Shown: positions 1-64,000, counted from the stretch's first letter. The stretch is DNA of 64,000 nt from Candidatus Shapirobacteria bacterium (GCA_016188545.1 JACPHO010000001.1:270546-334545); one strand, 5' to 3'. The notes: generated from the sequence alone by a model not told the origin. Numbers and translations are program-made.

Positions 1-1360
1 CCTCAAAGCCGAACTAGCCGACTATGCTCCAGTCAAAGGTTGTATGGTTATCCGTCCTTATGGCTATGCCCTCTGGGAATCGATTCAGCAATTCATGGAC
101 AAGCTCATTAAAGAAAGGGGAGTCAAAAATGCTTACTTTCCTTTGTTTATCCCCATGCACTTTTTAGAAAAAGAAAAAGAACATGTGGCTGGGTTTGCTC
201 CTGAACTGGCTGTAGTTACTATTGGCGGTGGTGAAGAATTGACCGAAAAACTAGCAGTTCGTCCTACCTCAGAAACTATCATGTACGAAATGTATAAGAA
301 ATGGACCAGTTCTTGGCGCGACTTGCCTATTTTAGTCAATCAATGGTGCAACATCGTTCGTTGGGAAAAAAGAACCTATCTTTTTTTAAGAACCTCAGAA
401 TTTCTCTGGCAGGAAGGCCATTGTGCTCATGCTACCCACGAAGAAAATATGGATACTGTTATGTGGGCCCTAAATATGTACGAGCAAACCTACAATGAAC
501 ACTTAGCTATTTACGGTATCAAAGGTAAAAAAAGTAACAGCGAAAAATTCGCCGGTGCTGGTGATACCTACACCTTTGAAAGCCTAATGCCCAATGGTAA
601 ATCACTCCAATCTTGCACCAGTCATGACCTAGGTCAAAACTTTAGTAAGTCATTTGATTGGTCAGTTCAGGGTAAGAATAGTGAGAAGGTTTATCCCCAC
701 CAAAACTCTTGGGGATTTTCTACTAGAAGCATTGGTGGTCTCATCATGACTCACGGTGATGTTAACGGGTTGGTTCTTCCCCCTTCTGTAGCTCCAACTC
801 AAGTTGTAATTGTTCCAATTCCCGCGCATGAAAAAGCCTCAATTAAAGCAAAAGAAATTAGCCAAGAACTAAAAGCAAGCTTCCGCGTTGAGGTCGATGA
901 AAGAGAAGGTGAGAGTGCTGGTTTTAAGTTTAATAAGTGGGAGCTAAAAGGTGTTCCACTTCGGATTGAAATTGGCGATCGTGACGTTGACGGAGGGACA
1001 GTTATTATCTGTCGACGTGATACCAGTGAAAAAATCACGGTGCCTTTTGACAAAATTAGTTCAATTATTACGAAGCTCGCTAAAGAAATTCAAACCGGAC
1101 TTCTGGAAAAACACAAAAAGTTTACTCTCGATCATACTTTCAAGGTTGATACTTATGACGAATTTAAAAAAGTCATGGAAACTAGTCGTGGATTTATTTC
1201 CGCTCACTGGTGCGAAAACCCCGAATGTGAGGCGAAAATAAAAACTGAAACCCTCGCCACTACCCGATGCCTTCCCCTGGACGCTCCAGAAGAAGAAGGT
1301 AACTGTGTTGGCTGTGGAGGCGTTTCAACTCACCGCTGGCTCTTTGGACTATCCTACTAA
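1..1360 (+). CDS. proS: Prolyl-tRNA synthetase, archaeal/eukaryotic-type (5' end truncated by window edge)
   Basis: Frame is open from base 2 (…LADYAPVKGCMVIRPYGYA… matches the class II ProRS N-region). C-terminal Zn-binding extension ends in Tyr. Confidence 0.85.
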   Translation, partial: LKAELADYAPVKGCMVIRPYGYALWESIQQFMDKLIKERGVKNAYFPLFIPMHFLEKEKEHVAGFAPELAVVTIGGGEELTEKLAVRPTSETIMYEMYKKWTSSWRDLPILVNQWCNIVRWEKRTYLFLRTSEFLWQEGHCAHATHEENMDTVMWALNMYEQTYNEHLAIYGIKGKKSNSEKFAGAGDTYTFESLMPNGKSLQSCTSHDLGQNFSKSFDWSVQGKNSEKVYPHQNSWGFSTRSIGGLIMTHGDVNGLVLPPSVAPTQVVIVPIPAHEKASIKAKEISQELKASFRVEVDEREGESAGFKFNKWELKGVPLRIEIGDRDVDGGTVIICRRDTSEKITVPFDKISSIITKLAKEIQTGLLEKHKKFTLDHTFKVDTYDEFKKVMETSRGFISAHWCENPECEAKIKTETLATTRCLPLDAPEEEGNCVGCGGVSTHRWLFGLSY

Positions 1361-1407
1361 TTTTTTTGTTTTTACTTTCTAACTTTTTACTTTATACTGA
1401 TACATAT
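1361..1407 (+). repeat. AT-rich intergenic motif TTTTTACTTTCTAACTTTTTACTTTATACT (member of the ACTTT family)
   Basis: Similar TTTACTTTTAACTTTTT element recurs at 3532-3578 and upstream of r-protein genes. Confidence 0.4.
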
Positions 1408-3531
1408 ATGCCCAAACGTGGTCGAAAAAAGCGAGGACTATTTCCTCGCGTACAGCTTAAACCAGAGACGATTCAAACCATACTTTTTGTATTTTTTATT
1501 GTCTTATCTCTTATTTCTGTTGTCTCTTTTTTACAGATAGGTCCTATCCCCACCCAATACAACTATATATTGATGCAATATTTTGGATTCGGCTCTATTA
1601 TGGTGCCTTTTTTGCTATTACTTATTTCATTTTCTTTTTCAAAACTCAAATTTCCCCTCAAGGAAGCCAATGTCCCCCTAGGTTTTTCGGTCATGTTTGT
1701 CTCCATCATTAGCTTATTTAGACAGGGGACTATTGGAGATTTCTTCTGGCTCCAGGTATTAACCTTATTTGGTCAGGTACCTACATTTTTAATATTTACC
1801 TTTTCATTTATTGTCGGTTTTGTAGTTCTTTTTGATACTGATATCGGTTCGATTATCAAGTTTCTTGTCAAAGTCTTCCTCGTAGTTAAGAAATACACCG
1901 TTGGCGAAGCTCGAAAGTTTGTCAAAGAGAAAAAATCCAAACCATCTTCAGCTCCTGTCTATATTCAAGATGAGTTAACTTCGCCAAAATTAGGTAAAGA
2001 AAAAGATGAGATTGGGGTTGTCAATATTCCTCCAGTGTTCAAATCAAATCCAAATTCTAATCAGGCATCCTCTACATCTCTAAAATCAAAAGACACTCAG
2101 ATCTGGCAATATCCATCGCTTTCCATTTTTGATGACACTCCTGGCGCCAAAGCTGACCGTGGCGATGTTCGTAAAAATGCCCAAACTATCGAGAAAACCC
2201 TTGAATCATTTGGAATTACTGCTCGAGTTGCAGACGTCAACAATAGCCCTTCTGTGACTCAATATGCTTTAGAAGTGGCTCTGGGAACTAAACTTGCCAA
2301 GATTGTTAGTCTTAGTAATGACCTTGCAATGGCTCTTGCTGCCCCTGGTGGTCAAATTCGCGTTGAAGCTCCTATCCCAGGTAAGTCATTAGTTGGTATT
2401 GAAGTTCCAAATCGATCTTTAGAAGTTGTCCCAATTCGGGCCATTCTATCCTCTGACGCCATGAATGGCGCCAAGTCAAAGATATCGGTTCCACTTGGTC
2501 TTGATGTGGCTGGCCAACCTCGTATTGCTGACATTGCCAAAATGCCTCATGTCCTCATTGCTGGACAGACAGGATCAGGAAAATCTGTTTGTGTAAATTC
2601 TTGGATTTCTACCATGCTTTACCGGTCTTCACCATCAGAACTGAGAATGATCATGGTCGACCCCAAACGCGTCGAACTTACTCCATATAATGGTATTCCC
2701 CATCTATTAACACCAGTTATTGTCGAGCCTGAAAAAGTTATTTCTGCACTCAAGTGGGCAGTTAAAGAAATGGAAACCCGTTACAAAACGTTCACTGAAG
2801 TTGGTGCTAAAAATATCGAAAGCTACAATACGCTTGCTGGTTTCACCTCTATGCCTTACATCGTCATCGTTATCGATGAGTTGGCTGAAATAATGTTATT
2901 TTCACCATCTGAGGTAGAAGACAATATCTGTCGCATCGCTCAAATGGCTCGAGCCACGGGAATTCATCTGGTCTTGGCCACTCAACGACCTTCCGTTAAC
3001 GTAATTACTGGTCTTATCAAGGCCAACATTCCCACTAGAATCGCCTTCGCTGTATCGTCCATGACTGACTCCAGGGTCATTTTAGATACACCTGGCGCCG
3101 AAAAACTACTCGGAAGAGGAGACATGCTTTATATTCCACCAGAGCTTGCCAAACCGGTTCGTATCCAAGGATGTTTTATTTCCGACAAAGAGATTGGTAA
3201 GCTTATTGACCACCTAAAGTCTCAAAAAACTACCGAATATAACGATGAAATTACCTCACAGCCAGTTGCTATTCCCGGCTCCAAGACGGCCAACATCATG
3301 TCAGTTAACGGCTCTGACCACGATGTTATGTTCCAGGATGCAGTCAAATTTATAACTGAAACGGGCAAGGCTTCTGCTACCAACCTTCAGCGACATTTTA
3401 AAATTGGTTACGCTCGGGCTGCCAGATTGTTAGACGAACTAGAACAGGCCAAAATTGTCGGGCCAGTAAATGGAGCCAAGCCACGTGAAATTTTAGTACC
3501 CCATTCTCGCCCCTCCGACGACATATTATAA
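1408..3531 (+). CDS. ftsK: DNA translocase FtsK/SpoIIIE
   Basis: N-terminal polytopic membrane domain, linker, Walker A AGQTGSGKSV, LVLATQRPS motif, C-terminal gamma wHTH. ATG at 1408 (MPKRGRKK) preferred over TTG at 1366. Confidence 0.85.
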   Translation: MPKRGRKKRGLFPRVQLKPETIQTILFVFFIVLSLISVVSFLQIGPIPTQYNYILMQYFGFGSIMVPFLLLLISFSFSKLKFPLKEANVPLGFSVMFVSIISLFRQGTIGDFFWLQVLTLFGQVPTFLIFTFSFIVGFVVLFDTDIGSIIKFLVKVFLVVKKYTVGEARKFVKEKKSKPSSAPVYIQDELTSPKLGKEKDEIGVVNIPPVFKSNPNSNQASSTSLKSKDTQIWQYPSLSIFDDTPGAKADRGDVRKNAQTIEKTLESFGITARVADVNNSPSVTQYALEVALGTKLAKIVSLSNDLAMALAAPGGQIRVEAPIPGKSLVGIEVPNRSLEVVPIRAILSSDAMNGAKSKISVPLGLDVAGQPRIADIAKMPHVLIAGQTGSGKSVCVNSWISTMLYRSSPSELRMIMVDPKRVELTPYNGIPHLLTPVIVEPEKVISALKWAVKEMETRYKTFTEVGAKNIESYNTLAGFTSMPYIVIVIDELAEIMLFSPSEVEDNICRIAQMARATGIHLVLATQRPSVNVITGLIKANIPTRIAFAVSSMTDSRVILDTPGAEKLLGRGDMLYIPPELAKPVRIQGCFISDKEIGKLIDHLKSQKTTEYNDEITSQPVAIPGSKTANIMSVNGSDHDVMFQDAVKFITETGKASATNLQRHFKIGYARAARLLDELEQAKIVGPVNGAKPREILVPHSRPSDDIL

Positions 3532-3578
3532 ATATGTTTTTACTTTTAACTTTTTACTTTTAACTTTTTCTCGCTTCC
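3532..3578 (+). repeat. Tandem ACTTTTAACTTTTT intergenic repeats
   Basis: tttttacttttaactttttacttttaactttttc directly upstream of an ATG. Confidence 0.4.
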
Positions 3579-4190
3579 ATGTTTCGCACCTCAATTATCC
3601 TCAAAAACGCTCGTGAAGATAAAGATCTTTCAATTGCGGAAGTCAGTAAAAAATTAAAGATATCTCCGAAGTATCTCGAGGCTATCGAATCAGAAAATCG
3701 TAGTGCATTTCCATCCGAGCCGTATTGCTCCTTAATTATTAAAGATTATGCTAATTTTTTAGGTCTAAATGGTGATGACATCATCTCGCTTTTTCGCCGT
3801 GATTTTGCTGTCAAGCAAAACAGCAGCCCTGTTAACTCCCAGAAGTTTTCCCTGACTCCACAGACTTTTTTTATTATCGGCCTTTGTCTAACTCTGATAA
3901 TTTTTGTCAGTTATGTTGTCACTGAATATCTAAAATATAACCAAGCACCCTCTCTAAAAGTAAACTGGCCGGAGGACACTTCACTTACTCTTTCATCAAA
4001 AATAGAAATTAGTGGTACGACCGACGCTGAAGCGACTGTCAGAATAAACAGTGACCTTATAATCGTCGACCAGTTCGGTAGTTTTAAAAAAATTATTGCC
4101 CTATCATCGCCGGAACAAAAAATTGTCGTCGAGTCACTTTCTCACAGTGGCAAAACTTCGTCGCTCGAAAAAACCTATCACCCTAAGTGA
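3579..4190 (+). CDS. RodZ-like protein (N-terminal XRE-type HTH + single TM helix + extracytoplasmic domain)
   Basis: HTH ARE..LSIAEVSKKLKISPKYLEAIE, then IIKDYANFLGL, then TM helix FFIIGLCLTLIIFVSYVV. Architecture matches RodZ. Confidence 0.5.
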   Translation: MFRTSIILKNAREDKDLSIAEVSKKLKISPKYLEAIESENRSAFPSEPYCSLIIKDYANFLGLNGDDIISLFRRDFAVKQNSSPVNSQKFSLTPQTFFIIGLCLTLIIFVSYVVTEYLKYNQAPSLKVNWPEDTSLTLSSKIEISGTTDAEATVRINSDLIIVDQFGSFKKIIALSSPEQKIVVESLSHSGKTSSLEKTYHPK

Positions 4191-4220
4191 CTTTTTCCGT
4201 AATTAGTTTATACTTTTACT

Positions 4221-4478
4221 ATGGATATCACCCAAATATTTATCATCATTAGTCTGATTGTAATTTCACTAGCCATAATTGTTTCCACTATCTATTTAGT
4301 TTCCCTTATCAAGGAACTTCAAAAGGCAACTGAAAAAGTCACTGAAATTCTCAATGATACTCACCAGATAACCAGCTCCGTTGCTAAGCCTGTATCTTCG
4401 TTTTCAGAGTTTTTAATGGGATTCAAAAATGGTTTTAGTTTATTTAATTCTTTTTTTAATAAAGAAGACAAACAATAA
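4221..4478 (+). CDS. Small membrane protein (N-terminal TM, DUF948-like)
   Basis: 85 aa, single N-terminal TM, coiled-coil-like tail. ATG start. Confidence 0.35.
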   Translation: MDITQIFIIISLIVISLAIIVSTIYLVSLIKELQKATEKVTEILNDTHQITSSVAKPVSSFSEFLMGFKNGFSLFNSFFNKEDKQ

Positions 4479-4783
4479 TGTGCGAACATTGTGACTCACA
4501 ATCTGACACCGGTAGCAGTTTTATTTTTGGTATTTTCTTAGGTGCCATCATTGGAGCAGTGGTAGCTATTTATATATATAAAAATAATCGTAGCGATGTT
4601 TTTGGTGATCTCAAAGATAAGCTCCAAAAGTATTTTTCCAAGTTTATGGACAGCCCCCCAAAGACACCAAAGAAAAAATCACAATCCTCAAAAATCACCG
4701 TAACCATACCCAAATCGGTTGAGTCAATAGACTTAACTCCGCCACGCCGATCACCTCCCCAAAAAATGTTTGTTAAAAAGTAG
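4478..4783 (+). CDS. Small membrane protein (YtxH-like GxxxG TM + K/P-rich tail)
   Basis: FGIFLGAIIGAVVAIYIY helix. ATG overlaps the upstream stop (TAATG). Confidence 0.35.
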   Translation: MCEHCDSQSDTGSSFIFGIFLGAIIGAVVAIYIYKNNRSDVFGDLKDKLQKYFSKFMDSPPKTPKKKSQSSKITVTIPKSVESIDLTPPRRSPPQKMFVKK

Positions 4784-6053
4784 TTCTGCTTTGAGACAGG
4801 CCTCTGGTAACGGCTGTTAAATCTTCATCCACTACAACTTTTGCTTGGGGAAATTTCTCATCTAATATAACTGACACAAAGTTGCTTCTGGCTGCTCCAC
4901 CAACTCGGAATACTACATCTACTTCTTGTTCTGACACATCGGCTTTTTTCAAACATTCATCAATTGATTCCACTACTGCATTGCGTAGTTTGTGCTCAGC
5001 GGTTTTTAGTTCATGCCTTTCAACTTGAACATTCAGTTTTACTTTTTCTAAGTCAACGTTAATTGTTGCTGTCGATGTTGACTGGAGTGTTTTTTTTACC
5101 TTCTCAACCGCCTTTAGTATTACAGGAATAGCGCCTGTTTCAAGAGTGTCAATAAGTAATGCGACCCCGTTTTTATCTGTGCAGTCATGTTTTCGCGAGA
5201 TCTCATTCAAGGCACGAATATAACTTGGTTGTACAAAATCACTTAATCTATGAACATCGGGAAGTGAGTCTAATAAAATATTAGGTAACCTGGATCCTTT
5301 GTCATAAGTTGCCTTACCACCAAGTTGAGGCACCACTTTCCGTTCAAAAAGTGATTTGTCAACGTCAAGTCCACCTATCTCTCTACCAGCAGAACTTGTT
5401 ACTTGCATTACCCTTCCGGATTTTTTTGAAATCAACGCGACATCTGTTGTCCCTCCACCAATATCTAGTACAAGTCCATTATTGATTATATCACTATCAT
5501 CTACTAGTCCTCTTGCTGCTGCAACTGGTTCTTCTAGAAAATCAATTCGGTCTATTCCAGCAGTTTTAGCAGCACTTTTAAGACGTTCAAATGCTAATTC
5601 CTGCTCTGAGATATTTTGTCCAAACTTTACAGGTCTGCCTACAATTGCCTCTGTTATTGGCGTGCCAGTTTTGGCTATAACAGATTGATTTAGTTCTATA
5701 AATATTCTTGAAGCTATATCCACAGTTGATACATAAGCTTTTGGCCATGCACCATCAACTTGTGTCTCTGCCCACAATAAACTTCCATCACAAGTCTCGT
5801 GAGGTATACCTTTCTTTATATTTGGCACCAAAACCTGCATTTCTTTCTTTGGGTTTACTGGTAGGTGTGAAAGATAACTTTCAATTGCACCTCTACCAGC
5901 AGTAAACTCAACTTGTTTACCATCAAAATATGCATGGACATCAGATGGAGTTGTGTCTCCTCCTTGAACTAGTATTGTCTCAGTCTGTCCATCATGATTA
6001 ATAGCGACTGAAGAGTTTGAAGTTCCAAAGTCTATACCAACAATTCTTTTCAC
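4773..6053 (-). CDS. Hsp70-family ATPase, nucleotide-binding domain only (YegD-like), no substrate-binding domain
   Basis: GIDFGTSNSSVA (Hsp70 phosphate-1) and DIGGGTTDVALIS (phosphate-2) motifs. 426 aa, GTG start. Confidence 0.6.
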   Translation of the reverse strand: MKRIVGIDFGTSNSSVAINHDGQTETILVQGGDTTPSDVHAYFDGKQVEFTAGRGAIESYLSHLPVNPKKEMQVLVPNIKKGIPHETCDGSLLWAETQVDGAWPKAYVSTVDIASRIFIELNQSVIAKTGTPITEAIVGRPVKFGQNISEQELAFERLKSAAKTAGIDRIDFLEEPVAAARGLVDDSDIINNGLVLDIGGGTTDVALISKKSGRVMQVTSSAGREIGGLDVDKSLFERKVVPQLGGKATYDKGSRLPNILLDSLPDVHRLSDFVQPSYIRALNEISRKHDCTDKNGVALLIDTLETGAIPVILKAVEKVKKTLQSTSTATINVDLEKVKLNVQVERHELKTAEHKLRNAVVESIDECLKKADVSEQEVDVVFRVGGAARSNFVSVILDEKFPQAKVVVDEDLTAVTRGLSQSRTTF

Positions 6054-6110
6054 AATAATCGTATAATAAATATATATATAGTATATTCTAGCACTAAAAC
6101 TAAAAAAATA

Positions 6111-6128
6111 TATACGTTATAACGTATA
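6111..6128. promoter_or_regulatory. Perfect 18-bp palindrome TATACGTTATAACGTATA in divergent intergenic region
   Basis: Self-complementary sequence read directly. Lies between the Hsp70-like gene (minus) and the GT4 gene (plus). Confidence 0.4.
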
Positions 6129-6162
6129 TAATAATATATAAATAGACATATCAGATGTGTAG

Positions 6163-6171
6163 TGTTATAAT
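6163..6171 (+). promoter_or_regulatory. Extended -10 element TGTTATAAT
   Basis: Exact TGnTATAAT. The same 9-mer recurs at 9716 and 55303. Confidence 0.35.
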
Positions 6172-6319
6172 CTGCCAAATTGTCAAAAGATGATTGGAAA
6201 ACAAAACAATTGAAGAGTATATCAAAATGTAAAAAGAAAAAAATGCCAGCCAACAATAGAATTTCAAAGATTATTGGAAATAAACTGTTTGTTTACCTGT
6301 TTGATGAGCAACAAGTGAA

Positions 6320-7588
6320 ATGTTTCCACCAAAAGAAAAAAACAGTCAAAAAAACCTTATGAAAATAGGTATTCTGTTTGATGGACCAGAGATCCCTCCA
6401 AAAGGTGGCGTCGGTTATCGGTTTTATTATCTATCTCACTTTTTAGCCAAAAAGGGGATTGAGATTGTCGGTTTCATGTCCGATAGAAACACTTGTACAG
6501 TTAACCAGCTCAAGAAAGAACCGTTTAAGACACACCTATTCTCCCCACGCACATTTTACAAAGATACAGATTTTGTCTTAGATGTTATTAGGAAAGAAAA
6601 CGTGGATCTAATCCAGGTCAATAATTCACAAACAGCCCTGCTGTTGGGAGCAAAATATTCCCAAGCACTGGGCATTCCACTTGTTACAGAAATGCATGAC
6701 GTAGACTCAACCCTAAAAATGACCTTGAATGCCAAAAAAGAAAAGACAGACGAGCTAGAGTTTGTCCAGTATTGTGCTGGTAAATTATCTCAAGAAGTAG
6801 TGTGCATGACTGAACTTGACAAAGAAGAACTTATCAATCTTGGAATTAACAAAACAAAAATTAATCTAATTCCAAACGGTATCGATATTGAATATTTTCA
6901 TTACACAACGCCCAATCTTACAAGCGGTCAAGCTGTCTTCTTGGGAAACATGTTTTACAGACCAAACAGAAACGCTGCCAAAGTACTAATTACCAAAGTA
7001 ATCCCAAAAACAAAACTTAAACTGGTTTGTATTGGTATGGTAGAAGAAAAATTCAAAGAAAAATATGCTTGCGAGCGAGTAATGTTTACCGGGCCAGTTG
7101 ATGACATTCGCCCAATTTTAAAGAAGTCATCAATCGCCATCGCACCAATTTTCCAAGGATCTGGTATGAAGGTAAAAATATTAAATTTCGCTGCAGCCGG
7201 TCTGCCAACCATTACCACCAGTCTAGGAATCTCCGGCTACCCATCAGAAGTGGCCATAGTTGAAAATGACGTAAACAAGTACCCAAAGATTATTGAAGAA
7301 GTGATGTCAAGTGTAGACGCAACTATAAATAGGACAAAGAATTCTCGTGAAATTATTGAAAAATACTTTTCTTGGGAACCTATCTCAGATAAGGTTATTG
7401 AAATGTACAAAAAAATACTGAAAAACAATTTGTGTTTCACAGGACAAGGCTTTGACCACTCTGACACCATGGGCTGGAAACATTATTCTTTGGCATATCA
7501 GCGAAAAACACCACTCCCAATATGGCTTGAAGAAAGCCGTACAAAGTACGGGAAAGAAAGATTTAAATACATCGATATCATCAAATGA
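6320..7588 (+). CDS. Glycosyltransferase family 4 (GT-B, group 1)
   Basis: N-terminal MKIGILFDG…GGVGYRFYYL and C-terminal GT1 core. Alternative ATG at 6359. Confidence 0.7.
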   Translation: MFPPKEKNSQKNLMKIGILFDGPEIPPKGGVGYRFYYLSHFLAKKGIEIVGFMSDRNTCTVNQLKKEPFKTHLFSPRTFYKDTDFVLDVIRKENVDLIQVNNSQTALLLGAKYSQALGIPLVTEMHDVDSTLKMTLNAKKEKTDELEFVQYCAGKLSQEVVCMTELDKEELINLGINKTKINLIPNGIDIEYFHYTTPNLTSGQAVFLGNMFYRPNRNAAKVLITKVIPKTKLKLVCIGMVEEKFKEKYACERVMFTGPVDDIRPILKKSSIAIAPIFQGSGMKVKILNFAAAGLPTITTSLGISGYPSEVAIVENDVNKYPKIIEEVMSSVDATINRTKNSREIIEKYFSWEPISDKVIEMYKKILKNNLCFTGQGFDHSDTMGWKHYSLAYQRKTPLPIWLEESRTKYGKERFKYIDIIK

Positions 7589-8157
7589 GAATTTTCGTAG
7601 AAGGACTTTGGGGTCTAGGTAAGTCAACGGTTTGTGGCTTTTTATTAGATAAAGGATATAAATTCATTATCGAGCCGGATCACAAAGCGAGTGAGTTATT
7701 AAGACGTATCAATCTGGATGATTGGTATGTCAATCAGTTTGTTGAAAAGGTCAGGTCTACAACCCAAGAAGGTGACTATGTCATTGAAAGAAGTCTCGGT
7801 TCCACTCTGGCGTACATTGAAACATGGAGTCATTCATCTGGAGCGTTACAAAAGTACTCTGATCAGATAGAAACATATAAGACTCTTGCCAAAAACGCAT
7901 TTTGCATCATCCTTTGTTCTGATTTTGATAATTATCTAGCAGCCTTGGGTAATCAAAAAGACCTCAGAATTGTAAAATTCATCAACGAGAACCATCAGTT
8001 TATTAGAGAGTATCCAAGTAACTTGATTGGACAGTGCAAGTACCTGTTTGGTGCAGACAATGTGCATATTATTAAAACCCTAGTGGATAATAAATATATA
8101 AATAAAAAATTACTAATTTCAAAAATAGATGACATCGTCTCAAAGTACAAAGCATAA
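7585..8157 (+). CDS. Deoxynucleoside kinase-like P-loop kinase
   Basis: Walker A EGLWGLGKST and ERS motif VIERSLGSTLAY typical of the dNK/dGK family. ATGA overlap with the upstream gene. Confidence 0.5.
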   Translation: MRIFVEGLWGLGKSTVCGFLLDKGYKFIIEPDHKASELLRRINLDDWYVNQFVEKVRSTTQEGDYVIERSLGSTLAYIETWSHSSGALQKYSDQIETYKTLAKNAFCIILCSDFDNYLAALGNQKDLRIVKFINENHQFIREYPSNLIGQCKYLFGADNVHIIKTLVDNKYINKKLLISKIDDIVSKYKA

Positions 8158-9097
8158 TATCCTTGTTACTGGTGGTGCTGGGTTTTTAGGTAGCTGTCTC
8201 GTAGACAGGCTAAGCAACTGCTATCAAAAAGTGGTTGTTGTCGACAACCTATCCGTGGGTAAAAAGGAGAACTTGAGCCAGAAAAAAAACGTTATCTTCT
8301 ATAAAAAAAGCATTACTGACGTTAAGGCCCTCGACTTTATTTTCAGACAAGAAAACATTACCGATGTTATTCACCTTGCTGCAATCCACTATATTCCCTA
8401 CTGTAACGAGCACGTTGGTGAAGTTTTGGCGACAAACGTAATGGGGACTGGAAACATCCTTGCTCAAATGCAGAAACACCAAGTTAAAAGGTTCATCTTT
8501 GCATCGTCAGCGGCAGTCTATCAACCTAATAAAAGTGCGCATTCTGAAAGCGATCCACTCGAACCTGTAGACATCTATGGTGTTTCAAAGCTGGTGTGTG
8601 AAAACCTGATTGGGAACTTTTCAAAAACTTACCAACTTCAGTCAACCATTCTCCGTTTTTTCAATATCTATGGTGATGGTGATTTGGTCCCTCACTTAAT
8701 ACCGGAATTGATCAGGCAAGCCTATGACGGAAACACTATTAAACTTGGTCGTCTTGATAGCATGCGTGACTACATTCACAAAGAAGATGTAGCCCAAGCG
8801 GTGTTGGATTGCTTTAAAAACAGCAACTCAGTCGGGAAAACATACAATGTTGGTAGTCAAAATGCAATTTCGGTAAAACAAGTGTTTGATTACATCAATG
8901 ACAAATTTGGTAATTCGCTAAAGATCGAAATTGAACAGTCAAGAAAGAGAGGGGCTGACGCAAGTGTCTTGTTGTCAGATACTAGTAAAATTAGGCAAGA
9001 AATCGGATGGAGTCCAAAAAATGTGCTAAAATCTTACATTAATAACTTACCGATAGATAGTGGCAAGAAAAAAAATAATCCTACCAAGAAACATTAA
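8129..9097 (+). CDS. NAD-dependent nucleotide-sugar epimerase/dehydratase (extended SDR)
   Basis: ILVTGGAGFLGSCLVDRL Rossmann motif and YGVSKLV catalytic YxxxK. Confidence 0.8.
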   Translation: MTSSQSTKHNILVTGGAGFLGSCLVDRLSNCYQKVVVVDNLSVGKKENLSQKKNVIFYKKSITDVKALDFIFRQENITDVIHLAAIHYIPYCNEHVGEVLATNVMGTGNILAQMQKHQVKRFIFASSAAVYQPNKSAHSESDPLEPVDIYGVSKLVCENLIGNFSKTYQLQSTILRFFNIYGDGDLVPHLIPELIRQAYDGNTIKLGRLDSMRDYIHKEDVAQAVLDCFKNSNSVGKTYNVGSQNAISVKQVFDYINDKFGNSLKIEIEQSRKRGADASVLLSDTSKIRQEIGWSPKNVLKSYINNLPIDSGKKKNNPTKKH

Positions 9098-9698
9098 CTT
9101 TAAGAAGATAAGTTCGCTTTTTTGCGTCACAGGAATCGATGGTTGTGGAAAAGGCACCCAAATCTTTTTATTAAAAGACAGGCTTGAGAAGGATGGTCAT
9201 GACGTTGCAGTTGTCAAAGCTTATGGTGATGCTGAAAAAGAGTCACTGTCACATTTCATGAGAGTCTGGGACGATATGACAATAACCTTAATTTTTCAAG
9301 GATTACAGCATCAACAATATGCTAACACCTTAAGAGAGAGGCATCAGAAAAAAATAGTCTTGGCCGACCGTTGGGACGAGAGCTTTTATGCCTACCATTC
9401 AGTCTTCGGTCCGCTTTCTAAGTGCCCCGAGTTAAGGGATACCTTGAACCAAATAGCATTCAATAACTGTATTCCAAAACTGACTTTCTTATTAGATGTC
9501 CCTATTGCCGAGGCGGAAAAAAGATTGATTTCTCGAGGCATGGACTATTTTGATAAAAAGGGATTCAAATATCACTCAGTTATGCGTCAGCAATACTTAA
9601 ATATAGCTAAAGAACGGAAGTGGGTTATTATCGACGGTACTTTGAAACCAGATCAGATTCACGAAATTATCTACAGCGAAGTACGCAAGAGCATCTGA
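9060..9698 (+). CDS. tmk: Thymidylate kinase
   Basis: P-loop VTGIDGCGKGTQ and DRWDESFYAYHS (DRY-like) motif. Start codon uncertain (GTG at 9060 overlaps the upstream gene). Confidence 0.6.
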   Translation: MARKKIILPRNINFKKISSLFCVTGIDGCGKGTQIFLLKDRLEKDGHDVAVVKAYGDAEKESLSHFMRVWDDMTITLIFQGLQHQQYANTLRERHQKKIVLADRWDESFYAYHSVFGPLSKCPELRDTLNQIAFNNCIPKLTFLLDVPIAEAEKRLISRGMDYFDKKGFKYHSVMRQQYLNIAKERKWVIIDGTLKPDQIHEIIYSEVRKSI

Positions 9699-9715
9699 TT
9701 CCACTTTCCACTTTT

Positions 9716-9724
9716 TGTTATAAT
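9716..9724 (+). promoter_or_regulatory. Extended -10 TGTTATAAT, 5 nt upstream of alaS ATG (predicts leaderless mRNA)
   Basis: Exact 9-mer. The ATG lies 6 nt downstream of the -10. Confidence 0.35.
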
Positions 9725-9729
9725 TCCCT

Positions 9730-11532
9730 ATGAACGCCCGTGAATTAAAAAATAAATATATTGAATTTTTTGTCAGTAAGGGACATGTCGAAATTCCTTC
9801 GGCTTCTCTTGTCCCGGAAAACGATCCAACAACTCTTTTTATCTCGGCAGGCATGCATCCCCTAGTACCCTACCTTTTAGGACAACCACACCCTCTTGGG
9901 AAACGAATCACTGATGTCCAAAAATCAGTTAGAACCGGTGATATTGATGAAGTCGGCGACACCTATCATCACACATTTTTTGAGATGCTTGGCAACTGGT
10001 CATTAGGTGATTACTTTAAAAAAGAAGCAATCGAATTTAGTTACGAATTTCTAACCAAGGTCTTATCAATCAATCCAAACAACCTATTCGCGACTTATTT
10101 TGCTGGCAATGAAACAGCTCCAAAGGACGATCTTAGTGCCTCAGTTTGGAAATCGTTAAATATTCCCGACGATAGGGTTGTCCCTTTGACTGACAATTGG
10201 TGGGGCCCTGCTGGTGCCACCGGACCATGCGGTCCAGATTCGGAAATGTTCGTAGACACTCGACCTGAACTACCTCCTGTCGATTTTAAAACCGGAGATA
10301 AACAGGGTCGATATTTGGAAATATGGAACGATGTTTTTATGGAATATAACAAAAAAACGGACAATTCATATCAAAAACTATCACAGCAGAATGTCGATAC
10401 AGGTATGGGTGTCGAAAGGACAGTGGCTGTCTTAAACGGATTTGCTGATGACTACCTCACCAGTATTTGGCAGCCAATAATTAAGAAAATTGAAGAACTC
10501 TCAAAAATGGACTATGGTATTGAAAGTGACGATTTTTACATAAAAGACGACAAACAATGTTGGGTTGATGTCCGTAAATCTATGCGAATTATCGCCGATC
10601 ATATTCGCTCGGCAGTTTTCATTATTGCCGATGATGTTGAACCAGCCAACAAAGAAGCTGGCTATGTCCTCCGCCGCCTAATCCGTCGATCTATCCGCCA
10701 GGGCAAATTAATTGGCATCAATACTAATTTTTGTTCAACTATCGGCCAATCTGTGCTTGGTAACCAAGACAATTATGCTGGAATTTATCCTGAACTTGAT
10801 CAAAATAAGGAAAAAATACTTTCAATTCTCGATAACGAGGAAAATAAGTTTCGCAAAACCCTCGACAGGGGACTAACTGAAATCAACAAATTAATTACTC
10901 GTCAACACAATGTTAGTGGCAAAGAAGCATTTGACCTCTATCAGTCTTACGGCTTTCCTGTCGAGATGGTCGAAGAAGAGCTGTCCAAAAATAAATTGAC
11001 TTTAGATAAAGATGAATTTTTAAAATACAAAGATGAGCATCAGAAACTCTCTCAAACATTATCCTCTGGCAAATTTAAATCTGGTCTCGCCGATCAAAGT
11101 GAAATTATTACCAAGTATCACACCGCCACCCACTTACTCCACGCCTCACTTCGAAAAATTTTAGGAACCCATGTTCAACAATCCGGGTCCAATATAACTA
11201 GTGAACGTTTGCGCTTTGACTTTTCTCATCCTGAAAAATTAACAGACGACCAACTCAAGCAAGTTGAAACCATGGTAAACGAACAGATCAATCGTGATTT
11301 AAAAATCACTTGCGACACCCTACCTTTTATAGAGTCTCAAAAACAAGGAGCGCTGGCTTTTTTTGGATCAAAGTACCCTGAAACTGTCACTATGTACACC
11401 ATGGGAGATTTTTCCAAAGAAGTCTGTACCGGTCCTCATGTAGAACACACTAGTACACTTGGTAAGTTCAAAATCCAAAAAGAAGAATCAGCCTCTGCTG
11501 GTAAGCGTCGCATTTATGCCGTACTCGAATAA
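9730..11532 (+). CDS. alaS: Alanyl-tRNA synthetase, short form (catalytic + editing domains, no C-Ala domain)
   Basis: N-terminal FFVSKGHVEIPSASLVP…FEMLGNWSLGDYFK. Editing-domain HTATHLLH and CTGPHVEHT motifs. The protein ends about 10 aa after the editing core. Confidence 0.85.
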   Translation: MNARELKNKYIEFFVSKGHVEIPSASLVPENDPTTLFISAGMHPLVPYLLGQPHPLGKRITDVQKSVRTGDIDEVGDTYHHTFFEMLGNWSLGDYFKKEAIEFSYEFLTKVLSINPNNLFATYFAGNETAPKDDLSASVWKSLNIPDDRVVPLTDNWWGPAGATGPCGPDSEMFVDTRPELPPVDFKTGDKQGRYLEIWNDVFMEYNKKTDNSYQKLSQQNVDTGMGVERTVAVLNGFADDYLTSIWQPIIKKIEELSKMDYGIESDDFYIKDDKQCWVDVRKSMRIIADHIRSAVFIIADDVEPANKEAGYVLRRLIRRSIRQGKLIGINTNFCSTIGQSVLGNQDNYAGIYPELDQNKEKILSILDNEENKFRKTLDRGLTEINKLITRQHNVSGKEAFDLYQSYGFPVEMVEEELSKNKLTLDKDEFLKYKDEHQKLSQTLSSGKFKSGLADQSEIITKYHTATHLLHASLRKILGTHVQQSGSNITSERLRFDFSHPEKLTDDQLKQVETMVNEQINRDLKITCDTLPFIESQKQGALAFFGSKYPETVTMYTMGDFSKEVCTGPHVEHTSTLGKFKIQKEESASAGKRRIYAVLE

Positions 11533-11603
11533 AGAATCTTTATAATGACTGTCTATGCTCCAAAGTAGGCGACTACGAGTGATTTTGTAGTATTCTTATA
11601 TTG

Positions 11604-13775
11604 ATGAATAGTGGTCCTTTTTGGTTAGCCAATATTAGCTCCGAGTCACTTACTGTCTCCTTAATTACATTCGAGCAGAGTTACCGAGTATCTTCAACTG
11701 GTCCAGAAATACCATTTGAACTTAGCCCCAGACATTTTTCCGAAGCGGTTGATCAATCCCTCTCGGCAGCGGCCGAATCGGCCAATCTTGATCCGGATCA
11801 AGAGCCCGACACTATCGCTCTAGTGATTCCGCCGTCTTGGATTGGAATTGACGGTAAAATTTTATCCGATAAACTTAAGCTGTTTGAAGAATTGTTCCGG
11901 GAAATGAAACTTCGTCCCATGGGGTTCATAAGTTATGACGATGCTATTGCTGAAGCCAACAATCAGATAGAAGGCTATCTATCTAGCTTCGTGCTAGTCA
12001 ATTTCCAGCGCGAAGAAATGTATGTGTCACTTATCTATTTGGGTAAGGTGATTGAACGAATTGGAAAAACTATTGTCGGAGAATTCGGCTCAGTCCTTCT
12101 TGAAAACGCATTGCTTGAACTAAAAACAGAATCAACTCTACCTCCACAAATTATCATTACTGGGTCCTACAACGACAACATTCTCAGTAGCATCAAAGCA
12201 CATGCTTGGGTTGGTAGAAAAGATGTCGAAACCTTCCTCCATTTTCCCGATATTAAATCGCATAGCCCTGCGGAATTAACCAGTATTTTTCTTCAAGCTG
12301 TCAGCTCCCAGTTTGATAATTCTCCTTCTTCTACACCTCGTCCTAAAGTCGAACCAGAAGTTGAGGCTACTGTCCCTGTTGGTGAGACCGAAATTATTGA
12401 ACCTGAAGAAGTAATCGTTTCTGAAGAAGTTGCCAATTCTGAACCATATGGAGACGCCGATCTAGTTGAGGTAGACCCAGAAGATATTGGTTTTGCCCCG
12501 ATGGACGATAATTTTTCTCCGGTCGTAGACAGTCCCCAAGCTGTCATTCCCCCAGAACTGGAAGCAGTTCCTATGACTTCAAACATCCCCATAGCTACTA
12601 CCAAGCCAAAAATAAAAATAAATTTTCCCAAAATTAAATTCAGCGCTCCAGCACTGCCAAAACTTCAGTCGAAGACATTGTTGATTCTATTGATGTTCTC
12701 ACCACTTTTAGTTCTAATTCCATTTTTTTATTCAAAAGCGGAGATTACCTTATTCCTCACACCATATAACTTTCAAAAAACCATAACTGCCACTTTTGAC
12801 CCGACAGTCACCGAGGTTGATCTGGGTAAGGGAGTCTTTCCATCACTTAGTTCTGTCAAAGAATTGACTACTTCAGTAACTGTACCCACAACAGGTCAAA
12901 AAACCATCGGTGATCGATCAACTGGCGAAATAGTAATTTATAACAAGTCTGACAAGCCACTTAATCTAAGTAAGGGATCAATATTAAGTGACCAAGGAGC
13001 GCACAAGTTTGAACTCGAAACAGCGATCCAAGTTGCCTCTAGTAGTTCAAATTTTGCTCTAGGGGTGATCAATTTAGGTCAAACTAAAGCCATGATCAAA
13101 GCTGCTGATATCGGACCTGAATTTAACATCGAAAAAGATGTTATGTTGACCTTCAAAGATAACCCAGAAACAACAGTCATTGCCAAAGTTAACTCAACTT
13201 TAGGTGGTGGTAATCGTCGTCAAATAAGGGCTGTGAGTGGTGCTGACAAAACTTCTCTGGACTCAAGGCTTGCTTCAGCAATTGATGCTACTACAGACAA
13301 ATATCTCCAAAGCTCTATTTCCAAAATCCCCAACAGCATCCCTGAGCTGACTCAGACAAAAAAGGGAAGAGTCGAATACAATCGTGAAATCGGTGAAGAA
13401 GCAGACGAGCTTGTCGCTACAGTAACCACGACCATTACCACTTTCTCTCTTAACGACACTCATAAATCCAAGATAATTAATGCATTATTTGCAACAGATC
13501 CTGATTTTGGTAACGTCGTTTCCAACTACGACCAATTCTCCCTAACCATCCAGTCAAAAAACCAAGCCACTTTCGCGGTTCGTTACTTACCTAAAATTGA
13601 CAAAACATCCATCGCCAAGATGATTTCAGGCAAAAGTCAAAAGACAGCCACTTCTCTTATCAAAAAAAATGTCAGGAGAGTCTATAATTATCAGATTGCA
13701 ACAAATCTAAAAGCCATATCTTTTTTCAATCCTCTACCACTTCGGACAGAGAATATTATTATTAATATCAAGTAA
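11604..13775 (+). CDS. Large bitopic membrane protein. The cytoplasmic N-domain is possibly PilM/FtsA-like. It has an acidic P/E-rich linker, one TM helix, and a ~350-aa extracytoplasmic domain.
   Basis: TM LLILLMFSPLLVLIPFFY at about aa 355. The N-domain pattern (IPPSW…LKLRPMGFISYDDAIAEA) weakly resembles PilM. No LPXTG motif. Confidence 0.45.
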   Translation: MNSGPFWLANISSESLTVSLITFEQSYRVSSTGPEIPFELSPRHFSEAVDQSLSAAAESANLDPDQEPDTIALVIPPSWIGIDGKILSDKLKLFEELFREMKLRPMGFISYDDAIAEANNQIEGYLSSFVLVNFQREEMYVSLIYLGKVIERIGKTIVGEFGSVLLENALLELKTESTLPPQIIITGSYNDNILSSIKAHAWVGRKDVETFLHFPDIKSHSPAELTSIFLQAVSSQFDNSPSSTPRPKVEPEVEATVPVGETEIIEPEEVIVSEEVANSEPYGDADLVEVDPEDIGFAPMDDNFSPVVDSPQAVIPPELEAVPMTSNIPIATTKPKIKINFPKIKFSAPALPKLQSKTLLILLMFSPLLVLIPFFYSKAEITLFLTPYNFQKTITATFDPTVTEVDLGKGVFPSLSSVKELTTSVTVPTTGQKTIGDRSTGEIVIYNKSDKPLNLSKGSILSDQGAHKFELETAIQVASSSSNFALGVINLGQTKAMIKAADIGPEFNIEKDVMLTFKDNPETTVIAKVNSTLGGGNRRQIRAVSGADKTSLDSRLASAIDATTDKYLQSSISKIPNSIPELTQTKKGRVEYNREIGEEADELVATVTTTITTFSLNDTHKSKIINALFATDPDFGNVVSNYDQFSLTIQSKNQATFAVRYLPKIDKTSIAKMISGKSQKTATSLIKKNVRRVYNYQIATNLKAISFFNPLPLRTENIIINIK

Positions 13776-13777
13776 CT

Positions 13778-14536
13778 GTGGGTTATATCTATATAAAGAA
13801 AGACGAAAACCCACCACATCCCAAAAGGTCAGTCTCGCTATCATCGATGACTCATCGACAAAGGAAGGTTATTGCCGGTGTTTTCTTTGCACTAGGGCTA
13901 TTCCTCTTTTCATCTGCTGTACTCCCAATCGTTCAGTTTCAGTTCGAGTACTCCACAAAGTTCGGACAAATAATCAATCCACTTTCTTCGCGTTTTTACA
14001 ACAATTCCGGTGGCGTCCTTGGAGATGTCAGTTCAGCCGACTATACACAATTGAGCAATTGGTTTGTCGCTGACAATCATACAGATGTTAAACCAGTACT
14101 GGCTGCTGATAACTCCCGCACCCAGGGGTCGTATAAAATCTCAATTCCCAAGCTAAAAATCCAAGACGCAGTTGTCGAGATTGGTAGTATGGATCTCAAG
14201 AAAAGTCTGATCCAGTACCCCCAGACATCCCTTCCAGGTCAACTTGGAAATGGAGTAGTTTTTGGACATTCAGTTCTTCCTCAGTTTTTTAATCCAAAAT
14301 CTTACCTAACCATATTTTCTACTCTATATAGGCTTAAGCAGGGAGACGAGATATTTATAGATTATGACAATATCCGTTATCGGTATCTAATTGAAGAAAT
14401 GTACGAAGTTCAACCCACAGACCTGTCAGTCCTAGAACAAAGATTTGACGGTCGGTACTTTACCTTTATTACCTGTAGCCCACCAGGGACTTACCTTCGC
14501 CGCTTAGTTGTTCGTACTCGAATTGTTAACCTATGA
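13778..14536 (+). CDS. Sortase (class E/F-like transpeptidase)
   Basis: N-terminal TM anchor. Catalytic His (VVFGHS), TLXTC-type Cys motif FTFITCSPPGT, and conserved Arg (RRLVVRTR). The true start is probably the ATG at 13847. Confidence 0.7.
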   Translation: MGYIYIKKDENPPHPKRSVSLSSMTHRQRKVIAGVFFALGLFLFSSAVLPIVQFQFEYSTKFGQIINPLSSRFYNNSGGVLGDVSSADYTQLSNWFVADNHTDVKPVLAADNSRTQGSYKISIPKLKIQDAVVEIGSMDLKKSLIQYPQTSLPGQLGNGVVFGHSVLPQFFNPKSYLTIFSTLYRLKQGDEIFIDYDNIRYRYLIEEMYEVQPTDLSVLEQRFDGRYFTFITCSPPGTYLRRLVVRTRIVNL

Positions 14537-14910
14537 ACTTCCTTGGAATTGATTATGGTACCAAGCATATAGGCCTAGCGTTAGCCGTCTCCGAAATTAT
14601 CAACACTATTCCATCAATTGAAAATAACTCGGAATCTGTTGACAAAATTAATAAAATATTAATTGAAAACCGTGTGGATAAAATTTTTGTAGGGCTTAGT
14701 GTTGGCAGGGTAGCTCAAAAGACTTTGGAGTTTATTAAGAGCCTCCGTTCCGTGATAAAATTACCTATTGAGACTGTTGAAGAATCAGTTTCAACGATCG
14801 AGGCAGCAGAGATCTACAAACGCAATCTTCGTTCGAAGAAATTTTATAAGAAGCAGATCGATTCCATCGCTGCTGCAGTAATTTTAAATCGAGTTATTAG
14901 TTCAAATTAA
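14533..14910 (+). CDS. ruvX: Holliday junction resolvase-like YqgF/RuvX (pre-16S rRNA nuclease)
   Basis: MNFLGIDYGTKHIGLALA N-terminal RNase H-like motif, about 125 aa. ATGA overlap with the sortase gene. Confidence 0.65.
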   Translation: MNFLGIDYGTKHIGLALAVSEIINTIPSIENNSESVDKINKILIENRVDKIFVGLSVGRVAQKTLEFIKSLRSVIKLPIETVEESVSTIEAAEIYKRNLRSKKFYKKQIDSIAAAVILNRVISSN

Positions 14911-14916
14911 TTAAAG

Positions 14917-15117
14917 ATGTTCAAAAACCTAATCTCCCCCATCCAGGCGTGGTTACTTTCTCAGGGAAGATGTGTTGGTTGTGGTGAGTCACTCTCCACT
15001 GGAAAAACTACAGTTGTCAAACAAAAAGATATTGTATCTTGTCGTTGCGGACGTATGTTTGTCCATGATGTCAAACAAAATAGTTATCGACGGGCACTCT
15101 TCGATGAGATCGGATGA
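14917..15117 (+). CDS. Small zinc-ribbon protein
   Basis: CVGCG…CRCG four-Cys arrangement, 66 aa. ATGA-coupled to the downstream gene. Confidence 0.35.
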   Translation: MFKNLISPIQAWLLSQGRCVGCGESLSTGKTTVVKQKDIVSCRCGRMFVHDVKQNSYRRALFDEIG

Positions 15118-16031
15118 AAAAACTTGTTGTCTCCATTCTCTTTGCGTTTGTTTTAGTCTTAGTTTCGGCATATATTTACATAAGTAATGGTCTGAAGCCT
15201 GTATCTACCACGGCTGAAACTAAACAGTTTGTTATAAATCCAGGTGATAGTACCAGTATCATTGCCGCGCGCCTCCAAAAAAATCAGTTGGTCCGTAATA
15301 AAAACGTCTTCATGTTGATGGCCTACTATCTGAAACTAAATAACCAGCTCCAGTCAGGTCTTTTTAAACTATCTCCCTCAATGTCGGCCGAAGAAGTTGC
15401 TAAGACTCTAAGTAGCGGTGGAAGTCATGATTATTGGCTCAAGATAATCGATGGCCAAAGAATTGCTGAAATTGTCCCCACTTTCGACCCTACTTTGGAA
15501 GGTTATATCTTTCCCGACAGTTACCTAATTCCCCAAGATTATAGTGACGACCAAATTCTTTCTATAATTTCCTCAAACTTCCAAAAAAAATACCAGCAAG
15601 CTGCCCAGGGTTCTTCTGTAACACTCTCCGAAAAAGAAGCCGTTATTTTGGCTTCTCTTATCGAACGTGAAGCCAGAACTTTAGTCTCAAAACAAATGGT
15701 TTCTGGCATTTTACACAATCGATTGGAAGCCAATATGGCTCTCCAAATTGATGCCACGGCCCAATACATCCGCGATTCCCGTCAAAAACCGGAAAAATAT
15801 TGGCTTCCCGCTACCAAAAATGATCTGGATGCAGTTTCACCATATAATACTTATCTCCACCCAGGTTTGCCCCCCGGTCCCATCTGTAACCCAGGTTATG
15901 ATTCCCTTTATGCAGCTCTCCACCCAACAGCTTCTGATTATGTCTACTACATCACCGGTAACGACAACAAAATGCACTACGCCAAGACCCTCGACGAACA
16001 CAATCAAAATATTGATTTATATCTAAAGTAA
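15114..16031 (+). CDS. mltG: Endolytic murein transglycosylase MltG (YceG family)
   Basis: N-terminal TM, YceG-like domain architecture, about 300 aa. Confidence 0.6.
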   Translation: MKKLVVSILFAFVLVLVSAYIYISNGLKPVSTTAETKQFVINPGDSTSIIAARLQKNQLVRNKNVFMLMAYYLKLNNQLQSGLFKLSPSMSAEEVAKTLSSGGSHDYWLKIIDGQRIAEIVPTFDPTLEGYIFPDSYLIPQDYSDDQILSIISSNFQKKYQQAAQGSSVTLSEKEAVILASLIEREARTLVSKQMVSGILHNRLEANMALQIDATAQYIRDSRQKPEKYWLPATKNDLDAVSPYNTYLHPGLPPGPICNPGYDSLYAALHPTASDYVYYITGNDNKMHYAKTLDEHNQNIDLYLK

Positions 16032-16034
16032 GGG

Positions 16035-17105
16035 TTATTTTGACTTATTGTTAACCAGGTCGTTAAGTCTATTCCATCTCTCTTTCTTAACTTTCCAGGG
16101 CACATCATCAGCAAATAATTTGGCTGATACTGTTCCAGTTCTTGGTGAGTATTTATTTAGATAAGCGATATCAAAACCTACTTTTTTGCAAACATCTACC
16201 GTATCTTCAAACATTTCCTCAGTTTCACCTGAAAACCCAATAATCACATCTGTCGAAAACTTTACCTCTGGTACATTTTTCTTAATTTTTGCTACTAAAT
16301 CAAGATACTCTTGTTTTGTATAACTTCGATTCATTTTTTTTAGGATTTCATTGTTTCCTGACTGGAAGGGGAGATGGATCAATCGGTCGATATTTTCATA
16401 CTTAGCAATTACATCTATTAGCTCGTCAGAAAAGTCCCAAGGGTTGCTACTAATAAAAGATATTTTCTTTAAGTTTTTCTTGGCAACTAACTCAAGTAAG
16501 GTAGGGAACAAACTCTTAATTCTCTTTTTGCCCATATGCACCCAACTATCTCCTCCAAAATCACTGCCATAACTGTTTACATTCTGTCCAATTAGCACTA
16601 CCTCAGAAAATCCAGTCTCAATTGCCCTGTCAATTTCTGCCAATACATCAGCCATAGTTCTAGAGCGCTCCTTGCCTCTGGCTTTTGGCACAATGCAAAA
16701 TGAGCAGTGATTATCGCAGCCGGTACTAATCGACACCAAAGCCGCCCCTCTCTTTTCTCTGATTGGATCCCAAACCAAAAATTTGTCAATTTTTACCCAT
16801 TCATCAACTCCTTTGATATCTTTTTGCCCATAAGCACCAACCGCACAACCAGTAATCACTATTCGAGGTGTCTTTTTTTTATTTTTTACTTTTAACTTTT
16901 GAATTTTATTTACCAACCCCCAAGCTCGGTTCTCAGCACTTTCTCGGACTATGCACGTGTTAATTACCACCTCATCTGCTTCACTTAGAATGTCAGTATT
17001 TTTCCAGCCTTTTTCCCAATAAAATGCCTTGATCCGCTCAGAATCCGCCATGTTTTGGGAACACCCAAAAGTCTTGATATATACAGATTTATTCTTTGGA
17101 GACAT
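16035..17105 (-). CDS. Radical-SAM methylthiotransferase, MiaB/RimO family (no TRAM domain)
   Basis: MTTase N-domain KTFGCSQNMADSE. Radical-SAM CxxxCxxC (STGCDNHCSFCIVP). 356 aa. Confidence 0.7.
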   Translation of the reverse strand: MSPKNKSVYIKTFGCSQNMADSERIKAFYWEKGWKNTDILSEADEVVINTCIVRESAENRAWGLVNKIQKLKVKNKKKTPRIVITGCAVGAYGQKDIKGVDEWVKIDKFLVWDPIREKRGAALVSISTGCDNHCSFCIVPKARGKERSRTMADVLAEIDRAIETGFSEVVLIGQNVNSYGSDFGGDSWVHMGKKRIKSLFPTLLELVAKKNLKKISFISSNPWDFSDELIDVIAKYENIDRLIHLPFQSGNNEILKKMNRSYTKQEYLDLVAKIKKNVPEVKFSTDVIIGFSGETEEMFEDTVDVCKKVGFDIAYLNKYSPRTGTVSAKLFADDVPWKVKKERWNRLNDLVNNKSK

Positions 17106-17580
17106 TAAGGATCATTTTACCACCCCAACTCAAACCTGCCACACCTGTTATAAATAATAGAATTGTCGGTAAGCTTGTACCTACTGTCGGTAAAGTCTCA
17201 GAGCTACCGTTTTGTACCGAGTCCCAATTCACATTTCCATTTCCAATAGTAAGAGTAAATTTAATTGTTGACCCATCACTCGTGATAGTAATTTGATGAT
17301 CACCATCTGATAGTGGTTCTTGTGCAGCAAAATTCCAATTTCCTGAAGAATCTGCATTTATCTCAAGTGCACTTCCATCAATATCAAAAACTACTGCAGC
17401 TCCCGGCATTGCCTCGCCTGAAAAAACTGGTTTCGAGCTGCTGTACCACCAGTGTGAAATCTGTCTCCCGCCAGTGTCTGCATTACCAATTAATTTTAAA
17501 TGAAATCCTGAAGCAAAGGCTACACTAGTCGAAGTAAGAAGCATTACCAAAGTCAAAACGATCGTCCCAAATTTTGTCAT
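17089..17580 (-). CDS. Secreted/cell-surface protein with signal peptide and C-terminal hydrophobic anchor plus basic tail
   Basis: MTKFGTIVLTLVMLLTSTSVAFASG signal. C-terminus …ETLPTVGTSLPTILLFITGVAGLSWGGKMILNVSKE. ATG at 17580 preferred over TTG at 17598. Confidence 0.45.
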   Translation of the reverse strand: MTKFGTIVLTLVMLLTSTSVAFASGFHLKLIGNADTGGRQISHWWYSSSKPVFSGEAMPGAAVVFDIDGSALEINADSSGNWNFAAQEPLSDGDHQITITSDGSTIKFTLTIGNGNVNWDSVQNGSSETLPTVGTSLPTILLFITGVAGLSWGGKMILNVSKE

Positions 17581-17614
17581 TATAAAAATATAACACAAAT
17601 TTGACAGTCGCTGG

Positions 17615-18625
17615 ATGAAGTGCGATTATTTATCTATGGATCAAACGCAAAAACCACTCAACGACCAAGTTACAGAAAATACCGATCTCTCAAAACAATA
17701 TCAAGATATACTAAACCAGTATTCAAAGGAGCTCCAATCAAAGCAAACCGATACAGAAACCACTCCCACAGAAACCACCTCAGAGTCTATTCAAACTTCA
17801 CCAGTCCTCGATCCTCTTGCTCAAATATCAACTGCTGTCACCTCACCAGAACCAACACCAGTAGCTCCATTAGAACCAGCACCAGCCACTCCACCAGTTG
17901 AACCACCTGTGGTCACCTCGTTACCACCCATGCCCAGCTCCTTACCGCCAGTTATTACCGGTCTAGCACCGATCTCCAAACCATCGAAAAATATCTTCAA
18001 ATACTTCTTTTTTGTATCACTACTAGTATTTTTAGGAATTTTTGGAATGATTATCTACACTGTTCTTAATGCTGCCGCCAACCCCACCAGAATAGTAGTT
18101 GGAGATAACATTCCCACAGCTGAGCCAACCAACCCATCTGATACTGGTAAGTTCTGTGAAACTAATGACAAAAAAATTCCCTCTGGAGAGACATTTCCTT
18201 CAGCGGATGGTTGCAATACCTGTACCTGTGGCGATGACCTAACCATATCCTGTACTGAAAAAGACTGTTCTGGAAAAGAGTCAACTGATAGTGCCTCATC
18301 GTCAGTTGTACCAACAGAGAAAGACGAGGTAAATGTTAGTGATCCAATTAAAACCGTCACCGAATCAATTAATTCCCAGTTAAAAACTACCTACAAACCC
18401 ACTACTTTAGATAAGGGCAAGAGGTGGTCAGTCGATCTTAGTAAATCAAGTAGTAAAGAAAACATTACTCTTATTAAGAAAGCCGTCACTGATTATGGAC
18501 TTGGTTTTCAAGAAGATCTCTCAGGTGAAGCCGGAGCCGACTGGAAAGAGACTTATGTGAAATCTGCAGATACTTGCACTCTCGAAATGATGCAGGGAGT
18601 GTTGACACTTTCGTGTTTTAACTAA
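17615..18625 (+). CDS. Bitopic membrane protein with P/T-rich N-region and extracellular Cys-rich (TIL/EB-like) domain
   Basis: TM FKYFFFVSLLVFLGIFGMIIYTVL. Cys cluster CETND…CNTCTCGDDLTISCTEKDC. Confidence 0.45.
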   Translation: MKCDYLSMDQTQKPLNDQVTENTDLSKQYQDILNQYSKELQSKQTDTETTPTETTSESIQTSPVLDPLAQISTAVTSPEPTPVAPLEPAPATPPVEPPVVTSLPPMPSSLPPVITGLAPISKPSKNIFKYFFFVSLLVFLGIFGMIIYTVLNAAANPTRIVVGDNIPTAEPTNPSDTGKFCETNDKKIPSGETFPSADGCNTCTCGDDLTISCTEKDCSGKESTDSASSSVVPTEKDEVNVSDPIKTVTESINSQLKTTYKPTTLDKGKRWSVDLSKSSSKENITLIKKAVTDYGLGFQEDLSGEAGADWKETYVKSADTCTLEMMQGVLTLSCFN

Positions 18626-18650
18626 AATTATTGTATAGCAAATCATCTTA

Positions 18651-18679
18651 TTGCTTAGGTAAAAAAATACGTATATAAT
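18651..18679 (+). promoter_or_regulatory. Sigma70-like promoter (TTGCTT-17 bp-TATAAT) upstream of rpoB
   Basis: -35 at 18651-18656, 17-nt spacer, perfect -10 at 18674-18679. Confidence 0.45.
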
Positions 18680-18720
18680 GGGGATCATTCGGCGAGCGGT
18701 TGGAACATAACTCGTCCCTT

Positions 18721-18744
18721 GCCTGCCGGCAGGCAGGTTTTTTT
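18721..18744 (+). terminator. Terminator-like hairpin plus U-tract in rpoB leader (candidate attenuator)
   Basis: GCCTGCCGGCAGGC palindrome followed by TTTTTTT. Lies 20 nt upstream of the rpoB ATG and downstream of the promoter. Confidence 0.4.
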
Positions 18745-18764
18745 AGCAGTTAAAACATTTTCTG

Positions 18765-21700
18765 ATGCCTACCGCAAAAAGAATTACCTGGGGTAAAAAG
18801 CGCTCCAACCTCCCTAAACTTGATTTAATTAAAATTCAAACCCAATCCTGGCAAAACTTTCTCAACAACGAACTCTCTGACACCATCCAAACTATCTCCC
18901 CCATCAGTGACTACACTGGTAATAACTGGCAACTAGAACTCGGTCAAATGACCGTCGACCCAACTCCTGTTTCTCCTGATATTGCTAAGAAAAAAGGCCT
19001 CAACTACGTTGTACCTATCCACATCAACGCCAAGCTCACCAACAAAAGAACTGGTGATATCCGCGAAGAAAATGTGTTCTTTTTAAATCTTCCCACCATG
19101 ACCACCGAAGGAACCTTCATTGTCAATGGTATCGAAAGGGGAGTCATCAACCAATTAGTCCGTTCTCCAGGTGTCTACTTCACCGGTGAAACAGATCCTG
19201 GTACTGGTAAAACTCTTTACAATGCTGAAATCCGACCTGTCCGTGGTTCTTGGCTCGAATTCTTTATAGGTAAAAAAGATGTTGTCTTTGCACGTATCGA
19301 TCGTAAGAAAAAATTTCCAGCCACCATTATGCTCCGTGCTGCTTGCCAAATGGGCGACAAACAATTGACAGTCGAATTCTCAGATTTTATCAATGGTACA
19401 ATATCTGCCGATCCTACCAAAACAACTGAAGAAGCAATTCTCGAATTTTACCGAAAACTTCGCCCGGGTGAGCCTGTAGTACTAGAAAATGCCCAAAAAT
19501 TTTTCAACGAAAGATTTTTCGATCTTCGTACCTATGAAATCGGCAATGTCGGTCGTTACAAAATCAACAAAAAATTCGGATTCAAATTTGATGATGAAAA
19601 GAAAGAAAACTGGGTACTTCGCAAAGAAGACCTTGTCGCTACTATCAAATACCTTATTCAACTTCAAAAAGGTGAAGTTAGCCGTCTTGACGATATTGAC
19701 TCATTGGCCAACCGTCGTTTACGCCGAGCTGGTGAAATCGTTTCTCAAATTGCTATCCGACCTGCTTTAGCTCGTTTTGAAAGAATGGTTAAAGAGCGCA
19801 TGTCGCTTATTTCCACCAAGGAAAAACCACTTCCTTCCCAAATGATCAATCCCCAACCATTGATCTCCTCCCTCAACACATTCTTCCGAAGTAACCAACT
19901 CTCCGCCATTCTCGATCAAACTAATCCTCTTTCTGAAATTGATTTGCTTCGCCGCGTGACTGTTGTTGGTATCGGCGGTCTAACTCGTGAGCGTGCCGCC
20001 TTTTCTATCCGCGATGTCCATAGTAGCCAATACGGTCGTATTTGTACGGTCCGTTCTCCAGAAGGTCCAAACATTGGTTTGGTTACCTACTTGGCTCTCT
20101 ACGCACAGGTCAACAAATATGGTTTTATCGAAGCCCCTTTTAGAAAAGTCATTAAAAGTGGTAAGAAGTTCAATGTTTCTCAAGACATAGTCTTTTTAGA
20201 TGCTGATGATGAATATGGAGCCCACATTACCCACTTAGGTGTCCAGATCGACGACAACGACAACATTACCCAAGAGTGGCTACCCATTCGCTATCAAGGT
20301 GAATTTATCGAAGGTCCCCTTGAACTTATCGATTACATCGATTTAGTACCAAACGTAATTGTCGGAACTTCCGCATCCTTAATTCCTTTTGTTGATCATG
20401 ATGATGCCACTCGCGCCCTAATGGGTTCGCACATGCAAACACAGGCAGTCCCACTTGTTTCACCACAATCCCCAATTATTGGAACAGGCATGGAAGGAGC
20501 AATTGCTACCGCCATGAATCGTACAATTTTAGCCAATAATCCGGGTAAAGTTACCTATGTCGATGGTGAGAAGATCATCGTTACTTTAGATGACAAATTA
20601 CCAAAGGGCACTGAAGGTAACCACAGCCAAATCAGTGCTGATGGCAAGACTGAAACTTATTTTCCAGTGAAATTCACTCGTACATCTCCGTATGGTACTT
20701 GTTACAACCAAAAAGTAGTCGCAAATGTTGGCGACAAAATCAAAAAAGGTGATCTTCTTATCGATGGACCATCGACTGACGATGGAGAACTCTCCATAGG
20801 TCGCAATATTTTAGTTGCCTACGCTTCTATTGACGGACTCTCCTATGAAGACTCTTTCCTTATTTCCGATAGACTGGTCAAACAAGACATCTTAACCAAC
20901 ATTCAAATCTACGAAAACGTCGCTCAAGTTGTCGAAACTAAGCTTGGAAGTGAAGAGCTAACCAAGGATATTCCCAATGTTTCCGATGCAGAACTGGCCA
21001 AACTTACTGAAGACGGAATCGTTATGATTGGTGCTACAGTCGGACCAAACGACATTTTAGTCGGTAAAGTCGAACCTCGTGGAGAAAAAGAATTATCAGC
21101 CGAAGAAAGACTACTCCGGGCCATTTTTGGAGAAAAAGCTCGTGAAGTCAAAGATACATCTCTTCGAGTTGCCAATGGTGAAGGTGGAGTAGTTATCAAA
21201 GTCGAGGTTCTCGACAAAGATGGAGGTGATGAACTCGATCCAGGTGTCAACAAGGTCGTTAAGGTTTATGTTGCCCAAATCCGCCGCATTCAGGAAGGGG
21301 ATAAGATTGCTGGACGTCATGGAAACAAGGGTGTTATCTGTCGCATCATGCCAGAGTACGATATGCCTCACTTAGCCGATGGTACTCCCGTCGACTTGGT
21401 TATGTCTCCACTTTCAGTTATTGCTCGTATGAACTTAGGTCAGATTCTCGAAGTCACGCTTGGTTATGCCGGTTTTAAACTAGATAAGAAATTCGCGGTA
21501 CCAGTATTCGAAAAATACACCGAAGAACAAATTGCACAGGAACTAAAAACTGCCTGTCTTTCGGTCAATGGTAAGACTCAACTTTTTGATGGTCGCACCG
21601 GCGAAGCATATGATCAAACCTCAGTAGTTGGGGTTGGCTACATTGTCAAACTTGTTCACATGGTCGACGATAAGGTTCATGCTCGTTCCACCGGTCCATA

Positions 21701-22106
21701 TTCTCTCGTTACTCAACAGCCATTGGGTGGAAAAGCCCGTATGGGAGGACAACGACTTGGAGAAATGGAGGTTTGGGCACTAGAAGCACATCGTGCCGCT
21801 CATACACTTCAAGAAATGTTGACTATCAAGTCAGATGATATTGAAGGTCGTACCCACGCTTTCCAATCCATTATTAAGGGACTTCCAATTCCAGAACCTG
21901 CAATTCCTGAGTCATTTAAAGTTTTGACCAAAGAGTTGGCTGGACTTGCTATTGATATTTCTCCAGTTGGTGTTAAAGAGCTCATTGAAGAGCCTACTGA
22001 GAGCTCACCTGATACTCTTCCAGTCGAATCTGATCTGCCAGTTACCAACCAATCGTCAACTCCTACCTCTGACGATGATGATACCCAAAAGGAGGAGGAA
22101 AACTAA
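18765..22106 (+). CDS. rpoB: DNA-directed RNA polymerase subunit beta
   Basis: 1113 aa with conserved beta-subunit regions (…GDKIAGRHGNKGVI…, …PSRMNIGQ-like) and an acidic C-tail. Confidence 0.95.
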   Translation: MPTAKRITWGKKRSNLPKLDLIKIQTQSWQNFLNNELSDTIQTISPISDYTGNNWQLELGQMTVDPTPVSPDIAKKKGLNYVVPIHINAKLTNKRTGDIREENVFFLNLPTMTTEGTFIVNGIERGVINQLVRSPGVYFTGETDPGTGKTLYNAEIRPVRGSWLEFFIGKKDVVFARIDRKKKFPATIMLRAACQMGDKQLTVEFSDFINGTISADPTKTTEEAILEFYRKLRPGEPVVLENAQKFFNERFFDLRTYEIGNVGRYKINKKFGFKFDDEKKENWVLRKEDLVATIKYLIQLQKGEVSRLDDIDSLANRRLRRAGEIVSQIAIRPALARFERMVKERMSLISTKEKPLPSQMINPQPLISSLNTFFRSNQLSAILDQTNPLSEIDLLRRVTVVGIGGLTRERAAFSIRDVHSSQYGRICTVRSPEGPNIGLVTYLALYAQVNKYGFIEAPFRKVIKSGKKFNVSQDIVFLDADDEYGAHITHLGVQIDDNDNITQEWLPIRYQGEFIEGPLELIDYIDLVPNVIVGTSASLIPFVDHDDATRALMGSHMQTQAVPLVSPQSPIIGTGMEGAIATAMNRTILANNPGKVTYVDGEKIIVTLDDKLPKGTEGNHSQISADGKTETYFPVKFTRTSPYGTCYNQKVVANVGDKIKKGDLLIDGPSTDDGELSIGRNILVAYASIDGLSYEDSFLISDRLVKQDILTNIQIYENVAQVVETKLGSEELTKDIPNVSDAELAKLTEDGIVMIGATVGPNDILVGKVEPRGEKELSAEERLLRAIFGEKAREVKDTSLRVANGEGGVVIKVEVLDKDGGDELDPGVNKVVKVYVAQIRRIQEGDKIAGRHGNKGVICRIMPEYDMPHLADGTPVDLVMSPLSVIARMNLGQILEVTLGYAGFKLDKKFAVPVFEKYTEEQIAQELKTACLSVNGKTQLFDGRTGEAYDQTSVVGVGYIVKLVHMVDDKVHARSTGPYSLVTQQPLGGKARMGGQRLGEMEVWALEAHRAAHTLQEMLTIKSDDIEGRTHAFQSIIKGLPIPEPAIPESFKVLTKELAGLAIDISPVGVKELIEEPTESSPDTLPVESDLPVTNQSSTPTSDDDDTQKEEEN

Positions 22107-22108
22107 CT

Positions 22109-25100
22109 ATGTTTAAATTCAAAAGCATGACCGATTTTACTGGTCTTCAAATCAAACTCTCATCCCCAGCTGACATTTTGTCCTGGTCCTATGGTGAGGT
22201 TCTTAAGCCAGAAACTATTAACTATCGTAGTTGGCGTCCTGAGAAAGACGGTCTTTTCTGTGAGAAGATCTTCGGGCCAAGCCATGACTACGAATGTTAC
22301 TGTGGAAAGTACAAAAAGATCCGATTCAAGGGGATTATTTGCGACAAGTGTGGAGTCGAAGTTACTACCAGTAAAGTCCGACGCGAGCGTATGGGTCACA
22401 TCGCCCTCGCAGCTCCAGTCACTCATTTATGGTACCTTCGCAACACCCCATCACCTTTGAGCATCATCCTTGATGTTCCTCAAAAAGATTTGGAGTCAGT
22501 TGTCTATTTCACCAAGTACCTTATTACTTCTATCGACAACGATAAAAGAAAAGAAGCTCTCCAAAATCTTGGTGCCAATGCTAAGTCAAGAGTCCATCAA
22601 ATTGATGTTGATACTAAAAAACTAATTGCAGATAAAACAGAAATCACCAACCAAGAAAAGAAGAGTCTTAAAACTAAGATCAAAAACAAAGACCAGCTCT
22701 TAATTGCTACTGAAGAGCGTGATGTCCGTCTCAAGCAGGATGTCCAGAAATTAGAAAACAAGGCTACTACTGAGAAAAACCGTATTGAAAGTCTTATCAA
22801 ATTCCTCGAAGACAAAATTCGTGCAATCGAAGTCCTATCCACACTTAGCGATGAAGAAAGTTTCTATCTTTCCCAATTCAAGGCCGACATTTTCTATGTT
22901 GCTCGAATGGGTGCAGAGGCTATCATGGATGTCTTAGATCAACTCGATCTACCAAACACTGTCGTCAATCTCAAAAAAGAACTAGCCAAGACCAGTTCCA
23001 AGATCAAGAAGAAAAAAATCATGTACAAGATCCGTATCCTCAACGGTATGATCGAAAACTCGATCGAACCATCATGGATGGTCTTAAAGAATGTTCCTGT
23101 TGTACCACCAGATCTTCGACCTATGGTTCAACTTACCGGTGGTCGTTTTGCTACTTCAGATTTGAACGACTTATACCGTCGTCTAATTAATCGTAACAAT
23201 CGTCTCAAGAAACTACTCAAGCTCGGTGCTCCTGAAATCATTCTTAGAAATGAAAAGAGAATGCTTCAAGAGTCAGTCGATACTCTTATCGATGCCCAGA
23301 AGAGTTCCAAGAACAAAAGAAAATCTACCAAGAGAACTCCACGAGCCTTGTCCGACTTACTTCGCGGAAAGAAAGGACGTTTCCGACGTAACCTTTTGGG
23401 TAAGCGCGTCGATTACTCAGGTCGTTCCGTCATCGTAGTTGGGCCTGATCTTAAGCTAAACCAAGTCGGTTTACCCAAGGAAATAGCTCTTGAAATCTAT
23501 CGACCATTTGTTCTTCGTGAACTTATCGTCACTGGTTTAGCTGCCAACATCAAAAGTGCCAAAAATCTTATCGATCATCGTGTCTCCGAGGTTTACGACA
23601 TTCTCGAAAGAATTACCAAAAAGAGTTTTGTGTTACTAAATCGTGCACCTACTCTTCACAAACTGTCAATTCAGGCTTTCAAGCCAATTTTGACCGATGG
23701 TTTGGCAATTCGTTTGCATCCTTGTATGTGTGCTGGTTTCAATGCCGACTTTGATGGAGATCAGATGGGAGTTCATTTGCCACTGTCAGAAGCTTCCTTA
23801 AAAGAAGCCAAGACACTGATGTTACCTTCACACAACTTACTCAAGCCAAGTGATGGAAGTCCTATCTCAATTCCCGGTCAGGAAATGGCTGTGGGTTGTT
23901 ACTATGTTACTTCCGTCCAAGTAGTCGATCAAAAATTAGCCGATCAAGAAGGGTATGAGGGTCTAACCATTTTCTCCGATAAAGAAGAGGCTGTATTAGC
24001 CTATCAAGCCAAGAAGATTGGTTTACGTCAACTCATAGTTGTCCGTATTGATGGCAAACTGGTCAAAACCACATATGGAAGAATTTGGTTTAACACCATT
24101 GTTCCCAAAGAATTTGGCTACATGAACGAAGCTATGGCCGGTAAAAAGTCTGTCTCAGACTTGGTCATCCGCACCATGGAACAAGTAAGCCGTATGCGAG
24201 CTGTCAAATTAATCGACGATCTTAAAGATATTGGATTTGCTGGATTTACACTTTCAGGCATTTCCTTGTCTATGGCTGACTGTGGATTTCTTCCTGAAAA
24301 GGCAGGCATTATTACTGCTGCAAATGCTCGAGTGGCTGAGATTGAAGACAACTTTAAAATGGGTCTTATCAGCAATGAAGAGAAAAAGCGTCTATCCCAG
24401 TCTATCTGGATGGAAATCACTGAAAGCATTGCCGAAAAAACTTGGGCTACTCTTGATTCTGATTCTCCAATCAAAATCGTCGCAGCCGCAGGTATCAAGC
24501 GCGCTTCCAAAGATCAGATCAAGCAGCTTTCAGGAATGAGAGGTCTTATGGTCGATCCTGTGGGTCATATCGTACCGCTTCCCACAAAATCAAACTTCCG
24601 AGAAGGTCTATCAGTCTTCGAGTACATTACTGGAGCCAGAGGTACCCGTAAGGGACTTGCTGACACCGCTCTTCGTACAGCCGATGCTGGTTACTTAACC
24701 CGTCGACTAGTCGATGCGGCTCACACCTGTATTACTCGTGAAGATGACTGTGGCACCGCTAAATTCATTACTATTAGTAAAACTGATAAAAACCGTGAGC
24801 GTTACTTTGGTCGCCGAATTCTCGGCAGAGTTTTGGGTGCTGACGTACTCGATCCCAAGACATCTAAAGTTATCGTCAAAAAAGGACAACTACTCGATAA
24901 TGATGTGGTTACCTTAATTGAAAATAGTTCGGCAGTTTCCGTCGACATTCGTTCACCTCTAACTTGTAAAGCTACTGTAGGTATCTGCAACCAATGTTAT
25001 GGTTGGGATCTTAGTAACCGCAAGATGGTTAGAATCGGTGTCCCTGTCGGTGTTGTCGCTGCTCAATCTATCGGAGAACCTGGTACTCAGCTCACACTTC

Positions 25101-25864
25101 GAACCAAGCATACTGGAGGTGTTGTCGGTGTCGACGTTACTCAAGGTCTTCCACGTATTCAGGAGTTATTCGAAGTCCGTACACCAAAAGTACCCTCACC
25201 TTTGGCAGAAATTAGTGGAAAACTCAGGGTCAAAGAGAGTATCGATGGCTATGAGATCAAACTAACCGGTAAGGACGAGAACAAAGTCACCAAAAATATT
25301 ACTTACCTCCTACCTAGTAATGTCACTCTATTGGTAGCCGATGGCGATCTAGTTGCTCAAGGTACTCAAATCTGTTCTGGTTCATTAGATGTCCGTGAGA
25401 TCATGGAAATCAAAGGAATCGAAGCAGCTCAAAAATACCTCATTGATTCTATTCAGTCAGTTTATGAATCACAGGGAATTTCCGTTCATGACAAGCATGT
25501 CGAAGTCATGGTTAAAGAAATGAGTGATAAGATCAAGATTGAAGATCCAGGTGACACCAATTTCCTTTACGGCCAGATAGTTACTAAGGCTGTCTACAAC
25601 GCTGAAAACGACAAAGCTAAGGCCAAATCAAAAGATGACAAACCAAGTCGTGGTAAGAAAATTCTACTTGGACTTATCCAAGCGGCCCTTTCCACCGGAT
25701 CCTGGTTATCTGCCTCTTCATTCCAGCAAACCACATCGGTTTTGACCGAAGCCTCACTTTTAGCTGAAGTCGACAACTTGATCGGTCTTAAGGAAAATGT
25801 TATTATCGGACGTCTTATCCCTGTAAACAGGAGACAAATTAAAATCCAAAATGCCAACCTCTAA
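22109..25864 (+). CDS. rpoC: DNA-directed RNA polymerase subunit beta'
   Basis: Zn-finger [30 protein letters not shown] catalytic motif. GGAGGAGG SD upstream. Confidence 0.95.
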
Positions 25865-26273
25865 TCAACTAATCAGAAAAGGTCGCCCTGTTCGCACCAT
25901 CAAGTTAAAAGCTGGTGCACTTCGCAACAACTTTAACAGTATCAAAAATCGTACCATTAAAAGTTACAATCCATTCAAAAAGGGTGTAGTTACTGTTGTT
26001 AAGACTATGACTCCCAAGAAGCCTCATTCAGCTCTTCGTAAGGTCGCCAGAATCAAGCTCAGTAACCATACCAGTGTTACTGCCTATATTCCTGGAATCG
26101 GACACAATTTAGCTGAACACGGTATCGTCTCTATCCGTGGTGGTCGTGTCCGGGATCTTCCTGGTATTCGTTATCATGTTATTCGCGGCAAATATGACGC
26201 TTCGGGTGTGGCTGGTCGACTCCAATCACGTTCCAAATACGGCGCCAAACGCCCCGCCAAGACTGCTGCTTAA
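25851..26273 (+). CDS. rpsL: 30S ribosomal protein S12
   Basis: [12 protein letters not shown]…PKKPNSALRK. Overlaps the rpoC end. Confidence 0.95.
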
Positions 26274-26314
26274 TCTTTAAAACTTTATAACTTTCAACTT
26301 TATAAACTCATCAT
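26274..26314 (+). repeat. Intergenic ACTTTATAAC/ACTTTATAAACT motif upstream of rpsG
   Basis: ctttaaaactttataactttcaactttataaactcatcatATG. Confidence 0.45.
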
Positions 26315-26797
26315 ATGTCCAGAAAAGGTCAAAGCAAACCAAGAATCGTCACTCCTGACACTCTATACAACAGCGTCACTGTCAGTAAGATAATCAATTA
26401 CTGTATGCGTGGAGGTAAAAAATCTGCCGCTACCACCGAAATCTATCGGGCCATGGAGATTCTCCAAAAGGAAACCAAATCAGAAGATGTAGTAACCACA
26501 TTAGAGCAAGCTCTTGACAACATCAAACCAAAAGTCGAGGTTCGTCCTCGTCGTATTGGTGGTGCTGTTTACCAAGTGCCCACCGTTGTTCGTGGTAATC
26601 GTCAAAGCTCTTTGGCTATCCGTTGGTTGATTACTGCTTCTCGTGCTCTTCCCAACAAGCAATATCATTTCTTCGGCCAAAAAGTAGCCACCGAGCTTTT
26701 AGCTGCCCTCAAGAATGAAGGTTCTTCAGTTAGTAAACGTGCTGAAGTCGAACGTATGGCCGAGGCCAACAAAGCTTTTGCTCATATGCGTTGGTAA
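26315..26797 (+). CDS. rpsG: 30S ribosomal protein S7
   Basis: 160 aa, conserved S7 core (…KPKVEVRPRRIGGAVYQVP…). Confidence 0.95.
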   Translation: MSRKGQSKPRIVTPDTLYNSVTVSKIINYCMRGGKKSAATTEIYRAMEILQKETKSEDVVTTLEQALDNIKPKVEVRPRRIGGAVYQVPTVVRGNRQSSLAIRWLITASRALPNKQYHFFGQKVATELLAALKNEGSSVSKRAEVERMAEANKAFAHMRW

Positions 26798-26820
26798 ATA
26801 ATTTGTTGTGATTTTTTAAA

Positions 26821-26856
26821 GGAGTGTTGTCCCTCAAAAGACAGCACTCCTTTTGC
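26821..26856 (+). terminator. Rho-independent terminator after rpsG
   Basis: GGAGTGTTGTC-CCTCAAAA-GACAGCACTCC hairpin (one G·U pair) followed by TTTTG. Confidence 0.55.
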
Positions 26857-26876
26857 GTATGTGTTACCATTAATTA

Positions 26877-28319
26877 ATGGCACTGTTTAGCAAACCTCGG
26901 GTTGTAATTTGGCCCAAAGATAATTCTGTAAACATTTATTTAGATCGCACCGAAAATAACATCTTTTCGCTTGACATAAATCTTTGGAAGAGTTGTTCCG
27001 AATCAGATCTCCAGGCATTAAGTACATTGTTTACCGAGCAGGGGATTGATACTGCCACTATTCTCATTCCCGACGATGTTGTTTTTACCAAATCATTTAT
27101 TTATGACTCCGAGATTACCGAAATCGATAAAAACGAAGTTATCGGTCTCGCCAAAAGTTTTATTAGCTTTAAGATCTCACCAGAATACATAAACTACGAT
27201 CTAGTTCAAAGCTCAGGCAAGACAATTATCCAGGCTCGTATTTTTGAAAAATCAAAAATCACCGCTCTTGAGGACAATCTCCGCTCTTTAAATCTAAAAA
27301 CATTTTCATTCGAATCTGTGTCCCAGTCTATTGCCAATATAATTTCCCAAAAATATACCGACCAGTATTTTCTAATTTTTCCTCTTGAGAACAGTGAATA
27401 TCTTTTAATGTTGGCCGCCAAGGATACAATTTACCTTACTTCGATTATCAAAGGTAAAGAGCTTGAGATCCAAAAACTAATAAACTACTCAAAACTATAT
27501 TTTCCGAATATTATCACTAAGATATTTGTTCCCACTGATTTGGCTGCAGACTTAATTGCTACAACCAAACTCGATAAGTCACCCTACAGTCAATCTTCTT
27601 TCGCCACTGAATATAAAAAAACCTCTAATTTACCTGTTCCTGTACTGGGTGTAATGGTTTCAAAATCGTTCCCACCTGGTATAATGAATACATCAGATAC
27701 TAATTCAAGTCAACCAAAAATGGAAAATAAAAAAAACATCCTCCCATTTATAGCTGTTTTTGTAGTTACCGCAGCGCTCGCCTCAATCATTATTTGGTTT
27801 GTATTGAATAAAAACTCCGAAAATACCCCAGAAACTCCTATTGTTGACACTACTCCGACTGTAGTTCAAGAAACGCCTACAGAGGCTCCTACTCCGACAA
27901 TCGCCCCTGTCAGTAAAACTCTCAAGCTCCAAGTCCTCAACGCTACCGATATTAATGGTCAGGCTGCCGTCCTTAAAGAAAAATTAACCAAACTAGGTTT
28001 CACCAGTATTGCCGTAGGTAACTCAAAAGACAAACTTACCGAGAACAAACTCCAGATAAAAGTTTCACAAGCTTCTGCATCTGCTTACTTTGTTCAAGAG
28101 TTAGCGGGATTCTTCGACGTAGTCCCCACTACCGATCTTCCTGAGACTTCCACCTACGACGCCGTATTTTCAATTGGTATTAAGCTTGAGGTTACTGGCG
28201 ATACTTCTATTGCTCCTTCTCTGAAGACTACCGTCACCCCAAGTGCCACTGCTACCAAATCAGCCTCAACTGCCACGCCGACAGCTAAAGCTAATCCTAC
28301 AGTAACCTCCACAGAGTAA
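26877..28319 (+). CDS. Bitopic membrane protein with a C-terminal LytR_C-like domain. The N-domain is possibly PilM-like. It also has a TM helix and a P/T-rich linker.
   Basis: TM ILPFIAVFVVTAALASIIIWFVL. C-terminus LKLQVLNATDINGQAAVLKEKLTKLGF…LQIKVSQAS resembles LytR_C. Confidence 0.45.
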   Translation: MALFSKPRVVIWPKDNSVNIYLDRTENNIFSLDINLWKSCSESDLQALSTLFTEQGIDTATILIPDDVVFTKSFIYDSEITEIDKNEVIGLAKSFISFKISPEYINYDLVQSSGKTIIQARIFEKSKITALEDNLRSLNLKTFSFESVSQSIANIISQKYTDQYFLIFPLENSEYLLMLAAKDTIYLTSIIKGKELEIQKLINYSKLYFPNIITKIFVPTDLAADLIATTKLDKSPYSQSSFATEYKKTSNLPVPVLGVMVSKSFPPGIMNTSDTNSSQPKMENKKNILPFIAVFVVTAALASIIIWFVLNKNSENTPETPIVDTTPTVVQETPTEAPTPTIAPVSKTLKLQVLNATDINGQAAVLKEKLTKLGFTSIAVGNSKDKLTENKLQIKVSQASASAYFVQELAGFFDVVPTTDLPETSTYDAVFSIGIKLEVTGDTSIAPSLKTTVTPSATATKSASTATPTAKANPTVTSTE

Positions 28320-28320
28320 A

Positions 28321-28890
28321 ATGCCTTATACCAGTATCACTGAGACAAAAATCAAAGGTGTCTTTACAATCCAACCCATGGTATTTGGCGACACTCGGGG
28401 TTGGTACCTTCCCGAGCTTGAAGTCTCCGAGCTCGAGGCAGCCATCGGCATCAAACTGGGAATTGCCCAAATTGCCTCATCTTTCAATACCAAGGCTGGT
28501 ATCTTGCGTGGTTTGCATTACCAGAACCCCAACACTCAAGGCAAGTTAGTTCAGGCAGTATCCGGTTCGGTACTTGATGTTGCCGTCGACGTTCGCAAAG
28601 ACTCACCAACGTTTGGGCAACACGTCGCAGTCAAGCTTACTTCACAAGAGCACAACCAGCTTTGGGTTCCCCCGGGCATGGCGCACGGCTATCTTGCGCT
28701 CGAAGAAAACACCCGTTTTTCTTATGTCGTTACTGATAGTGTCTACGACCCAAGTTCTGAAAAAGGAATCAACGCCTTCGATGTTTCCCTTGGAATAAAT
28801 TGGGGAATGACCCGAGAACTAATCGATCTCAAGGAACGCGATCTTCAGTTACCAAATCTCAAAGATATTTCCTTGGAAAATTTACTATGA
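28321..28890 (+). CDS. rmlC: dTDP-4-dehydrorhamnose 3,5-epimerase (cupin)
   Basis: GVFTIQPMVFGDTRGWY…LRGLHYQ…QGKLVQAVSGSVLDVAVDVR RmlC signature. Confidence 0.85.
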   Translation: MPYTSITETKIKGVFTIQPMVFGDTRGWYLPELEVSELEAAIGIKLGIAQIASSFNTKAGILRGLHYQNPNTQGKLVQAVSGSVLDVAVDVRKDSPTFGQHVAVKLTSQEHNQLWVPPGMAHGYLALEENTRFSYVVTDSVYDPSSEKGINAFDVSLGINWGMTRELIDLKERDLQLPNLKDISLENLL

Positions 28891-29753
28891 CCGAAGTTAT
28901 CACTACCGGTCTTAGTGGGTTGGTTGGTTCTCGTCTACTAGAGATCTTTCCTGATTACCGTCTCCAAGACCTCTCTCTCGATTCTGGTCATGACGTTTTA
29001 AAACCAAATACACTTGTCGATACATTTAGCCGGAGTCCTGCCAAAACAGTTCTTCACTTTGCGGCCTTTACGGACACCAATGCCGCGTGGGAACAAAGAG
29101 GCGACAAAAATGGTCTTTGTTATCAGTTAAACGTTATTGGGACTAAAAACATTGCCGACCTTTGTCGCCAGTACCACAAACATCTAATTCACATTTCAAC
29201 CGATTATGTCTTTGATGGTTCAAAAACAACCTCATATACCGAAACTGACACTCTCAACCCTCTCGATTGGTACGCTCAAACAAAATATGATGCCGAAAAA
29301 GTCGTCTCCCCAGAGTTCACTGTTATCCGTATAGCCTCGCCATATCGCGCCATATTTAACGCCAAAATTGATCTAGTCCGAAAAATAATTGGCAAATTAA
29401 AAAACAACGAAGTCTGCAAATTATTTGCAGATCAATATACCACCCCAACCTTCATCGACGACATTGCCATTGGTCTGGGAAAAGTTATTAACAACCCATT
29501 GCTGGGTATTTACCATCTGGTTGGTTCGTCATCACAATCTGTTTATGACATGGGGCAACAGATTGCCAATATTTTTGGTTTTGATCAAAAGTTAATTCAA
29601 CCCTCATCTCTCGCTGACTATCTCAAAACCGACAATGCCCGCCCCTATGCCCCAAACCTGTCACTTTCCAACCAAAAATTTATCGACAACTACAGCTTTA
29701 CCCCCAAAACTCTATCCGAAGGTTTGGCCGAAATGAAAAAACAGCTTACTTAG
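28887..29753 (+). CDS. rmlD: dTDP-4-dehydrorhamnose reductase
   Basis: MTEVITTGLSGLVGSRL N-terminal Rossmann motif. ATGA overlap with rmlC. The ORF-track start at 28800 is rejected. Confidence 0.8.
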   Translation: MTEVITTGLSGLVGSRLLEIFPDYRLQDLSLDSGHDVLKPNTLVDTFSRSPAKTVLHFAAFTDTNAAWEQRGDKNGLCYQLNVIGTKNIADLCRQYHKHLIHISTDYVFDGSKTTSYTETDTLNPLDWYAQTKYDAEKVVSPEFTVIRIASPYRAIFNAKIDLVRKIIGKLKNNEVCKLFADQYTTPTFIDDIAIGLGKVINNPLLGIYHLVGSSSQSVYDMGQQIANIFGFDQKLIQPSSLADYLKTDNARPYAPNLSLSNQKFIDNYSFTPKTLSEGLAEMKKQLT

Positions 29754-30279
29754 TTTTACACAAATCTACTAACGCTAGCCTATGATCCTCATTTCCAATT
29801 TCATCAAGCGGAATTTTGTCAAAATCAAAAAATGCAAAATCTCTAGATTCTTCTGATAATACAATATTTTGATTTTCAGGAAATATTGTTTTATACACTA
29901 TATGTAAAGTTGGATAATCAATATTTTGGAATTTATATAGACCTGGATAAGTTCCAAAATATTCAAACGATAGTACTTTCAGTCCTAGTTCTTCACAAAT
30001 TTCCCTTGAAAGTGCATCAGTTGCAGTTTCTCCTTTCTCCAAAAATCCAGCCGGAATACCCCACTTACCAATTCCTGGATCGTGATTTCTTTTGTCCAAC
30101 AAAACTTGGTTCTTTTTATTCAAAATGATTGCCCCAACGCTTGTTGAAACTGTTATATAAAATTTAAAATCGCATTTTAGACAAAGGTAATAGTTATCTC
30201 CTTTTTTGCTCAGCACTTCTCCGCAACTTGGGCAATATTTGTATTGATAATTGTTTGTCATCTGTCTTCTAGTCTCCAA
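29746..30279 (-). CDS. NUDIX hydrolase with N-terminal C4 zinc ribbon (NudC-like architecture)
   Basis: CPSCGE…CLKCDF, then Nudix box GFLEKGETATDALSREICEELGL. Confidence 0.7.
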   Translation of the reverse strand: METRRQMTNNYQYKYCPSCGEVLSKKGDNYYLCLKCDFKFYITVSTSVGAIILNKKNQVLLDKRNHDPGIGKWGIPAGFLEKGETATDALSREICEELGLKVLSFEYFGTYPGLYKFQNIDYPTLHIVYKTIFPENQNIVLSEESRDFAFFDFDKIPLDEIGNEDHRLALVDLCKTK

Positions 30280-30293
30280 CTATTAATTCTGTT

Positions 30294-31490
30294 TTATTCA
30301 TGACCAGATAATATCATTTTAGCCACTTTTTCTCCCTCTCTCACCGCAAAGTTTGTTCCCCTATCTTCTGGATAAATCATCGCAAAATTCGCCTGAAACA
30401 CATTTGTTTTTATTTTTGAATTTTGAATTTTGAATTTTCGTGTAACGACATGTTGGGCGTTCTTAAATTTCCATAGCCATTTGTCTACTACCATTTTTTT
30501 ATCAAAGTTCGGGAAAACTTTCTTCAGATAGTCAAACCATTCGTTAATAATCACACTATCCTTTTCAACAAAGTTCTTGTGCTCATGGGGAACATACACC
30601 CCCATGTAATAAACATTTTTATTTCCATATTGCTTTTTATCAACCAAGTTTGTGTGTTGAATAAAGGCCAGAAAAGGGGATCTATTGTCATTTATATTAT
30701 GCCAATAATACTTACTTAAGCTTTGTTTGGAGGTAAAAACCAAACACACCGCCCCCAAATAATCAACCTCTTTACTCGGCCCAGTCAGAAGTAATTTGTC
30801 AAATTTTTCCTGTCCTATTCTTAAATCATATTTCTTAAATCTTATTTCAGAATTCAAAGAAATCCGTCCACCATTTTCTCGAATTCGTCTTGCTAGTTCA
30901 TCAGCAATAATCCTAAAACCACCGTTAAAATATCCCAGTTTTCCCGAATTTCCTCGGGTATGAATCCTTGCCCATAGCCATGCCATCGACACATCTTTAT
31001 ATCTTTCATGAAATTTACCTTTCAAAAGTGGTTCCCAGATCACCTTGTAGGCTCTCTCCCCACACCACTTCTTCATCCATTGGTATGCCAATTGGTCGGC
31101 ATATTTTTCCCAGTTATTGTCTTTCTCCAAAAGAATTTTTACTACCCCTAGTCGTATTTTTGAAATAAGCGACAGTGGTTTGAACTTAAGAAGATCGACC
31201 GCGCCCATGAATGGATAGACAGTTCCATCATAATACAAACTTGTTTTTTCCGGATACCATTCCAATTTATCCATTAATCCTAGCTCTTTAGTTAGATCAA
31301 TAATGTGGCTATCAGTTGTAAATATATGATGGTAAGCCTTTTCCAAACTCGTTTTACCAATAGTGAATCCGCCCATTAGTCCACCAATATCACCACCCTT
31401 CTCGAATATTGTAACCAAATGTCCTTTTTGACTTAATCTGTACCCAGCTACTAATCCGGTCAACCCGGCTCCGATTATCGCAATTTTCAT
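30294..31490 (-). CDS. FAD-dependent oxidoreductase (amine-oxidase/UDP-galactopyranose-mutase-like fold)
   Basis: MKIAIIGAGLTGLVAGYRL…IFEKGGDIGGL dinucleotide-binding motif. Confidence 0.6.
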   Translation of the reverse strand: MKIAIIGAGLTGLVAGYRLSQKGHLVTIFEKGGDIGGLMGGFTIGKTSLEKAYHHIFTTDSHIIDLTKELGLMDKLEWYPEKTSLYYDGTVYPFMGAVDLLKFKPLSLISKIRLGVVKILLEKDNNWEKYADQLAYQWMKKWCGERAYKVIWEPLLKGKFHERYKDVSMAWLWARIHTRGNSGKLGYFNGGFRIIADELARRIRENGGRISLNSEIRFKKYDLRIGQEKFDKLLLTGPSKEVDYLGAVCLVFTSKQSLSKYYWHNINDNRSPFLAFIQHTNLVDKKQYGNKNVYYMGVYVPHEHKNFVEKDSVIINEWFDYLKKVFPNFDKKMVVDKWLWKFKNAQHVVTRKFKIQNSKIKTNVFQANFAMIYPEDRGTNFAVREGEKVAKMILSGHE

Positions 31491-31570
31491 GAATTAGTTT
31501 AGCAGACAAAATGTAATATCCAGTTTAAACTACTACTATGAGGAGAGGTAATAGACACATTATATTGCCT

Positions 31571-31584
31571 ATAATATTATAGTC
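31571..31584. promoter_or_regulatory. Perfect 14-bp palindrome CTATAATATTATAG in divergent promoter region
   Basis: Self-complementary. The TGCTATAAT extended -10 follows at 31585-31593. Confidence 0.35.
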
Positions 31585-31619
31585 TGCTATAATTAATACA
31601 TACTAGATAAGTATATTTT

Positions 31620-31976
31620 ATGTCCAATCGTCTCCAAACAAAACTCGAGATAAACTGTGTTCGGCTTTTAGTTGGTCGAGAGAACGAAACTCTGGGTATG
31701 AAAATATCTGATCTGCCCACCGGACACCGGGTTGATTTGCCTCAACTTGAAGCGGCTCACATCCTAGCACTTATCGGTCACAAAAGGGGGGAAATAGTCC
31801 TGTTACTTAATTCAAATGTGGGTTCTGTTACTGTAAGTGACTTACCCGACTCGAGAGTTGAGAAGATGGACACATTCCCATTTTTGGTCAAGGTAAGCAA
31901 AGTTAAACCAGGGGAAAATTTTAATGTTACGTTTGGAGCTCAAGTAGTAAACTTCGTCACTCAGGATGTTATCTGA
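31620..31976 (+). CDS. Hypothetical protein (118 aa)
   Basis: ORF only, followed by a terminator. No recognisable motif. Confidence 0.3.
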   Translation: MSNRLQTKLEINCVRLLVGRENETLGMKISDLPTGHRVDLPQLEAAHILALIGHKRGEIVLLLNSNVGSVTVSDLPDSRVEKMDTFPFLVKVSKVKPGENFNVTFGAQVVNFVTQDVI

Positions 31977-32004
31977 GTTTTGTGATATCATATTTCACCT
32001 TATT

Positions 32005-32027
32005 ACGGGTTTCGACCCGTTTTTTAA
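32005..32027 (+). terminator. Rho-independent terminator
   Basis: ACGGGT-TTCG-ACCCGT followed by TTTTTT. Confidence 0.55.
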
Positions 32028-32044
32028 TGTTATTATTTACTAAT

Positions 32045-32079
32045 TAATTCTTAATTCCTAATTCTTAATTCCTAATTTC
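32045..32079 (+). repeat. Tandem heptamer tract (AATTCYT)n immediately upstream of fusA
   Basis: aattcttaattcctaattcttaattcctaatttct. Same element family at 42884-42921, 43587-43624 and 58250-58275. Confidence 0.55.
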
Positions 32080-32083
32080 TACT

Positions 32084-34189
32084 ATGGCCGACGCTATTAA
32101 GCTCTCCAAAAACCGCGATGTCAGCATGGATCATGTCCGTAACATCGGTATTATTGCCCATATTGACGGAGGTAAGACCACCACTACCGAACGTCTACTT
32201 TTCTATACAGGAAAAATTCACAAAATTGGTTCTGTTGATGCCGGTACTACTACTACCGACACCATGGTGCAGGAACGGGAGAGGGGAATTACTATCCAGT
32301 CAGCTTGCGTCACCACTTTTTGGCATGACTACCGCATCAACATTATCGATACTCCCGGCCATGTCGATTTTACTGCCGAGGTAGAACGTTCCCTACGTGT
32401 CCTCGACGGTGCTATCATGATTTTCGATGGCAATGCTGGGGTTCAAGCTCAATCCGAAACTGTTTGGCGTCAGGCCGACAAATACGGGGTGCCCCGTTTG
32501 GCTTTTGTCAACAAAATGGACAAAGTTGGTGCATCTTTCCAAGGTACTCTCGACTCCATCACTCAAAAACTTCACGCCCCAATTGTCGCCATGGTCTTAC
32601 CTCTTGGTGAAGAACATGCCCATGTTGGTGTCATCGACCTGATGGAAATGAAGATGATTGTCTACGATAAAGATCCTGAAGGTATGGAGTTCACCGTCAA
32701 AGATGTCACTCCCGATTATCTCGATGCTGCCAAAGCTGCTCGGGCCAAGATGGTTGAAAAAATCGCCGGAGAGGACGAACACCTTATGGAGAAATACCTT
32801 AGTGATGAGGAAATATCCATTCCAGAGCTTAAAAAAGCCCTTCGTAAAGCCACTATCGATCGTAAATTATTCCCAGTATTCTGTGGTGCTGCTTGGAGAA
32901 ACAAAGGAATCCATCCAATTTTGGATGCAATTGTTGACTATCTGCCTTCCCCCACTGACCTTCCCCCGATAGAAGGGTTTGATATCAATACTCAAGAAAA
33001 AATTACCAGAAAACCGATCAAGTCAGAACCACTATCAGCCATGCTTTTTAAAGTCCAGTCCGATGCTCATGTCGGAACACTTTCCTACGTCCGTGTCTAT
33101 TCCGGTACTATCAGATCAGGTTCTGATGTCTACAATGCTACCAAGCAAAAGACCGAAAGAATCGGTCGTTTGTTGCTAATGCATGCTGACAAAAGAGAGG
33201 GGATCGAAGAGGGTTTTGCTGGAGAAATAATTGCCTGTATCGGTCTAAAAGAGTCCACCACCGGTGATACACTTTGTGACAAAAGTGCCCCAATTTCTCT
33301 ATCTCCAATTCAATTCTCCGAACCAGTTATCTCCCTTTCAATCGAACCTGAAACTGCCGATGATCAGGAGAAAATGGGTGCAGCCCTCAACCGTCTTGCT
33401 ATCGAGGATCCCACCTTCAAAGTTTCCTACAACCACGAAACCGGTCAGACCATTATCGCCGGTATGGGCGAACTTTACCTCGATATTATCGTCGATCGTC
33501 TTCGCCGAGAATTCAACGTCGGCGTCAAGACCGGTGCCCCCCAAGTTGCTTATCGCGAAACTATTTCCGAAAATGCCGAAGGTGAGGGTAAATACATTCA
33601 TCAGTCCGGTGGTCATGGTCAGTATGGTCATTGTAAAGTTAAGGTCGAACCAAAAAACCGTGGCGAAGGTATCGAGTTCGTCAACGGTATCAAGGGTGGG
33701 GTCATTCCTGCCAACTTCGTCCCCGCCATCGAAAAGGGTGTTCGCGAAGCCCTTGCCAAGGGTATCATCGCTGGCTATCCCTGTACCGATATCAAAGTCA
33801 CTGTCTATGATGGTTCCTACCACGATGTTGACTCATCAGAAGCCGCTTTCAAACTAGCTGGTTCTTATGCCATCAAAGACGCCTTCCAAAAAGCTCGACC
33901 ACTTGTACTAGAACCCATCATGAAGATGGAGGTCGCCACCCCATCCGAATTCCAAGGAACAGTTATTGGAGATCTTGCCGCCCGACGTGGTCAGGTTAGT
34001 GGAACCACCGATTCTATGGGTTTTACTACCATTATTGCCTTAATACCATTGGAAATGGTGCGAGGTTACGCTACTGTCATCCGTTCCCTCACTCAAGGAC
34101 GTGGTTCATTCTATATGGAACCGGCACAATACGATCCAGTACCCCGTGACGTTCAGGAGAAGTTGACCATCAAACCTGGAAAAGAATAG
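32084..34189 (+). CDS. fusA: Elongation factor G
   Basis: AHIDGGKTTTTE G1 and DTPGHVDF G3 motifs. 701 aa. Confidence 0.95.
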   Translation: MADAIKLSKNRDVSMDHVRNIGIIAHIDGGKTTTTERLLFYTGKIHKIGSVDAGTTTTDTMVQERERGITIQSACVTTFWHDYRINIIDTPGHVDFTAEVERSLRVLDGAIMIFDGNAGVQAQSETVWRQADKYGVPRLAFVNKMDKVGASFQGTLDSITQKLHAPIVAMVLPLGEEHAHVGVIDLMEMKMIVYDKDPEGMEFTVKDVTPDYLDAAKAARAKMVEKIAGEDEHLMEKYLSDEEISIPELKKALRKATIDRKLFPVFCGAAWRNKGIHPILDAIVDYLPSPTDLPPIEGFDINTQEKITRKPIKSEPLSAMLFKVQSDAHVGTLSYVRVYSGTIRSGSDVYNATKQKTERIGRLLLMHADKREGIEEGFAGEIIACIGLKESTTGDTLCDKSAPISLSPIQFSEPVISLSIEPETADDQEKMGAALNRLAIEDPTFKVSYNHETGQTIIAGMGELYLDIIVDRLRREFNVGVKTGAPQVAYRETISENAEGEGKYIHQSGGHGQYGHCKVKVEPKNRGEGIEFVNGIKGGVIPANFVPAIEKGVREALAKGIIAGYPCTDIKVTVYDGSYHDVDSSEAAFKLAGSYAIKDAFQKARPLVLEPIMKMEVATPSEFQGTVIGDLAARRGQVSGTTDSMGFTTIIALIPLEMVRGYATVIRSLTQGRGSFYMEPAQYDPVPRDVQEKLTIKPGKE

Positions 34190-34289
34190 GAATTTACCTA
34201 GAGCTTTCCGATGAAGACATGGTCATCTCTCACTGAATCTTTGGGCAGTTTGTGTTACAATTAATACTATTAATTAAGCGTTTAAAAAT

Positions 34290-34817
34290 ATGGCAAACAA
34301 CAGCGACAGAAGGATAGATAGACCAACTGATGTTTTGTATGTAATTAATGAAATAAACAGTGAACATGACGTGCCACCATCATATGTCTTAGCCCAAGAG
34401 TTAATAAATAAATATCCCAATTCACTCACGGTTATTGATCGGGATATAATTCCCCTTATCCTAAGTCGATCAGGTGACCCCAAATCACGAACTATATACA
34501 TCAATGATGTTGGCATTTTTATTTTAACCAGCAACCCTACTTTAGATGCCTCTGAGCAAGCGTGGAAAATGTTTAATGAAAACAATGCTATTGACCACAA
34601 ACTAGTATTAGTATCCAACAATAATGATGAATATATTCCTACAGGTGAATTTACCCAACAAACTGGGATTATTTCCATTACTCACTTAAATCTAGATCAA
34701 ATAAAAAATAAGCCAAGATCAAAAGACGCTAAGCTAATCAACGACATTCTTTCACAGGCTGATCGAAGAGGTAGGATGGCATTGCCTCCGTCGAGTAATT
34801 ACCTATCTCAAACATAG
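34290..34817 (+). CDS. Hypothetical protein (175 aa)
   Basis: ORF only. First gene of the fusA-tuf insertion. Confidence 0.35.
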   Translation: MANNSDRRIDRPTDVLYVINEINSEHDVPPSYVLAQELINKYPNSLTVIDRDIIPLILSRSGDPKSRTIYINDVGIFILTSNPTLDASEQAWKMFNENNAIDHKLVLVSNNNDEYIPTGEFTQQTGIISITHLNLDQIKNKPRSKDAKLINDILSQADRRGRMALPPSSNYLSQT

Positions 34818-34869
34818 CTCAGAATCCAATTTTGATGTAATATGTGTTATTAATCACAAAAAAAATAAA

Positions 34870-35382
34870 ATGATGGTTCTGGACATCGAGACAATATCCG
34901 CCACCTTAGGAAAATCAGTTGAAAAAGATAGGACTACCCTTGAAGGTCTGGTTATGTCTACAATGCTTGAATTATCAACACAATATCCAAAAGGCCTAGG
35001 TTTGGCTGCCGATGGTGACAATTTCTTGCTAGTGTCTCCACACGTTGATTCTCATGGTGAAGTTGTTTTAGCTACTGAAACTGGTGTCTATATTCTCGAA
35101 CAAGATAAATTAGATGCAAAAGCCCACAATCTCGACAGGATTGTTGGTGCCATCAGTGGTGCTATTACCACCGCCAAACAACTTGTCGCCAAAATTCCTC
35201 AAGACGACTACGAATCCCACCAAGATTTAAAAGATAATGGTTTATTTATCAACGCAGTAACACAAGTAAACATTGCTGATAAAGAATCACCAAATTTCCA
35301 AAAAATGGTTGAACTTGTTAAAGACATGTCAAAATTCAGAGCCTCAATTGACTCTGCCAGGCTCGCCACTACTGAGAAATAA
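34870..35382 (+). CDS. Hypothetical protein, paralog of N-half of 36905-37864
   Basis: About 50% identity with the 36905 product over about 150 aa. Example: LELSTQYPKGLGLAADGDNFLLVSPHV versus LELSTEYPKGLGLSGTEENFLLVSPHV. Confidence 0.45.
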   Translation: MMVLDIETISATLGKSVEKDRTTLEGLVMSTMLELSTQYPKGLGLAADGDNFLLVSPHVDSHGEVVLATETGVYILEQDKLDAKAHNLDRIVGAISGAITTAKQLVAKIPQDDYESHQDLKDNGLFINAVTQVNIADKESPNFQKMVELVKDMSKFRASIDSARLATTEK

Positions 35383-35419
35383 TTAAAAAATAAATCCTCT
35401 AATGGTCCGGTAGTTTTTA

Positions 35420-35851
35420 TTGACAATCACTTCACAAAGTCCTATAATACATCAAATGAAAACAAATCAAACTGAAAAAATCAGTGCACTTTTGGAACAT
35501 CAGAAATCTCTTGTCGAACAGTCCACAATTGTCGACTTTAAGTTAGCTTTGGAAAAATGGAAAATACTGATTGAAGTTGCTCGTGAATCAGAAGCTATTC
35601 ACAATAGCGGTGTCTGGATGACAAAAAAAGACGGTACTTTTGTCCATTTTGAATCAAACCATGGTTGCTTTATAAATGTAACTCAACATCCAGAACTTAA
35701 ACACCAATCATACAACTTCGCTCAAGGTGCCACAGGTGAACACTTTGTATTTGAATTCAACCTAGAACATACAGAAGTTGTCAGAGTTGAGTCCCATAAC
35801 ACAAAAAAAATGCAAAAAAAAATATCAGCTGGGAGGCTATACTGGTGGTGA
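35420..35851 (+). CDS. Hypothetical protein (143 aa). A8/A9 homopolymer runs near the 3' end.
   Basis: ORF only. Poly-A tracts at 35803-35822. Confidence 0.3.
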   Translation: MTITSQSPIIHQMKTNQTEKISALLEHQKSLVEQSTIVDFKLALEKWKILIEVARESEAIHNSGVWMTKKDGTFVHFESNHGCFINVTQHPELKHQSYNFAQGATGEHFVFEFNLEHTEVVRVESHNTKKMQKKISAGRLYWW

Positions 35852-35999
35852 CCATTTTAGGTTCATAACTTTAAAATCAACACAGACTATTGTTGAGGGT
35901 TTTAAAAGGGGATTTCCTGTGGAGGAATTTAAATCTTTGGTTGATAACATTGGGTCTCCAGAAAGTAATTAGGTAGCAAATCATATTCAGAAAAACTGT

Positions 36000-36013
36000 C
36001 CATCAAACCAGGT
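36000..36013 (+). repeat. 14-bp direct repeat CCATCAAACCAGGT (left copy)
   Basis: Exact copy also at 36715-36728. The pair brackets the RelB/RelE-like cassette. Confidence 0.5.
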
Positions 36014-36130
36014 GGTAAAAATAAATGTCATTTCCGCAATTCTTTTTGTCATTCCCATGAAGGCGGGAATCCAGATCTAAATCATCATCATTTTCCCCAG
36101 TTTTGAGCCTGTCGAAGTGGCGATAGTGTC

Positions 36131-36158
36131 TTGACAAATAATATCAAAATAGTATAAT
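36131..36158 (+). promoter_or_regulatory. Consensus sigma70 promoter TTGACA-16 bp-TATAAT. The antitoxin ATG lies 6 nt downstream, so the transcript is probably leaderless.
   Basis: -35 at 36131-36136, -10 at 36153-36158, ATG at 36165. Confidence 0.5.
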
Positions 36159-36164
36159 CATATT

Positions 36165-36434
36165 ATGAAAACGACTATCCAAGTCCCCGTCGACAAAAAT
36201 TTAAAAACAATTTACGAAAATAACGCTGATAAGTTAGGCTATTCTTCACTGCAAGAATATATTCGTGTGTTTCTGAAACAAAACTTAGGCCAGGACAATG
36301 TTGAATACTTAACTCCACAAGAAGAAAAAAAGCTTCTTCAAATGTCTCGCGCCTCCGATCGGGAAATTAAAAAAGGTAATTTCATCAAAAGTAGTAATAT
36401 TGACGAATTAATGGCATACTTAAACAGTGCCTGA
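36165..36434 (+). CDS. RelB/DinJ-family (ribbon-helix-helix) antitoxin
   Basis: N-terminal beta strand TIQVPVD followed by helices. 89 aa. 8-nt overlap with the downstream toxin. Confidence 0.55.
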   Translation: MKTTIQVPVDKNLKTIYENNADKLGYSSLQEYIRVFLKQNLGQDNVEYLTPQEEKKLLQMSRASDREIKKGNFIKSSNIDELMAYLNSA

Positions 36435-36699
36435 AATTATTTTTGATCGTTTATTTCGTCGTCATTTTGATTCACGTCAATTTTCCAAAAAAATTACAGC
36501 AAAATTTAATGAAAGAGTAAAAGTTTTCTCCCGTAATCCAGAATCAATCCTGCTTAATGACCATCCACTTAGAGGTAACCTAAGTGGTTATAGAGCATTT
36601 TCTATTACCAAAGATATCCGCGTGGTATATCAAATAATTGATGACAATCTTGTTCGTTTTCTAAATATCGGCACCCACAACCAGGTTTATGGAAAATAG
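36427..36699 (+). CDS. RelE/ParE-family type II toxin
   Basis: …LNDHPLRGNLSGYRAFSITKDIRVVYQIIDDNLVRFLNIGTHNQVYGK matches the RelE/ParE C-terminal pattern. GTG start. Confidence 0.65.
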   Translation: MPEIIFDRLFRRHFDSRQFSKKITAKFNERVKVFSRNPESILLNDHPLRGNLSGYRAFSITKDIRVVYQIIDDNLVRFLNIGTHNQVYGK

Positions 36700-36714
36700 A
36701 CCGAGAAAAGTCGC

Positions 36715-36728
36715 CCATCAAACCAGGT
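36715..36728 (+). repeat. 14-bp direct repeat CCATCAAACCAGGT (right copy)
   Basis: Exact match to 36000-36013. Lies 15 nt after the toxin stop. Confidence 0.5.
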
Positions 36729-36790
36729 AAGGAATAACCGCCAAAAACGTCATCGCGAGAAACGAAGTGACGAAGCAATCAGTGTATTAA

Positions 36791-36815
36791 GCCCCGGCTC
36801 CGGCCGGGGTTTTTG
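36791..36815 (+). terminator. Rho-independent terminator
   Basis: CCCCGGC-TCCG-GCCGGGG followed by TTTTT. Confidence 0.7.
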
Positions 36816-36904
36816 TGATATATTCTACTTATTACGGTTAAAGTATAAAATTTCAAACCGATAAATTGCTAGAAATATATTTTATATAAATTAATTATTC
36901 CAAT

Positions 36905-37864
36905 ATGCTAAATCTAGTCCCCGAAGAAGTGTCAGCTGTTATAAGTAGTTCAATAGAAAAAAATGTATCACCACAAGAAACAAAGGTGATGTCAAGGGTT
37001 CTTGAACTTTCGACTGAGTACCCAAAAGGATTGGGCTTGTCTGGAACTGAAGAAAATTTTTTACTCGTATCACCTCATGTGGGCGTAGACGGGAAATCTG
37101 TCCTGGCTACAGAAACAGGTATTTATATTATTAAACAGCAGAAATTAGAAGCAGGAGCAGGTAACAATGATCGAATGGTAAATGTGATTAGTGGTGCTGT
37201 CGAAGCGACTAAGAAACTCGTTTCTGCTATTCCTACTGATGATTTTGAGACAAAATTTCCACCCAAAGTAAATGGGCTTTTTGTCGAGTCAATAACCCAA
37301 GTCAATTTAGACGATCCAGATTCTGATACACATCAAGAGATGGTCGGGCTAATTAAAGAGATGTCACGATTTAGAGCGTCTGCTGATGCCAGGAGAAATG
37401 ATAATCAAACTGAAGAATCTGTGCGAACCACGAGTCCAGTGGAAGCTCTTGCAAAGGTTTTTATAGATACCTATGAAGATAGAGATGATGTTGCTGTCAA
37501 TAATTACTCTTGGGTTGCTAGTACTGACAGGTGGCATCCTGGACTATTTGAAATATTCGGAGATCACAATAAGCAACTAACTAATGCGATAAAAACCATT
37601 GACGCTGATCAAGATGGAAATCGTTTGTGGATTGTTGGCGGTGTCATGGCGGTTGTTAATTATCCAGATGAAATTTCTAAGTCTGGTGATGCTGGACTTA
37701 ATTTATATCAGGCTTTAAACGAAGCACGGCGCTCTAGCGATAAACGCTATGAAGGTGATATGAATGGGAGAAAGTTGGTGATCAACATTTGCCAAGTGGA
37801 ACAACCAGATCGAGTTCCAGAAAAACTAATCGAATCATTGTTGAGCAGTAGAAGCGAGTCATAG
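36905..37864 (+). CDS. Hypothetical protein (319 aa). The N-half is paralogous to 34870-35382. It also has a unique C-terminal ~160-aa domain.
   Basis: See paralog alignment. No recognisable motif. Confidence 0.45.
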   Translation: MLNLVPEEVSAVISSSIEKNVSPQETKVMSRVLELSTEYPKGLGLSGTEENFLLVSPHVGVDGKSVLATETGIYIIKQQKLEAGAGNNDRMVNVISGAVEATKKLVSAIPTDDFETKFPPKVNGLFVESITQVNLDDPDSDTHQEMVGLIKEMSRFRASADARRNDNQTEESVRTTSPVEALAKVFIDTYEDRDDVAVNNYSWVASTDRWHPGLFEIFGDHNKQLTNAIKTIDADQDGNRLWIVGGVMAVVNYPDEISKSGDAGLNLYQALNEARRSSDKRYEGDMNGRKLVINICQVEQPDRVPEKLIESLLSSRSES

Positions 37865-37955
37865 TGACATCTTTGCAATGAATGTGAATTTGTATCATTA
37901 AATAATTAAGAAATTAAGTGAAGCTCTAACTTAGAATTTTGAACATATTTCATTC

Positions 37956-37984
37956 TTGCAAACCCAAAACCTTACTGCTACAAT
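37956..37984 (+). promoter_or_regulatory. Sigma70-like promoter TTGCAA-17 bp-TACAAT upstream of tuf
   Basis: Read directly. Lies 80 nt upstream of the tuf ATG. Confidence 0.4.
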
Positions 37985-38064
37985 CTTAAAGCGTTTTTCG
38001 CTATACTTAATAGTTATAAATTCTTCCGACTTTGTCGTCGGATAATAAAATCAAATCAAAATAT

Positions 38065-39237
38065 ATGGCTGATGCATATAAAAGAACCAAACCCCATGTC
38101 AACGTCGGTACTATTGGTCACGTCGATCATGGTAAAACTACTTTAACCGCCGCAATTTCCAAAGTTCAAGGAAGTGCCAAATCTTACGCAGATATTGCTA
38201 AGGGTGGTACCGTCCGCGATGCTTCCAAGATTGTTACTATCGCTATCTCCCACATCGAATACGAAACCGATGCCCGTCATTATGCTCATATCGACTGTCC
38301 GGGACATGCCGACTATGTCAAGAACATGATTACCGGTGCTGCCCAAATGGATGGCGCTATTCTCGTTGTTTCTGCACCAGACGGTCCAATGCCTCAAACC
38401 AGAGAGCACGTTCTACTTGCCAAGCAAGTCAACGTTCCCTCTCTGGTCGTTTTCTTAAACAAAGTTGATTTGGTCACCGACCCAGAGTTCCTCGACCTAG
38501 TCGAAATGGAAATCCGTGATCTTCTTACCAAATACGGCTACCCAGGTGATACCACTCCAATCGTTCGTGGATCTGCTCTAAAGGCACTCAATGGCGAGGC
38601 TGAAGGTGTCGAATCTATCAAGAAATTGATGGAGGCACTTGATTCCTACATTCCCGAGCCCAAGCGCGAACTTGATCAGCCTTTCCTCATGCCTATTGAG
38701 GATGTCTTCTCCATCAAGGGTCGCGGTACTGTTGCTACCGGAAGAATCGAAAGGGGAGTTATCAAAGTCAACGAAGAAATCGAAATCGTCGGTCTTCGTG
38801 ATACCAAAAAAGCTGTTGTTACTGGTGTCGAAATGTTCCACAAATCACTTGACCAAGGTCAAGCTGGTGACAATGTCGGTATCCTGCTCCGCGGAGTTGA
38901 AAAAGACGATATCGAAAGGGGACAAGTGTTAGCCAAAATTGGCTCTATCACCCCTCACACCGAGTTCAAGGCTGAAGTTCTACTTCTCAAAAAAGAAGAA
39001 GGTGGTCGTCATACTCCAATCTTCAATGGTTATCGTCCCCAAGTCTTTTTGAAGACTACTGACGTTACCGGAGATCTTACTCTTCCAGAAGGTATGGAAA
39101 TGGTCATGCCAGGTGATAATGCAAATGTCGTCATCAAGCTGATTAAAGCTGTAGCCATGGAAAAGGGTCAACGCTTCGCTATCCGCGAAGGTGGATTGAC
39201 AGTTGGTGCCGGTGCTATCACCGAGATCATCAAATAA
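38065..39237 (+). CDS. tuf: Elongation factor Tu
   Basis: [31 protein letters not shown] motifs. ATG at 38065 preferred over the ORF-track TTG at 38032. Confidence 0.95.
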
Positions 39238-39249
39238 ATCGCTTTTTAA

Positions 39250-39280
39250 CCCCTCCCGTAGATTTCGGAGGGGTTTATAA
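39250..39280 (+). terminator. Terminator-like hairpin after tuf
   Basis: CCCCTCC-loop-GGAGGGG followed by a TTTAT weak U-tract. Confidence 0.45.
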
Positions 39281-39418
39281 AACAATTTATTTAAAGAGAT
39301 CGTTCTTTAAAAATATAGATTCTATATTTTATAAGTTGTTTTACAAAATTAAATTAAAAATTAAATAAATTACAAAATTCATTTTAAATTGAAAATTGTA
39401 AATTGAAAATTAAACTGT

Positions 39419-39730
39419 ATGGCCAAAGGCAATCGCATTAGGATCAAACTAAAATCCTTTGATCACCGTATTATCGATCAGGCAGCCAACAAGATTGTCG
39501 AAGCTGCCGTTACTGCCGGTGCTACCGTCCAAGGGCCAATTCCACTTCCCACCACCAAAAAAATTATCACTGTCCTCACCAGTCCTCATGGTGATAAAAA
39601 TGGTCGAGATCATTTTCAAGTTCTCTCCCACAAAAGACTTATTGATATTTACAATACCAGTTTACGCACTGTTGACAGCCTCCAACATTTGGATCTTCCC
39701 TCAGGTGTGGAAATAGAAATTAAAATGTAA
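39419..39730 (+). CDS. rpsJ: 30S ribosomal protein S10
   Basis: RIRIKLKSFDHRIIDQ…PLPT S10 signature. Confidence 0.92.
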   Translation: MAKGNRIRIKLKSFDHRIIDQAANKIVEAAVTAGATVQGPIPLPTTKKIITVLTSPHGDKNGRDHFQVLSHKRLIDIYNTSLRTVDSLQHLDLPSGVEIEIKM

Positions 39731-39732
39731 CA

Positions 39733-40353
39733 ATGATTTCCGGATTTATTGTCAAAAAATCAACCATGACCAATATCTATACCCCCGAGGGTAGAAGAGT
39801 TGGTGTCACCAAATGTGTAGTTTCACCATTAACTGTCACCCAGGTCAAGACCAAAGAAAAAGATGGCTACCAAGCTATCCAAGTCGCCTACGGTACTAAA
39901 AAACATCTTGATAAACCAGTCTCTGCCAAACTTGCCAAGCTTAAGTTAAAAATCAATCCTCAACACTTTACTGAATTTGACCTAACTACTGAAACAGTTC
40001 CCGAAGTTGGATCAAACATTGCTATCGATTCTGTTTTTACAGCTGGCGACAATGTTTCTGTATTTGGAGTTACCAAGGGTCGTGGCTTTGCTGGTGTTAT
40101 CAAAAGATACGGTTTCCGTCGTCAACCAGTTTCTGGTGGACAATCAGACCGGGTTCGTGCTCCAGGTTCTATTGGTGCTCAGACTCCGGGTAAGGTCATT
40201 AAAGGTAAAAAGATGCCAGGTCATTACGGAAATGTCACTAAACAAGTTAAGGGTCTAAAGATTGTCTCGGTTGATGTTGCTAAAAATGAAATAATTATTG
40301 ACGGGCCAATTCCAGGTCATATTAATTCTTGGGTAACCATTCTTAAAAAATAA
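39733..40353 (+). CDS. rplC: 50S ribosomal protein L3
   Basis: MISGFIVKKSTMTNIYT… matches MIGLVGKKVGMTRIF. Confidence 0.92.
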   Translation: MISGFIVKKSTMTNIYTPEGRRVGVTKCVVSPLTVTQVKTKEKDGYQAIQVAYGTKKHLDKPVSAKLAKLKLKINPQHFTEFDLTTETVPEVGSNIAIDSVFTAGDNVSVFGVTKGRGFAGVIKRYGFRRQPVSGGQSDRVRAPGSIGAQTPGKVIKGKKMPGHYGNVTKQVKGLKIVSVDVAKNEIIIDGPIPGHINSWVTILKK

Positions 40354-40355
40354 CT

Positions 40356-40988
40356 ATGAAAGCTCCTGTTTACAACCTTAAAGCTGAAAAAATCGAAGAA
40401 ATTACTCTCGATAAAGCAGTCTTTGGCACAGAAGTTAATGACAATACTATTGCTTTAGCTGTCCGTTCATATCTAGCCAACAAACGTTCCGCCAAAGCTA
40501 CTGTAAAAGAGCGAGGAGATGTTGCTGGTACGACCAAAAAAATGTATGCCCAAAAAGGTACAGGTCGAGCTCGTCATAGTACAGCCAAAGCAGGTATCTT
40601 TGTTGGAGGTGGTAGTGTTCATGGTCCTCAAGGAAATCAAAACTTTTCCGTTCCCCTCAATAAAAAATTCAAACAAAACGTTGTTAGATCGCTACTTTCT
40701 AAGTTTGCTTCCAATGATCGAGTTGTCGTTATTGACGACTTTTCATCCCTACCAGCCAAGACCAAATCAGCTTTTGAATTCATGGATCTTATGGAAAAAG
40801 CTTTACCTACCTTGGCTAAATCCAAAAAAATTGGTATTATCGTTGCCTCAGGCTCAACATCAGTCACCCGAGCATTCCGCAACATTCCAGGCTTCTCAGT
40901 GCTGACCAGTAGCTCACTTAATACCTATCAGTTATCACTCCAGAATATTCTAATATTTTCAAAGGAAGCCATAACTTCACTAAAATAA
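40356..40988 (+). CDS. rplD: 50S ribosomal protein L4
   Basis: Position and L4 core (…AQKGTGRARHS…). Confidence 0.9.
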   Translation: MKAPVYNLKAEKIEEITLDKAVFGTEVNDNTIALAVRSYLANKRSAKATVKERGDVAGTTKKMYAQKGTGRARHSTAKAGIFVGGGSVHGPQGNQNFSVPLNKKFKQNVVRSLLSKFASNDRVVVIDDFSSLPAKTKSAFEFMDLMEKALPTLAKSKKIGIIVASGSTSVTRAFRNIPGFSVLTSSSLNTYQLSLQNILIFSKEAITSLK

Positions 40989-40989
40989 C

Positions 40990-41295
40990 ATGGCCAAAAA
41001 TACAATCCAAAACACTATTCTTGCTCCCATCATTACCGAAAAATCTCTCACAGCACAAGCCCGCGGTGTCTATTCGTTTTGGGTAGGTGTCAAATCCAGT
41101 AAACCTCAAATCGTTTCCGCCTTCATTAAATTATTTTCTATTCCTGTTCTGTCAGTTAGAACCCAGAAACTTGTTGGTAAAGTAAAAGCTGATCCAAAAA
41201 GCCGAAAGGTTATTCACCGCTCAGATCGCAAAAGAGCTCTGATCACTATTGACAAAAAACAAAAGATCGAACTATTAAATCTCAATAGTAAATAA
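40990..41295 (+). CDS. rplW: 50S ribosomal protein L23
   Basis: Position and L23 motifs (ILAPIITEKS…). Confidence 0.9.
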   Translation: MAKNTIQNTILAPIITEKSLTAQARGVYSFWVGVKSSKPQIVSAFIKLFSIPVLSVRTQKLVGKVKADPKSRKVIHRSDRKRALITIDKKQKIELLNLNSK

Positions 41296-41296
41296 C

Positions 41297-42043
41297 ATGA
41301 AAATAAAATCTCTTTTTAAAATCAAAAAGAAAACCTCTGGTCGTGATGCACAAGGTCATGTTTCAGTCCGTCACCGCGGTGGAGAAGAGAAACGCTACAT
41401 TCGTCTCGTTGACTGGAAGAGATCAAATCACGATATTACTGGAAAGGTAGTTGCCATTGAGTACGATCCTAACCGTACTGCCAACCTCGCCCTAGTTGTC
41501 TACCAAAATGGTGCCAAGGCATACATCCTCGCATCTTCAAATCTCAAAGTAGATGACATCGTCGTCGCCTCTGAAAGCGCCGCGATTAAAGATGGTAATC
41601 GTCTTCCCCTTCGTAATATTCCTGTTGGTGTTGCTATTCACGGACTTGAATTCCAACCCGGTAGTGGTGCCCAACTCGTCAAGAGTGCTGGCTCTGCCGC
41701 CTTTATTCAAAGTATTGATGGTCAAAAAGTCACCATCAAGCTTCCCTCCGGTGAACTTCGTCTCTTCAATGCTGAGACCTGGGCAACCATCGGACAGCTC
41801 AGCAATGCTGACCATTCAAATCAAAAACTGTCCTTAGCCGGTGACTCCCGACATCGCGGAATCCGTCCATCAGTTCGAGGTGTGGCTATGAATCCTCACG
41901 CCCATCCGCACGGAGGAGGCGAGGGTAAGTCAAGTATCGGTATGAATCCCAAGACTCCCTGGGGTAAGCCAGCCCTTGGTTATCGTACTCGCAAGCGCAA
42001 AAATGCCTCCAACAAATTTATTGTTCAACGTCGAAAAAAATAA
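41297..42043 (+). CDS. rplB: 50S ribosomal protein L2
   Basis: …RHRGGEEKRYIRLVDWKR… and …HPHGGGEGK… L2 motifs. Confidence 0.92.
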   Translation: MKIKSLFKIKKKTSGRDAQGHVSVRHRGGEEKRYIRLVDWKRSNHDITGKVVAIEYDPNRTANLALVVYQNGAKAYILASSNLKVDDIVVASESAAIKDGNRLPLRNIPVGVAIHGLEFQPGSGAQLVKSAGSAAFIQSIDGQKVTIKLPSGELRLFNAETWATIGQLSNADHSNQKLSLAGDSRHRGIRPSVRGVAMNPHAHPHGGGEGKSSIGMNPKTPWGKPALGYRTRKRKNASNKFIVQRRKK

Positions 42044-42089
42044 TATAACTTTTCAAACTTTTAACTTTATAAACTTTACAAACTAACAT
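42044..42089 (+). repeat. Intergenic motif AACTTTTAACTTTATAAACTTTACAAACTAACAT upstream of rpsS
   Basis: Consensus AACTTTAYAAACTTTACAAACTAACNTATG shared with 47272, 47774, 51345, 52947 and 46872. Confidence 0.5.
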
Positions 42090-42365
42090 ATGTCAAGAAG
42101 CTCTAAAAAAGGACCATATATCGACGCCAAGCTGCTTGTAAAAGCTGCCAAAATTCCCGCGTCCGAGGCTATCAAAACTTGGGCCCGCAAAAGCCAAATT
42201 GCTCCAGAATTTGTGGGACACAATTTTGCAGTCCACAACGGTAAAAAATTCATCAATGTTTTTGTCACTGAAGACATGGTCGGACACTATTTTGGTGAAT
42301 TCGCCGCCACTCGAACCTTCAAAGGTCATGGTCGTATTGTTAAGAGAGTTATTGAAAAAACCTAA
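42090..42365 (+). CDS. rpsS: 30S ribosomal protein S19
   Basis: …[14 protein letters not shown]… S19 signature. Confidence 0.92.
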
Positions 42366-42368
42366 TCT

Positions 42369-42860
42369 ATGGCTACAACTACCCAAAAAACTACTACTGT
42401 TAAGAAAACAACTGCTGTCAAAAAGACTGTAGCAAAAGTCGCTAAAGCCTCAACTTCCAAATTATCTACACCTAAAGTCGTTGAAGCGACAAGTGTCGCG
42501 CAAACCAGGCTCGGCCTGGCTAAGTATCTCAACAAGAACCTCAAAGTATCACCACGAAAACTTCGTTTGGTAGTTACCGCCGTCAAGGCACTTAACCCCC
42601 AAGATGCTCAGACTCGACTCAAGTTCACCAACACTAACGCTGCTCGTCTTCTCCACAAAACTATCCAAGATGCTATTGCTTCCGCTAAGAACAATCACCA
42701 CCTTGACTCTTCTACTCTTAAATTCACCGAAATGCGTGTTGATGAGGGTATGAAGATCAAGCGAATGGACAAATCTCATGGTTCCCGTTTTGCCAGAGGA
42801 ATCATTCAGAAACGACATAGTCGATTAGTTATCGTTTTATCTGGTACAATACAAAGCTAA
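42369..42860 (+). CDS. rplV: 50S ribosomal protein L22 (with K/T-rich N-terminal extension)
   Basis: L22 core after an approximately 45-aa low-complexity extension. Confidence 0.88.
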   Translation: MATTTQKTTTVKKTTAVKKTVAKVAKASTSKLSTPKVVEATSVAQTRLGLAKYLNKNLKVSPRKLRLVVTAVKALNPQDAQTRLKFTNTNAARLLHKTIQDAIASAKNNHHLDSSTLKFTEMRVDEGMKIKRMDKSHGSRFARGIIQKRHSRLVIVLSGTIQS

Positions 42861-42883
42861 CTTTGCAAATTATTTTATTAAAA

Positions 42884-42921
42884 ATTCCTAATTCCTAATT
42901 CCTAATTCTTAATTCCTAATT
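42884..42921 (+). repeat. Tandem heptamer tract (AATTCCT)n upstream of rpsC
   Basis: attcctaattcctaattcctaattcttaattcctaatt. The whole 42867-42929 element is about 90% identical to 43578-43628. Confidence 0.6.
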
Positions 42922-42929
42922 AATTAAAT

Positions 42930-43571
42930 ATGGGTAACAAAATCAATCCTATCGGTTTTAGACTAGAAACTGTCAAAAACAGTCCGCAGTGGCAGTCCTC
43001 TTGGTACGCAGACAAAAAGAAATATCCAATTCTTTTGCTTGAGGACAAGAAAATCCGTGATTTCATTCAGAAGAAACTAGGTTCAGCCGGTATTGTCACA
43101 ATCAGAATCGAACGTTCCGTTAAAAAACTCAAATTAATTTTGGTTGTTTCCCGCCCAGGTCTCGTTATCGGTCGTGGTGGTAAAGAGCTCGAAGCCCTTA
43201 AAAAAGATATCATTAAGATTATTCCCAAGACTCCAGGCAAACAAAACATCGACATTCAAGTCGAAGAGTTCAAATACGTCGATCTTTCTGCCAAGCTAAT
43301 TGCCGAGAAAATCGCTTTCCAACTCACCAAGAGAATGCCTTATCGCCGAGTCGTCCTTTCATCTATTGAAAAGACAATGGCTGCCGGAGCCAAAGGAATT
43401 AAAATCATTCTTGGTGGACGTATCAATGGAGCCGAGATTAGCCGAAGAGAAAAATTCTCACAAGGTAAAGTTCCCCTCTCTACCATCAGATCAAAAATTG
43501 ATTATGCCGAGTGTCCATCTTTGACTAGGTCGGGTTATATCGGTGTTAAAGTTTATCTCTGTCTAAGTTAG
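42930..43571 (+). CDS. rpsC: 30S ribosomal protein S3
   Basis: MGNKINPIGFRL… KH and S3-C domains. Confidence 0.92.
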   Translation: MGNKINPIGFRLETVKNSPQWQSSWYADKKKYPILLLEDKKIRDFIQKKLGSAGIVTIRIERSVKKLKLILVVSRPGLVIGRGGKELEALKKDIIKIIPKTPGKQNIDIQVEEFKYVDLSAKLIAEKIAFQLTKRMPYRRVVLSSIEKTMAAGAKGIKIILGGRINGAEISRREKFSQGKVPLSTIRSKIDYAECPSLTRSGYIGVKVYLCLS

Positions 43572-43586
43572 TTCTTTAAATTATTT

Positions 43587-43624
43587 TATTAAAAATTCCT
43601 AATTCCTAATTCTTAATTCCTAAT
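43587..43624 (+). repeat. Tandem heptamer tract (AATTCCT)n upstream of rplP
   Basis: aaattattttattaaaaattcctaattcctaattcttaattcctaattaat. Confidence 0.6.
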
Positions 43625-43628
43625 TAAT

Positions 43629-44033
43629 ATGTTACAGCCATCACGAACCAAATATCGCAAACAATTCCGCGGTCGTATGCGCGGTCTCTCCCAAGGTCAC
43701 CTCGTCGAATTTGGTGATTATGGCCTCAAGGCCACGGAGTGTGGTTGGCTTACCGCCAATCAAATTGAAGCAGCTCGTAAAGCTATCTCTCATTCAACCA
43801 AAAGAAACGGTCGCATGTGGCTTCGTGTTTTCCCCGACAAGCCTTTCACCGAAAAAGGTGCTGGCGCCCCCTTGGGTGCTGGTAAAGGAGATGTCAAAGG
43901 TTATGTCTGTGTAGTTCGTCCCGGTAGAATTATGTTTGAAGTTGCCGGTATCCCCGAAGCTGAAGCCAAAAAAGCCCTTGCTCTTGCTTCCGCCAAGTTA
44001 CCTGTAGTTACTAAAGTTGTCAAAAGAATCTAA
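43629..44033 (+). CDS. rplP: 50S ribosomal protein L16
   Basis: MLQPSRTKYRKQFRGRMRG… L16 signature. Confidence 0.92.
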   Translation: MLQPSRTKYRKQFRGRMRGLSQGHLVEFGDYGLKATECGWLTANQIEAARKAISHSTKRNGRMWLRVFPDKPFTEKGAGAPLGAGKGDVKGYVCVVRPGRIMFEVAGIPEAEAKKALALASAKLPVVTKVVKRI

Positions 44034-44051
44034 AAATAAACAATCGCTATT

Positions 44052-44249
44052 ATGAAAAAAACTGATAAAATGTCCTACCGGCAAAAATCATCCCAAGAGC
44101 TCTCTGTGGCTCTGGCTGATCTTCAAAAGAAACTAGTAGAAACTCGTCTTAAGCATCTTACTGGTAACCAAAAAGATACCTCGGTGATTCGCAAAATTAA
44201 ATACGAGATAGCTTATGTCTCAACATTAATTACTGAAAATGGAAAATAA
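44052..44249 (+). CDS. rpmC: 50S ribosomal protein L29
   Basis: 65 aa, position and helical L29 pattern. Confidence 0.85.
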   Translation: MKKTDKMSYRQKSSQELSVALADLQKKLVETRLKHLTGNQKDTSVIRKIKYEIAYVSTLITENGK

Positions 44250-44493
44250 AAAAGGTAAAACATTTACTGGCATCGTAGTTTCCGACAAGATGACCAATAC
44301 CATCGTCGTCGAACTAAGCTACACATTCCGCCACCCAATGTACAAAAAAATTGTCAAAAAGAGTAAAAAAATCTATTCTGAAAACAATCTTACCGCCAAG
44401 AGTGGTGACACTGTTCTCGTCAAAGAAACTCGACCGCTAAGTAAACTCAAGAGGTTTACCACTGTCGAAATATTAAAAGTCAGTAAACAATAA
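44239..44493 (+). CDS. rpsQ: 30S ribosomal protein S17
   Basis: …KTFTGIVVSDKMTNTIVV… S17 signature. Confidence 0.9.
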   Translation: MENKKGKTFTGIVVSDKMTNTIVVELSYTFRHPMYKKIVKKSKKIYSENNLTAKSGDTVLVKETRPLSKLKRFTTVEILKVSKQ

Positions 44494-44508
44494 ACTTTAA
44501 ATCTTATT

Positions 44509-44877
44509 ATGGTCCAACTTAGAAGCATTCTCCGTCCGGCCGACAACTGTGGCGCTCGCCGAGTTATGGTAATGCACATATATAAAGGAAGTGTTCACAA
44601 AAGTGCTGGAATTGGTGATATTGTCCTAGCTGTCGTCAAAGATGCCATCCCCAATGGCATGGTCAAGAAAAAAGAAAAGGTCAAAATGGTCATCGTCCGG
44701 ACTCGAAAAGAAATTGGACGCAAGGATGGTTCTTATATTCGCTTTTCCGACAATGCCGCTGTTATCATTGATGCCCAGAAGAACCCTCGAGGTACTCGTA
44801 TTTTTGGGCCGATTGCTCGTGAGATCAAAGATCTCGGGTTTAATAAAATTGCTTCCATGGCCAAGGAGGTCTACTAA
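44509..44877 (+). CDS. rplN: 50S ribosomal protein L14
   Basis: [19 protein letters not shown]… matches MIQ..T.L.VADNSGAR. Confidence 0.92.
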
Positions 44878-44878
44878 T

Positions 44879-45202
44879 ATGAAAATTCAAAAAGGCGATA
44901 ACGTCAAAGTATTAATTGGTAAGGACAAGGGTCGTGAAGGTGAAGTCTTAGCTGTCTTTCCAAAGAAAGAGAGAATGGTCGTCAAGGGACTAAATCTTTT
45001 CAAAAAGCACGTCAAACCATCACAAAATTCCAAAGGTGGAATTATCGAAAAGGAAAGACCTCTTCACTCTTCAAAACTCATGTTAATTTGTCCTTCCTGC
45101 AAAAAAGCAGCTCGTGTTAGCTATCAACTAGACAAAACTGGTACTAAATACCGCATCTGCCAAAAGTGTAAAGCCATCCTTACTAACAAATTAACCAAAT
45201 AA
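44879..45202 (+). CDS. rplX: 50S ribosomal protein L24 carrying a C-terminal CxxC…CxxC zinc-ribbon-like insertion
   Basis: MKIQKGDNVKVLIGKDKGREGEVL KOW motif. GGAGG SD upstream. Cys motifs CPSCKK and CQKCKA. The ORF-track start at 44642 (other frame) is rejected. Confidence 0.85.
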   Translation: MKIQKGDNVKVLIGKDKGREGEVLAVFPKKERMVVKGLNLFKKHVKPSQNSKGGIIEKERPLHSSKLMLICPSCKKAARVSYQLDKTGTKYRICQKCKAILTNKLTK

Positions 45203-45203
45203 A

Positions 45204-45746
45204 ATGACCACCTCAACCTCTTCACTAACTTCTACTCTTCTTGACTCCCTACATGAGCAGTTTCCCAAAAGAAATCTTCACTCTTTTCCGTCATTGAAGA
45301 AAGTTGTCCTAAACTACCGTGTTTCTGAAGGTCGAGATAGTCAAGAGACCTTGGCTGTTGCCGAGTCTGAGTTAGTCTCTATTGCCGGCCAAAAGCCACG
45401 TCTTTGCAAATCAAAAAAATCAATTTCTACATTTAAACTGCGTGAAGGTGAACCTCTTGCTTACAAAGTCACTCTCCGTGGACTTCGAATGCATCAATTT
45501 ATTGAAAAATTATTCAACATCGTTTTACCACGTTTGCGCGACTTCAAAGGCATGCCTCTCAAAGCTTTTGATGAATCAGGAAACTACAACCTAACTATCA
45601 AAGATCAAACATACTTTCCCGAGATAAACCTCGACAAAGTCAACAAGATCCGACCCATCCAGATAACTCTCTGCATATCTTCCTCTTCAAAAGAAGACTC
45701 AAAAATGTTATTATCCGCCCTAGGCTTTCCATTCGAAAAGCAATAA
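45204..45746 (+). CDS. rplE: 50S ribosomal protein L5
   Basis: Position and L5 core (…FPEINLDKVNKIRPIQITL…). Confidence 0.9.
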   Translation: MTTSTSSLTSTLLDSLHEQFPKRNLHSFPSLKKVVLNYRVSEGRDSQETLAVAESELVSIAGQKPRLCKSKKSISTFKLREGEPLAYKVTLRGLRMHQFIEKLFNIVLPRLRDFKGMPLKAFDESGNYNLTIKDQTYFPEINLDKVNKIRPIQITLCISSSSKEDSKMLLSALGFPFEKQ

Positions 45747-45749
45747 TAT

Positions 45750-45935
45750 ATGGCCACCACTGCAAAAATAGTTCGTGAAACTAAAAAACTAAAATATTCT
45801 GTCCGACATCACAATCGTTGCCACCTTTGTGGTCGTCCACATGCCTTTATTCGTTTGTTCGGTATTTGCCGACTCTGTTTCCGCAAACTGGCTAACGCTG
45901 GTATGCTTCCCGGAGTTAAAAAAGCCAGTTGGTAA
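45750..45935 (+). CDS. rpsZ: 30S ribosomal protein S14 type Z (zinc-binding, 61 aa)
   Basis: [10 protein letters not shown]…CRLCFR four-Cys motif. Confidence 0.92.
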
Positions 45936-45941
45936 ACTAAT

Positions 45942-46328
45942 ATGATCACATCTCTTTCCACCGACTTTCTTATCCGTCTCAAAAACGGTTCAAGAGCCGA
46001 GCGTAAAACCATTACTGCCCCACTTTCAAAATTCAGCCTCTCAATGACTGCTCTTATCAAAAAGTACGGCTATATCGAAGACTTCTCAGTTTCCGAAGCA
46101 GACCGCCTTATTACTATCAAGCTGATTAACAACAGCGGTTCTCCTGCTATTTCCGACGTCAAATTATTCAGCCGTCCCGGTCGACGTGTTTACGAGAAAT
46201 CGTTTTCTCTTCCCTGGGGTCAATCAAAACAATCATTAATTATTATTTCAACTTCATCCGGCGTTATGTCTCAAAAAGAGGCCAAGAAAAAAGGCGTCGG
46301 TGGAGAAGTTATTGCCGAAATCTACTAA
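45942..46328 (+). CDS. rpsH: 30S ribosomal protein S8
   Basis: Position and S8 pattern. Confidence 0.9.
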   Translation: MITSLSTDFLIRLKNGSRAERKTITAPLSKFSLSMTALIKKYGYIEDFSVSEADRLITIKLINNSGSPAISDVKLFSRPGRRVYEKSFSLPWGQSKQSLIIISTSSGVMSQKEAKKKGVGGEVIAEIY

Positions 46329-46331
46329 CCC

Positions 46332-46871
46332 ATGTCACGCATTGGTAACCTGCCTATCACTATTCCCTCCTTAGTCACCCTCGTCCAAGATGGACAAGTA
46401 GTTACTGTCACTGGACCTAAGGGATCCTTAGTTTTAAATGTTGCTCACAAAATCAAAGTTGATGTTGCTGACAGTCAAGTAGTCGTCAGTCGTCTCTCTG
46501 AAGATAAGAAAACCAAAGCTAACCATGGTACCACTCGTGCTCACTTAGCCAACATGATTTCCGGAGTCGTTACACCTTGGACTAAAGACATGGAAATTAG
46601 AGGAACTGGTTACAAGTTCCAAGTCGCCGGCAACAAACTTACAGTTCATGCTGGTTACATTAAACCTGTCATTATTACTGCTCTTGAAGGAATCACTTTT
46701 GTTTCCACAGACGAATCAAAACTAACTATTTCCGGAATCGACAAAGTAATAGTCGGTCAGACTGCTTCAAATATTCGCAAAATTAGAAAACCAGAACCAT
46801 ACAAAGGTAAAGGTATCCGTTATCTTAATGAATTTATCAAGCTCAAAGCCGGCAAGACGGCCAAAGCATAA
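46332..46871 (+). CDS. rplF: 50S ribosomal protein L6
   Basis: MSRIGNLPITIPSLV… L6 N-terminus. Confidence 0.9.
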   Translation: MSRIGNLPITIPSLVTLVQDGQVVTVTGPKGSLVLNVAHKIKVDVADSQVVVSRLSEDKKTKANHGTTRAHLANMISGVVTPWTKDMEIRGTGYKFQVAGNKLTVHAGYIKPVIITALEGITFVSTDESKLTISGIDKVIVGQTASNIRKIRKPEPYKGKGIRYLNEFIKLKAGKTAKA

Positions 46872-46929
46872 CGTTAAAATATTCCAACTTTTTAACTTTA
46901 AAAACTTTATAAACTTTACGAACTGACCT
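46872..46929 (+). repeat. Intergenic ACTTT-family motif upstream of rplR
   Basis: ccaactttttaactttaaaaactttataaactttacgaactgacctATG. Confidence 0.5.
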
Positions 46930-47271
46930 ATGATTACCAAAAATAGAACCCAAAGAAGACAAAATAGAGTCCGTGCCAAAATCGCCAAAAATATTGGTAT
47001 TCCTCGTCTTTCAATTTTTCGTACCAATGCTCATATTTGGGCTCAAATAATTGACGACAAGCACGGTAAAACTTTGGTTAGCAGCTCTAGTAAAGTACTG
47101 AAGACTAAGGGTACCAAGACCGAAGCCGCCATCAAAGTGGGTGAAGATATTGCCCTCAAAGCTTTAGACAAAAAAGTCCTCAATATCCGTTTTGATCGTG
47201 GTGCTTACAAATACCACGGTCGTGTTAAGGCACTTGCCGATGCCGCCAGGGACGGAGGTTTAAAATTCTAA
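46930..47271 (+). CDS. rplR: 50S ribosomal protein L18
   Basis: …RLSIFRTNAHIWAQIIDD… L18 signature. Confidence 0.9.
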   Translation: MITKNRTQRRQNRVRAKIAKNIGIPRLSIFRTNAHIWAQIIDDKHGKTLVSSSSKVLKTKGTKTEAAIKVGEDIALKALDKKVLNIRFDRGAYKYHGRVKALADAARDGGLKF

Positions 47272-47296
47272 CTTTATGAACTTTACAAACTAACCT
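47272..47296 (+). repeat. Intergenic motif CTTTATGAACTTTACAAACTAACCT upstream of rpsE
   Basis: Matches the consensus directly abutting the ATG. Confidence 0.5.
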
Positions 47297-47773
47297 ATGA
47301 CCAATACATTTGAAAACCAACAATTCAGAAAAATGGATCGACCTGAGTCAGAGTTTACTGACAAGGTAGTCGAAATCAAAAGAGTCAGTAAAAAAACTAA
47401 GGGTGGTAACCAGATCTCATTCACAGCCTTAGTTGTAAGTGGAGACAAAAAAGCCCGTGTGGGGGTAGGTCATTCACGTGCCAAGAGTGTTGCTGATGCT
47501 ATTCAAAAAGCAATTCAGAAAGCTCGCAAATCCATGATCAGTATCAACATCATCGACGGTACTATTGCTAAAACAATCAAATTAAAATTCAAAGGCGCCA
47601 TTATCCTCATGCGTCCCGGTAAACAGGGTAGTGGTCTTATCGCTGGAGGGCCAGTTCGATCAGTTGTCGAGCTAGCTGGTATCAAAGATATTGCCTCAAA
47701 AGTTATCGGCTCCAAGACCAAATCAGTCAATGTTTGGACTACCTTTAAAGCTCTAGAAATGTTAAAAAAATAA
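47297..47773 (+). CDS. rpsE: 30S ribosomal protein S5
   Basis: …VVEIKRVSKKTKGGNQISFTALVV… S5 dsRBD. Confidence 0.92.
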   Translation: MTNTFENQQFRKMDRPESEFTDKVVEIKRVSKKTKGGNQISFTALVVSGDKKARVGVGHSRAKSVADAIQKAIQKARKSMISINIIDGTIAKTIKLKFKGAIILMRPGKQGSGLIAGGPVRSVVELAGIKDIASKVIGSKTKSVNVWTTFKALEMLKK

Positions 47774-47808
47774 TTATTCCACCAACTTTTAACTTTACAA
47801 ACTAACTT
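47774..47808 (+). repeat. Intergenic motif CCAACTTTTAACTTTACAAACTAACTT upstream of rplO. No rpmD (L30) gene is present here.
   Basis: Only 35 nt separate rpsE from rplO. This is too short for rpmD. Confidence 0.5.
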
Positions 47809-48228
47809 ATGAATATTCAATCAAATCTACCTAAAACAACCGCCAAGTCTCAAAAAAGAGTCGGTCGTGGCTATGGTTCCGGTGTCGGCGGGCATACTAC
47901 CGGTCGAGGTTCCAAAGGGGACAAAGTCCGTGGCACCACCAAAATTACTTTTGATGGTACCAAAATCAAAAAAGGTTGGATTAAGAGAACTCCATTTCTT
48001 CGGGGAAAACACCGCACTCTAAAACTTAGCACTATTCCGGTATTCAATCTAACTCGTATTGATGCCATGTTTAAAGTCGGTGCTACTGTAGATCCTAAAG
48101 CATTAAATTGCCAATACGCCAAAATATTATCCGGAGGTTCCCTCACCAAAGCCCTTAACTTCAAAGGTTTGCTATATTCAGAATCTGCCAAGAAAGCAAT
48201 ATTAGCTGCGGGTGGTAAGATAGATTAA
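47809..48228 (+). CDS. rplO: 50S ribosomal protein L15
   Basis: …KRVGRGYGSGVGGHTTGRGSKG… L15 signature. Confidence 0.92.
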   Translation: MNIQSNLPKTTAKSQKRVGRGYGSGVGGHTTGRGSKGDKVRGTTKITFDGTKIKKGWIKRTPFLRGKHRTLKLSTIPVFNLTRIDAMFKVGATVDPKALNCQYAKILSGGSLTKALNFKGLLYSESAKKAILAAGGKID

Positions 48229-49508
48229 TGAACCAAATTCTACACTCTCTTTCCTTATACATAGAAGGGTTAAAAACACCTCTACTTCGTAAAAAAATCG
48301 GCTTTACTATTGGAATTCTCATTCTTTTTCGGCTCATTGCCCACATTCCGGTTCCTGGTGTCGATCTAGCTCTTCTTCGTCAATTCTTTGCCCAAAACCA
48401 AGTCTTATCACTTCTAAATATTTTTTCAGGAGGTACCTTAGCCAACTTTTCCATTGCCGCTTTAGGTCTAAATCCTTACATTAATGCTTCTGTCATGATG
48501 CAGTTATTGGCTATTGTCGTCCCTCAGCTAGATGAGCTCAGTAAAGAAGGGGAGTATGGCCGAGCCAAAATCAACCAATATACCCGCATTATTACCATCC
48601 CCTTAGCTATTTTCCTGGCACTAGGAATGTATGGTATTCTCCGCTCCCAAAACATTATTGGTACTCTTAGTCCTCTGACTTTAGTGGCTTTAGTTGCTAG
48701 CATGTTGGCTGGTACCATGATCATGATTTTCTTGGGGCAACTCATCAATCAGTTTGGGGTTGGCAATGGTATCTCTATGATAATCTTTGCTGGAATTATC
48801 GCCCAGCTCCCGGTTACCGCTCTTCAGACTTTATCTGTCAGTGATTTTAGCAATCCTCAAACCATGATCAATCTTCTCGTCTTTGCCGCCATGGCTATTG
48901 GTCTAATTTTGGCCATCGTCTTTGTCGAAGAAGCTGTGCTTCGGATTCCCATTCACTATGCCAAACGTGCCCAAGTCACTTATCTACCCATCAAAGTTGA
49001 TACTGCCGGAGTTATGCCTATCATCTTCGCCGTCTCCTTGGCGACGATACCCTCACTGATTGGCCAATCCTTAGGCAAGCTAAGCAATCCGGCAATAGCT
49101 GATCCTGCCTTAGCCCTCGCCCGTCTTTTTAGAACAGATGGTTATCTTTACATCCTCTTTTACTTTATCTTAGTTATCGGATTCACTTTTTTCTACACCA
49201 GTGTCGTCTTCAAACCTAAGGACATCGCCGAAGAACTTCGTAAATCAGGTGGCTTTATCCCCGGAATCCGACCAGGACAATCAACTGAGAAGCGTCTTCA
49301 GTACTTAATTAATCGGGTGATCGCCATTGGTGCTGTGTTCTTAGGTTTCATCGCCGTTTCCCCCTCAATAGTTCAAAATCTAACCGGAATCACTACCCTT
49401 ACAATCGGTGGTACTTCTATACTTATCGTTGTTTCTGTTGTTATAGAGTTGACCCGTAAAATCGAAAACGTAGTTCAAACCTACAATTACGATAAATTAA
49501 CCTATTGA
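48228..49508 (+). CDS. secY: Preprotein translocase subunit SecY
   Basis: 10-TM profile, GGTLANFSIAALGLNPYINASVMMQLL motif. Confidence 0.95.
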   Translation: MNQILHSLSLYIEGLKTPLLRKKIGFTIGILILFRLIAHIPVPGVDLALLRQFFAQNQVLSLLNIFSGGTLANFSIAALGLNPYINASVMMQLLAIVVPQLDELSKEGEYGRAKINQYTRIITIPLAIFLALGMYGILRSQNIIGTLSPLTLVALVASMLAGTMIMIFLGQLINQFGVGNGISMIIFAGIIAQLPVTALQTLSVSDFSNPQTMINLLVFAAMAIGLILAIVFVEEAVLRIPIHYAKRAQVTYLPIKVDTAGVMPIIFAVSLATIPSLIGQSLGKLSNPAIADPALALARLFRTDGYLYILFYFILVIGFTFFYTSVVFKPKDIAEELRKSGGFIPGIRPGQSTEKRLQYLINRVIAIGAVFLGFIAVSPSIVQNLTGITTLTIGGTSILIVVSVVIELTRKIENVVQTYNYDKLTY

Positions 49509-50104
49509 TGTCACTAAATATTTTTATAATTGGTCCGTCAGGTTGTGGTAAAACCACCCAAGCCGAGCTAGTAGCAAAAAAGTATAATCTAGTCCATCTG
49601 TCTATGGGTCAGCTTCTTCGAGACGAGATTAGCAATGGTACCAATTTTGGTCTCGAAGCCAAACCATACATCGACCAAGGAATTTGGGTTCCCGACGATC
49701 TTGTCTTCGATGTTCTCATTATTAAGCTCAAAGCTTTAAATTATCAGAATTTTATTATCGACGGCTTTCCCCGGGTCCTAAATCAAGGCAGGATAATTGA
49801 ATATTATCTTCGAAAACAATCCCAGCCTGTTTCTATGCTCATCCACCTCGACGTAACCTTCCAAGAAATTATGGACCGTCGTGCCAAAATGGGTGCTGAA
49901 TTCCAAGACAAATCTCGTACTGACAACACCCCCGAAGATGTCGCTCGACGCCAAAAGTCCTATGAAGAGACGATCGATCCCATCAAAAACTACTTTAGTT
50001 CCAAGAAAATCCTTATTGAAATCGATGGTAATCGACCAGTTGATCCAATTTTTAATGATATAGTTAGTGCCATCGACAAAGTTAACCATCAAATTATCAA
50101 TTAA
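49505..50104 (+). CDS. adk: Adenylate kinase
   Basis: IIGPSGCGKTTQ P-loop, LSMGQLLRDE. No Zn-lid cysteines. Confidence 0.9.
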   Translation: MMSLNIFIIGPSGCGKTTQAELVAKKYNLVHLSMGQLLRDEISNGTNFGLEAKPYIDQGIWVPDDLVFDVLIIKLKALNYQNFIIDGFPRVLNQGRIIEYYLRKQSQPVSMLIHLDVTFQEIMDRRAKMGAEFQDKSRTDNTPEDVARRQKSYEETIDPIKNYFSSKKILIEIDGNRPVDPIFNDIVSAIDKVNHQIIN

Positions 50105-50110
50105 ACATAA

Positions 50111-50314
50111 ATGAAAGAACCAACTGTCCGGGCAATTGTTACTGAGGTCTTGCCAAACCAGCTGTTTCGAGCTAAACTCGAAAACGGTAAAGAAATAATT
50201 TGCCATTTAGCCGGTAAATTAAGAATGAACCACATCCGGTGTTTAGCTGGTGACAATGTTTCACTTGTCCTTTCACCCGAGGGAGAGAAGGGGAGAATCG
50301 TTTACCGTGGTTAA
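50111..50314 (+). CDS. infA: Translation initiation factor IF-1
   Basis: S1-like OB fold, 67 aa, …GKLRMNHIRCLAGDNV…. Confidence 0.9.
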   Translation: MKEPTVRAIVTEVLPNQLFRAKLENGKEIICHLAGKLRMNHIRCLAGDNVSLVLSPEGEKGRIVYRG

Positions 50315-50380
50315 CAAATTTACTCTTTGATATTAGAAGCTAATTAGGTTACAATATCCAAGTCTTAAATACCAAACAAT

Positions 50381-50494
50381 ATGAAAGTTCAGTCAAGTAT
50401 TCGCCGTCGCTGTAAAAATTGCAAGGTGGTCATCAGGTCTGGTGTCAGACGGATTATTTGTTCTACCAAGAAACACACCCAAAAACAGGGATAA
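50381..50494 (+). CDS. rpmJ: 50S ribosomal protein L36 (not in ORF track)
   Basis: Manual translation MKVQSSIRRRCKNCKVVIRSGVRRIICSTKKHTQKQG. C…C…C…H zinc-ribbon pattern. Confidence 0.88.
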   Translation: MKVQSSIRRRCKNCKVVIRSGVRRIICSTKKHTQKQG

Positions 50495-50502
50495 ACTAAA
50501 CT

Positions 50503-50922
50503 ATGAGAATATCAGGTATTGAAATCCCCGATCACGAGAGAGCCCAAGTCGGTCTTACTCGTTTTTACGGTATCGGTCCGGTAAATGTCATTCAATTAGC
50601 CAAAAAAGCTAAAATTGATCTCAATACCAGAATCAAGGACTTGTCCCGTGACGATGTCGGTAACCTTATGAAAGCCCTGGAAAGTTTTACAGTTGAGGGA
50701 GATCTTAAGAAAGAAGTTCGTGAAAGCATCGATCGACTTAGTGCTATCAAATGCTACCGAGGTATCCGACACATTGTTTCACTTCCTGCTCGAGGTCAAA
50801 GAACAAAATCTAATGCTCGCACTCGTAAGGGTAAGAAGAAGACAGTCGGTTCACTTACTAAAGAAGCCTGGGCAAAAATCGAGACCCAGCAAAAAGCAGC
50901 TACTGTTGGTAGTAACAAATAA
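50503..50922 (+). CDS. rpsM: 30S ribosomal protein S13
   Basis: MRISGIEIPDHERAQVGLTRFYGIG…. Confidence 0.92.
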   Translation: MRISGIEIPDHERAQVGLTRFYGIGPVNVIQLAKKAKIDLNTRIKDLSRDDVGNLMKALESFTVEGDLKKEVRESIDRLSAIKCYRGIRHIVSLPARGQRTKSNARTRKGKKKTVGSLTKEAWAKIETQQKAATVGSNK

Positions 50923-50927
50923 TCACT

Positions 50928-51344
50928 ATGGCAGAAACAATTCAAAAGACCAGCGCGTCTCCAGCTACTCCCAGCAAAAAGAAAACCTATCGTAATATTG
51001 CCAATGGACGACTAAATATCAAATCTTCTTTTAATAATACTATTGTTACAGTATCCGACTCCAAAGGTAACACTTTAGCCTGGTCCTCCGCCGGACATTG
51101 TGGTTTCAAAGGTGCCCGTAAATCTACTCCTTATGCAGCTACCACTGCCATCGAGCGTACTCTCGAAGAGGCCAAAAAGTATGGTATCAAAAAGTTAGAA
51201 GTTTACCTCAATGGACCAGGAGTCGGCCGCGATGCCGCACTTCGTTTCCTTAGAAGCAAACGTGATTTTGATATCGATCTTATTTCCGATGTTACTCCAA
51301 TCGCCCACAATGGACCACGTCCACCCAAGGCACGTCGCGCTTAA
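50928..51344 (+). CDS. rpsK: 30S ribosomal protein S11
   Basis: …NTIVTVSDSKGNTLAWSSAG…. Confidence 0.92.
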   Translation: MAETIQKTSASPATPSKKKTYRNIANGRLNIKSSFNNTIVTVSDSKGNTLAWSSAGHCGFKGARKSTPYAATTAIERTLEEAKKYGIKKLEVYLNGPGVGRDAALRFLRSKRDFDIDLISDVTPIAHNGPRPPKARRA

Positions 51345-51384
51345 TCAATAACTTTACAAACTTTTTAACTTTATAAACTAATCT
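51345..51384 (+). repeat. Intergenic motif AACTTTACAAACTTTTTAACTTTATAAACTAATCT upstream of rpsD
   Basis: Matches the consensus. Confidence 0.5.
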
Positions 51385-52014
51385 ATGTCACGAATCACAT
51401 TAGACACAAAATGCCGTCTCTGTAGAGCAGCTGGTACCAAACTTTATCTTAAAGGTAGTCGTTGTTTATCAGCTAAATGTCCTATTGAAAAAGGTGCCAC
51501 TCCTCCAGGTATGCATGGAGCCAAAAGAGCTAAAAAACCAACAGATTACGGAATTCAGCTTCGTGCTAAGCAAAAAGCCAAGAGAATATTCGGTGTCCAA
51601 GAAGCTCAATTCAAAAACTATTTCCTTACTGCCAAGACCAAAAAAGGTTTGGTTGGAGATGTCTTTCTTGATATGTTAGCTCGTCGTCTTGACAATGTCG
51701 TCTACGAAGCTGGACTTTCACTTTCACGTTCCCATGCCAAACAATTGATTTCTCATGGTCATGTTTTTGTTAATGATAAACCTCTAAATATTCCTTCATA
51801 TCCGGTCAAGAGAACTGACACTGTCTCCCTTGATACTAAGGCAGCCGCCAAAACAATTGAAACCATCCGTCTTGCTGACAAGGACTTCAAAGCCCCGTCA
51901 TGGCTTGACCTAAATAAATCAAAATATGCAGTCACCTTGTCATCAGGAACTCCTGAATACGGTTATCCAAAGGAGATTGACCTAAATTTAATAATTGAAT
52001 ATTATTCTAGATAA
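51385..52014 (+). CDS. rpsD: 30S ribosomal protein S4 (zinc-finger form)
   Basis: CRLCRAAG…CLSAKC and S4 domain. Confidence 0.92.
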   Translation: MSRITLDTKCRLCRAAGTKLYLKGSRCLSAKCPIEKGATPPGMHGAKRAKKPTDYGIQLRAKQKAKRIFGVQEAQFKNYFLTAKTKKGLVGDVFLDMLARRLDNVVYEAGLSLSRSHAKQLISHGHVFVNDKPLNIPSYPVKRTDTVSLDTKAAAKTIETIRLADKDFKAPSWLDLNKSKYAVTLSSGTPEYGYPKEIDLNLIIEYYSR

Positions 52015-52028
52015 AAAGGAGAAACATT

Positions 52029-52946
52029 ATGGTAGATACCAGCAAATTTCATATTAAAACCCTCAAAGCCAACGAAACTTATGGTAAGTTCGAGATGGCA
52101 CCCTTAATTGGTGGATTCGGACACACCATTGGTAACTGTCTTCGTCGCATTCTCCTGATTACTATCCCAGGTGCTGCTATTACCAAGATTAAAATCGATG
52201 GTGCCAATCACTTGTTCACCACACTTCCCGGAGTAAAAGAAGACTTGGTCGATGTTTCCCTGAATCTTAAAAAAGTAAAATTTGCTTATCACCAAGATGA
52301 GCCGATTACTATTGAGATCAACAAAAAAGGCGTCGGACCTGTTACTGCCGGTGATATTATCGGTAACGATCTGATTTCCGTTTCCAACCCTGACCAGCAT
52401 ATCTGTACAATTACTGACAGCAAAACTACATTCAAGGTCGAAATCATTGTCGAAAGGGGAGTTGGTTATACCTTAGCTAAAGAGCAAAAGACCGACATTA
52501 TCGGTCAAATCATTCTTGATGCTACTTTTACTCCTGTTCTTCGTGCCAACTATCAAGTTGAGCCTACTCGTCTTGGTAAAAAATCCAACTATGACATGTT
52601 GACTCTCGAAGTTTGGACCGATGGTTCTATTGAACCGCTTACTGCTATTAAAATGGCAGCCAAGGACATGATCAAAACCCTTTCTCAAATTGTCGATCCC
52701 AAGGAGTTTGATGATGAAGTTGTTACCTTAGCTAGTAATCCTTCAATTTCCGGTCTTGATATTTCTATTGAAGAAATTGAGCTACCACTCCGGGTTACCA
52801 ATGCTCTCAAGAAATCCGGCTATTCTACAATTGATCACCTAATTAAAGCTGGTCGCGCTGATGTCAGCAAAGCCAAAAACGTTGGTGAAAAGTCTTTAAA
52901 AATTATTGATGCCTGGCTCAAAGAGAAAAACTTCTCCTGGAAATAA
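52029..52946 (+). CDS. rpoA: DNA-directed RNA polymerase subunit alpha
   Basis: NTD (…GHTIGNCLRRILL…) and CTD (…LPLRVTNALKKSGYSTI…). SD AAAGGAG upstream. Confidence 0.92.
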   Translation: MVDTSKFHIKTLKANETYGKFEMAPLIGGFGHTIGNCLRRILLITIPGAAITKIKIDGANHLFTTLPGVKEDLVDVSLNLKKVKFAYHQDEPITIEINKKGVGPVTAGDIIGNDLISVSNPDQHICTITDSKTTFKVEIIVERGVGYTLAKEQKTDIIGQIILDATFTPVLRANYQVEPTRLGKKSNYDMLTLEVWTDGSIEPLTAIKMAAKDMIKTLSQIVDPKEFDDEVVTLASNPSISGLDISIEEIELPLRVTNALKKSGYSTIDHLIKAGRADVSKAKNVGEKSLKIIDAWLKEKNFSWK

Positions 52947-53000
52947 TTACATCCAACTTTATAAACCTTACAAACTTTCAAACTTCATAAACTATTTCTC
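52947..53000 (+). repeat. Intergenic ACTTT-family motif upstream of rplQ
   Basis: atccaactttataaaccttacaaactttcaaacttcataaactatttctcATG. Confidence 0.5.
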
Positions 53001-53498
53001 ATGAATCATCGTAAATTTGGTATAAAACTAGGTCGAAACCGACGCGAAAGAGAAGCTCTTTTCAAATCTCTAGTCCGTTCTGTTTTTACTCATGGCTCAA
53101 TTCAAACTACCGAAGCTAAGGCCCGATCAGTTGTTTCAATTATCGAAAAACTAGCAAATCATATTGCTACTAAAGATAAACTAATCACTCTTCGTGAGCT
53201 TTCTACCTACATTCAGGACAAAAATTTAGTTAGCCAAATTTATAATTCCTTCAAAACCGCTTTCCCAACCGAAACTTCAAACTTTACCTCTTTTACTAGA
53301 GTTAAGATTAGACAAGGTGACGACGCTCTTATCGTCAAGTTTGGTTTTGTCAAACCATACAAACTTGAAGAGAAGAAAGTTTCCGAAAAAGCTTCCAAGC
53401 CAAAAGTCAAAGCAAAAGCCGAAGCAATCAAAGAAGTAAAAGAAACTAAAGTTAATTCTGCAACTAAGGCCAAAAAAGCCGCAGGAGTAAAAAAATAA
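53001..53498 (+). CDS. rplQ: 50S ribosomal protein L17 (K/A-rich C-terminal extension)
   Basis: …RREREALFKSLVRSVFTHGSIQTTEAKAR…. Confidence 0.9.
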   Translation: MNHRKFGIKLGRNRREREALFKSLVRSVFTHGSIQTTEAKARSVVSIIEKLANHIATKDKLITLRELSTYIQDKNLVSQIYNSFKTAFPTETSNFTSFTRVKIRQGDDALIVKFGFVKPYKLEEKKVSEKASKPKVKAKAEAIKEVKETKVNSATKAKKAAGVKK

Positions 53499-53499
53499 T

Positions 53500-53919
53500 A
53501 TGAAACCGAAAACAACAGTTACCAAAGGTAACATCATCAAAAGGGATTGGCACCTCATCGATCTAAATGATCAGATTCTTGGTCGTGTTTGTGTCAAGCT
53601 AGCTATCCTTCTTCAAGGTAAAAACAAAACTGACTATTCCCCAAATCGTGATGCTGGTGATTATGTTGTCGCCATTAACGCCAAAAAAATCCGTGTCACA
53701 GGTAAAAAGCTTAAGGAAAAGATTTACTATCATCACACTGGTTACGCTGGACACCTAAAAGAATTAACTCTAGAACAACTTCTCAAGTCAGATCCAGCCA
53801 AAGCAATCTATCATGGAGTTATGGGAATGCTTCCCAAAAACAAACTCAGAGCTCGACGCATGACTCGACTTAAAATATTTGTTGATAGTGAACACACCTA
53901 CAATGACAAAATCAAATAG
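53500..53919 (+). CDS. rplM: 50S ribosomal protein L13
   Basis: …DWHLIDLNDQILGRVCVKLAILLQGK…. Confidence 0.92.
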   Translation: MKPKTTVTKGNIIKRDWHLIDLNDQILGRVCVKLAILLQGKNKTDYSPNRDAGDYVVAINAKKIRVTGKKLKEKIYYHHTGYAGHLKELTLEQLLKSDPAKAIYHGVMGMLPKNKLRARRMTRLKIFVDSEHTYNDKIK

Positions 53920-54316
53920 TAAGACCACTTATACTTATGCTCTCGGTCGTCGTAAGTCTGCCGTCGCTACCATCAAACTTTTCGCTGGTAAAACTAGTGA
54001 AAGTCAGGTCAACGGTCAAAAATCTAGCCTCTACTTCTCAGGTGCCCATAACCAAATCCTCATTAGCAAACCATTCTTGGTTACTTCCATGGAAGATAAG
54101 TACTACTACGTAGCCAAAATCGTTGGCGGTGGTAAAAACGGTCAGCTTGATGCTCTGGTTTTAGCCATCTCTCGTGCCCTTAAGAAAATAGACGTAACCC
54201 ATAGCAGCGCTCTTCGTGCCGCCGGATTACTTACTGTTGACTCTCGTGTTCGTGAGCGTCGTATGGTTGGTACTGGTGGTAAGGCTCGACGCCAGAAGCA
54301 ATCTCCAAAGCGTTAG
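53903..54316 (+). CDS. rpsI: 30S ribosomal protein S9
   Basis: …YALGRRKSAVATIKLFAGK…RRQKQSPKR. ATG at 53903 preferred over TTG at 53879. Confidence 0.9.
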   Translation: MTKSNSKTTYTYALGRRKSAVATIKLFAGKTSESQVNGQKSSLYFSGAHNQILISKPFLVTSMEDKYYYVAKIVGGGKNGQLDALVLAISRALKKIDVTHSSALRAAGLLTVDSRVRERRMVGTGGKARRQKQSPKR

Positions 54317-54337
54317 TTTCAACTGTTTTATATTAAA

Positions 54338-54364
54338 GGGCAGACACATGTCTGCCCTTTTTGT
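54338..54364 (+). terminator. Rho-independent terminator after rpsI
   Basis: GGGCAGACA-CATG-TCTGCCC followed by TTTTTG. Confidence 0.65.
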
Positions 54365-54386
54365 TTAGATTTGATTAAAATACAAT

Positions 54387-55115
54387 ATGAACTTCTTTCA
54401 AGCTATTATTCTATCCATCGTCCAAGGTGTTACGGAATTCTTACCAATTTCTTCGACAGGTCACATAAATCTACTGCAAAAACTATTTGGACTCACCCCT
54501 TCTTTGAGTTTTGATATTTTCCTCAATACGGCTAGTCTGGTCGCTGTAATTTTCTTTTTTAGGAAAAAAGTTCCGTATTTTATTACCAATCTCAGGTATA
54601 TCGTCGTTGGCACTGTTCCTGCAATCATTGCCGGAGTCTTGTTCAAGGATCAGATAGAAGCCCTTTTTTCTTCCACCAGAACCTTGCCCTATGAATTTAT
54701 TTTTACCGCAATCACTTTATTCTTAACCAAATTATTTGTCAGCAAAGATGCCAAGCTAACCTACAAAAGTGCCCTAATCATTGGAATATTTCAAACATTG
54801 GCTATTATTCCCGCCATATCTCGCTCCGGCTCCACCATTTTTGCCGGTTTGATGTTGGGACTCAGTCCTCTTGAAGCCTTTAGTTTTTCATTCGGTTTGT
54901 TTATCCCCGCTTCTTTTGGCGCTCTTGCTCTTGATCTTAAAGATATTAGTTCTCTAGATTTATTTTCCCTGACAAGCATTTCCGCATTTATCGTCACTGC
55001 CTTAGTAAGTTACATCTCCCTTTTGTATCTGCAAAAAGTATTGACCAATCATTATCTATGGAAATTCGGTTTTTACTGTCTAGCTTTAGGTTTAGGTCTA
55101 TTTTTCCTTATCTAG
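54387..55115 (+). CDS. uppP: Undecaprenyl-diphosphatase (BacA/UppP)
   Basis: …GVTEFLPISSTGH… and …SRSGSTI… UppP motifs. 8-TM profile. Confidence 0.88.
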   Translation: MNFFQAIILSIVQGVTEFLPISSTGHINLLQKLFGLTPSLSFDIFLNTASLVAVIFFFRKKVPYFITNLRYIVVGTVPAIIAGVLFKDQIEALFSSTRTLPYEFIFTAITLFLTKLFVSKDAKLTYKSALIIGIFQTLAIIPAISRSGSTIFAGLMLGLSPLEAFSFSFGLFIPASFGALALDLKDISSLDLFSLTSISAFIVTALVSYISLLYLQKVLTNHYLWKFGFYCLALGLGLFFLI

Positions 55116-55284
55116 CATTCACCCATCTTACCAAAGATTCTATCTTCAGCACACTTTCTCAAGTTCTCTCTTACTTTCTGCATCGATTTACGACGTATCT
55201 TCTGTTTTTCTTTGTAACTTTCCCTTTCTCCAATCAGCACCAGTTCATTGTCAAATGAAAAATCTATATCCATAGACAGCATTA

Positions 55285-55311
55285 TATAACAAATAGATCG
55301 TTTGTTATAAT
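55285..55311 (+). promoter_or_regulatory. Inverted repeat TATAACAAA-7 nt-TTTGTTATA overlapping extended -10 TGTTATAAT, 10 nt upstream of ppa ATG
   Basis: Read directly. The -10 lies at 55303-55311. Confidence 0.4.
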
Positions 55312-55320
55312 ATTTAACTT

Positions 55321-55857
55321 ATGTTCAAACATATCACTATCGGCTCCAATAGCCCCAAAGTCGTCAACACCATTGTTGAGATCACCAGCGAAACTCGTAA
55401 CAAGTACGAATACGACGAAGAGTTGGGGATAATTAAGTTAGATCGTGTCCTCCATTCCCCAGTCCATTACCCCTTCGATTATGGTTTTATCCCCGAGACT
55501 CTGTGCGAAGATGGCGATCATCTTGATGTCATGGTCATTACCAATTCACCCACCTTTCCTGGATGCTTTGTTGAGGTCCGACCAATCGGCGCCCTATTAA
55601 TGGAAGACGAGCATGGCGGTGATGAAAAAATCATTGCCGTCCCTCTTCACAACCCACACTTCAAACATGTCAAAAAACTCAAGGACTTGGCACCTCACTT
55701 GCTCGACGAAATCGAACATTTTTGGTGCAGCTACAAGTTTTTAGAAAAGAAAAACAAACCGGTCAAGCTCAGTGGTTGGGTCAACCGACTCCAGGCTTAT
55801 CAACTTATCAAAAAATCTCAAAAAACTTACCAAGTTAACCCAGCAAGTCGTCTTTAA
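55321..55857 (+). CDS. ppa: Inorganic pyrophosphatase (family I)
   Basis: …EYDEELG…LDRVLHSPVHYPFDYGFIPETL.EDGD.LDV.V… PPase signature. Confidence 0.88.
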   Translation: MFKHITIGSNSPKVVNTIVEITSETRNKYEYDEELGIIKLDRVLHSPVHYPFDYGFIPETLCEDGDHLDVMVITNSPTFPGCFVEVRPIGALLMEDEHGGDEKIIAVPLHNPHFKHVKKLKDLAPHLLDEIEHFWCSYKFLEKKNKPVKLSGWVNRLQAYQLIKKSQKTYQVNPASRL

Positions 55858-55859
55858 TC

Positions 55860-56120
55860 TTATTGGCACTGTCTGTCATTTTGATGCCAACAAGAGCTCT
55901 TACCACGATCTTCATATTGCCAGTCTTTTGGAGTTCCTGGTTTTTTTTGACCAATACTGCCAAAATACCACCCTCTAAACATCTCCTGATCTGAAATTGT
56001 TGGAATTACTACAGGCATTGGTGGGAACACCACCTGACTTTTAGTCCGAACGCATCCCCCTAAAACATAGGCTACTCCCACAACCCAAACCATTGATCTT
56101 ATATGTTTCACGATCGACAT
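55860..56120 (-). CDS. Putative small lipoprotein
   Basis: Internal start MSIVKHIRSMVWVVGVAYVLGGC has a signal peptide and an LGGC lipobox. The longer 55860-56207 ORF-track call is less likely. Confidence 0.3.
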   Translation of the reverse strand: MSIVKHIRSMVWVVGVAYVLGGCVRTKSQVVFPPMPVVIPTISDQEMFRGWYFGSIGQKKPGTPKDWQYEDRGKSSCWHQNDRQCQ

Positions 56121-56207
56121 TGTACTGAATTTATATCCGCGTTTGAAGGACCAACTCAATTTAAATATTATACATTGCCACCACTCACACACCAATTGAT
56201 AAGCCAA

Positions 56208-57191
56208 TTATAAAAAATAATTACTTTTCATTTCCCTATTTGTTTCTAAAATAAATCTTCCAAATCTAGATATCTCCTTATCAGGGAATTTTGAAATATA
56301 TTCAATTATTTGTTTTGAATTTGTCGGTATATTATTCAAAAATACCAGATACAATCCACCATCAATTATTGATACGCCGCCAAAAATAAGTCTTCTACTT
56401 ATCAGGCAGGATACAATCTTATTATATCTTTTGTCAGCAGGTATACATATCTTTAATTTTCTTCCTGACTTTTTACCCATAGTATCCATGAACTTATTTA
56501 CCGCATCAGCCTTTGTGTTTTTAACAATATATAAGTCCAGTAGTATCGGCAAACTAATTAAAATATTTTCTGTATCGACGAACACAAAATCCACATATTC
56601 AATTTTCCCCATGTAAGTTCCAATACTTGGCCACAATTTCAAGTCACCGAAAAGCATTTTCGGCAGTGTCGAGATTTGAATTGTCGAATTTAGGTTAAAA
56701 CCACCTTTCTCAGGAACGAGGACTTCTTTTGCAATATTCATTTCTGCCTTTTTTTGTGAAACCGGAACTATACCCAAGCCAACATTTAGAGGCAGACATT
56801 TAGCTCCTTTAATATTTTCCATCGTCTTGACAATTGAATACAAAACAGACGATCCTATAGTTGCGTATGTAGTTAATGAAAATCCGTCATAGTTTTTCTG
56901 AACGCTCTCGCGCATCCAGTCAAATAACAGCTTAGAAAGACCAATGCCCCTGTACTTTGGAAGAACAACTAGTGACCCAAGTTCCAACTCTTTGCCAGGA
57001 TTTATCATATAGGCAACGCAACCAATTGGAATACATCTATCGACAATTGTCACAGCTTTTACGAGGCCTCTATTTGTATCATGCAATTGACCTATGAATG
57101 ACTTTCCCCCCCAAACTTCCGCCAAAACAATGTTAACTTCTTTGTCGGTTGGTTTTGAATTGAGCCAAATATTATTTAAGTCAGGTGACAT
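56208..57191 (-). CDS. GNAT-family N-acetyltransferase, probably a tandem double-GNAT fold
   Basis: Motif A VVLPKYRGIGLSKLLF in the N-half. 327 aa. Confidence 0.55.
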   Translation of the reverse strand: MSPDLNNIWLNSKPTDKEVNIVLAEVWGGKSFIGQLHDTNRGLVKAVTIVDRCIPIGCVAYMINPGKELELGSLVVLPKYRGIGLSKLLFDWMRESVQKNYDGFSLTTYATIGSSVLYSIVKTMENIKGAKCLPLNVGLGIVPVSQKKAEMNIAKEVLVPEKGGFNLNSTIQISTLPKMLFGDLKLWPSIGTYMGKIEYVDFVFVDTENILISLPILLDLYIVKNTKADAVNKFMDTMGKKSGRKLKICIPADKRYNKIVSCLISRRLIFGGVSIIDGGLYLVFLNNIPTNSKQIIEYISKFPDKEISRFGRFILETNREMKSNYFL

Positions 57192-57216
57192 TGTAAATTA
57201 AAAATCATGACATTCA

Positions 57217-57358
57217 CGAATTGTCGGGCTTGCCTCGACGTAGCTTGAAGAGCGAAGTCGGGTTGTACCTCGACGTAGTTTTAACGAAGTCGGGTTGTAC
57301 CTCGACGTAGTTTTAACGAAGTCGGGTTGTACCTCGACGTAGTTTTAACGAAGTCGGG
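57217..57358 (+). repeat. Tandem direct repeat array with a 32-bp unit TTGTACCTCGACGTAGTTTTAACGAAGTCGGG. There are three exact copies, one degenerate 35-bp copy and a 12-bp partial copy. The array abuts the 3' end of tRNA-Pro and overlaps it by 5 nt.
   Basis: Copies at 57264-57295, 57296-57327, 57328-57359. Degenerate copy at 57229-57263. Partial copy at 57217-57228. No spacers. Confidence 0.8.
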
Positions 57359-57427
57359 AATACAGGATTCGAACCTGCAACCTCGCGCACCCCATGCGCG
57401 CGCGCTAGCCAATTGCGCCAATCCCCG
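57354..57427 (-). tRNA. tRNA-Pro (anticodon GGG)
   Basis: 74-nt cloverleaf folded by hand. C1:G72 pair and A73 discriminator (bacterial tRNA-Pro identity). U8, A14, G18G19. GTTCGAATC T-loop. Anticodon loop AU-GGG-GU with G37. No encoded CCA. Confidence 0.85.
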
Positions 57428-57476
57428 ATGGTCTCAAGTATTATACTATAATAAACTAGAATCTACTTTCTAATCT

Positions 57477-58184
57477 ATGTTAAAAAACAAAAAAACCATT
57501 GGTGTTATTGGTGGCATGGGCCCAGAAGCCACCGTCGACTTTTTTCGTTGGGTAGTTCATTTGACCACAGCCAGATCCGACATTGACCACCCCCATCTAT
57601 TAATTGATAATAATCCCCAAATTCCTTCCCGAATCAAAGCCATCCTAGATCATGGCCCCAGTCCTTTACCAGTAATGTTACGTATGGCCCAAAAGCTAGT
57701 CTTATCAGGTGCCAAAATTATTGTTATTCCCTGTAATACGGCTTCATATTTCATCCCCTCACTTCAAAAAAAAATAAATGTACCCATTCTCAATATCATC
57801 GAAGAAACTGTTTTTTGGATCAATAATCATTATCCAAATATAAAAAAAGTTGGCATTATGGCAACCATACCCACCCTAAAAACTGGACTTTATCAGCAAG
57901 AGTTAATAAAATTCAAGATCGAACCTATTGTCCCAACACTCAATATTGTCCGCAAACTAATTATGTCTGCTACCCATGGTCGTCGGGGTATCAAGTCAGG
58001 TTACCACTCAACTCCCAGAAGAAAACTTATCAAATCACTCAAGTATTATCGCCAACTTGGTGCTGAGGCGATTATTCTTGGTTGTACTGAAATACCCCTT
58101 GTTTTGCGACCAAAAGATTCCTCATTGATATTAATCAATCCCACTAAAATACTTGCTCAAGCAGTAATTTCTCGGGCTATATAA
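57477..58184 (+). CDS. Aspartate/glutamate racemase family protein
   Basis: TIGVIGGMGPEAT N-terminal motif and second catalytic Cys region GCTE. Confidence 0.75.
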   Translation: MLKNKKTIGVIGGMGPEATVDFFRWVVHLTTARSDIDHPHLLIDNNPQIPSRIKAILDHGPSPLPVMLRMAQKLVLSGAKIIVIPCNTASYFIPSLQKKINVPILNIIEETVFWINNHYPNIKKVGIMATIPTLKTGLYQQELIKFKIEPIVPTLNIVRKLIMSATHGRRGIKSGYHSTPRRKLIKSLKYYRQLGAEAIILGCTEIPLVLRPKDSSLILINPTKILAQAVISRAI

Positions 58185-58249
58185 CCATAGCTTCGCCTTT
58201 TCTTCGGTTCTCCTCCTTGACTTGATATAGTCCATATTGTTATTACTAT

Positions 58250-58275
58250 ATTAGAAATTAAATTCTTAATTGTTA
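58250..58275 (+). repeat. AATTCTTAATT-type element upstream of recA
   Basis: aaattaaattcttaattgttaattaac, related to the heptamer tracts. Confidence 0.35.
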
Positions 58276-58284
58276 ATTAACAAA

Positions 58285-59373
58285 GTGGCCAAAAAAGCAA
58301 AGTCCGGAAAGACTCCTATAACAATCAATACCAAAACCAACGACTCTCTTCATACCAAGAAACTAGAAGCAGTTCGATTGGCGATGGACCAGATCACCAA
58401 GTCATATGGTGAAGGTGCCATTATGAAAATGGGTGACAAGCAAGCAGACATGAAGGTAGAAGTTATCCCAACCGGCTGTCTTCCACTTGATGTCGCCCTG
58501 GGAGTTGGTGGACTACCTCGTGGACGTATCGCCGAAATCTTTGGGCCCGAGGCCTCTGGTAAGACCACGATTGCCCTTCATCTAATTAAGGAAGCCCAGC
58601 GTCTGGGTGGTACTGCCGCCTTCATCGATGCTGAGCATGCCCTTGATCCACTTCGTGCCCAAACAATTGGAGTCGATCTTGACAATCTTTTACTTTCCCA
58701 ACCAGACAATGGTGAGCAAGCCCTGGAGATTGTCGATACCTTGGTTCGCAGTAATGCCGTCGATATTATCGTCGTCGATTCTGTTGCCGCCCTAGTTCCT
58801 AAGGCTGAAATTGAAGGCGAAATGGGGGATTCGATGATGGGTGTCCAGGCTAGACTTATGTCTCAAGCACTTCGCAAGTTGACTGGTGCTATTAGCAAGT
58901 CAAAGTCAGTGGTCTTGTTTACAAACCAAATGCGCCAAAAGATAGGCATAATGTTTGGTAACCCTGAGACCACTCCCGGTGGTTTGGCTCTAAAATTCTA
59001 CTCTTCAGTCCGTATCGACGTTCGTAAGATTGCCAATATTAAGACTCCTGGTGGTGAAGCTGTCGGTTCACAGCACCGTGCCCGAATAGTCAAGAATAAA
59101 GTCGCTCCACCATTCAAAGAGGCCGAGTTCGATATTATGAACACTGAAGGTATTTCTGTCTACGGAAGTCTAGTAGATCTGGCGGTTACTCATGGTTTGA
59201 TCACCAAAGCCGGTGCATTCTTCAAGATCAATGATCAAAACATCCAAGGTCGTGAAGGCGCCAAGAAATACCTAAAGGAAAACCAAGTCACCACAGATGA
59301 GTTAACTACCAAGATTTGGGAAGTCATCAAGAATCCCGTCACCAAAGATGCAGATCATAACGATCAGTCCTAG
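58285..59373 (+). CDS. recA: Recombinase RecA
   Basis: …[12 protein letters not shown]… Walker A and L1/L2 loops. GTG at 58285 gives a K-rich N-extension. The alternative ATG is at 58384. Confidence 0.9.
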
Positions 59374-59971
59374 TCGCCAGAGTCAGCAGCAAGTTTGGCT
59401 AAAGTTTGACGAGGGAACGCTATTACCATTTAAGGTAGATGATGTAATCCGCCTTAAGCTTTCCAAGTTCACCAACATCACCTCAGAACTTTATCAAAGT
59501 ATTCTTTTAGCCTCTGCTAACTACCTTCTACTCGAGTATTCACTCCGTCAAATCGCTATCTCGCCCAAGACTGAAAAGTCGCTTAACCAAAAATTAAAAA
59601 TCTACTGCCAAAAGTTAAAGTACAAATATAATTTTGAGTTAGATTTTCTCTACTCTCTAATTGATCCAGTCGTAAAAAGAATTGTCGATGATGGACTAAT
59701 TGATAACCAGGCATATATTGACCATGTCTTACGCAAATATCCGCGCAAGTCTATGATGGAGATATCTTTTATTTTGCGTCAACAGGGTATTAATTTTTCT
59801 CCAAAACCAAATCAAGAGCAGGAAATCGAAAAGATAAAAAATATTATTCTAAAAAAGTACCATTCATACAATTTGGCGGATTATAATGCTAAAAATAAGC
59901 TAATTGGCAATCTCGCTCGTAAAGGTTTTCCCATAGAATTCATAAAAACTGCAATTGACGAAACAATGTAA
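59348..59971 (+). CDS. recX: Probable RecX-like regulatory protein
   Basis: Follows recA with a 26-nt overlap. Helical-repeat-like sequence. Weak similarity only. Confidence 0.4.
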
Positions 59972-60123
59972 GTCAGGTAGAATAGGTAGCTTACGAGCAT
60001 TTTTATTTATATATTTTTACTTTTATTAAATTGATCACTATTTCTCTAGATTATTCCCGCCGCACGCTCTTTGTACCGCAAGGATAGGATTCATTGATCA
60101 AATAAAAGTAACTGGAGGATTTC

Positions 60124-61731
60124 ATGTTTAACTCGTTTTTATCCAAGTTTAAGGATATTTTTTCGAGCTCGACTAAGTCGAGCGAGAACCCGGCAACTGC
60201 CGGGTCGACGCCAGTAATTCCTGTAGTTACATCAGACCAAACTGATAATAATCGAGTAGTTTTCTCTCCCAAGAAAACCACTAAGGGAACCAAAGGTAGT
60301 AAGGTCACCACCCCAGCACCCGCCCCAGTACCTACTGCCCAGATTAACCAAGCTCTGGCCGAGGCCCAGTCCACTCTTCAAAACGCCAAGCGTTTAGAAA
60401 CAGAAGCCAAGACCAAAGAAGCTGAAATTTTCCAGAGACTAAAATCCCTTGATGACAAGGAACAGTACCTTATCCAAAAAGAGAAGACATTGGATGCCCA
60501 AACGGTTAGCGTCAAGACCAAGACCGACCAATTAGACGAAATCTATCGAAAACAGCTCGAAAAGTTAGAAACTATTTCCGGTCTCGATGTTGCCAAGGCC
60601 AAACAGCTCATTATCAGTAGTACTGAGAAAAAAATGAGTGATTGGATCGCCAAAAAAATCGAAGAGACCAAAGAAGATCTACACCAGCGAGAAGAAGAGC
60701 TAGCCAAAGAAATATTGGCCGAAAGCATTCAGCATGGAATTACCGATACTGTCGCCGAATATACCGTCTCCACAATTTCTCTTCCCGATGACAAAATTAA
60801 AGGAAAAATCATTGGCCGAGAAGGTCGCAACATTCGCGCTTTTGAAAAAGCCACTGGTGTTGAACTTGAACTCGATGAGACCAACGATATCCGTATCTCT
60901 AGCTTCGACTCCACTCGTCGCGAAATTGCCAAACAAAGTTTAGAAAAACTTATTCGTGATGGTCGTATTCAGCCAGTTAAAATTGAACAAGTTGTTGCTC
61001 AAACCAAGACCGAAATGGACAAAATTCTTCTTAGTGAAGGTAAGCGTATCTGTCAGGAAGTCGGTGTCTTCAACCTTCCTGTTGAAATCATTAAGACTAT
61101 TGGAAAATTCAAATTCCGTTTCTCTTATGGTCAAAATTTAGCCAAACATACTGTTGAAGCTACCAAAATCGCTGTTAATATTGCCAATGAACTCCACGCC
61201 GACGTTAATACTGTTCGTCTCGGTACCCTGCTTCATGACATTGGAAAAGTTATTACCGACCAGGAGGGAACTCATGTTGAACTAGGTGTCGATCTTCTCC
61301 GTCAACACAAGTTACCACAAGCAGTTATAAACGCCGTCGCCGAGCACCACGAAGAAAAAGCCTTTTCTTCAGTTGAGTCAGCTATCGTTTATGTCGGTGA
61401 CGCGGCCTCTGGTGCCCGCCCTGGAGCTCGTTACGAAGTTCACGAAGAATACCTCAAGCGAATGAAAAACATCGAAGAAGTGGCCCGAGGCTTTCCTGGT
61501 GTCCTTAGTGTGGCTGCTTATCAGGCTGGTCGTGAGGTTATGGTTATTGTCGAACCCAACCAAGTTTCCGACTCAGAAGCAACAGTCCTAAGTCAAAATA
61601 TTGCCGATAAACTCGACGAAGAAGCAAAGTGGGCTGGTCAGATCAAAGTGACCTGTATTCGCGAAACCCGCACCAGTTCCATCATAGTTGGAAGTAAGAT
61701 CAATAAAAGTGCGGTGAAAAATAATGAATAA
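60124..61731 (+). CDS. rny: Ribonuclease Y
   Basis: KH domain GKIIGREGRNIRAFEKATGV. HD domain LLHDIGK…HH. Long disordered N-region. SD GGAGGA upstream. Confidence 0.85.
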   Translation: MFNSFLSKFKDIFSSSTKSSENPATAGSTPVIPVVTSDQTDNNRVVFSPKKTTKGTKGSKVTTPAPAPVPTAQINQALAEAQSTLQNAKRLETEAKTKEAEIFQRLKSLDDKEQYLIQKEKTLDAQTVSVKTKTDQLDEIYRKQLEKLETISGLDVAKAKQLIISSTEKKMSDWIAKKIEETKEDLHQREEELAKEILAESIQHGITDTVAEYTVSTISLPDDKIKGKIIGREGRNIRAFEKATGVELELDETNDIRISSFDSTRREIAKQSLEKLIRDGRIQPVKIEQVVAQTKTEMDKILLSEGKRICQEVGVFNLPVEIIKTIGKFKFRFSYGQNLAKHTVEATKIAVNIANELHADVNTVRLGTLLHDIGKVITDQEGTHVELGVDLLRQHKLPQAVINAVAEHHEEKAFSSVESAIVYVGDAASGARPGARYEVHEEYLKRMKNIEEVARGFPGVLSVAAYQAGREVMVIVEPNQVSDSEATVLSQNIADKLDEEAKWAGQIKVTCIRETRTSSIIVGSKINKSAVKNNE

Positions 61732-61789
61732 AGCTTGCAATTGCCGTAATTTTGGCTAGAATGATAGATGAATTATAAATTAACAAATT

Positions 61790-62062
61790 ATGACCAAAAA
61801 AGATCTAATCGAAGTCGTCTCCCAAAAAGCCAAGCTCTCTAAGAAGGCAGCCAAAGTAGCTGTTGAAACTTTTCTTAATGAAATTATGAAAGCTCTTGGT
61901 AATGGTGAAGTTGTAAAACTCTCCGGTTTCGGAACCTTCAAAACCAAAATGTTCAAGGCCAAGACCATCAAAGCCATCGGAAGCAAAGAATCCAAAAAGA
62001 TTGTTGCTCGACGCATGCCCAGATACATTCCTGGTACCAAGATCAAGAAAATGGTCAAATAA
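61790..62062 (+). CDS. hup: DNA-binding protein HU
   Basis: MTKKDLIEVVS…GFGTF…R.P HU/IHF signature. 90 aa. Confidence 0.9.
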   Translation: MTKKDLIEVVSQKAKLSKKAAKVAVETFLNEIMKALGNGEVVKLSGFGTFKTKMFKAKTIKAIGSKESKKIVARRMPRYIPGTKIKKMVK

Positions 62063-62086
62063 ACCATTTCTTTTAGAAAATAAAAA

Positions 62087-62112
62087 CTCCCTCATTCGTG
62101 AGGGAGTTTTTG
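62087..62112 (+). terminator. Rho-independent terminator after hup
   Basis: CTCCCTCA-TTCG-TGAGGGAG followed by TTTTT. Confidence 0.7.
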
Positions 62113-62157
62113 GTTTACCGCTTGACCCGTGTCGATAAAACCAATAGCATTTGTTAT

Positions 62158-63138
62158 ATGAAAACAGCCTTAGTTTGTGGCGCGGGTGGATTTATTGGTA
62201 CTCATCTAGTCAACCAGTTAAAAAAAGAAGGGTATTGGGTTAGGGGTGTGGACATCCAAAAATCAGATTTTTTTCCGTCATCAGCCGATGAATTTTTATT
62301 ACTCGACTTATCGGTTCGTCAAAATTGTCAGACAGCTCTCTCCTATAAAGATGGTTTTGACGAGGTATACCAGCTAGCCGCCGACCGTGGCGGTGTAGGT
62401 TACATGATACCCAAAGAGTGTGAAATGATGTCCAATAATGTTCTCATTAATACCTATATGGTTGATGAGTCAGTAAAAGCCCACGTCAAAAAGTACTTTT
62501 ATTCATCTTCTGTCTGTGTTTATCGTGACATGGAAATTGGCGATCCGATGATAAAAGAAGAAGATGTCTACCCCGCCTTACCCGACAATGAATATGGTTG
62601 GGAAAAGCTCTATTCAGAAAGAGTTGCTCTCGCCTACGCCCGGCGTTATGGGTTGAATGTGCGCATTGCTCGTTTTCACACCACCTACGGACCTTACGCC
62701 AACTGGGAAGGTCTAAAGCCAAAAGCTGCCGATGACCTTTGTCGTAAAGCCGCCCTAGCCCCAGAAGGTGGTAGTCTCCCTGTTTGGGGTGATGGTCAGG
62801 CGGTCAGAGTTTTCACCTATATTGAGGACTTAATTTCAGCAATTAGGGAGTTAGTGAAATCCGACATAACTGAACCCACCAATCTGGGGAGTGATGAATA
62901 TGTTACCGTTAACGAGTTGGCCCAAGCTGTAATTTTGGCATCGGGGAAGACACTCACAATCGAACATGTTGATGGTCCAGTTGGGGTAAAGTCACGTGGG
63001 TTCAGCAACGCCAGAATCTACACAACTGGATGGAGACCAAAGTGGAAATTAATTGATGGAATCAAGGTTCATTATGATTGGATAAAATCTCAAGTCGATC
63101 AAAAATATCCCCCTAAGACAACCGATAAGAAGCAATAA
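62158..63138 (+). CDS. NAD-dependent nucleotide-sugar epimerase/dehydratase (extended SDR)
   Basis: ALVCGAGGFIGTHLV Rossmann motif. The ORF-track start at 62098 lies inside the upstream terminator, so the ATG at 62158 is preferred. Confidence 0.8.
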   Translation: MKTALVCGAGGFIGTHLVNQLKKEGYWVRGVDIQKSDFFPSSADEFLLLDLSVRQNCQTALSYKDGFDEVYQLAADRGGVGYMIPKECEMMSNNVLINTYMVDESVKAHVKKYFYSSSVCVYRDMEIGDPMIKEEDVYPALPDNEYGWEKLYSERVALAYARRYGLNVRIARFHTTYGPYANWEGLKPKAADDLCRKAALAPEGGSLPVWGDGQAVRVFTYIEDLISAIRELVKSDITEPTNLGSDEYVTVNELAQAVILASGKTLTIEHVDGPVGVKSRGFSNARIYTTGWRPKWKLIDGIKVHYDWIKSQVDQKYPPKTTDKKQ

Positions 63139-63145
63139 GATTCAA

Positions 63146-64000
63146 TCAGTTCCTCCCATCAGCCAACTTTCTCAAAACAGTCTCCCTTATCCTGGTCCTT
63201 ACAATTCCCGAAGTGAAATGTCCGTATGGATATTTCAAGACATCAAACCCCCTCTCTTCCCAAAACTCTAATGCCTTATTAGAAGGAACAACCTTATCCT
63301 TTGTTCCGATGATGGGGAATACTTTTGCAGTCAGTTTTTTATCAAATTTTTCGACAGCAAAACTCGAAAAGTAAAGTCCGTTCTTTCGTTTCTGATCAAT
63401 GTCTTCAACGGCATATTTATAAGTCTCACCCAAAAATATCTCACCTACATTCGGATAGGCAACTATTGGAAAATAATAGTCCGCAGTTCCAAAATAAAAA
63501 GCATGAAGACTACTAACTATCCCCCCCATCGAACTCCCAGCTGCAATGACTGGCTTTTCAGACTGCTTTTTGTGAAATTTCACTATTTCCTCGTAAGCCA
63601 ACACCGAGCCTGCAAAAGTCTCTTGGTGGTGCAAAAAAGAGTCAACTGATTTAGTCAGATACTCCGCTTTGCTGGTATGGTACTGCGCCCACACCACAAA
63701 CACATTAAACTTTTCTTTAAATTCGCTCCCAAATATAAAATCAAAATCTCGCAGGGGACGTGTACTTCCCGCCCCATGGTGGTAGATAACCGACGGCCTG
63801 TCTGGGTTATATTTTGTCACCAGCAGTACTGTTGTCGGCCTTTTTTCACCCTCATATTCCGTATTAATTATCCAAGCAGAATCGTTCTCCTCAGTAGACG
63901 AGCTCATATTTTTTAGTACGGATTCAAATGGGAGGGGTTTATAGTCTCTCGGATCATTATGAAAATACTTGGGGTATGTCAGTGCCAATCCGATGTCTCT
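63146..64000 (-). CDS. Alpha/beta-hydrolase (esterase/peptidase-like). The N-terminus may lie beyond the window edge.
   Basis: GSSMGG nucleophile elbow. The frame is open to the window end. TTG start at 63988 is possible. Confidence 0.6.
   Translation of the reverse strand, partial: RDIGLALTYPKYFHNDPRDYKPLPFESVLKNMSSSTEENDSAWIINTEYEGEKRPTTVLLVTKYNPDRPSVIYHHGAGSTRPLRDFDFIFGSEFKEKFNVFVVWAQYHTSKAEYLTKSVDSFLHHQETFAGSVLAYEEIVKFHKKQSEKPVIAAGSSMGGIVSSLHAFYFGTADYYFPIVAYPNVGEIFLGETYKYAVEDIDQKRKNGLYFSSFAVEKFDKKLTAKVFPIIGTKDKVVPSNKALEFWEERGFDVLKYPYGHFTSGIVRTRIRETVLRKLADGRN

Follow-up and report, generated by a model that had tools for sequence, protein, structure and literature searches.

The 64,000-nt window analysed here, taken from the genome of an uncultured member of Candidatus Shapirobacteria (CPR), contains seven intercistronic arrays of short tandem repeats, all on the plus strand and all abutting the start codon of a gene whose product is assigned by Pfam to a ribosomal protein family (S7, S19, L18, S5, L15, S4 and L17). 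The repeat unit is ACTTTAYA(A) with a length of 7–9 nt, and the arrays of the window measure 25–58 nt. The original prediction had placed near-identical motifs before rpsG, rpsS, rplR, rpsE, rplO, rpsD and rplQ, and all seven sites were recovered, the positions given for them being the first base past the upstream stop codon. It had further held that these leaders lack GGAGG, which is true of every one of the seven; five of them contain no G at all.

The leader between rpsL and rpsG (26274..26314; 41 nt, no G) comprises three ACTTT units followed by AACTCATCAT and the ATG, and its predicted minimum free energy (MFE) is −0.5 kcal/mol. Four ACTTT units, AACTAACAT and the ATG make up the rplB–rpsS leader (42044..42089; 46 nt, no G), at whose position the related locus L004 has a single T. 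The genes rplR, rpsE and rplO each have a separate array, all inside about 900 nt. The rplF–rplR leader (46872..46929; 58 nt, 3 G) has four ACTTT units and ends in AACTGACCT, with TGA in place of TAA, where the junction in L004 is 6 nt long. In the rplR–rpsE leader (47272..47296; 25 nt; MFE 0), two units precede AACTAACCT and the ATG, and the AA of the first unit doubles as part of the rplR stop codon. Two units, AACTAACTT and the ATG form the rpsE–rplO leader (35 nt, no G; 47774..47808; MFE 0), and three units, AACTAATCT and the ATG the rpsK–rpsD leader (51345..51384; 40 nt, no G; MFE 0). Between rpoA and rplQ (52947..53000; 54 nt, no G) the units are degenerate (AACTTTATA, AACCTTACA, AACTTTCA and AACTTCATA) and are followed by AACTATTTCTC. 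The leaders of rpsS, rplR, rplO and rpsD contain an exact copy of TTAACTTTA, the core of the epsilon element of T7 gene 10, which occurs seven times in the window against 1.37 expected.

These arrays are real. With at most one mismatch, AACTTTAYAAAC has 15 matches in the whole window, all on the plus strand and all within the seven intercistronic clusters, against an expectation of 1.74, and 15 matches were reached in none of 100 shuffles. The hexamer AACTTT by itself shows no enrichment (103 found, 89.8 expected), so that the signal resides in the clustering. An array precedes 7 of 31 translation-apparatus genes and none of the 45 other genes of the window (Fisher p = 0.0012). ACTAAY lies within 15 nt 5′ of the start of 9 of 76 genes, compared with 0.39 expected. 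The proposal that ACTAAC recurs before rpoC, rplD, rpsH and rplF holds exactly for rpoC and rplF, where the TAA inside the motif serves the preceding gene as its stop codon; at rpsH the sequence is ACTAAT and at rplD ATAACT. Similarly, the units reported upstream of ftsK (1361..1407, plus strand; TTTTTACTTTCTAACTTTTTACTTTATAC..., with G near the ATG) and of the RodZ-like gene (3532..3578, plus strand; TTTTTACTTTTAACTTTTTACTTTTAACTTTTT), whose products Pfam identifies as FtsK and an HTH_25 protein, are related to the arrays but represent a variant that is richer in T and lacks ACTAA at its end. A minimal, single-unit form, ACTTTAAATCTTATT, is found at the rpsQ–rplN junction (44494..44508, plus strand).

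A second leader family, built of TTCYTAA repeats and overlooked by the original prediction, is present on the plus strand at fusA, rpsC and rplP. At fusA (32043..32083) the repeats are preceded by a terminator (32005–32026) and by an extended −10 element, TGtTATTAT, read directly from the sequence at 32028–32036, so that this array would be a 5′UTR. The rplV–rpsC leader (42861..42929; 69 nt, 1 G) consists of AAATTATTTTATTAAAAA and five TTCYTAA units, the rpsC–rplP leader (43572..43628; 57 nt, no G) of AAATTATTTTATTAAAAA and four. The two are one cassette, and since they share even the non-repeat 5′ part it was copied and did not arise by slippage in place. In L004 and L001 the rplV–rpsC junction is only 3 nt long, and the rpsC–rplP junction of L001 carries an ACTTT-type array.

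When the window was compared with 69 related loci, 43 arrays were detected in 19 genomes, every one of them 5′ of a ribosomal protein gene; a slightly different criterion yielded 44 arrays, again all before such genes. Across these 19 genomes, whose SecY identities range from 65 to 95%, the ACTTT family keeps returning to one set of 11 junctions, i.e. before 11 different genes, and was never found at rplC, rplD, rplW, rplB, secY, rpsK or rplM in the sampled loci of the clade. The distance from array end to ATG is 10–14 nt in 38 of 43 arrays. Clusters of at least three ACTTT motifs lie on the sense strand in 43 of 45 cases, with the ATG of an open reading frame 2–14 nt past the last unit (10–14 nt in 40). 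No variation is seen at the C or in the T-run of ACTTT, nor in CTAA. The G content of the 43 arrays is 1.5%, as opposed to 18.4% in the window, with 33 arrays being G-free, and 23 of the 43 contain TTAACTTTA. Generic AT-rich composition, on which the observation might have foundered, does not describe elements that are strand-specific, G-free and confined to translation genes. Among 118 expanded junction spacers of the clade, 73 have at most one G and only three are C-poor instead; loss of G rather than of C points to strand-specific selection at the RNA level.

Several of these properties bear on the possibility that the arrays are internal promoters, with AT-rich elements (TTTACA, TATAAA, TAAACT, TATACT) that would attract RNA polymerase and give the operon additional internal transcription starts, possibly for very short or leaderless mRNAs. 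The −10 boxes of operon-first genes in the clade are most frequent 15 to 11 nt before the ATG, and a canonical TTGACA-N17-TATAAT-N6-ATG is located at 36129–36167 of the window, indicating that short-leader or leaderless starts exist. TATACT occurs 18–26 nt 5′ of the ATG inside arrays of L018, L020, L031, L035, L046 and L060; L018 has in addition TATAAT at −12 of rplR and TTGACT-16-TATACT in its rpsS array. In L084 the spacer between two tRNA genes is filled by an array pair, and such a position counts against a role in translation, which is irrelevant there. However, TATACT within arrays is limited to one sub-lineage, and recognizable promoters of the clade are canonical TATAAT or TGnTATAAT types. 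The promoter scan of the window gave 32 sites against 31.8 expected, and of these only two touch arrays, with hexamers overlapping the ATG and none lying wholly inside an array; no −10 hexamer matching at five of six positions with A2 and T6 is present in the window arrays. Nor do the conserved array bases, the C/T-run of ACTTT and CTAA, contain a TAnnnT pattern. A TAnnnT box about 6–7 nt before the ATG, as in leaderless promoters, was not found either, since positions −12 to −7 of the arrays read TATAAC, ACAAAC or TTAAAC and the final T is missing with the sole exception of L018 rplR. Unit lengths varying between 7 and 9 nt leave no fixed −35/−10 geometry, and at fusA a distinct extended −10 is located 5′ of the array. 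One array for each of three consecutive cistrons is unlike promoters, for which it would be redundant, but is expected of translation signals, and strand-specific absence of G with C kept is unexpected for a signal at the DNA level. We therefore consider the internal-promoter option of the original prediction to be unlikely as a general explanation, while some copies in the TATACT-bearing sub-lineage may have promoter activity. A mobile repeat of the MITE or REP type is likewise not indicated, as 43 of 45 clade arrays have one orientation relative to the gene and no inverted partner is present in the window. Inverted-pair forms do exist, namely in L003 and on other contigs from metagenomes, where similar arrays also occur between two tRNA genes.

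The arrays differ between close relatives. They are clean insertions between stop and start codons which most relatives keep 1–11 nt apart, and the closest relative (86% nucleotide identity) lacks all arrays of the window with no other change. At rplN, one-, two- and multi-unit forms exist, among them ACTTTATAACTAAATT in L004 and a two-unit form in L001, and identical junctions are served in the clade by many unrelated unit families. Gain and loss of arrays would proceed by slippage of units and copying of cassettes, at a pace comparable to that of species divergence, and that close relatives lack them at the corresponding junctions implies that they are dispensable. The diversity of units at identical junctions favours a generic effect of an unstructured spacer over a specific recognition motif. 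It would also fit mostly neutral, microsatellite-like expansions, arising by slippage of TAA-ACTTTATAACTAAATT-ATG and tolerated as long as they remain G-free and unstructured and preserve the start context, with no added function. Presence and absence at 86% identity, graded unit numbers at rplN, the numerous unit families per junction and the small gain in start-codon accessibility described below all speak for this idea. We nevertheless regard it as rather improbable because one unit family has persisted in 19 genomes at the same 11 junctions, arrays are restricted to ribosomal protein genes, the rpsC/rplP cassette was copied as a whole, and unrelated metagenome matches exhibit a 12-fold sense bias. 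The latter value comes from unselected pattern matches in metagenome and viral sequences, where an open reading frame begins with ATG no more than 12 nt past the motif in 38 of 233 sense cases but only 3 of 227 reverse ones.

Shine-Dalgarno (SD) motifs are scarce in this lineage. Of the 76 window genes, 5 have an SD-like motif, as do 7% of the operon-first genes in the sampled ribosomal protein loci of the clade, and among 46 starts that carry an array none shows an SD-like tetramer between −20 and −4. T occupies position −1 in 56–85% of starts. Strong GGAGG sites are nonetheless found before rpoC, rplX and the gene at 60124, and the rpsD–rpoA spacer (52015..52028, plus strand) contains the canonical SD AAAAAGGAGAAACATT; AAGGAG at SD distance before rpoA is kept in 46 of 56 clade loci (82%). 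Neither the window nor the related loci include a 16S rRNA gene. Conservation of AAGGAG before rpoA suggests that the anti-SD of the clade is probably canonical. This argues strongly against arrays acting as a replacement SD that pairs with an altered 16S rRNA 3′ tail, despite their fixed, SD-like spacing to the ATG. In addition, units differ in sequence and length, unrelated families occupy the same junctions, and a survey of CPR genomes confined loss of the anti-SD motif to a subgroup of Parcubacteria (PMC9297842). We thus rejected an altered anti-SD, and pairing of this kind is very improbable. Autoregulatory binding sites for ribosomal proteins, another option originally put forward, were also rejected: the same sequence precedes 11 genes and is missing from the junctions of close relatives, the leaders have no predicted structure, and at gathering thresholds Rfam detected in the whole 64 kb one tRNA only and no ribosomal protein leader.

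Folding predictions assign the window leaders MFE values of 0 to −3.2 kcal/mol, and 8 of 10 folded have fully unpaired centroids. Across the clade, the mean MFE of initiation regions is −6.0 kcal/mol with arrays and −10.8 kcal/mol at tight junctions (p = 2e-11), whereas predicted accessibility from −15 to +13 rises only marginally (0.613 versus 0.587; p = 0.08). These predictions make the arrays low-complexity RNA that stays single-stranded right next to the initiation site on its 5′ side, as is typical of standby enhancers.

The observations cover how the arrays are built, where and on which strand they lie, what bases they contain, their predicted lack of structure, and how they are distributed and turn over. 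On this basis we propose, with a probability of roughly 0.55, that they are SD-independent standby or enhancer leaders for translation initiation. Among the options initially suggested, an SD-independent enhancer agrees best with elements that are sense-only, G-free, predicted to be unstructured, set at a fixed distance to the ATG and supplied once per cistron in an SD-poor lineage. Recruitment of ribosomes without an SD is their most likely function; action at the level of translation, involvement of bS1 and enhancement itself are all inferred from sequence. The arrays would be transcribed as intercistronic leaders within polycistronic ribosomal protein mRNA and work as SD-independent initiation regions. 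A leader of 25–58 nt made of A, U and C only, with direct 7–9-nt repeats ACUUUWY(A)(A), could form neither stable structure nor anti-SD pairing and could contain no AUG, GUG or UUG, and as such may provide a permanently single-stranded standby pad on which the 30S subunit lands, probably via protein bS1. Most CPR bacteria encode a bS1 with 3–4 domains (PMC9297842). The 3′ module CUAAnnU would place the AUG in the context preferred by the clade, i.e. A-rich from −3 to −8, without G and with U at −1/−2. With U at both positions, the initiator tRNA could pair further, through its A37/A38. At the tight junctions (1–11 nt) of most relatives translation is presumably coupled via termination–reinitiation, and an array would exchange this coupling for independent, presumably strong, de novo initiation.

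Unstructured, G-poor, C-containing RNA repeating every 7–9 nt might alternatively be a signal for processing, stability or termination which segments or polarizes the polycistronic mRNA. ACUUU is compatible with the RN|WUU cleavage preference of RNase E, G-free, C-containing unstructured RNA resembles a Rho loading site, and the inverted pairs of L003 and other contigs would fold into long hairpins like those of processing sites. Yet such a signal leaves the fixed ATG distance and the start-proximal CTAAnnT module unexplained, Rho prefers YC dinucleotides while the arrays have AC, and premature termination inside a ribosomal protein operon would be costly. We judge this explanation improbable.

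SD-independent initiation leaders of this kind may not be peculiar to the clade. Contigs with an array before an ATG include some with hallmarks of Bacteroidota (T9SS sorting domain, PorE-like). It is tempting to speculate that AACUUU-type repeats are a portable, sequence-specific module for ribosome recruitment, a natural multimerized T7 epsilon read by bS1 or by pairing with 16S rRNA, and adopted independently in SD-blind lineages as far apart as CPR Microgenomates and Bacteroidota and in some of their phages. Doubtful as this broader idea is, such a module would represent a second general code for mRNA–ribosome recognition beside SD pairing.

The epsilon enhancer of phage T7 gene 10, UUAACUUUA(A), has a nine-base core that is matched exactly in four leaders of the window and in 23 of 43 clade arrays. 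Epsilon has been proposed to pair with helix 17 of 16S rRNA in E. coli. Like the arrays, it is sited in the untranslated leader just 5′ of the initiation region, in highly expressed genes (PMC9590205), but it is a single copy combined with a strong SD whereas arrays have 2–5 tandem units abutting the start codon and no SD. The nearly G-free omega leader of tobacco mosaic virus, in which short direct repeats of ACAAUUAC occur together with runs of CAA, has been reported to take the place of an SD in E. coli; it is a viral leader, at the 5′ end of a capped mRNA of the eukaryotic type, and its unit sequence differs from that of the arrays. In E. coli, a standby-enhancer role has been proven for unstructured tails of CA and AU repeats (PMC5934652; Sterk et al. 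2018), and A/U-rich, bS1-dependent enhancers have been described there as well (Vimberg et al. 2007; PMC2176067). What they have in common with the arrays is single-stranded repeat RNA of low complexity adjoining the initiation site on its 5′ side. Their effect is reported to saturate at 16–18 nt (PMC5934652, PMC2176067), compared with array lengths of 25–58 nt, and the E. coli tails are engineered or SD-assisted while the arrays are natural, SD-less, intercistronic and organized in lineage-specific families with a conserved 3′ module.

Bacteroidia are an SD-blind lineage with Kozak-like upstream adenines, low structure and a sequestered anti-SD (PMC6847099). As in that group, SD motifs are scarce in our clade, start contexts are A-rich and G-poor, and the anti-SD is apparently retained, the last point deduced from AAGGAG at rpoA in ribosomal protein loci; a conserved SD is kept at one or a few genes, namely rpsU in Flavobacteria and rpoA here. 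Unlike in Bacteroidia, the favoured base at −1 is T in this clade. The searched passages of this literature make no mention of tandem-repeat leaders. On contigs of Bacteroidota type, AACTTT arrays are likewise present in front of an ATG. SD-independent enhancers are already known as a kind, and natural, G-free tandem-repeat leaders with a conserved 3′ module would appear to be a new form of them.

The plus strand of the window carries rpoB-rpoC-rpsL-rpsG, fusA, tuf and the S10-spc-alpha ribosomal-protein cluster. The original prediction singled out elements adjoining the start codons of rpsG (26274), rpsS (42044), rplR (46872), rpsE (47272), rplO (47774), rpsD (51345) and rplQ (52947). All seven positions were confirmed, each consisting of an upstream stop codon followed by a 25–58-nt spacer of (A)ACTTTAYA(A) direct repeats, and every spacer ends in AACTAAC/T-N-T, which abuts the ATG. 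Allowing at most one mismatch, AACTTTAYAAAC occurs 15 times in the window against 1.74 expected, exclusively on the plus strand and within the seven spacers. The bare hexamer of the array unit showed no enrichment in the window, so that the signal lies in its clustering. ACTAAY is found within 15 nt of the start of 9 of 76 window genes (0.39 expected), and five of the seven leaders lack G altogether. In the window, an array lies before 7 of the 31 translation genes versus none of the 45 others (p = 0.0012). Related sites had also been predicted upstream of ftsK (1361) and a RodZ-like (HTH_25) gene (3532); they are indeed present but are T-richer relatives of the repeat.

To place the arrays in a wider context, 29 operon genes were located in 69 Shapirobacteria loci and the window, and every stop-to-start spacer was measured. 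Usual spacers at operon junctions across Shapirobacteria comprise 1–11 nt. Spacers of 24–115 nt are sporadic and always lie before rpsS, rpsC, rplP, rplN, rpsN, rplF, rplR, rpsE, rplO, adk, infA, rpsD or rplQ; none was found before rplC, rplD, rplW, rplB, secY, rpsK or rplM in the 69 loci and the window. SecY of the window is 65–95% identical to that of Candidatus Shapirobacteria (Microgenomates) MAGs, the best match (95%) being the closest relative, L004. Across the operon both share 86% nucleotide identity, with BLAST alignments interrupted exactly at the arrays, and none of eight window arrays is present in L004. At the rplB-rpsS junction, for example, L004 reads ...AAATAA-T-ATG versus 46 nt in the window, the flanks being identical. 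Another relative, L001 (SecY identity 88%), has ACTTT arrays before rpsS, rplP, rplN, rpsE and rplO, and one-unit, two-unit and longer forms of the rplN junction occur in different genomes.

In total, the 69 loci and the window contain 43 ACTTT-type arrays in 19 genomes. They comprise two to five units with a period of 7 nt (49 cases), 8 nt (20) or 9 nt (22), and unit variants differ by genome (ACUUUAUA, ACUUUUA, ACUUUAA). The array ends 10–14 nt before the ATG in 38 of 43 cases. G content is 1.5% compared with 18.4% in the window, 33 arrays being G-free, and TTAACTTTA, the core of the T7 epsilon element, is present in 23. A coding or curvature signal was rejected because the periods, taken together, are neither multiples of 3 nor the helical repeat. 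A small upstream ORF ending at an in-frame TAA at -6 to -4 was likewise discarded, given a total of just 11 start codons in 1,920 nt of array and a stop at that position in only 21 of 43 arrays. A blind search of the clade for clusters of at least three ACTTT returned 45, of which 43 lie on the sense strand directly 5' of an ORF; this uniform orientation to the gene led us to dismiss a MITE. Under a slightly different array criterion, 44 of 44 arrays were followed by r-protein genes.

Initiation regions bearing arrays are predicted to fold less stably than tight junctions of the clade (-6.0 versus -10.8 kcal/mol, p = 2e-11), and for the leaders of the window the prediction is unstructured RNA (0 to -3.2 kcal/mol). 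The predicted accessibility of the start region itself, however, is only marginally higher with an array than at tight junctions (0.613 versus 0.587, p = 0.08). Autoregulatory r-protein sites, one of the functions initially suggested, were rejected since neither an Rfam leader match nor a predicted structure was found. We propose, with a probability of roughly 0.55, that the arrays are SD (Shine-Dalgarno)-independent initiation leaders. They would act as G-free, unstructured landing pads, nearly devoid of start codons and ending in the preferred start context of the clade, and would thereby exchange termination-reinitiation coupling for independent initiation at selected r-protein cistrons. 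It is unlikely that the arrays are neutral expansions; as merely tolerated spacers they would still reveal the sequences that a ribosome working without SD accepts before essential genes, namely no G, no structure and U at -1. That these spacers between stop and start serve as signals for RNA processing or termination appears improbable. The presence/absence pairs of the window and its sister species L004 represent natural controls for an effect of the arrays.

Array junctions are occupied by other low-complexity repeats in other genomes (ACTAWT, GCTAA, TTAGA, AAATTAAA). No more than one G is present in 73 of the 118 expanded spacers of the clade, and just three are C-poor instead. The Shapirobacteria MAG L003 carries near-identical cassettes of 61–115 nt (96–115 nt at seven of nine junctions) before rpsS, rpsC, rplP, rplN, rplF, rplR, rpsE, rplO and rpsD. 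They are built from AATGGTT/AATGATA units with their own inverted copy 5', giving a long hairpin, and contain several ATGs, in which they differ from the G-free arrays. A distinct, structured junction element is formed by GC-rich hairpin repeats (CCCTGCCCTGTCAAGGGAAGGG...GGGTTTT or CTCCCTTTTTTAAGGGGAG...) that adjoin the ATG of rpsN in L006, of rpsE, rplO and rplQ in L013, and of infA and adk in L025, L032 and L046. In the window, TTCYTAA constitutes a second family of G-free tandem-repeat leaders with four or five copies (11 matches, 0.26 expected), located before fusA (32043–32083), rpsC (42861–42929) and rplP (43572–43628). The rpsC and rplP leaders have the non-repeat 5' part AAATTATTTTATTAAAAA in common, which points to copying of the entire cassette between junctions. 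A third, G-containing low-complexity type is the rpsJ leader (39340–39418), which lies 3' of the tuf terminator (39251–39276) and ends in AAATTGAAAATTGTAAATTGAAAATT repeats.

Beyond the clade, the loose pattern AACTTT-N1-4-AACTTT-N1-4-AACTAA gave at least 243 matches in metagenome and viral contigs, mostly in unrelated AT-rich sequence, and was used only for an orientation test and individual examples. Of the 243 matches listed, 233 were usable in sense orientation and 38 of these have an ORF ATG at most 12 nt downstream, versus 3 of 227 in reverse. Genes 3' of listed matches presumably include those for L11, L27, L33, S13, S4, SecY, ClpP and RpoC, judging from N-terminal sequences. Two array contigs show hallmarks of Bacteroidota, a T9SS sorting domain and a PorE-like/CHU_0125-family (OmpA-like) protein. 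Over all loci, 134 of 148 arrays with at least three units are intergenic; an exact 24-mer of the window type had no match in viral contigs. In some loci inverted pairs, (AAAGTT)n-loop-(AACTTT)n, are situated between stop codon and ATG, and this hairpin could be melted by the terminating ribosome. Such pairs occur on unrelated metagenome contigs (L084, 74–154; L126, 3160–3285; L170, 1330–1425; L135, 2100–2215), the settings being tRNA-Phe/tRNA-Pro, co-directional genes (stop-hairpin-ATG) and a back-to-back arrangement between divergent genes.

The inverted pair that fills a tRNA-tRNA spacer would suit internal promoters, as would TATACT inside the arrays of one sub-lineage, including TTGACT-16-TATACT before rpsS in the fetched locus L018. 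We nevertheless regard promoters as unlikely. The operon holds no more promoter-like sites than expected (32 versus 31.8), and no hexamer matching a -10 box at five of six positions lies inside the window arrays. Recognizable promoters of the clade are canonical TATAAT or TGnTATAAT and are most frequent between -15 and -11 relative to the operon-first ATG. Moreover, the consecutive genes rplR, rpsE and rplO have one array each, which fits a per-cistron signal better. At fusA, a terminator (32005–32026) is followed by a separate extended -10, TGtTATTAT (32028–32036, read from the sequence), and only then by the TTCYTAA array, which would thus be part of the 5'UTR. Elsewhere in the window a canonical TTGACA-N17-TATAAT (36129–36167) is placed 6 nt 5' of an ATG, while starts with an extended -10 box (TGTTATAAT) have it 9 nt upstream (55290–55320). 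Together with the -10 peak of operon-first genes, these near-ATG promoters suggest that leaderless or very short-leader mRNAs are numerous in the clade.

SD-like tetramers at -20 to -4 were detected in only 5 of 76 window genes and 7% of operon-first genes of the clade. Every start class of the clade has T at -1 in 56–85%, is rich in A between -8 and -3 and is strongly depleted of G, and T at -2 is common in arrays; T at -1/-2 would be consistent with initiator tRNA pairing that extends to its A37/A38. By contrast, the intergenic spacer before rpoA carries AAGGAG at SD distance in 46 of 56 Shapirobacteria loci (window 52015–52028), and strong GGAGG sites precede rpoC (22086–22100), rplX (~44862) and one other gene (60110–60123). 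These SDs in an SD-poor lineage resemble the lone rpsU SD in Flavobacteria, and there are hints that the RNA polymerase alpha subunit is under special SD-based regulation. Conserved 16S motifs were not found in the 319 fetched loci or the window. Based on the conserved rpoA AAGGAG and the GGAGG sites the anti-SD of this organism is probably canonical, in agreement with a survey in which reduced anti-SD motif detection was confined to one subgroup of Parcubacteria (PMC9297842). That the arrays pair with an altered 16S tail is hardly plausible, and an altered anti-SD was rejected because canonical sites are retained. The translational setting resembles that of Bacteroidia, where, according to one study, the anti-SD is kept, SD sequences are ignored and initiation is tuned by structure and upstream adenines (PMC6847099).

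The arrays bear on the open question of how start codons are chosen without SD pairing. Experiments have mainly concerned Bacteroidia and have so far pointed to diffuse features, namely weak structure and a handful of adenines upstream of the start. The arrays are discrete, recognizable and transplantable, and are located exactly at the SD position in an uncultured, SD-ignoring CPR lineage. If they enhance initiation, they would serve SD-blind bacteria as a compact expression signal that needs no SD, would place the long-puzzling T7 epsilon enhancer in a natural context, and would be a marker by which gene finders could call start codons in CPR genomes. SD-independent translational leaders are a known kind of element, and the array form, as judged from sequence, is apparently undescribed; the literature on CPR SD usage and the array motif, the coverage of which was incomplete so that an earlier report is possible, held no account of such leaders. 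Among experimentally known elements, the arrays come closest to engineered CA- and AU-repeat standby tails (PMC5934652), A/U-rich enhancers (PMC2176067) and the T7 epsilon element, whose core is found in many arrays (PMC9590205).
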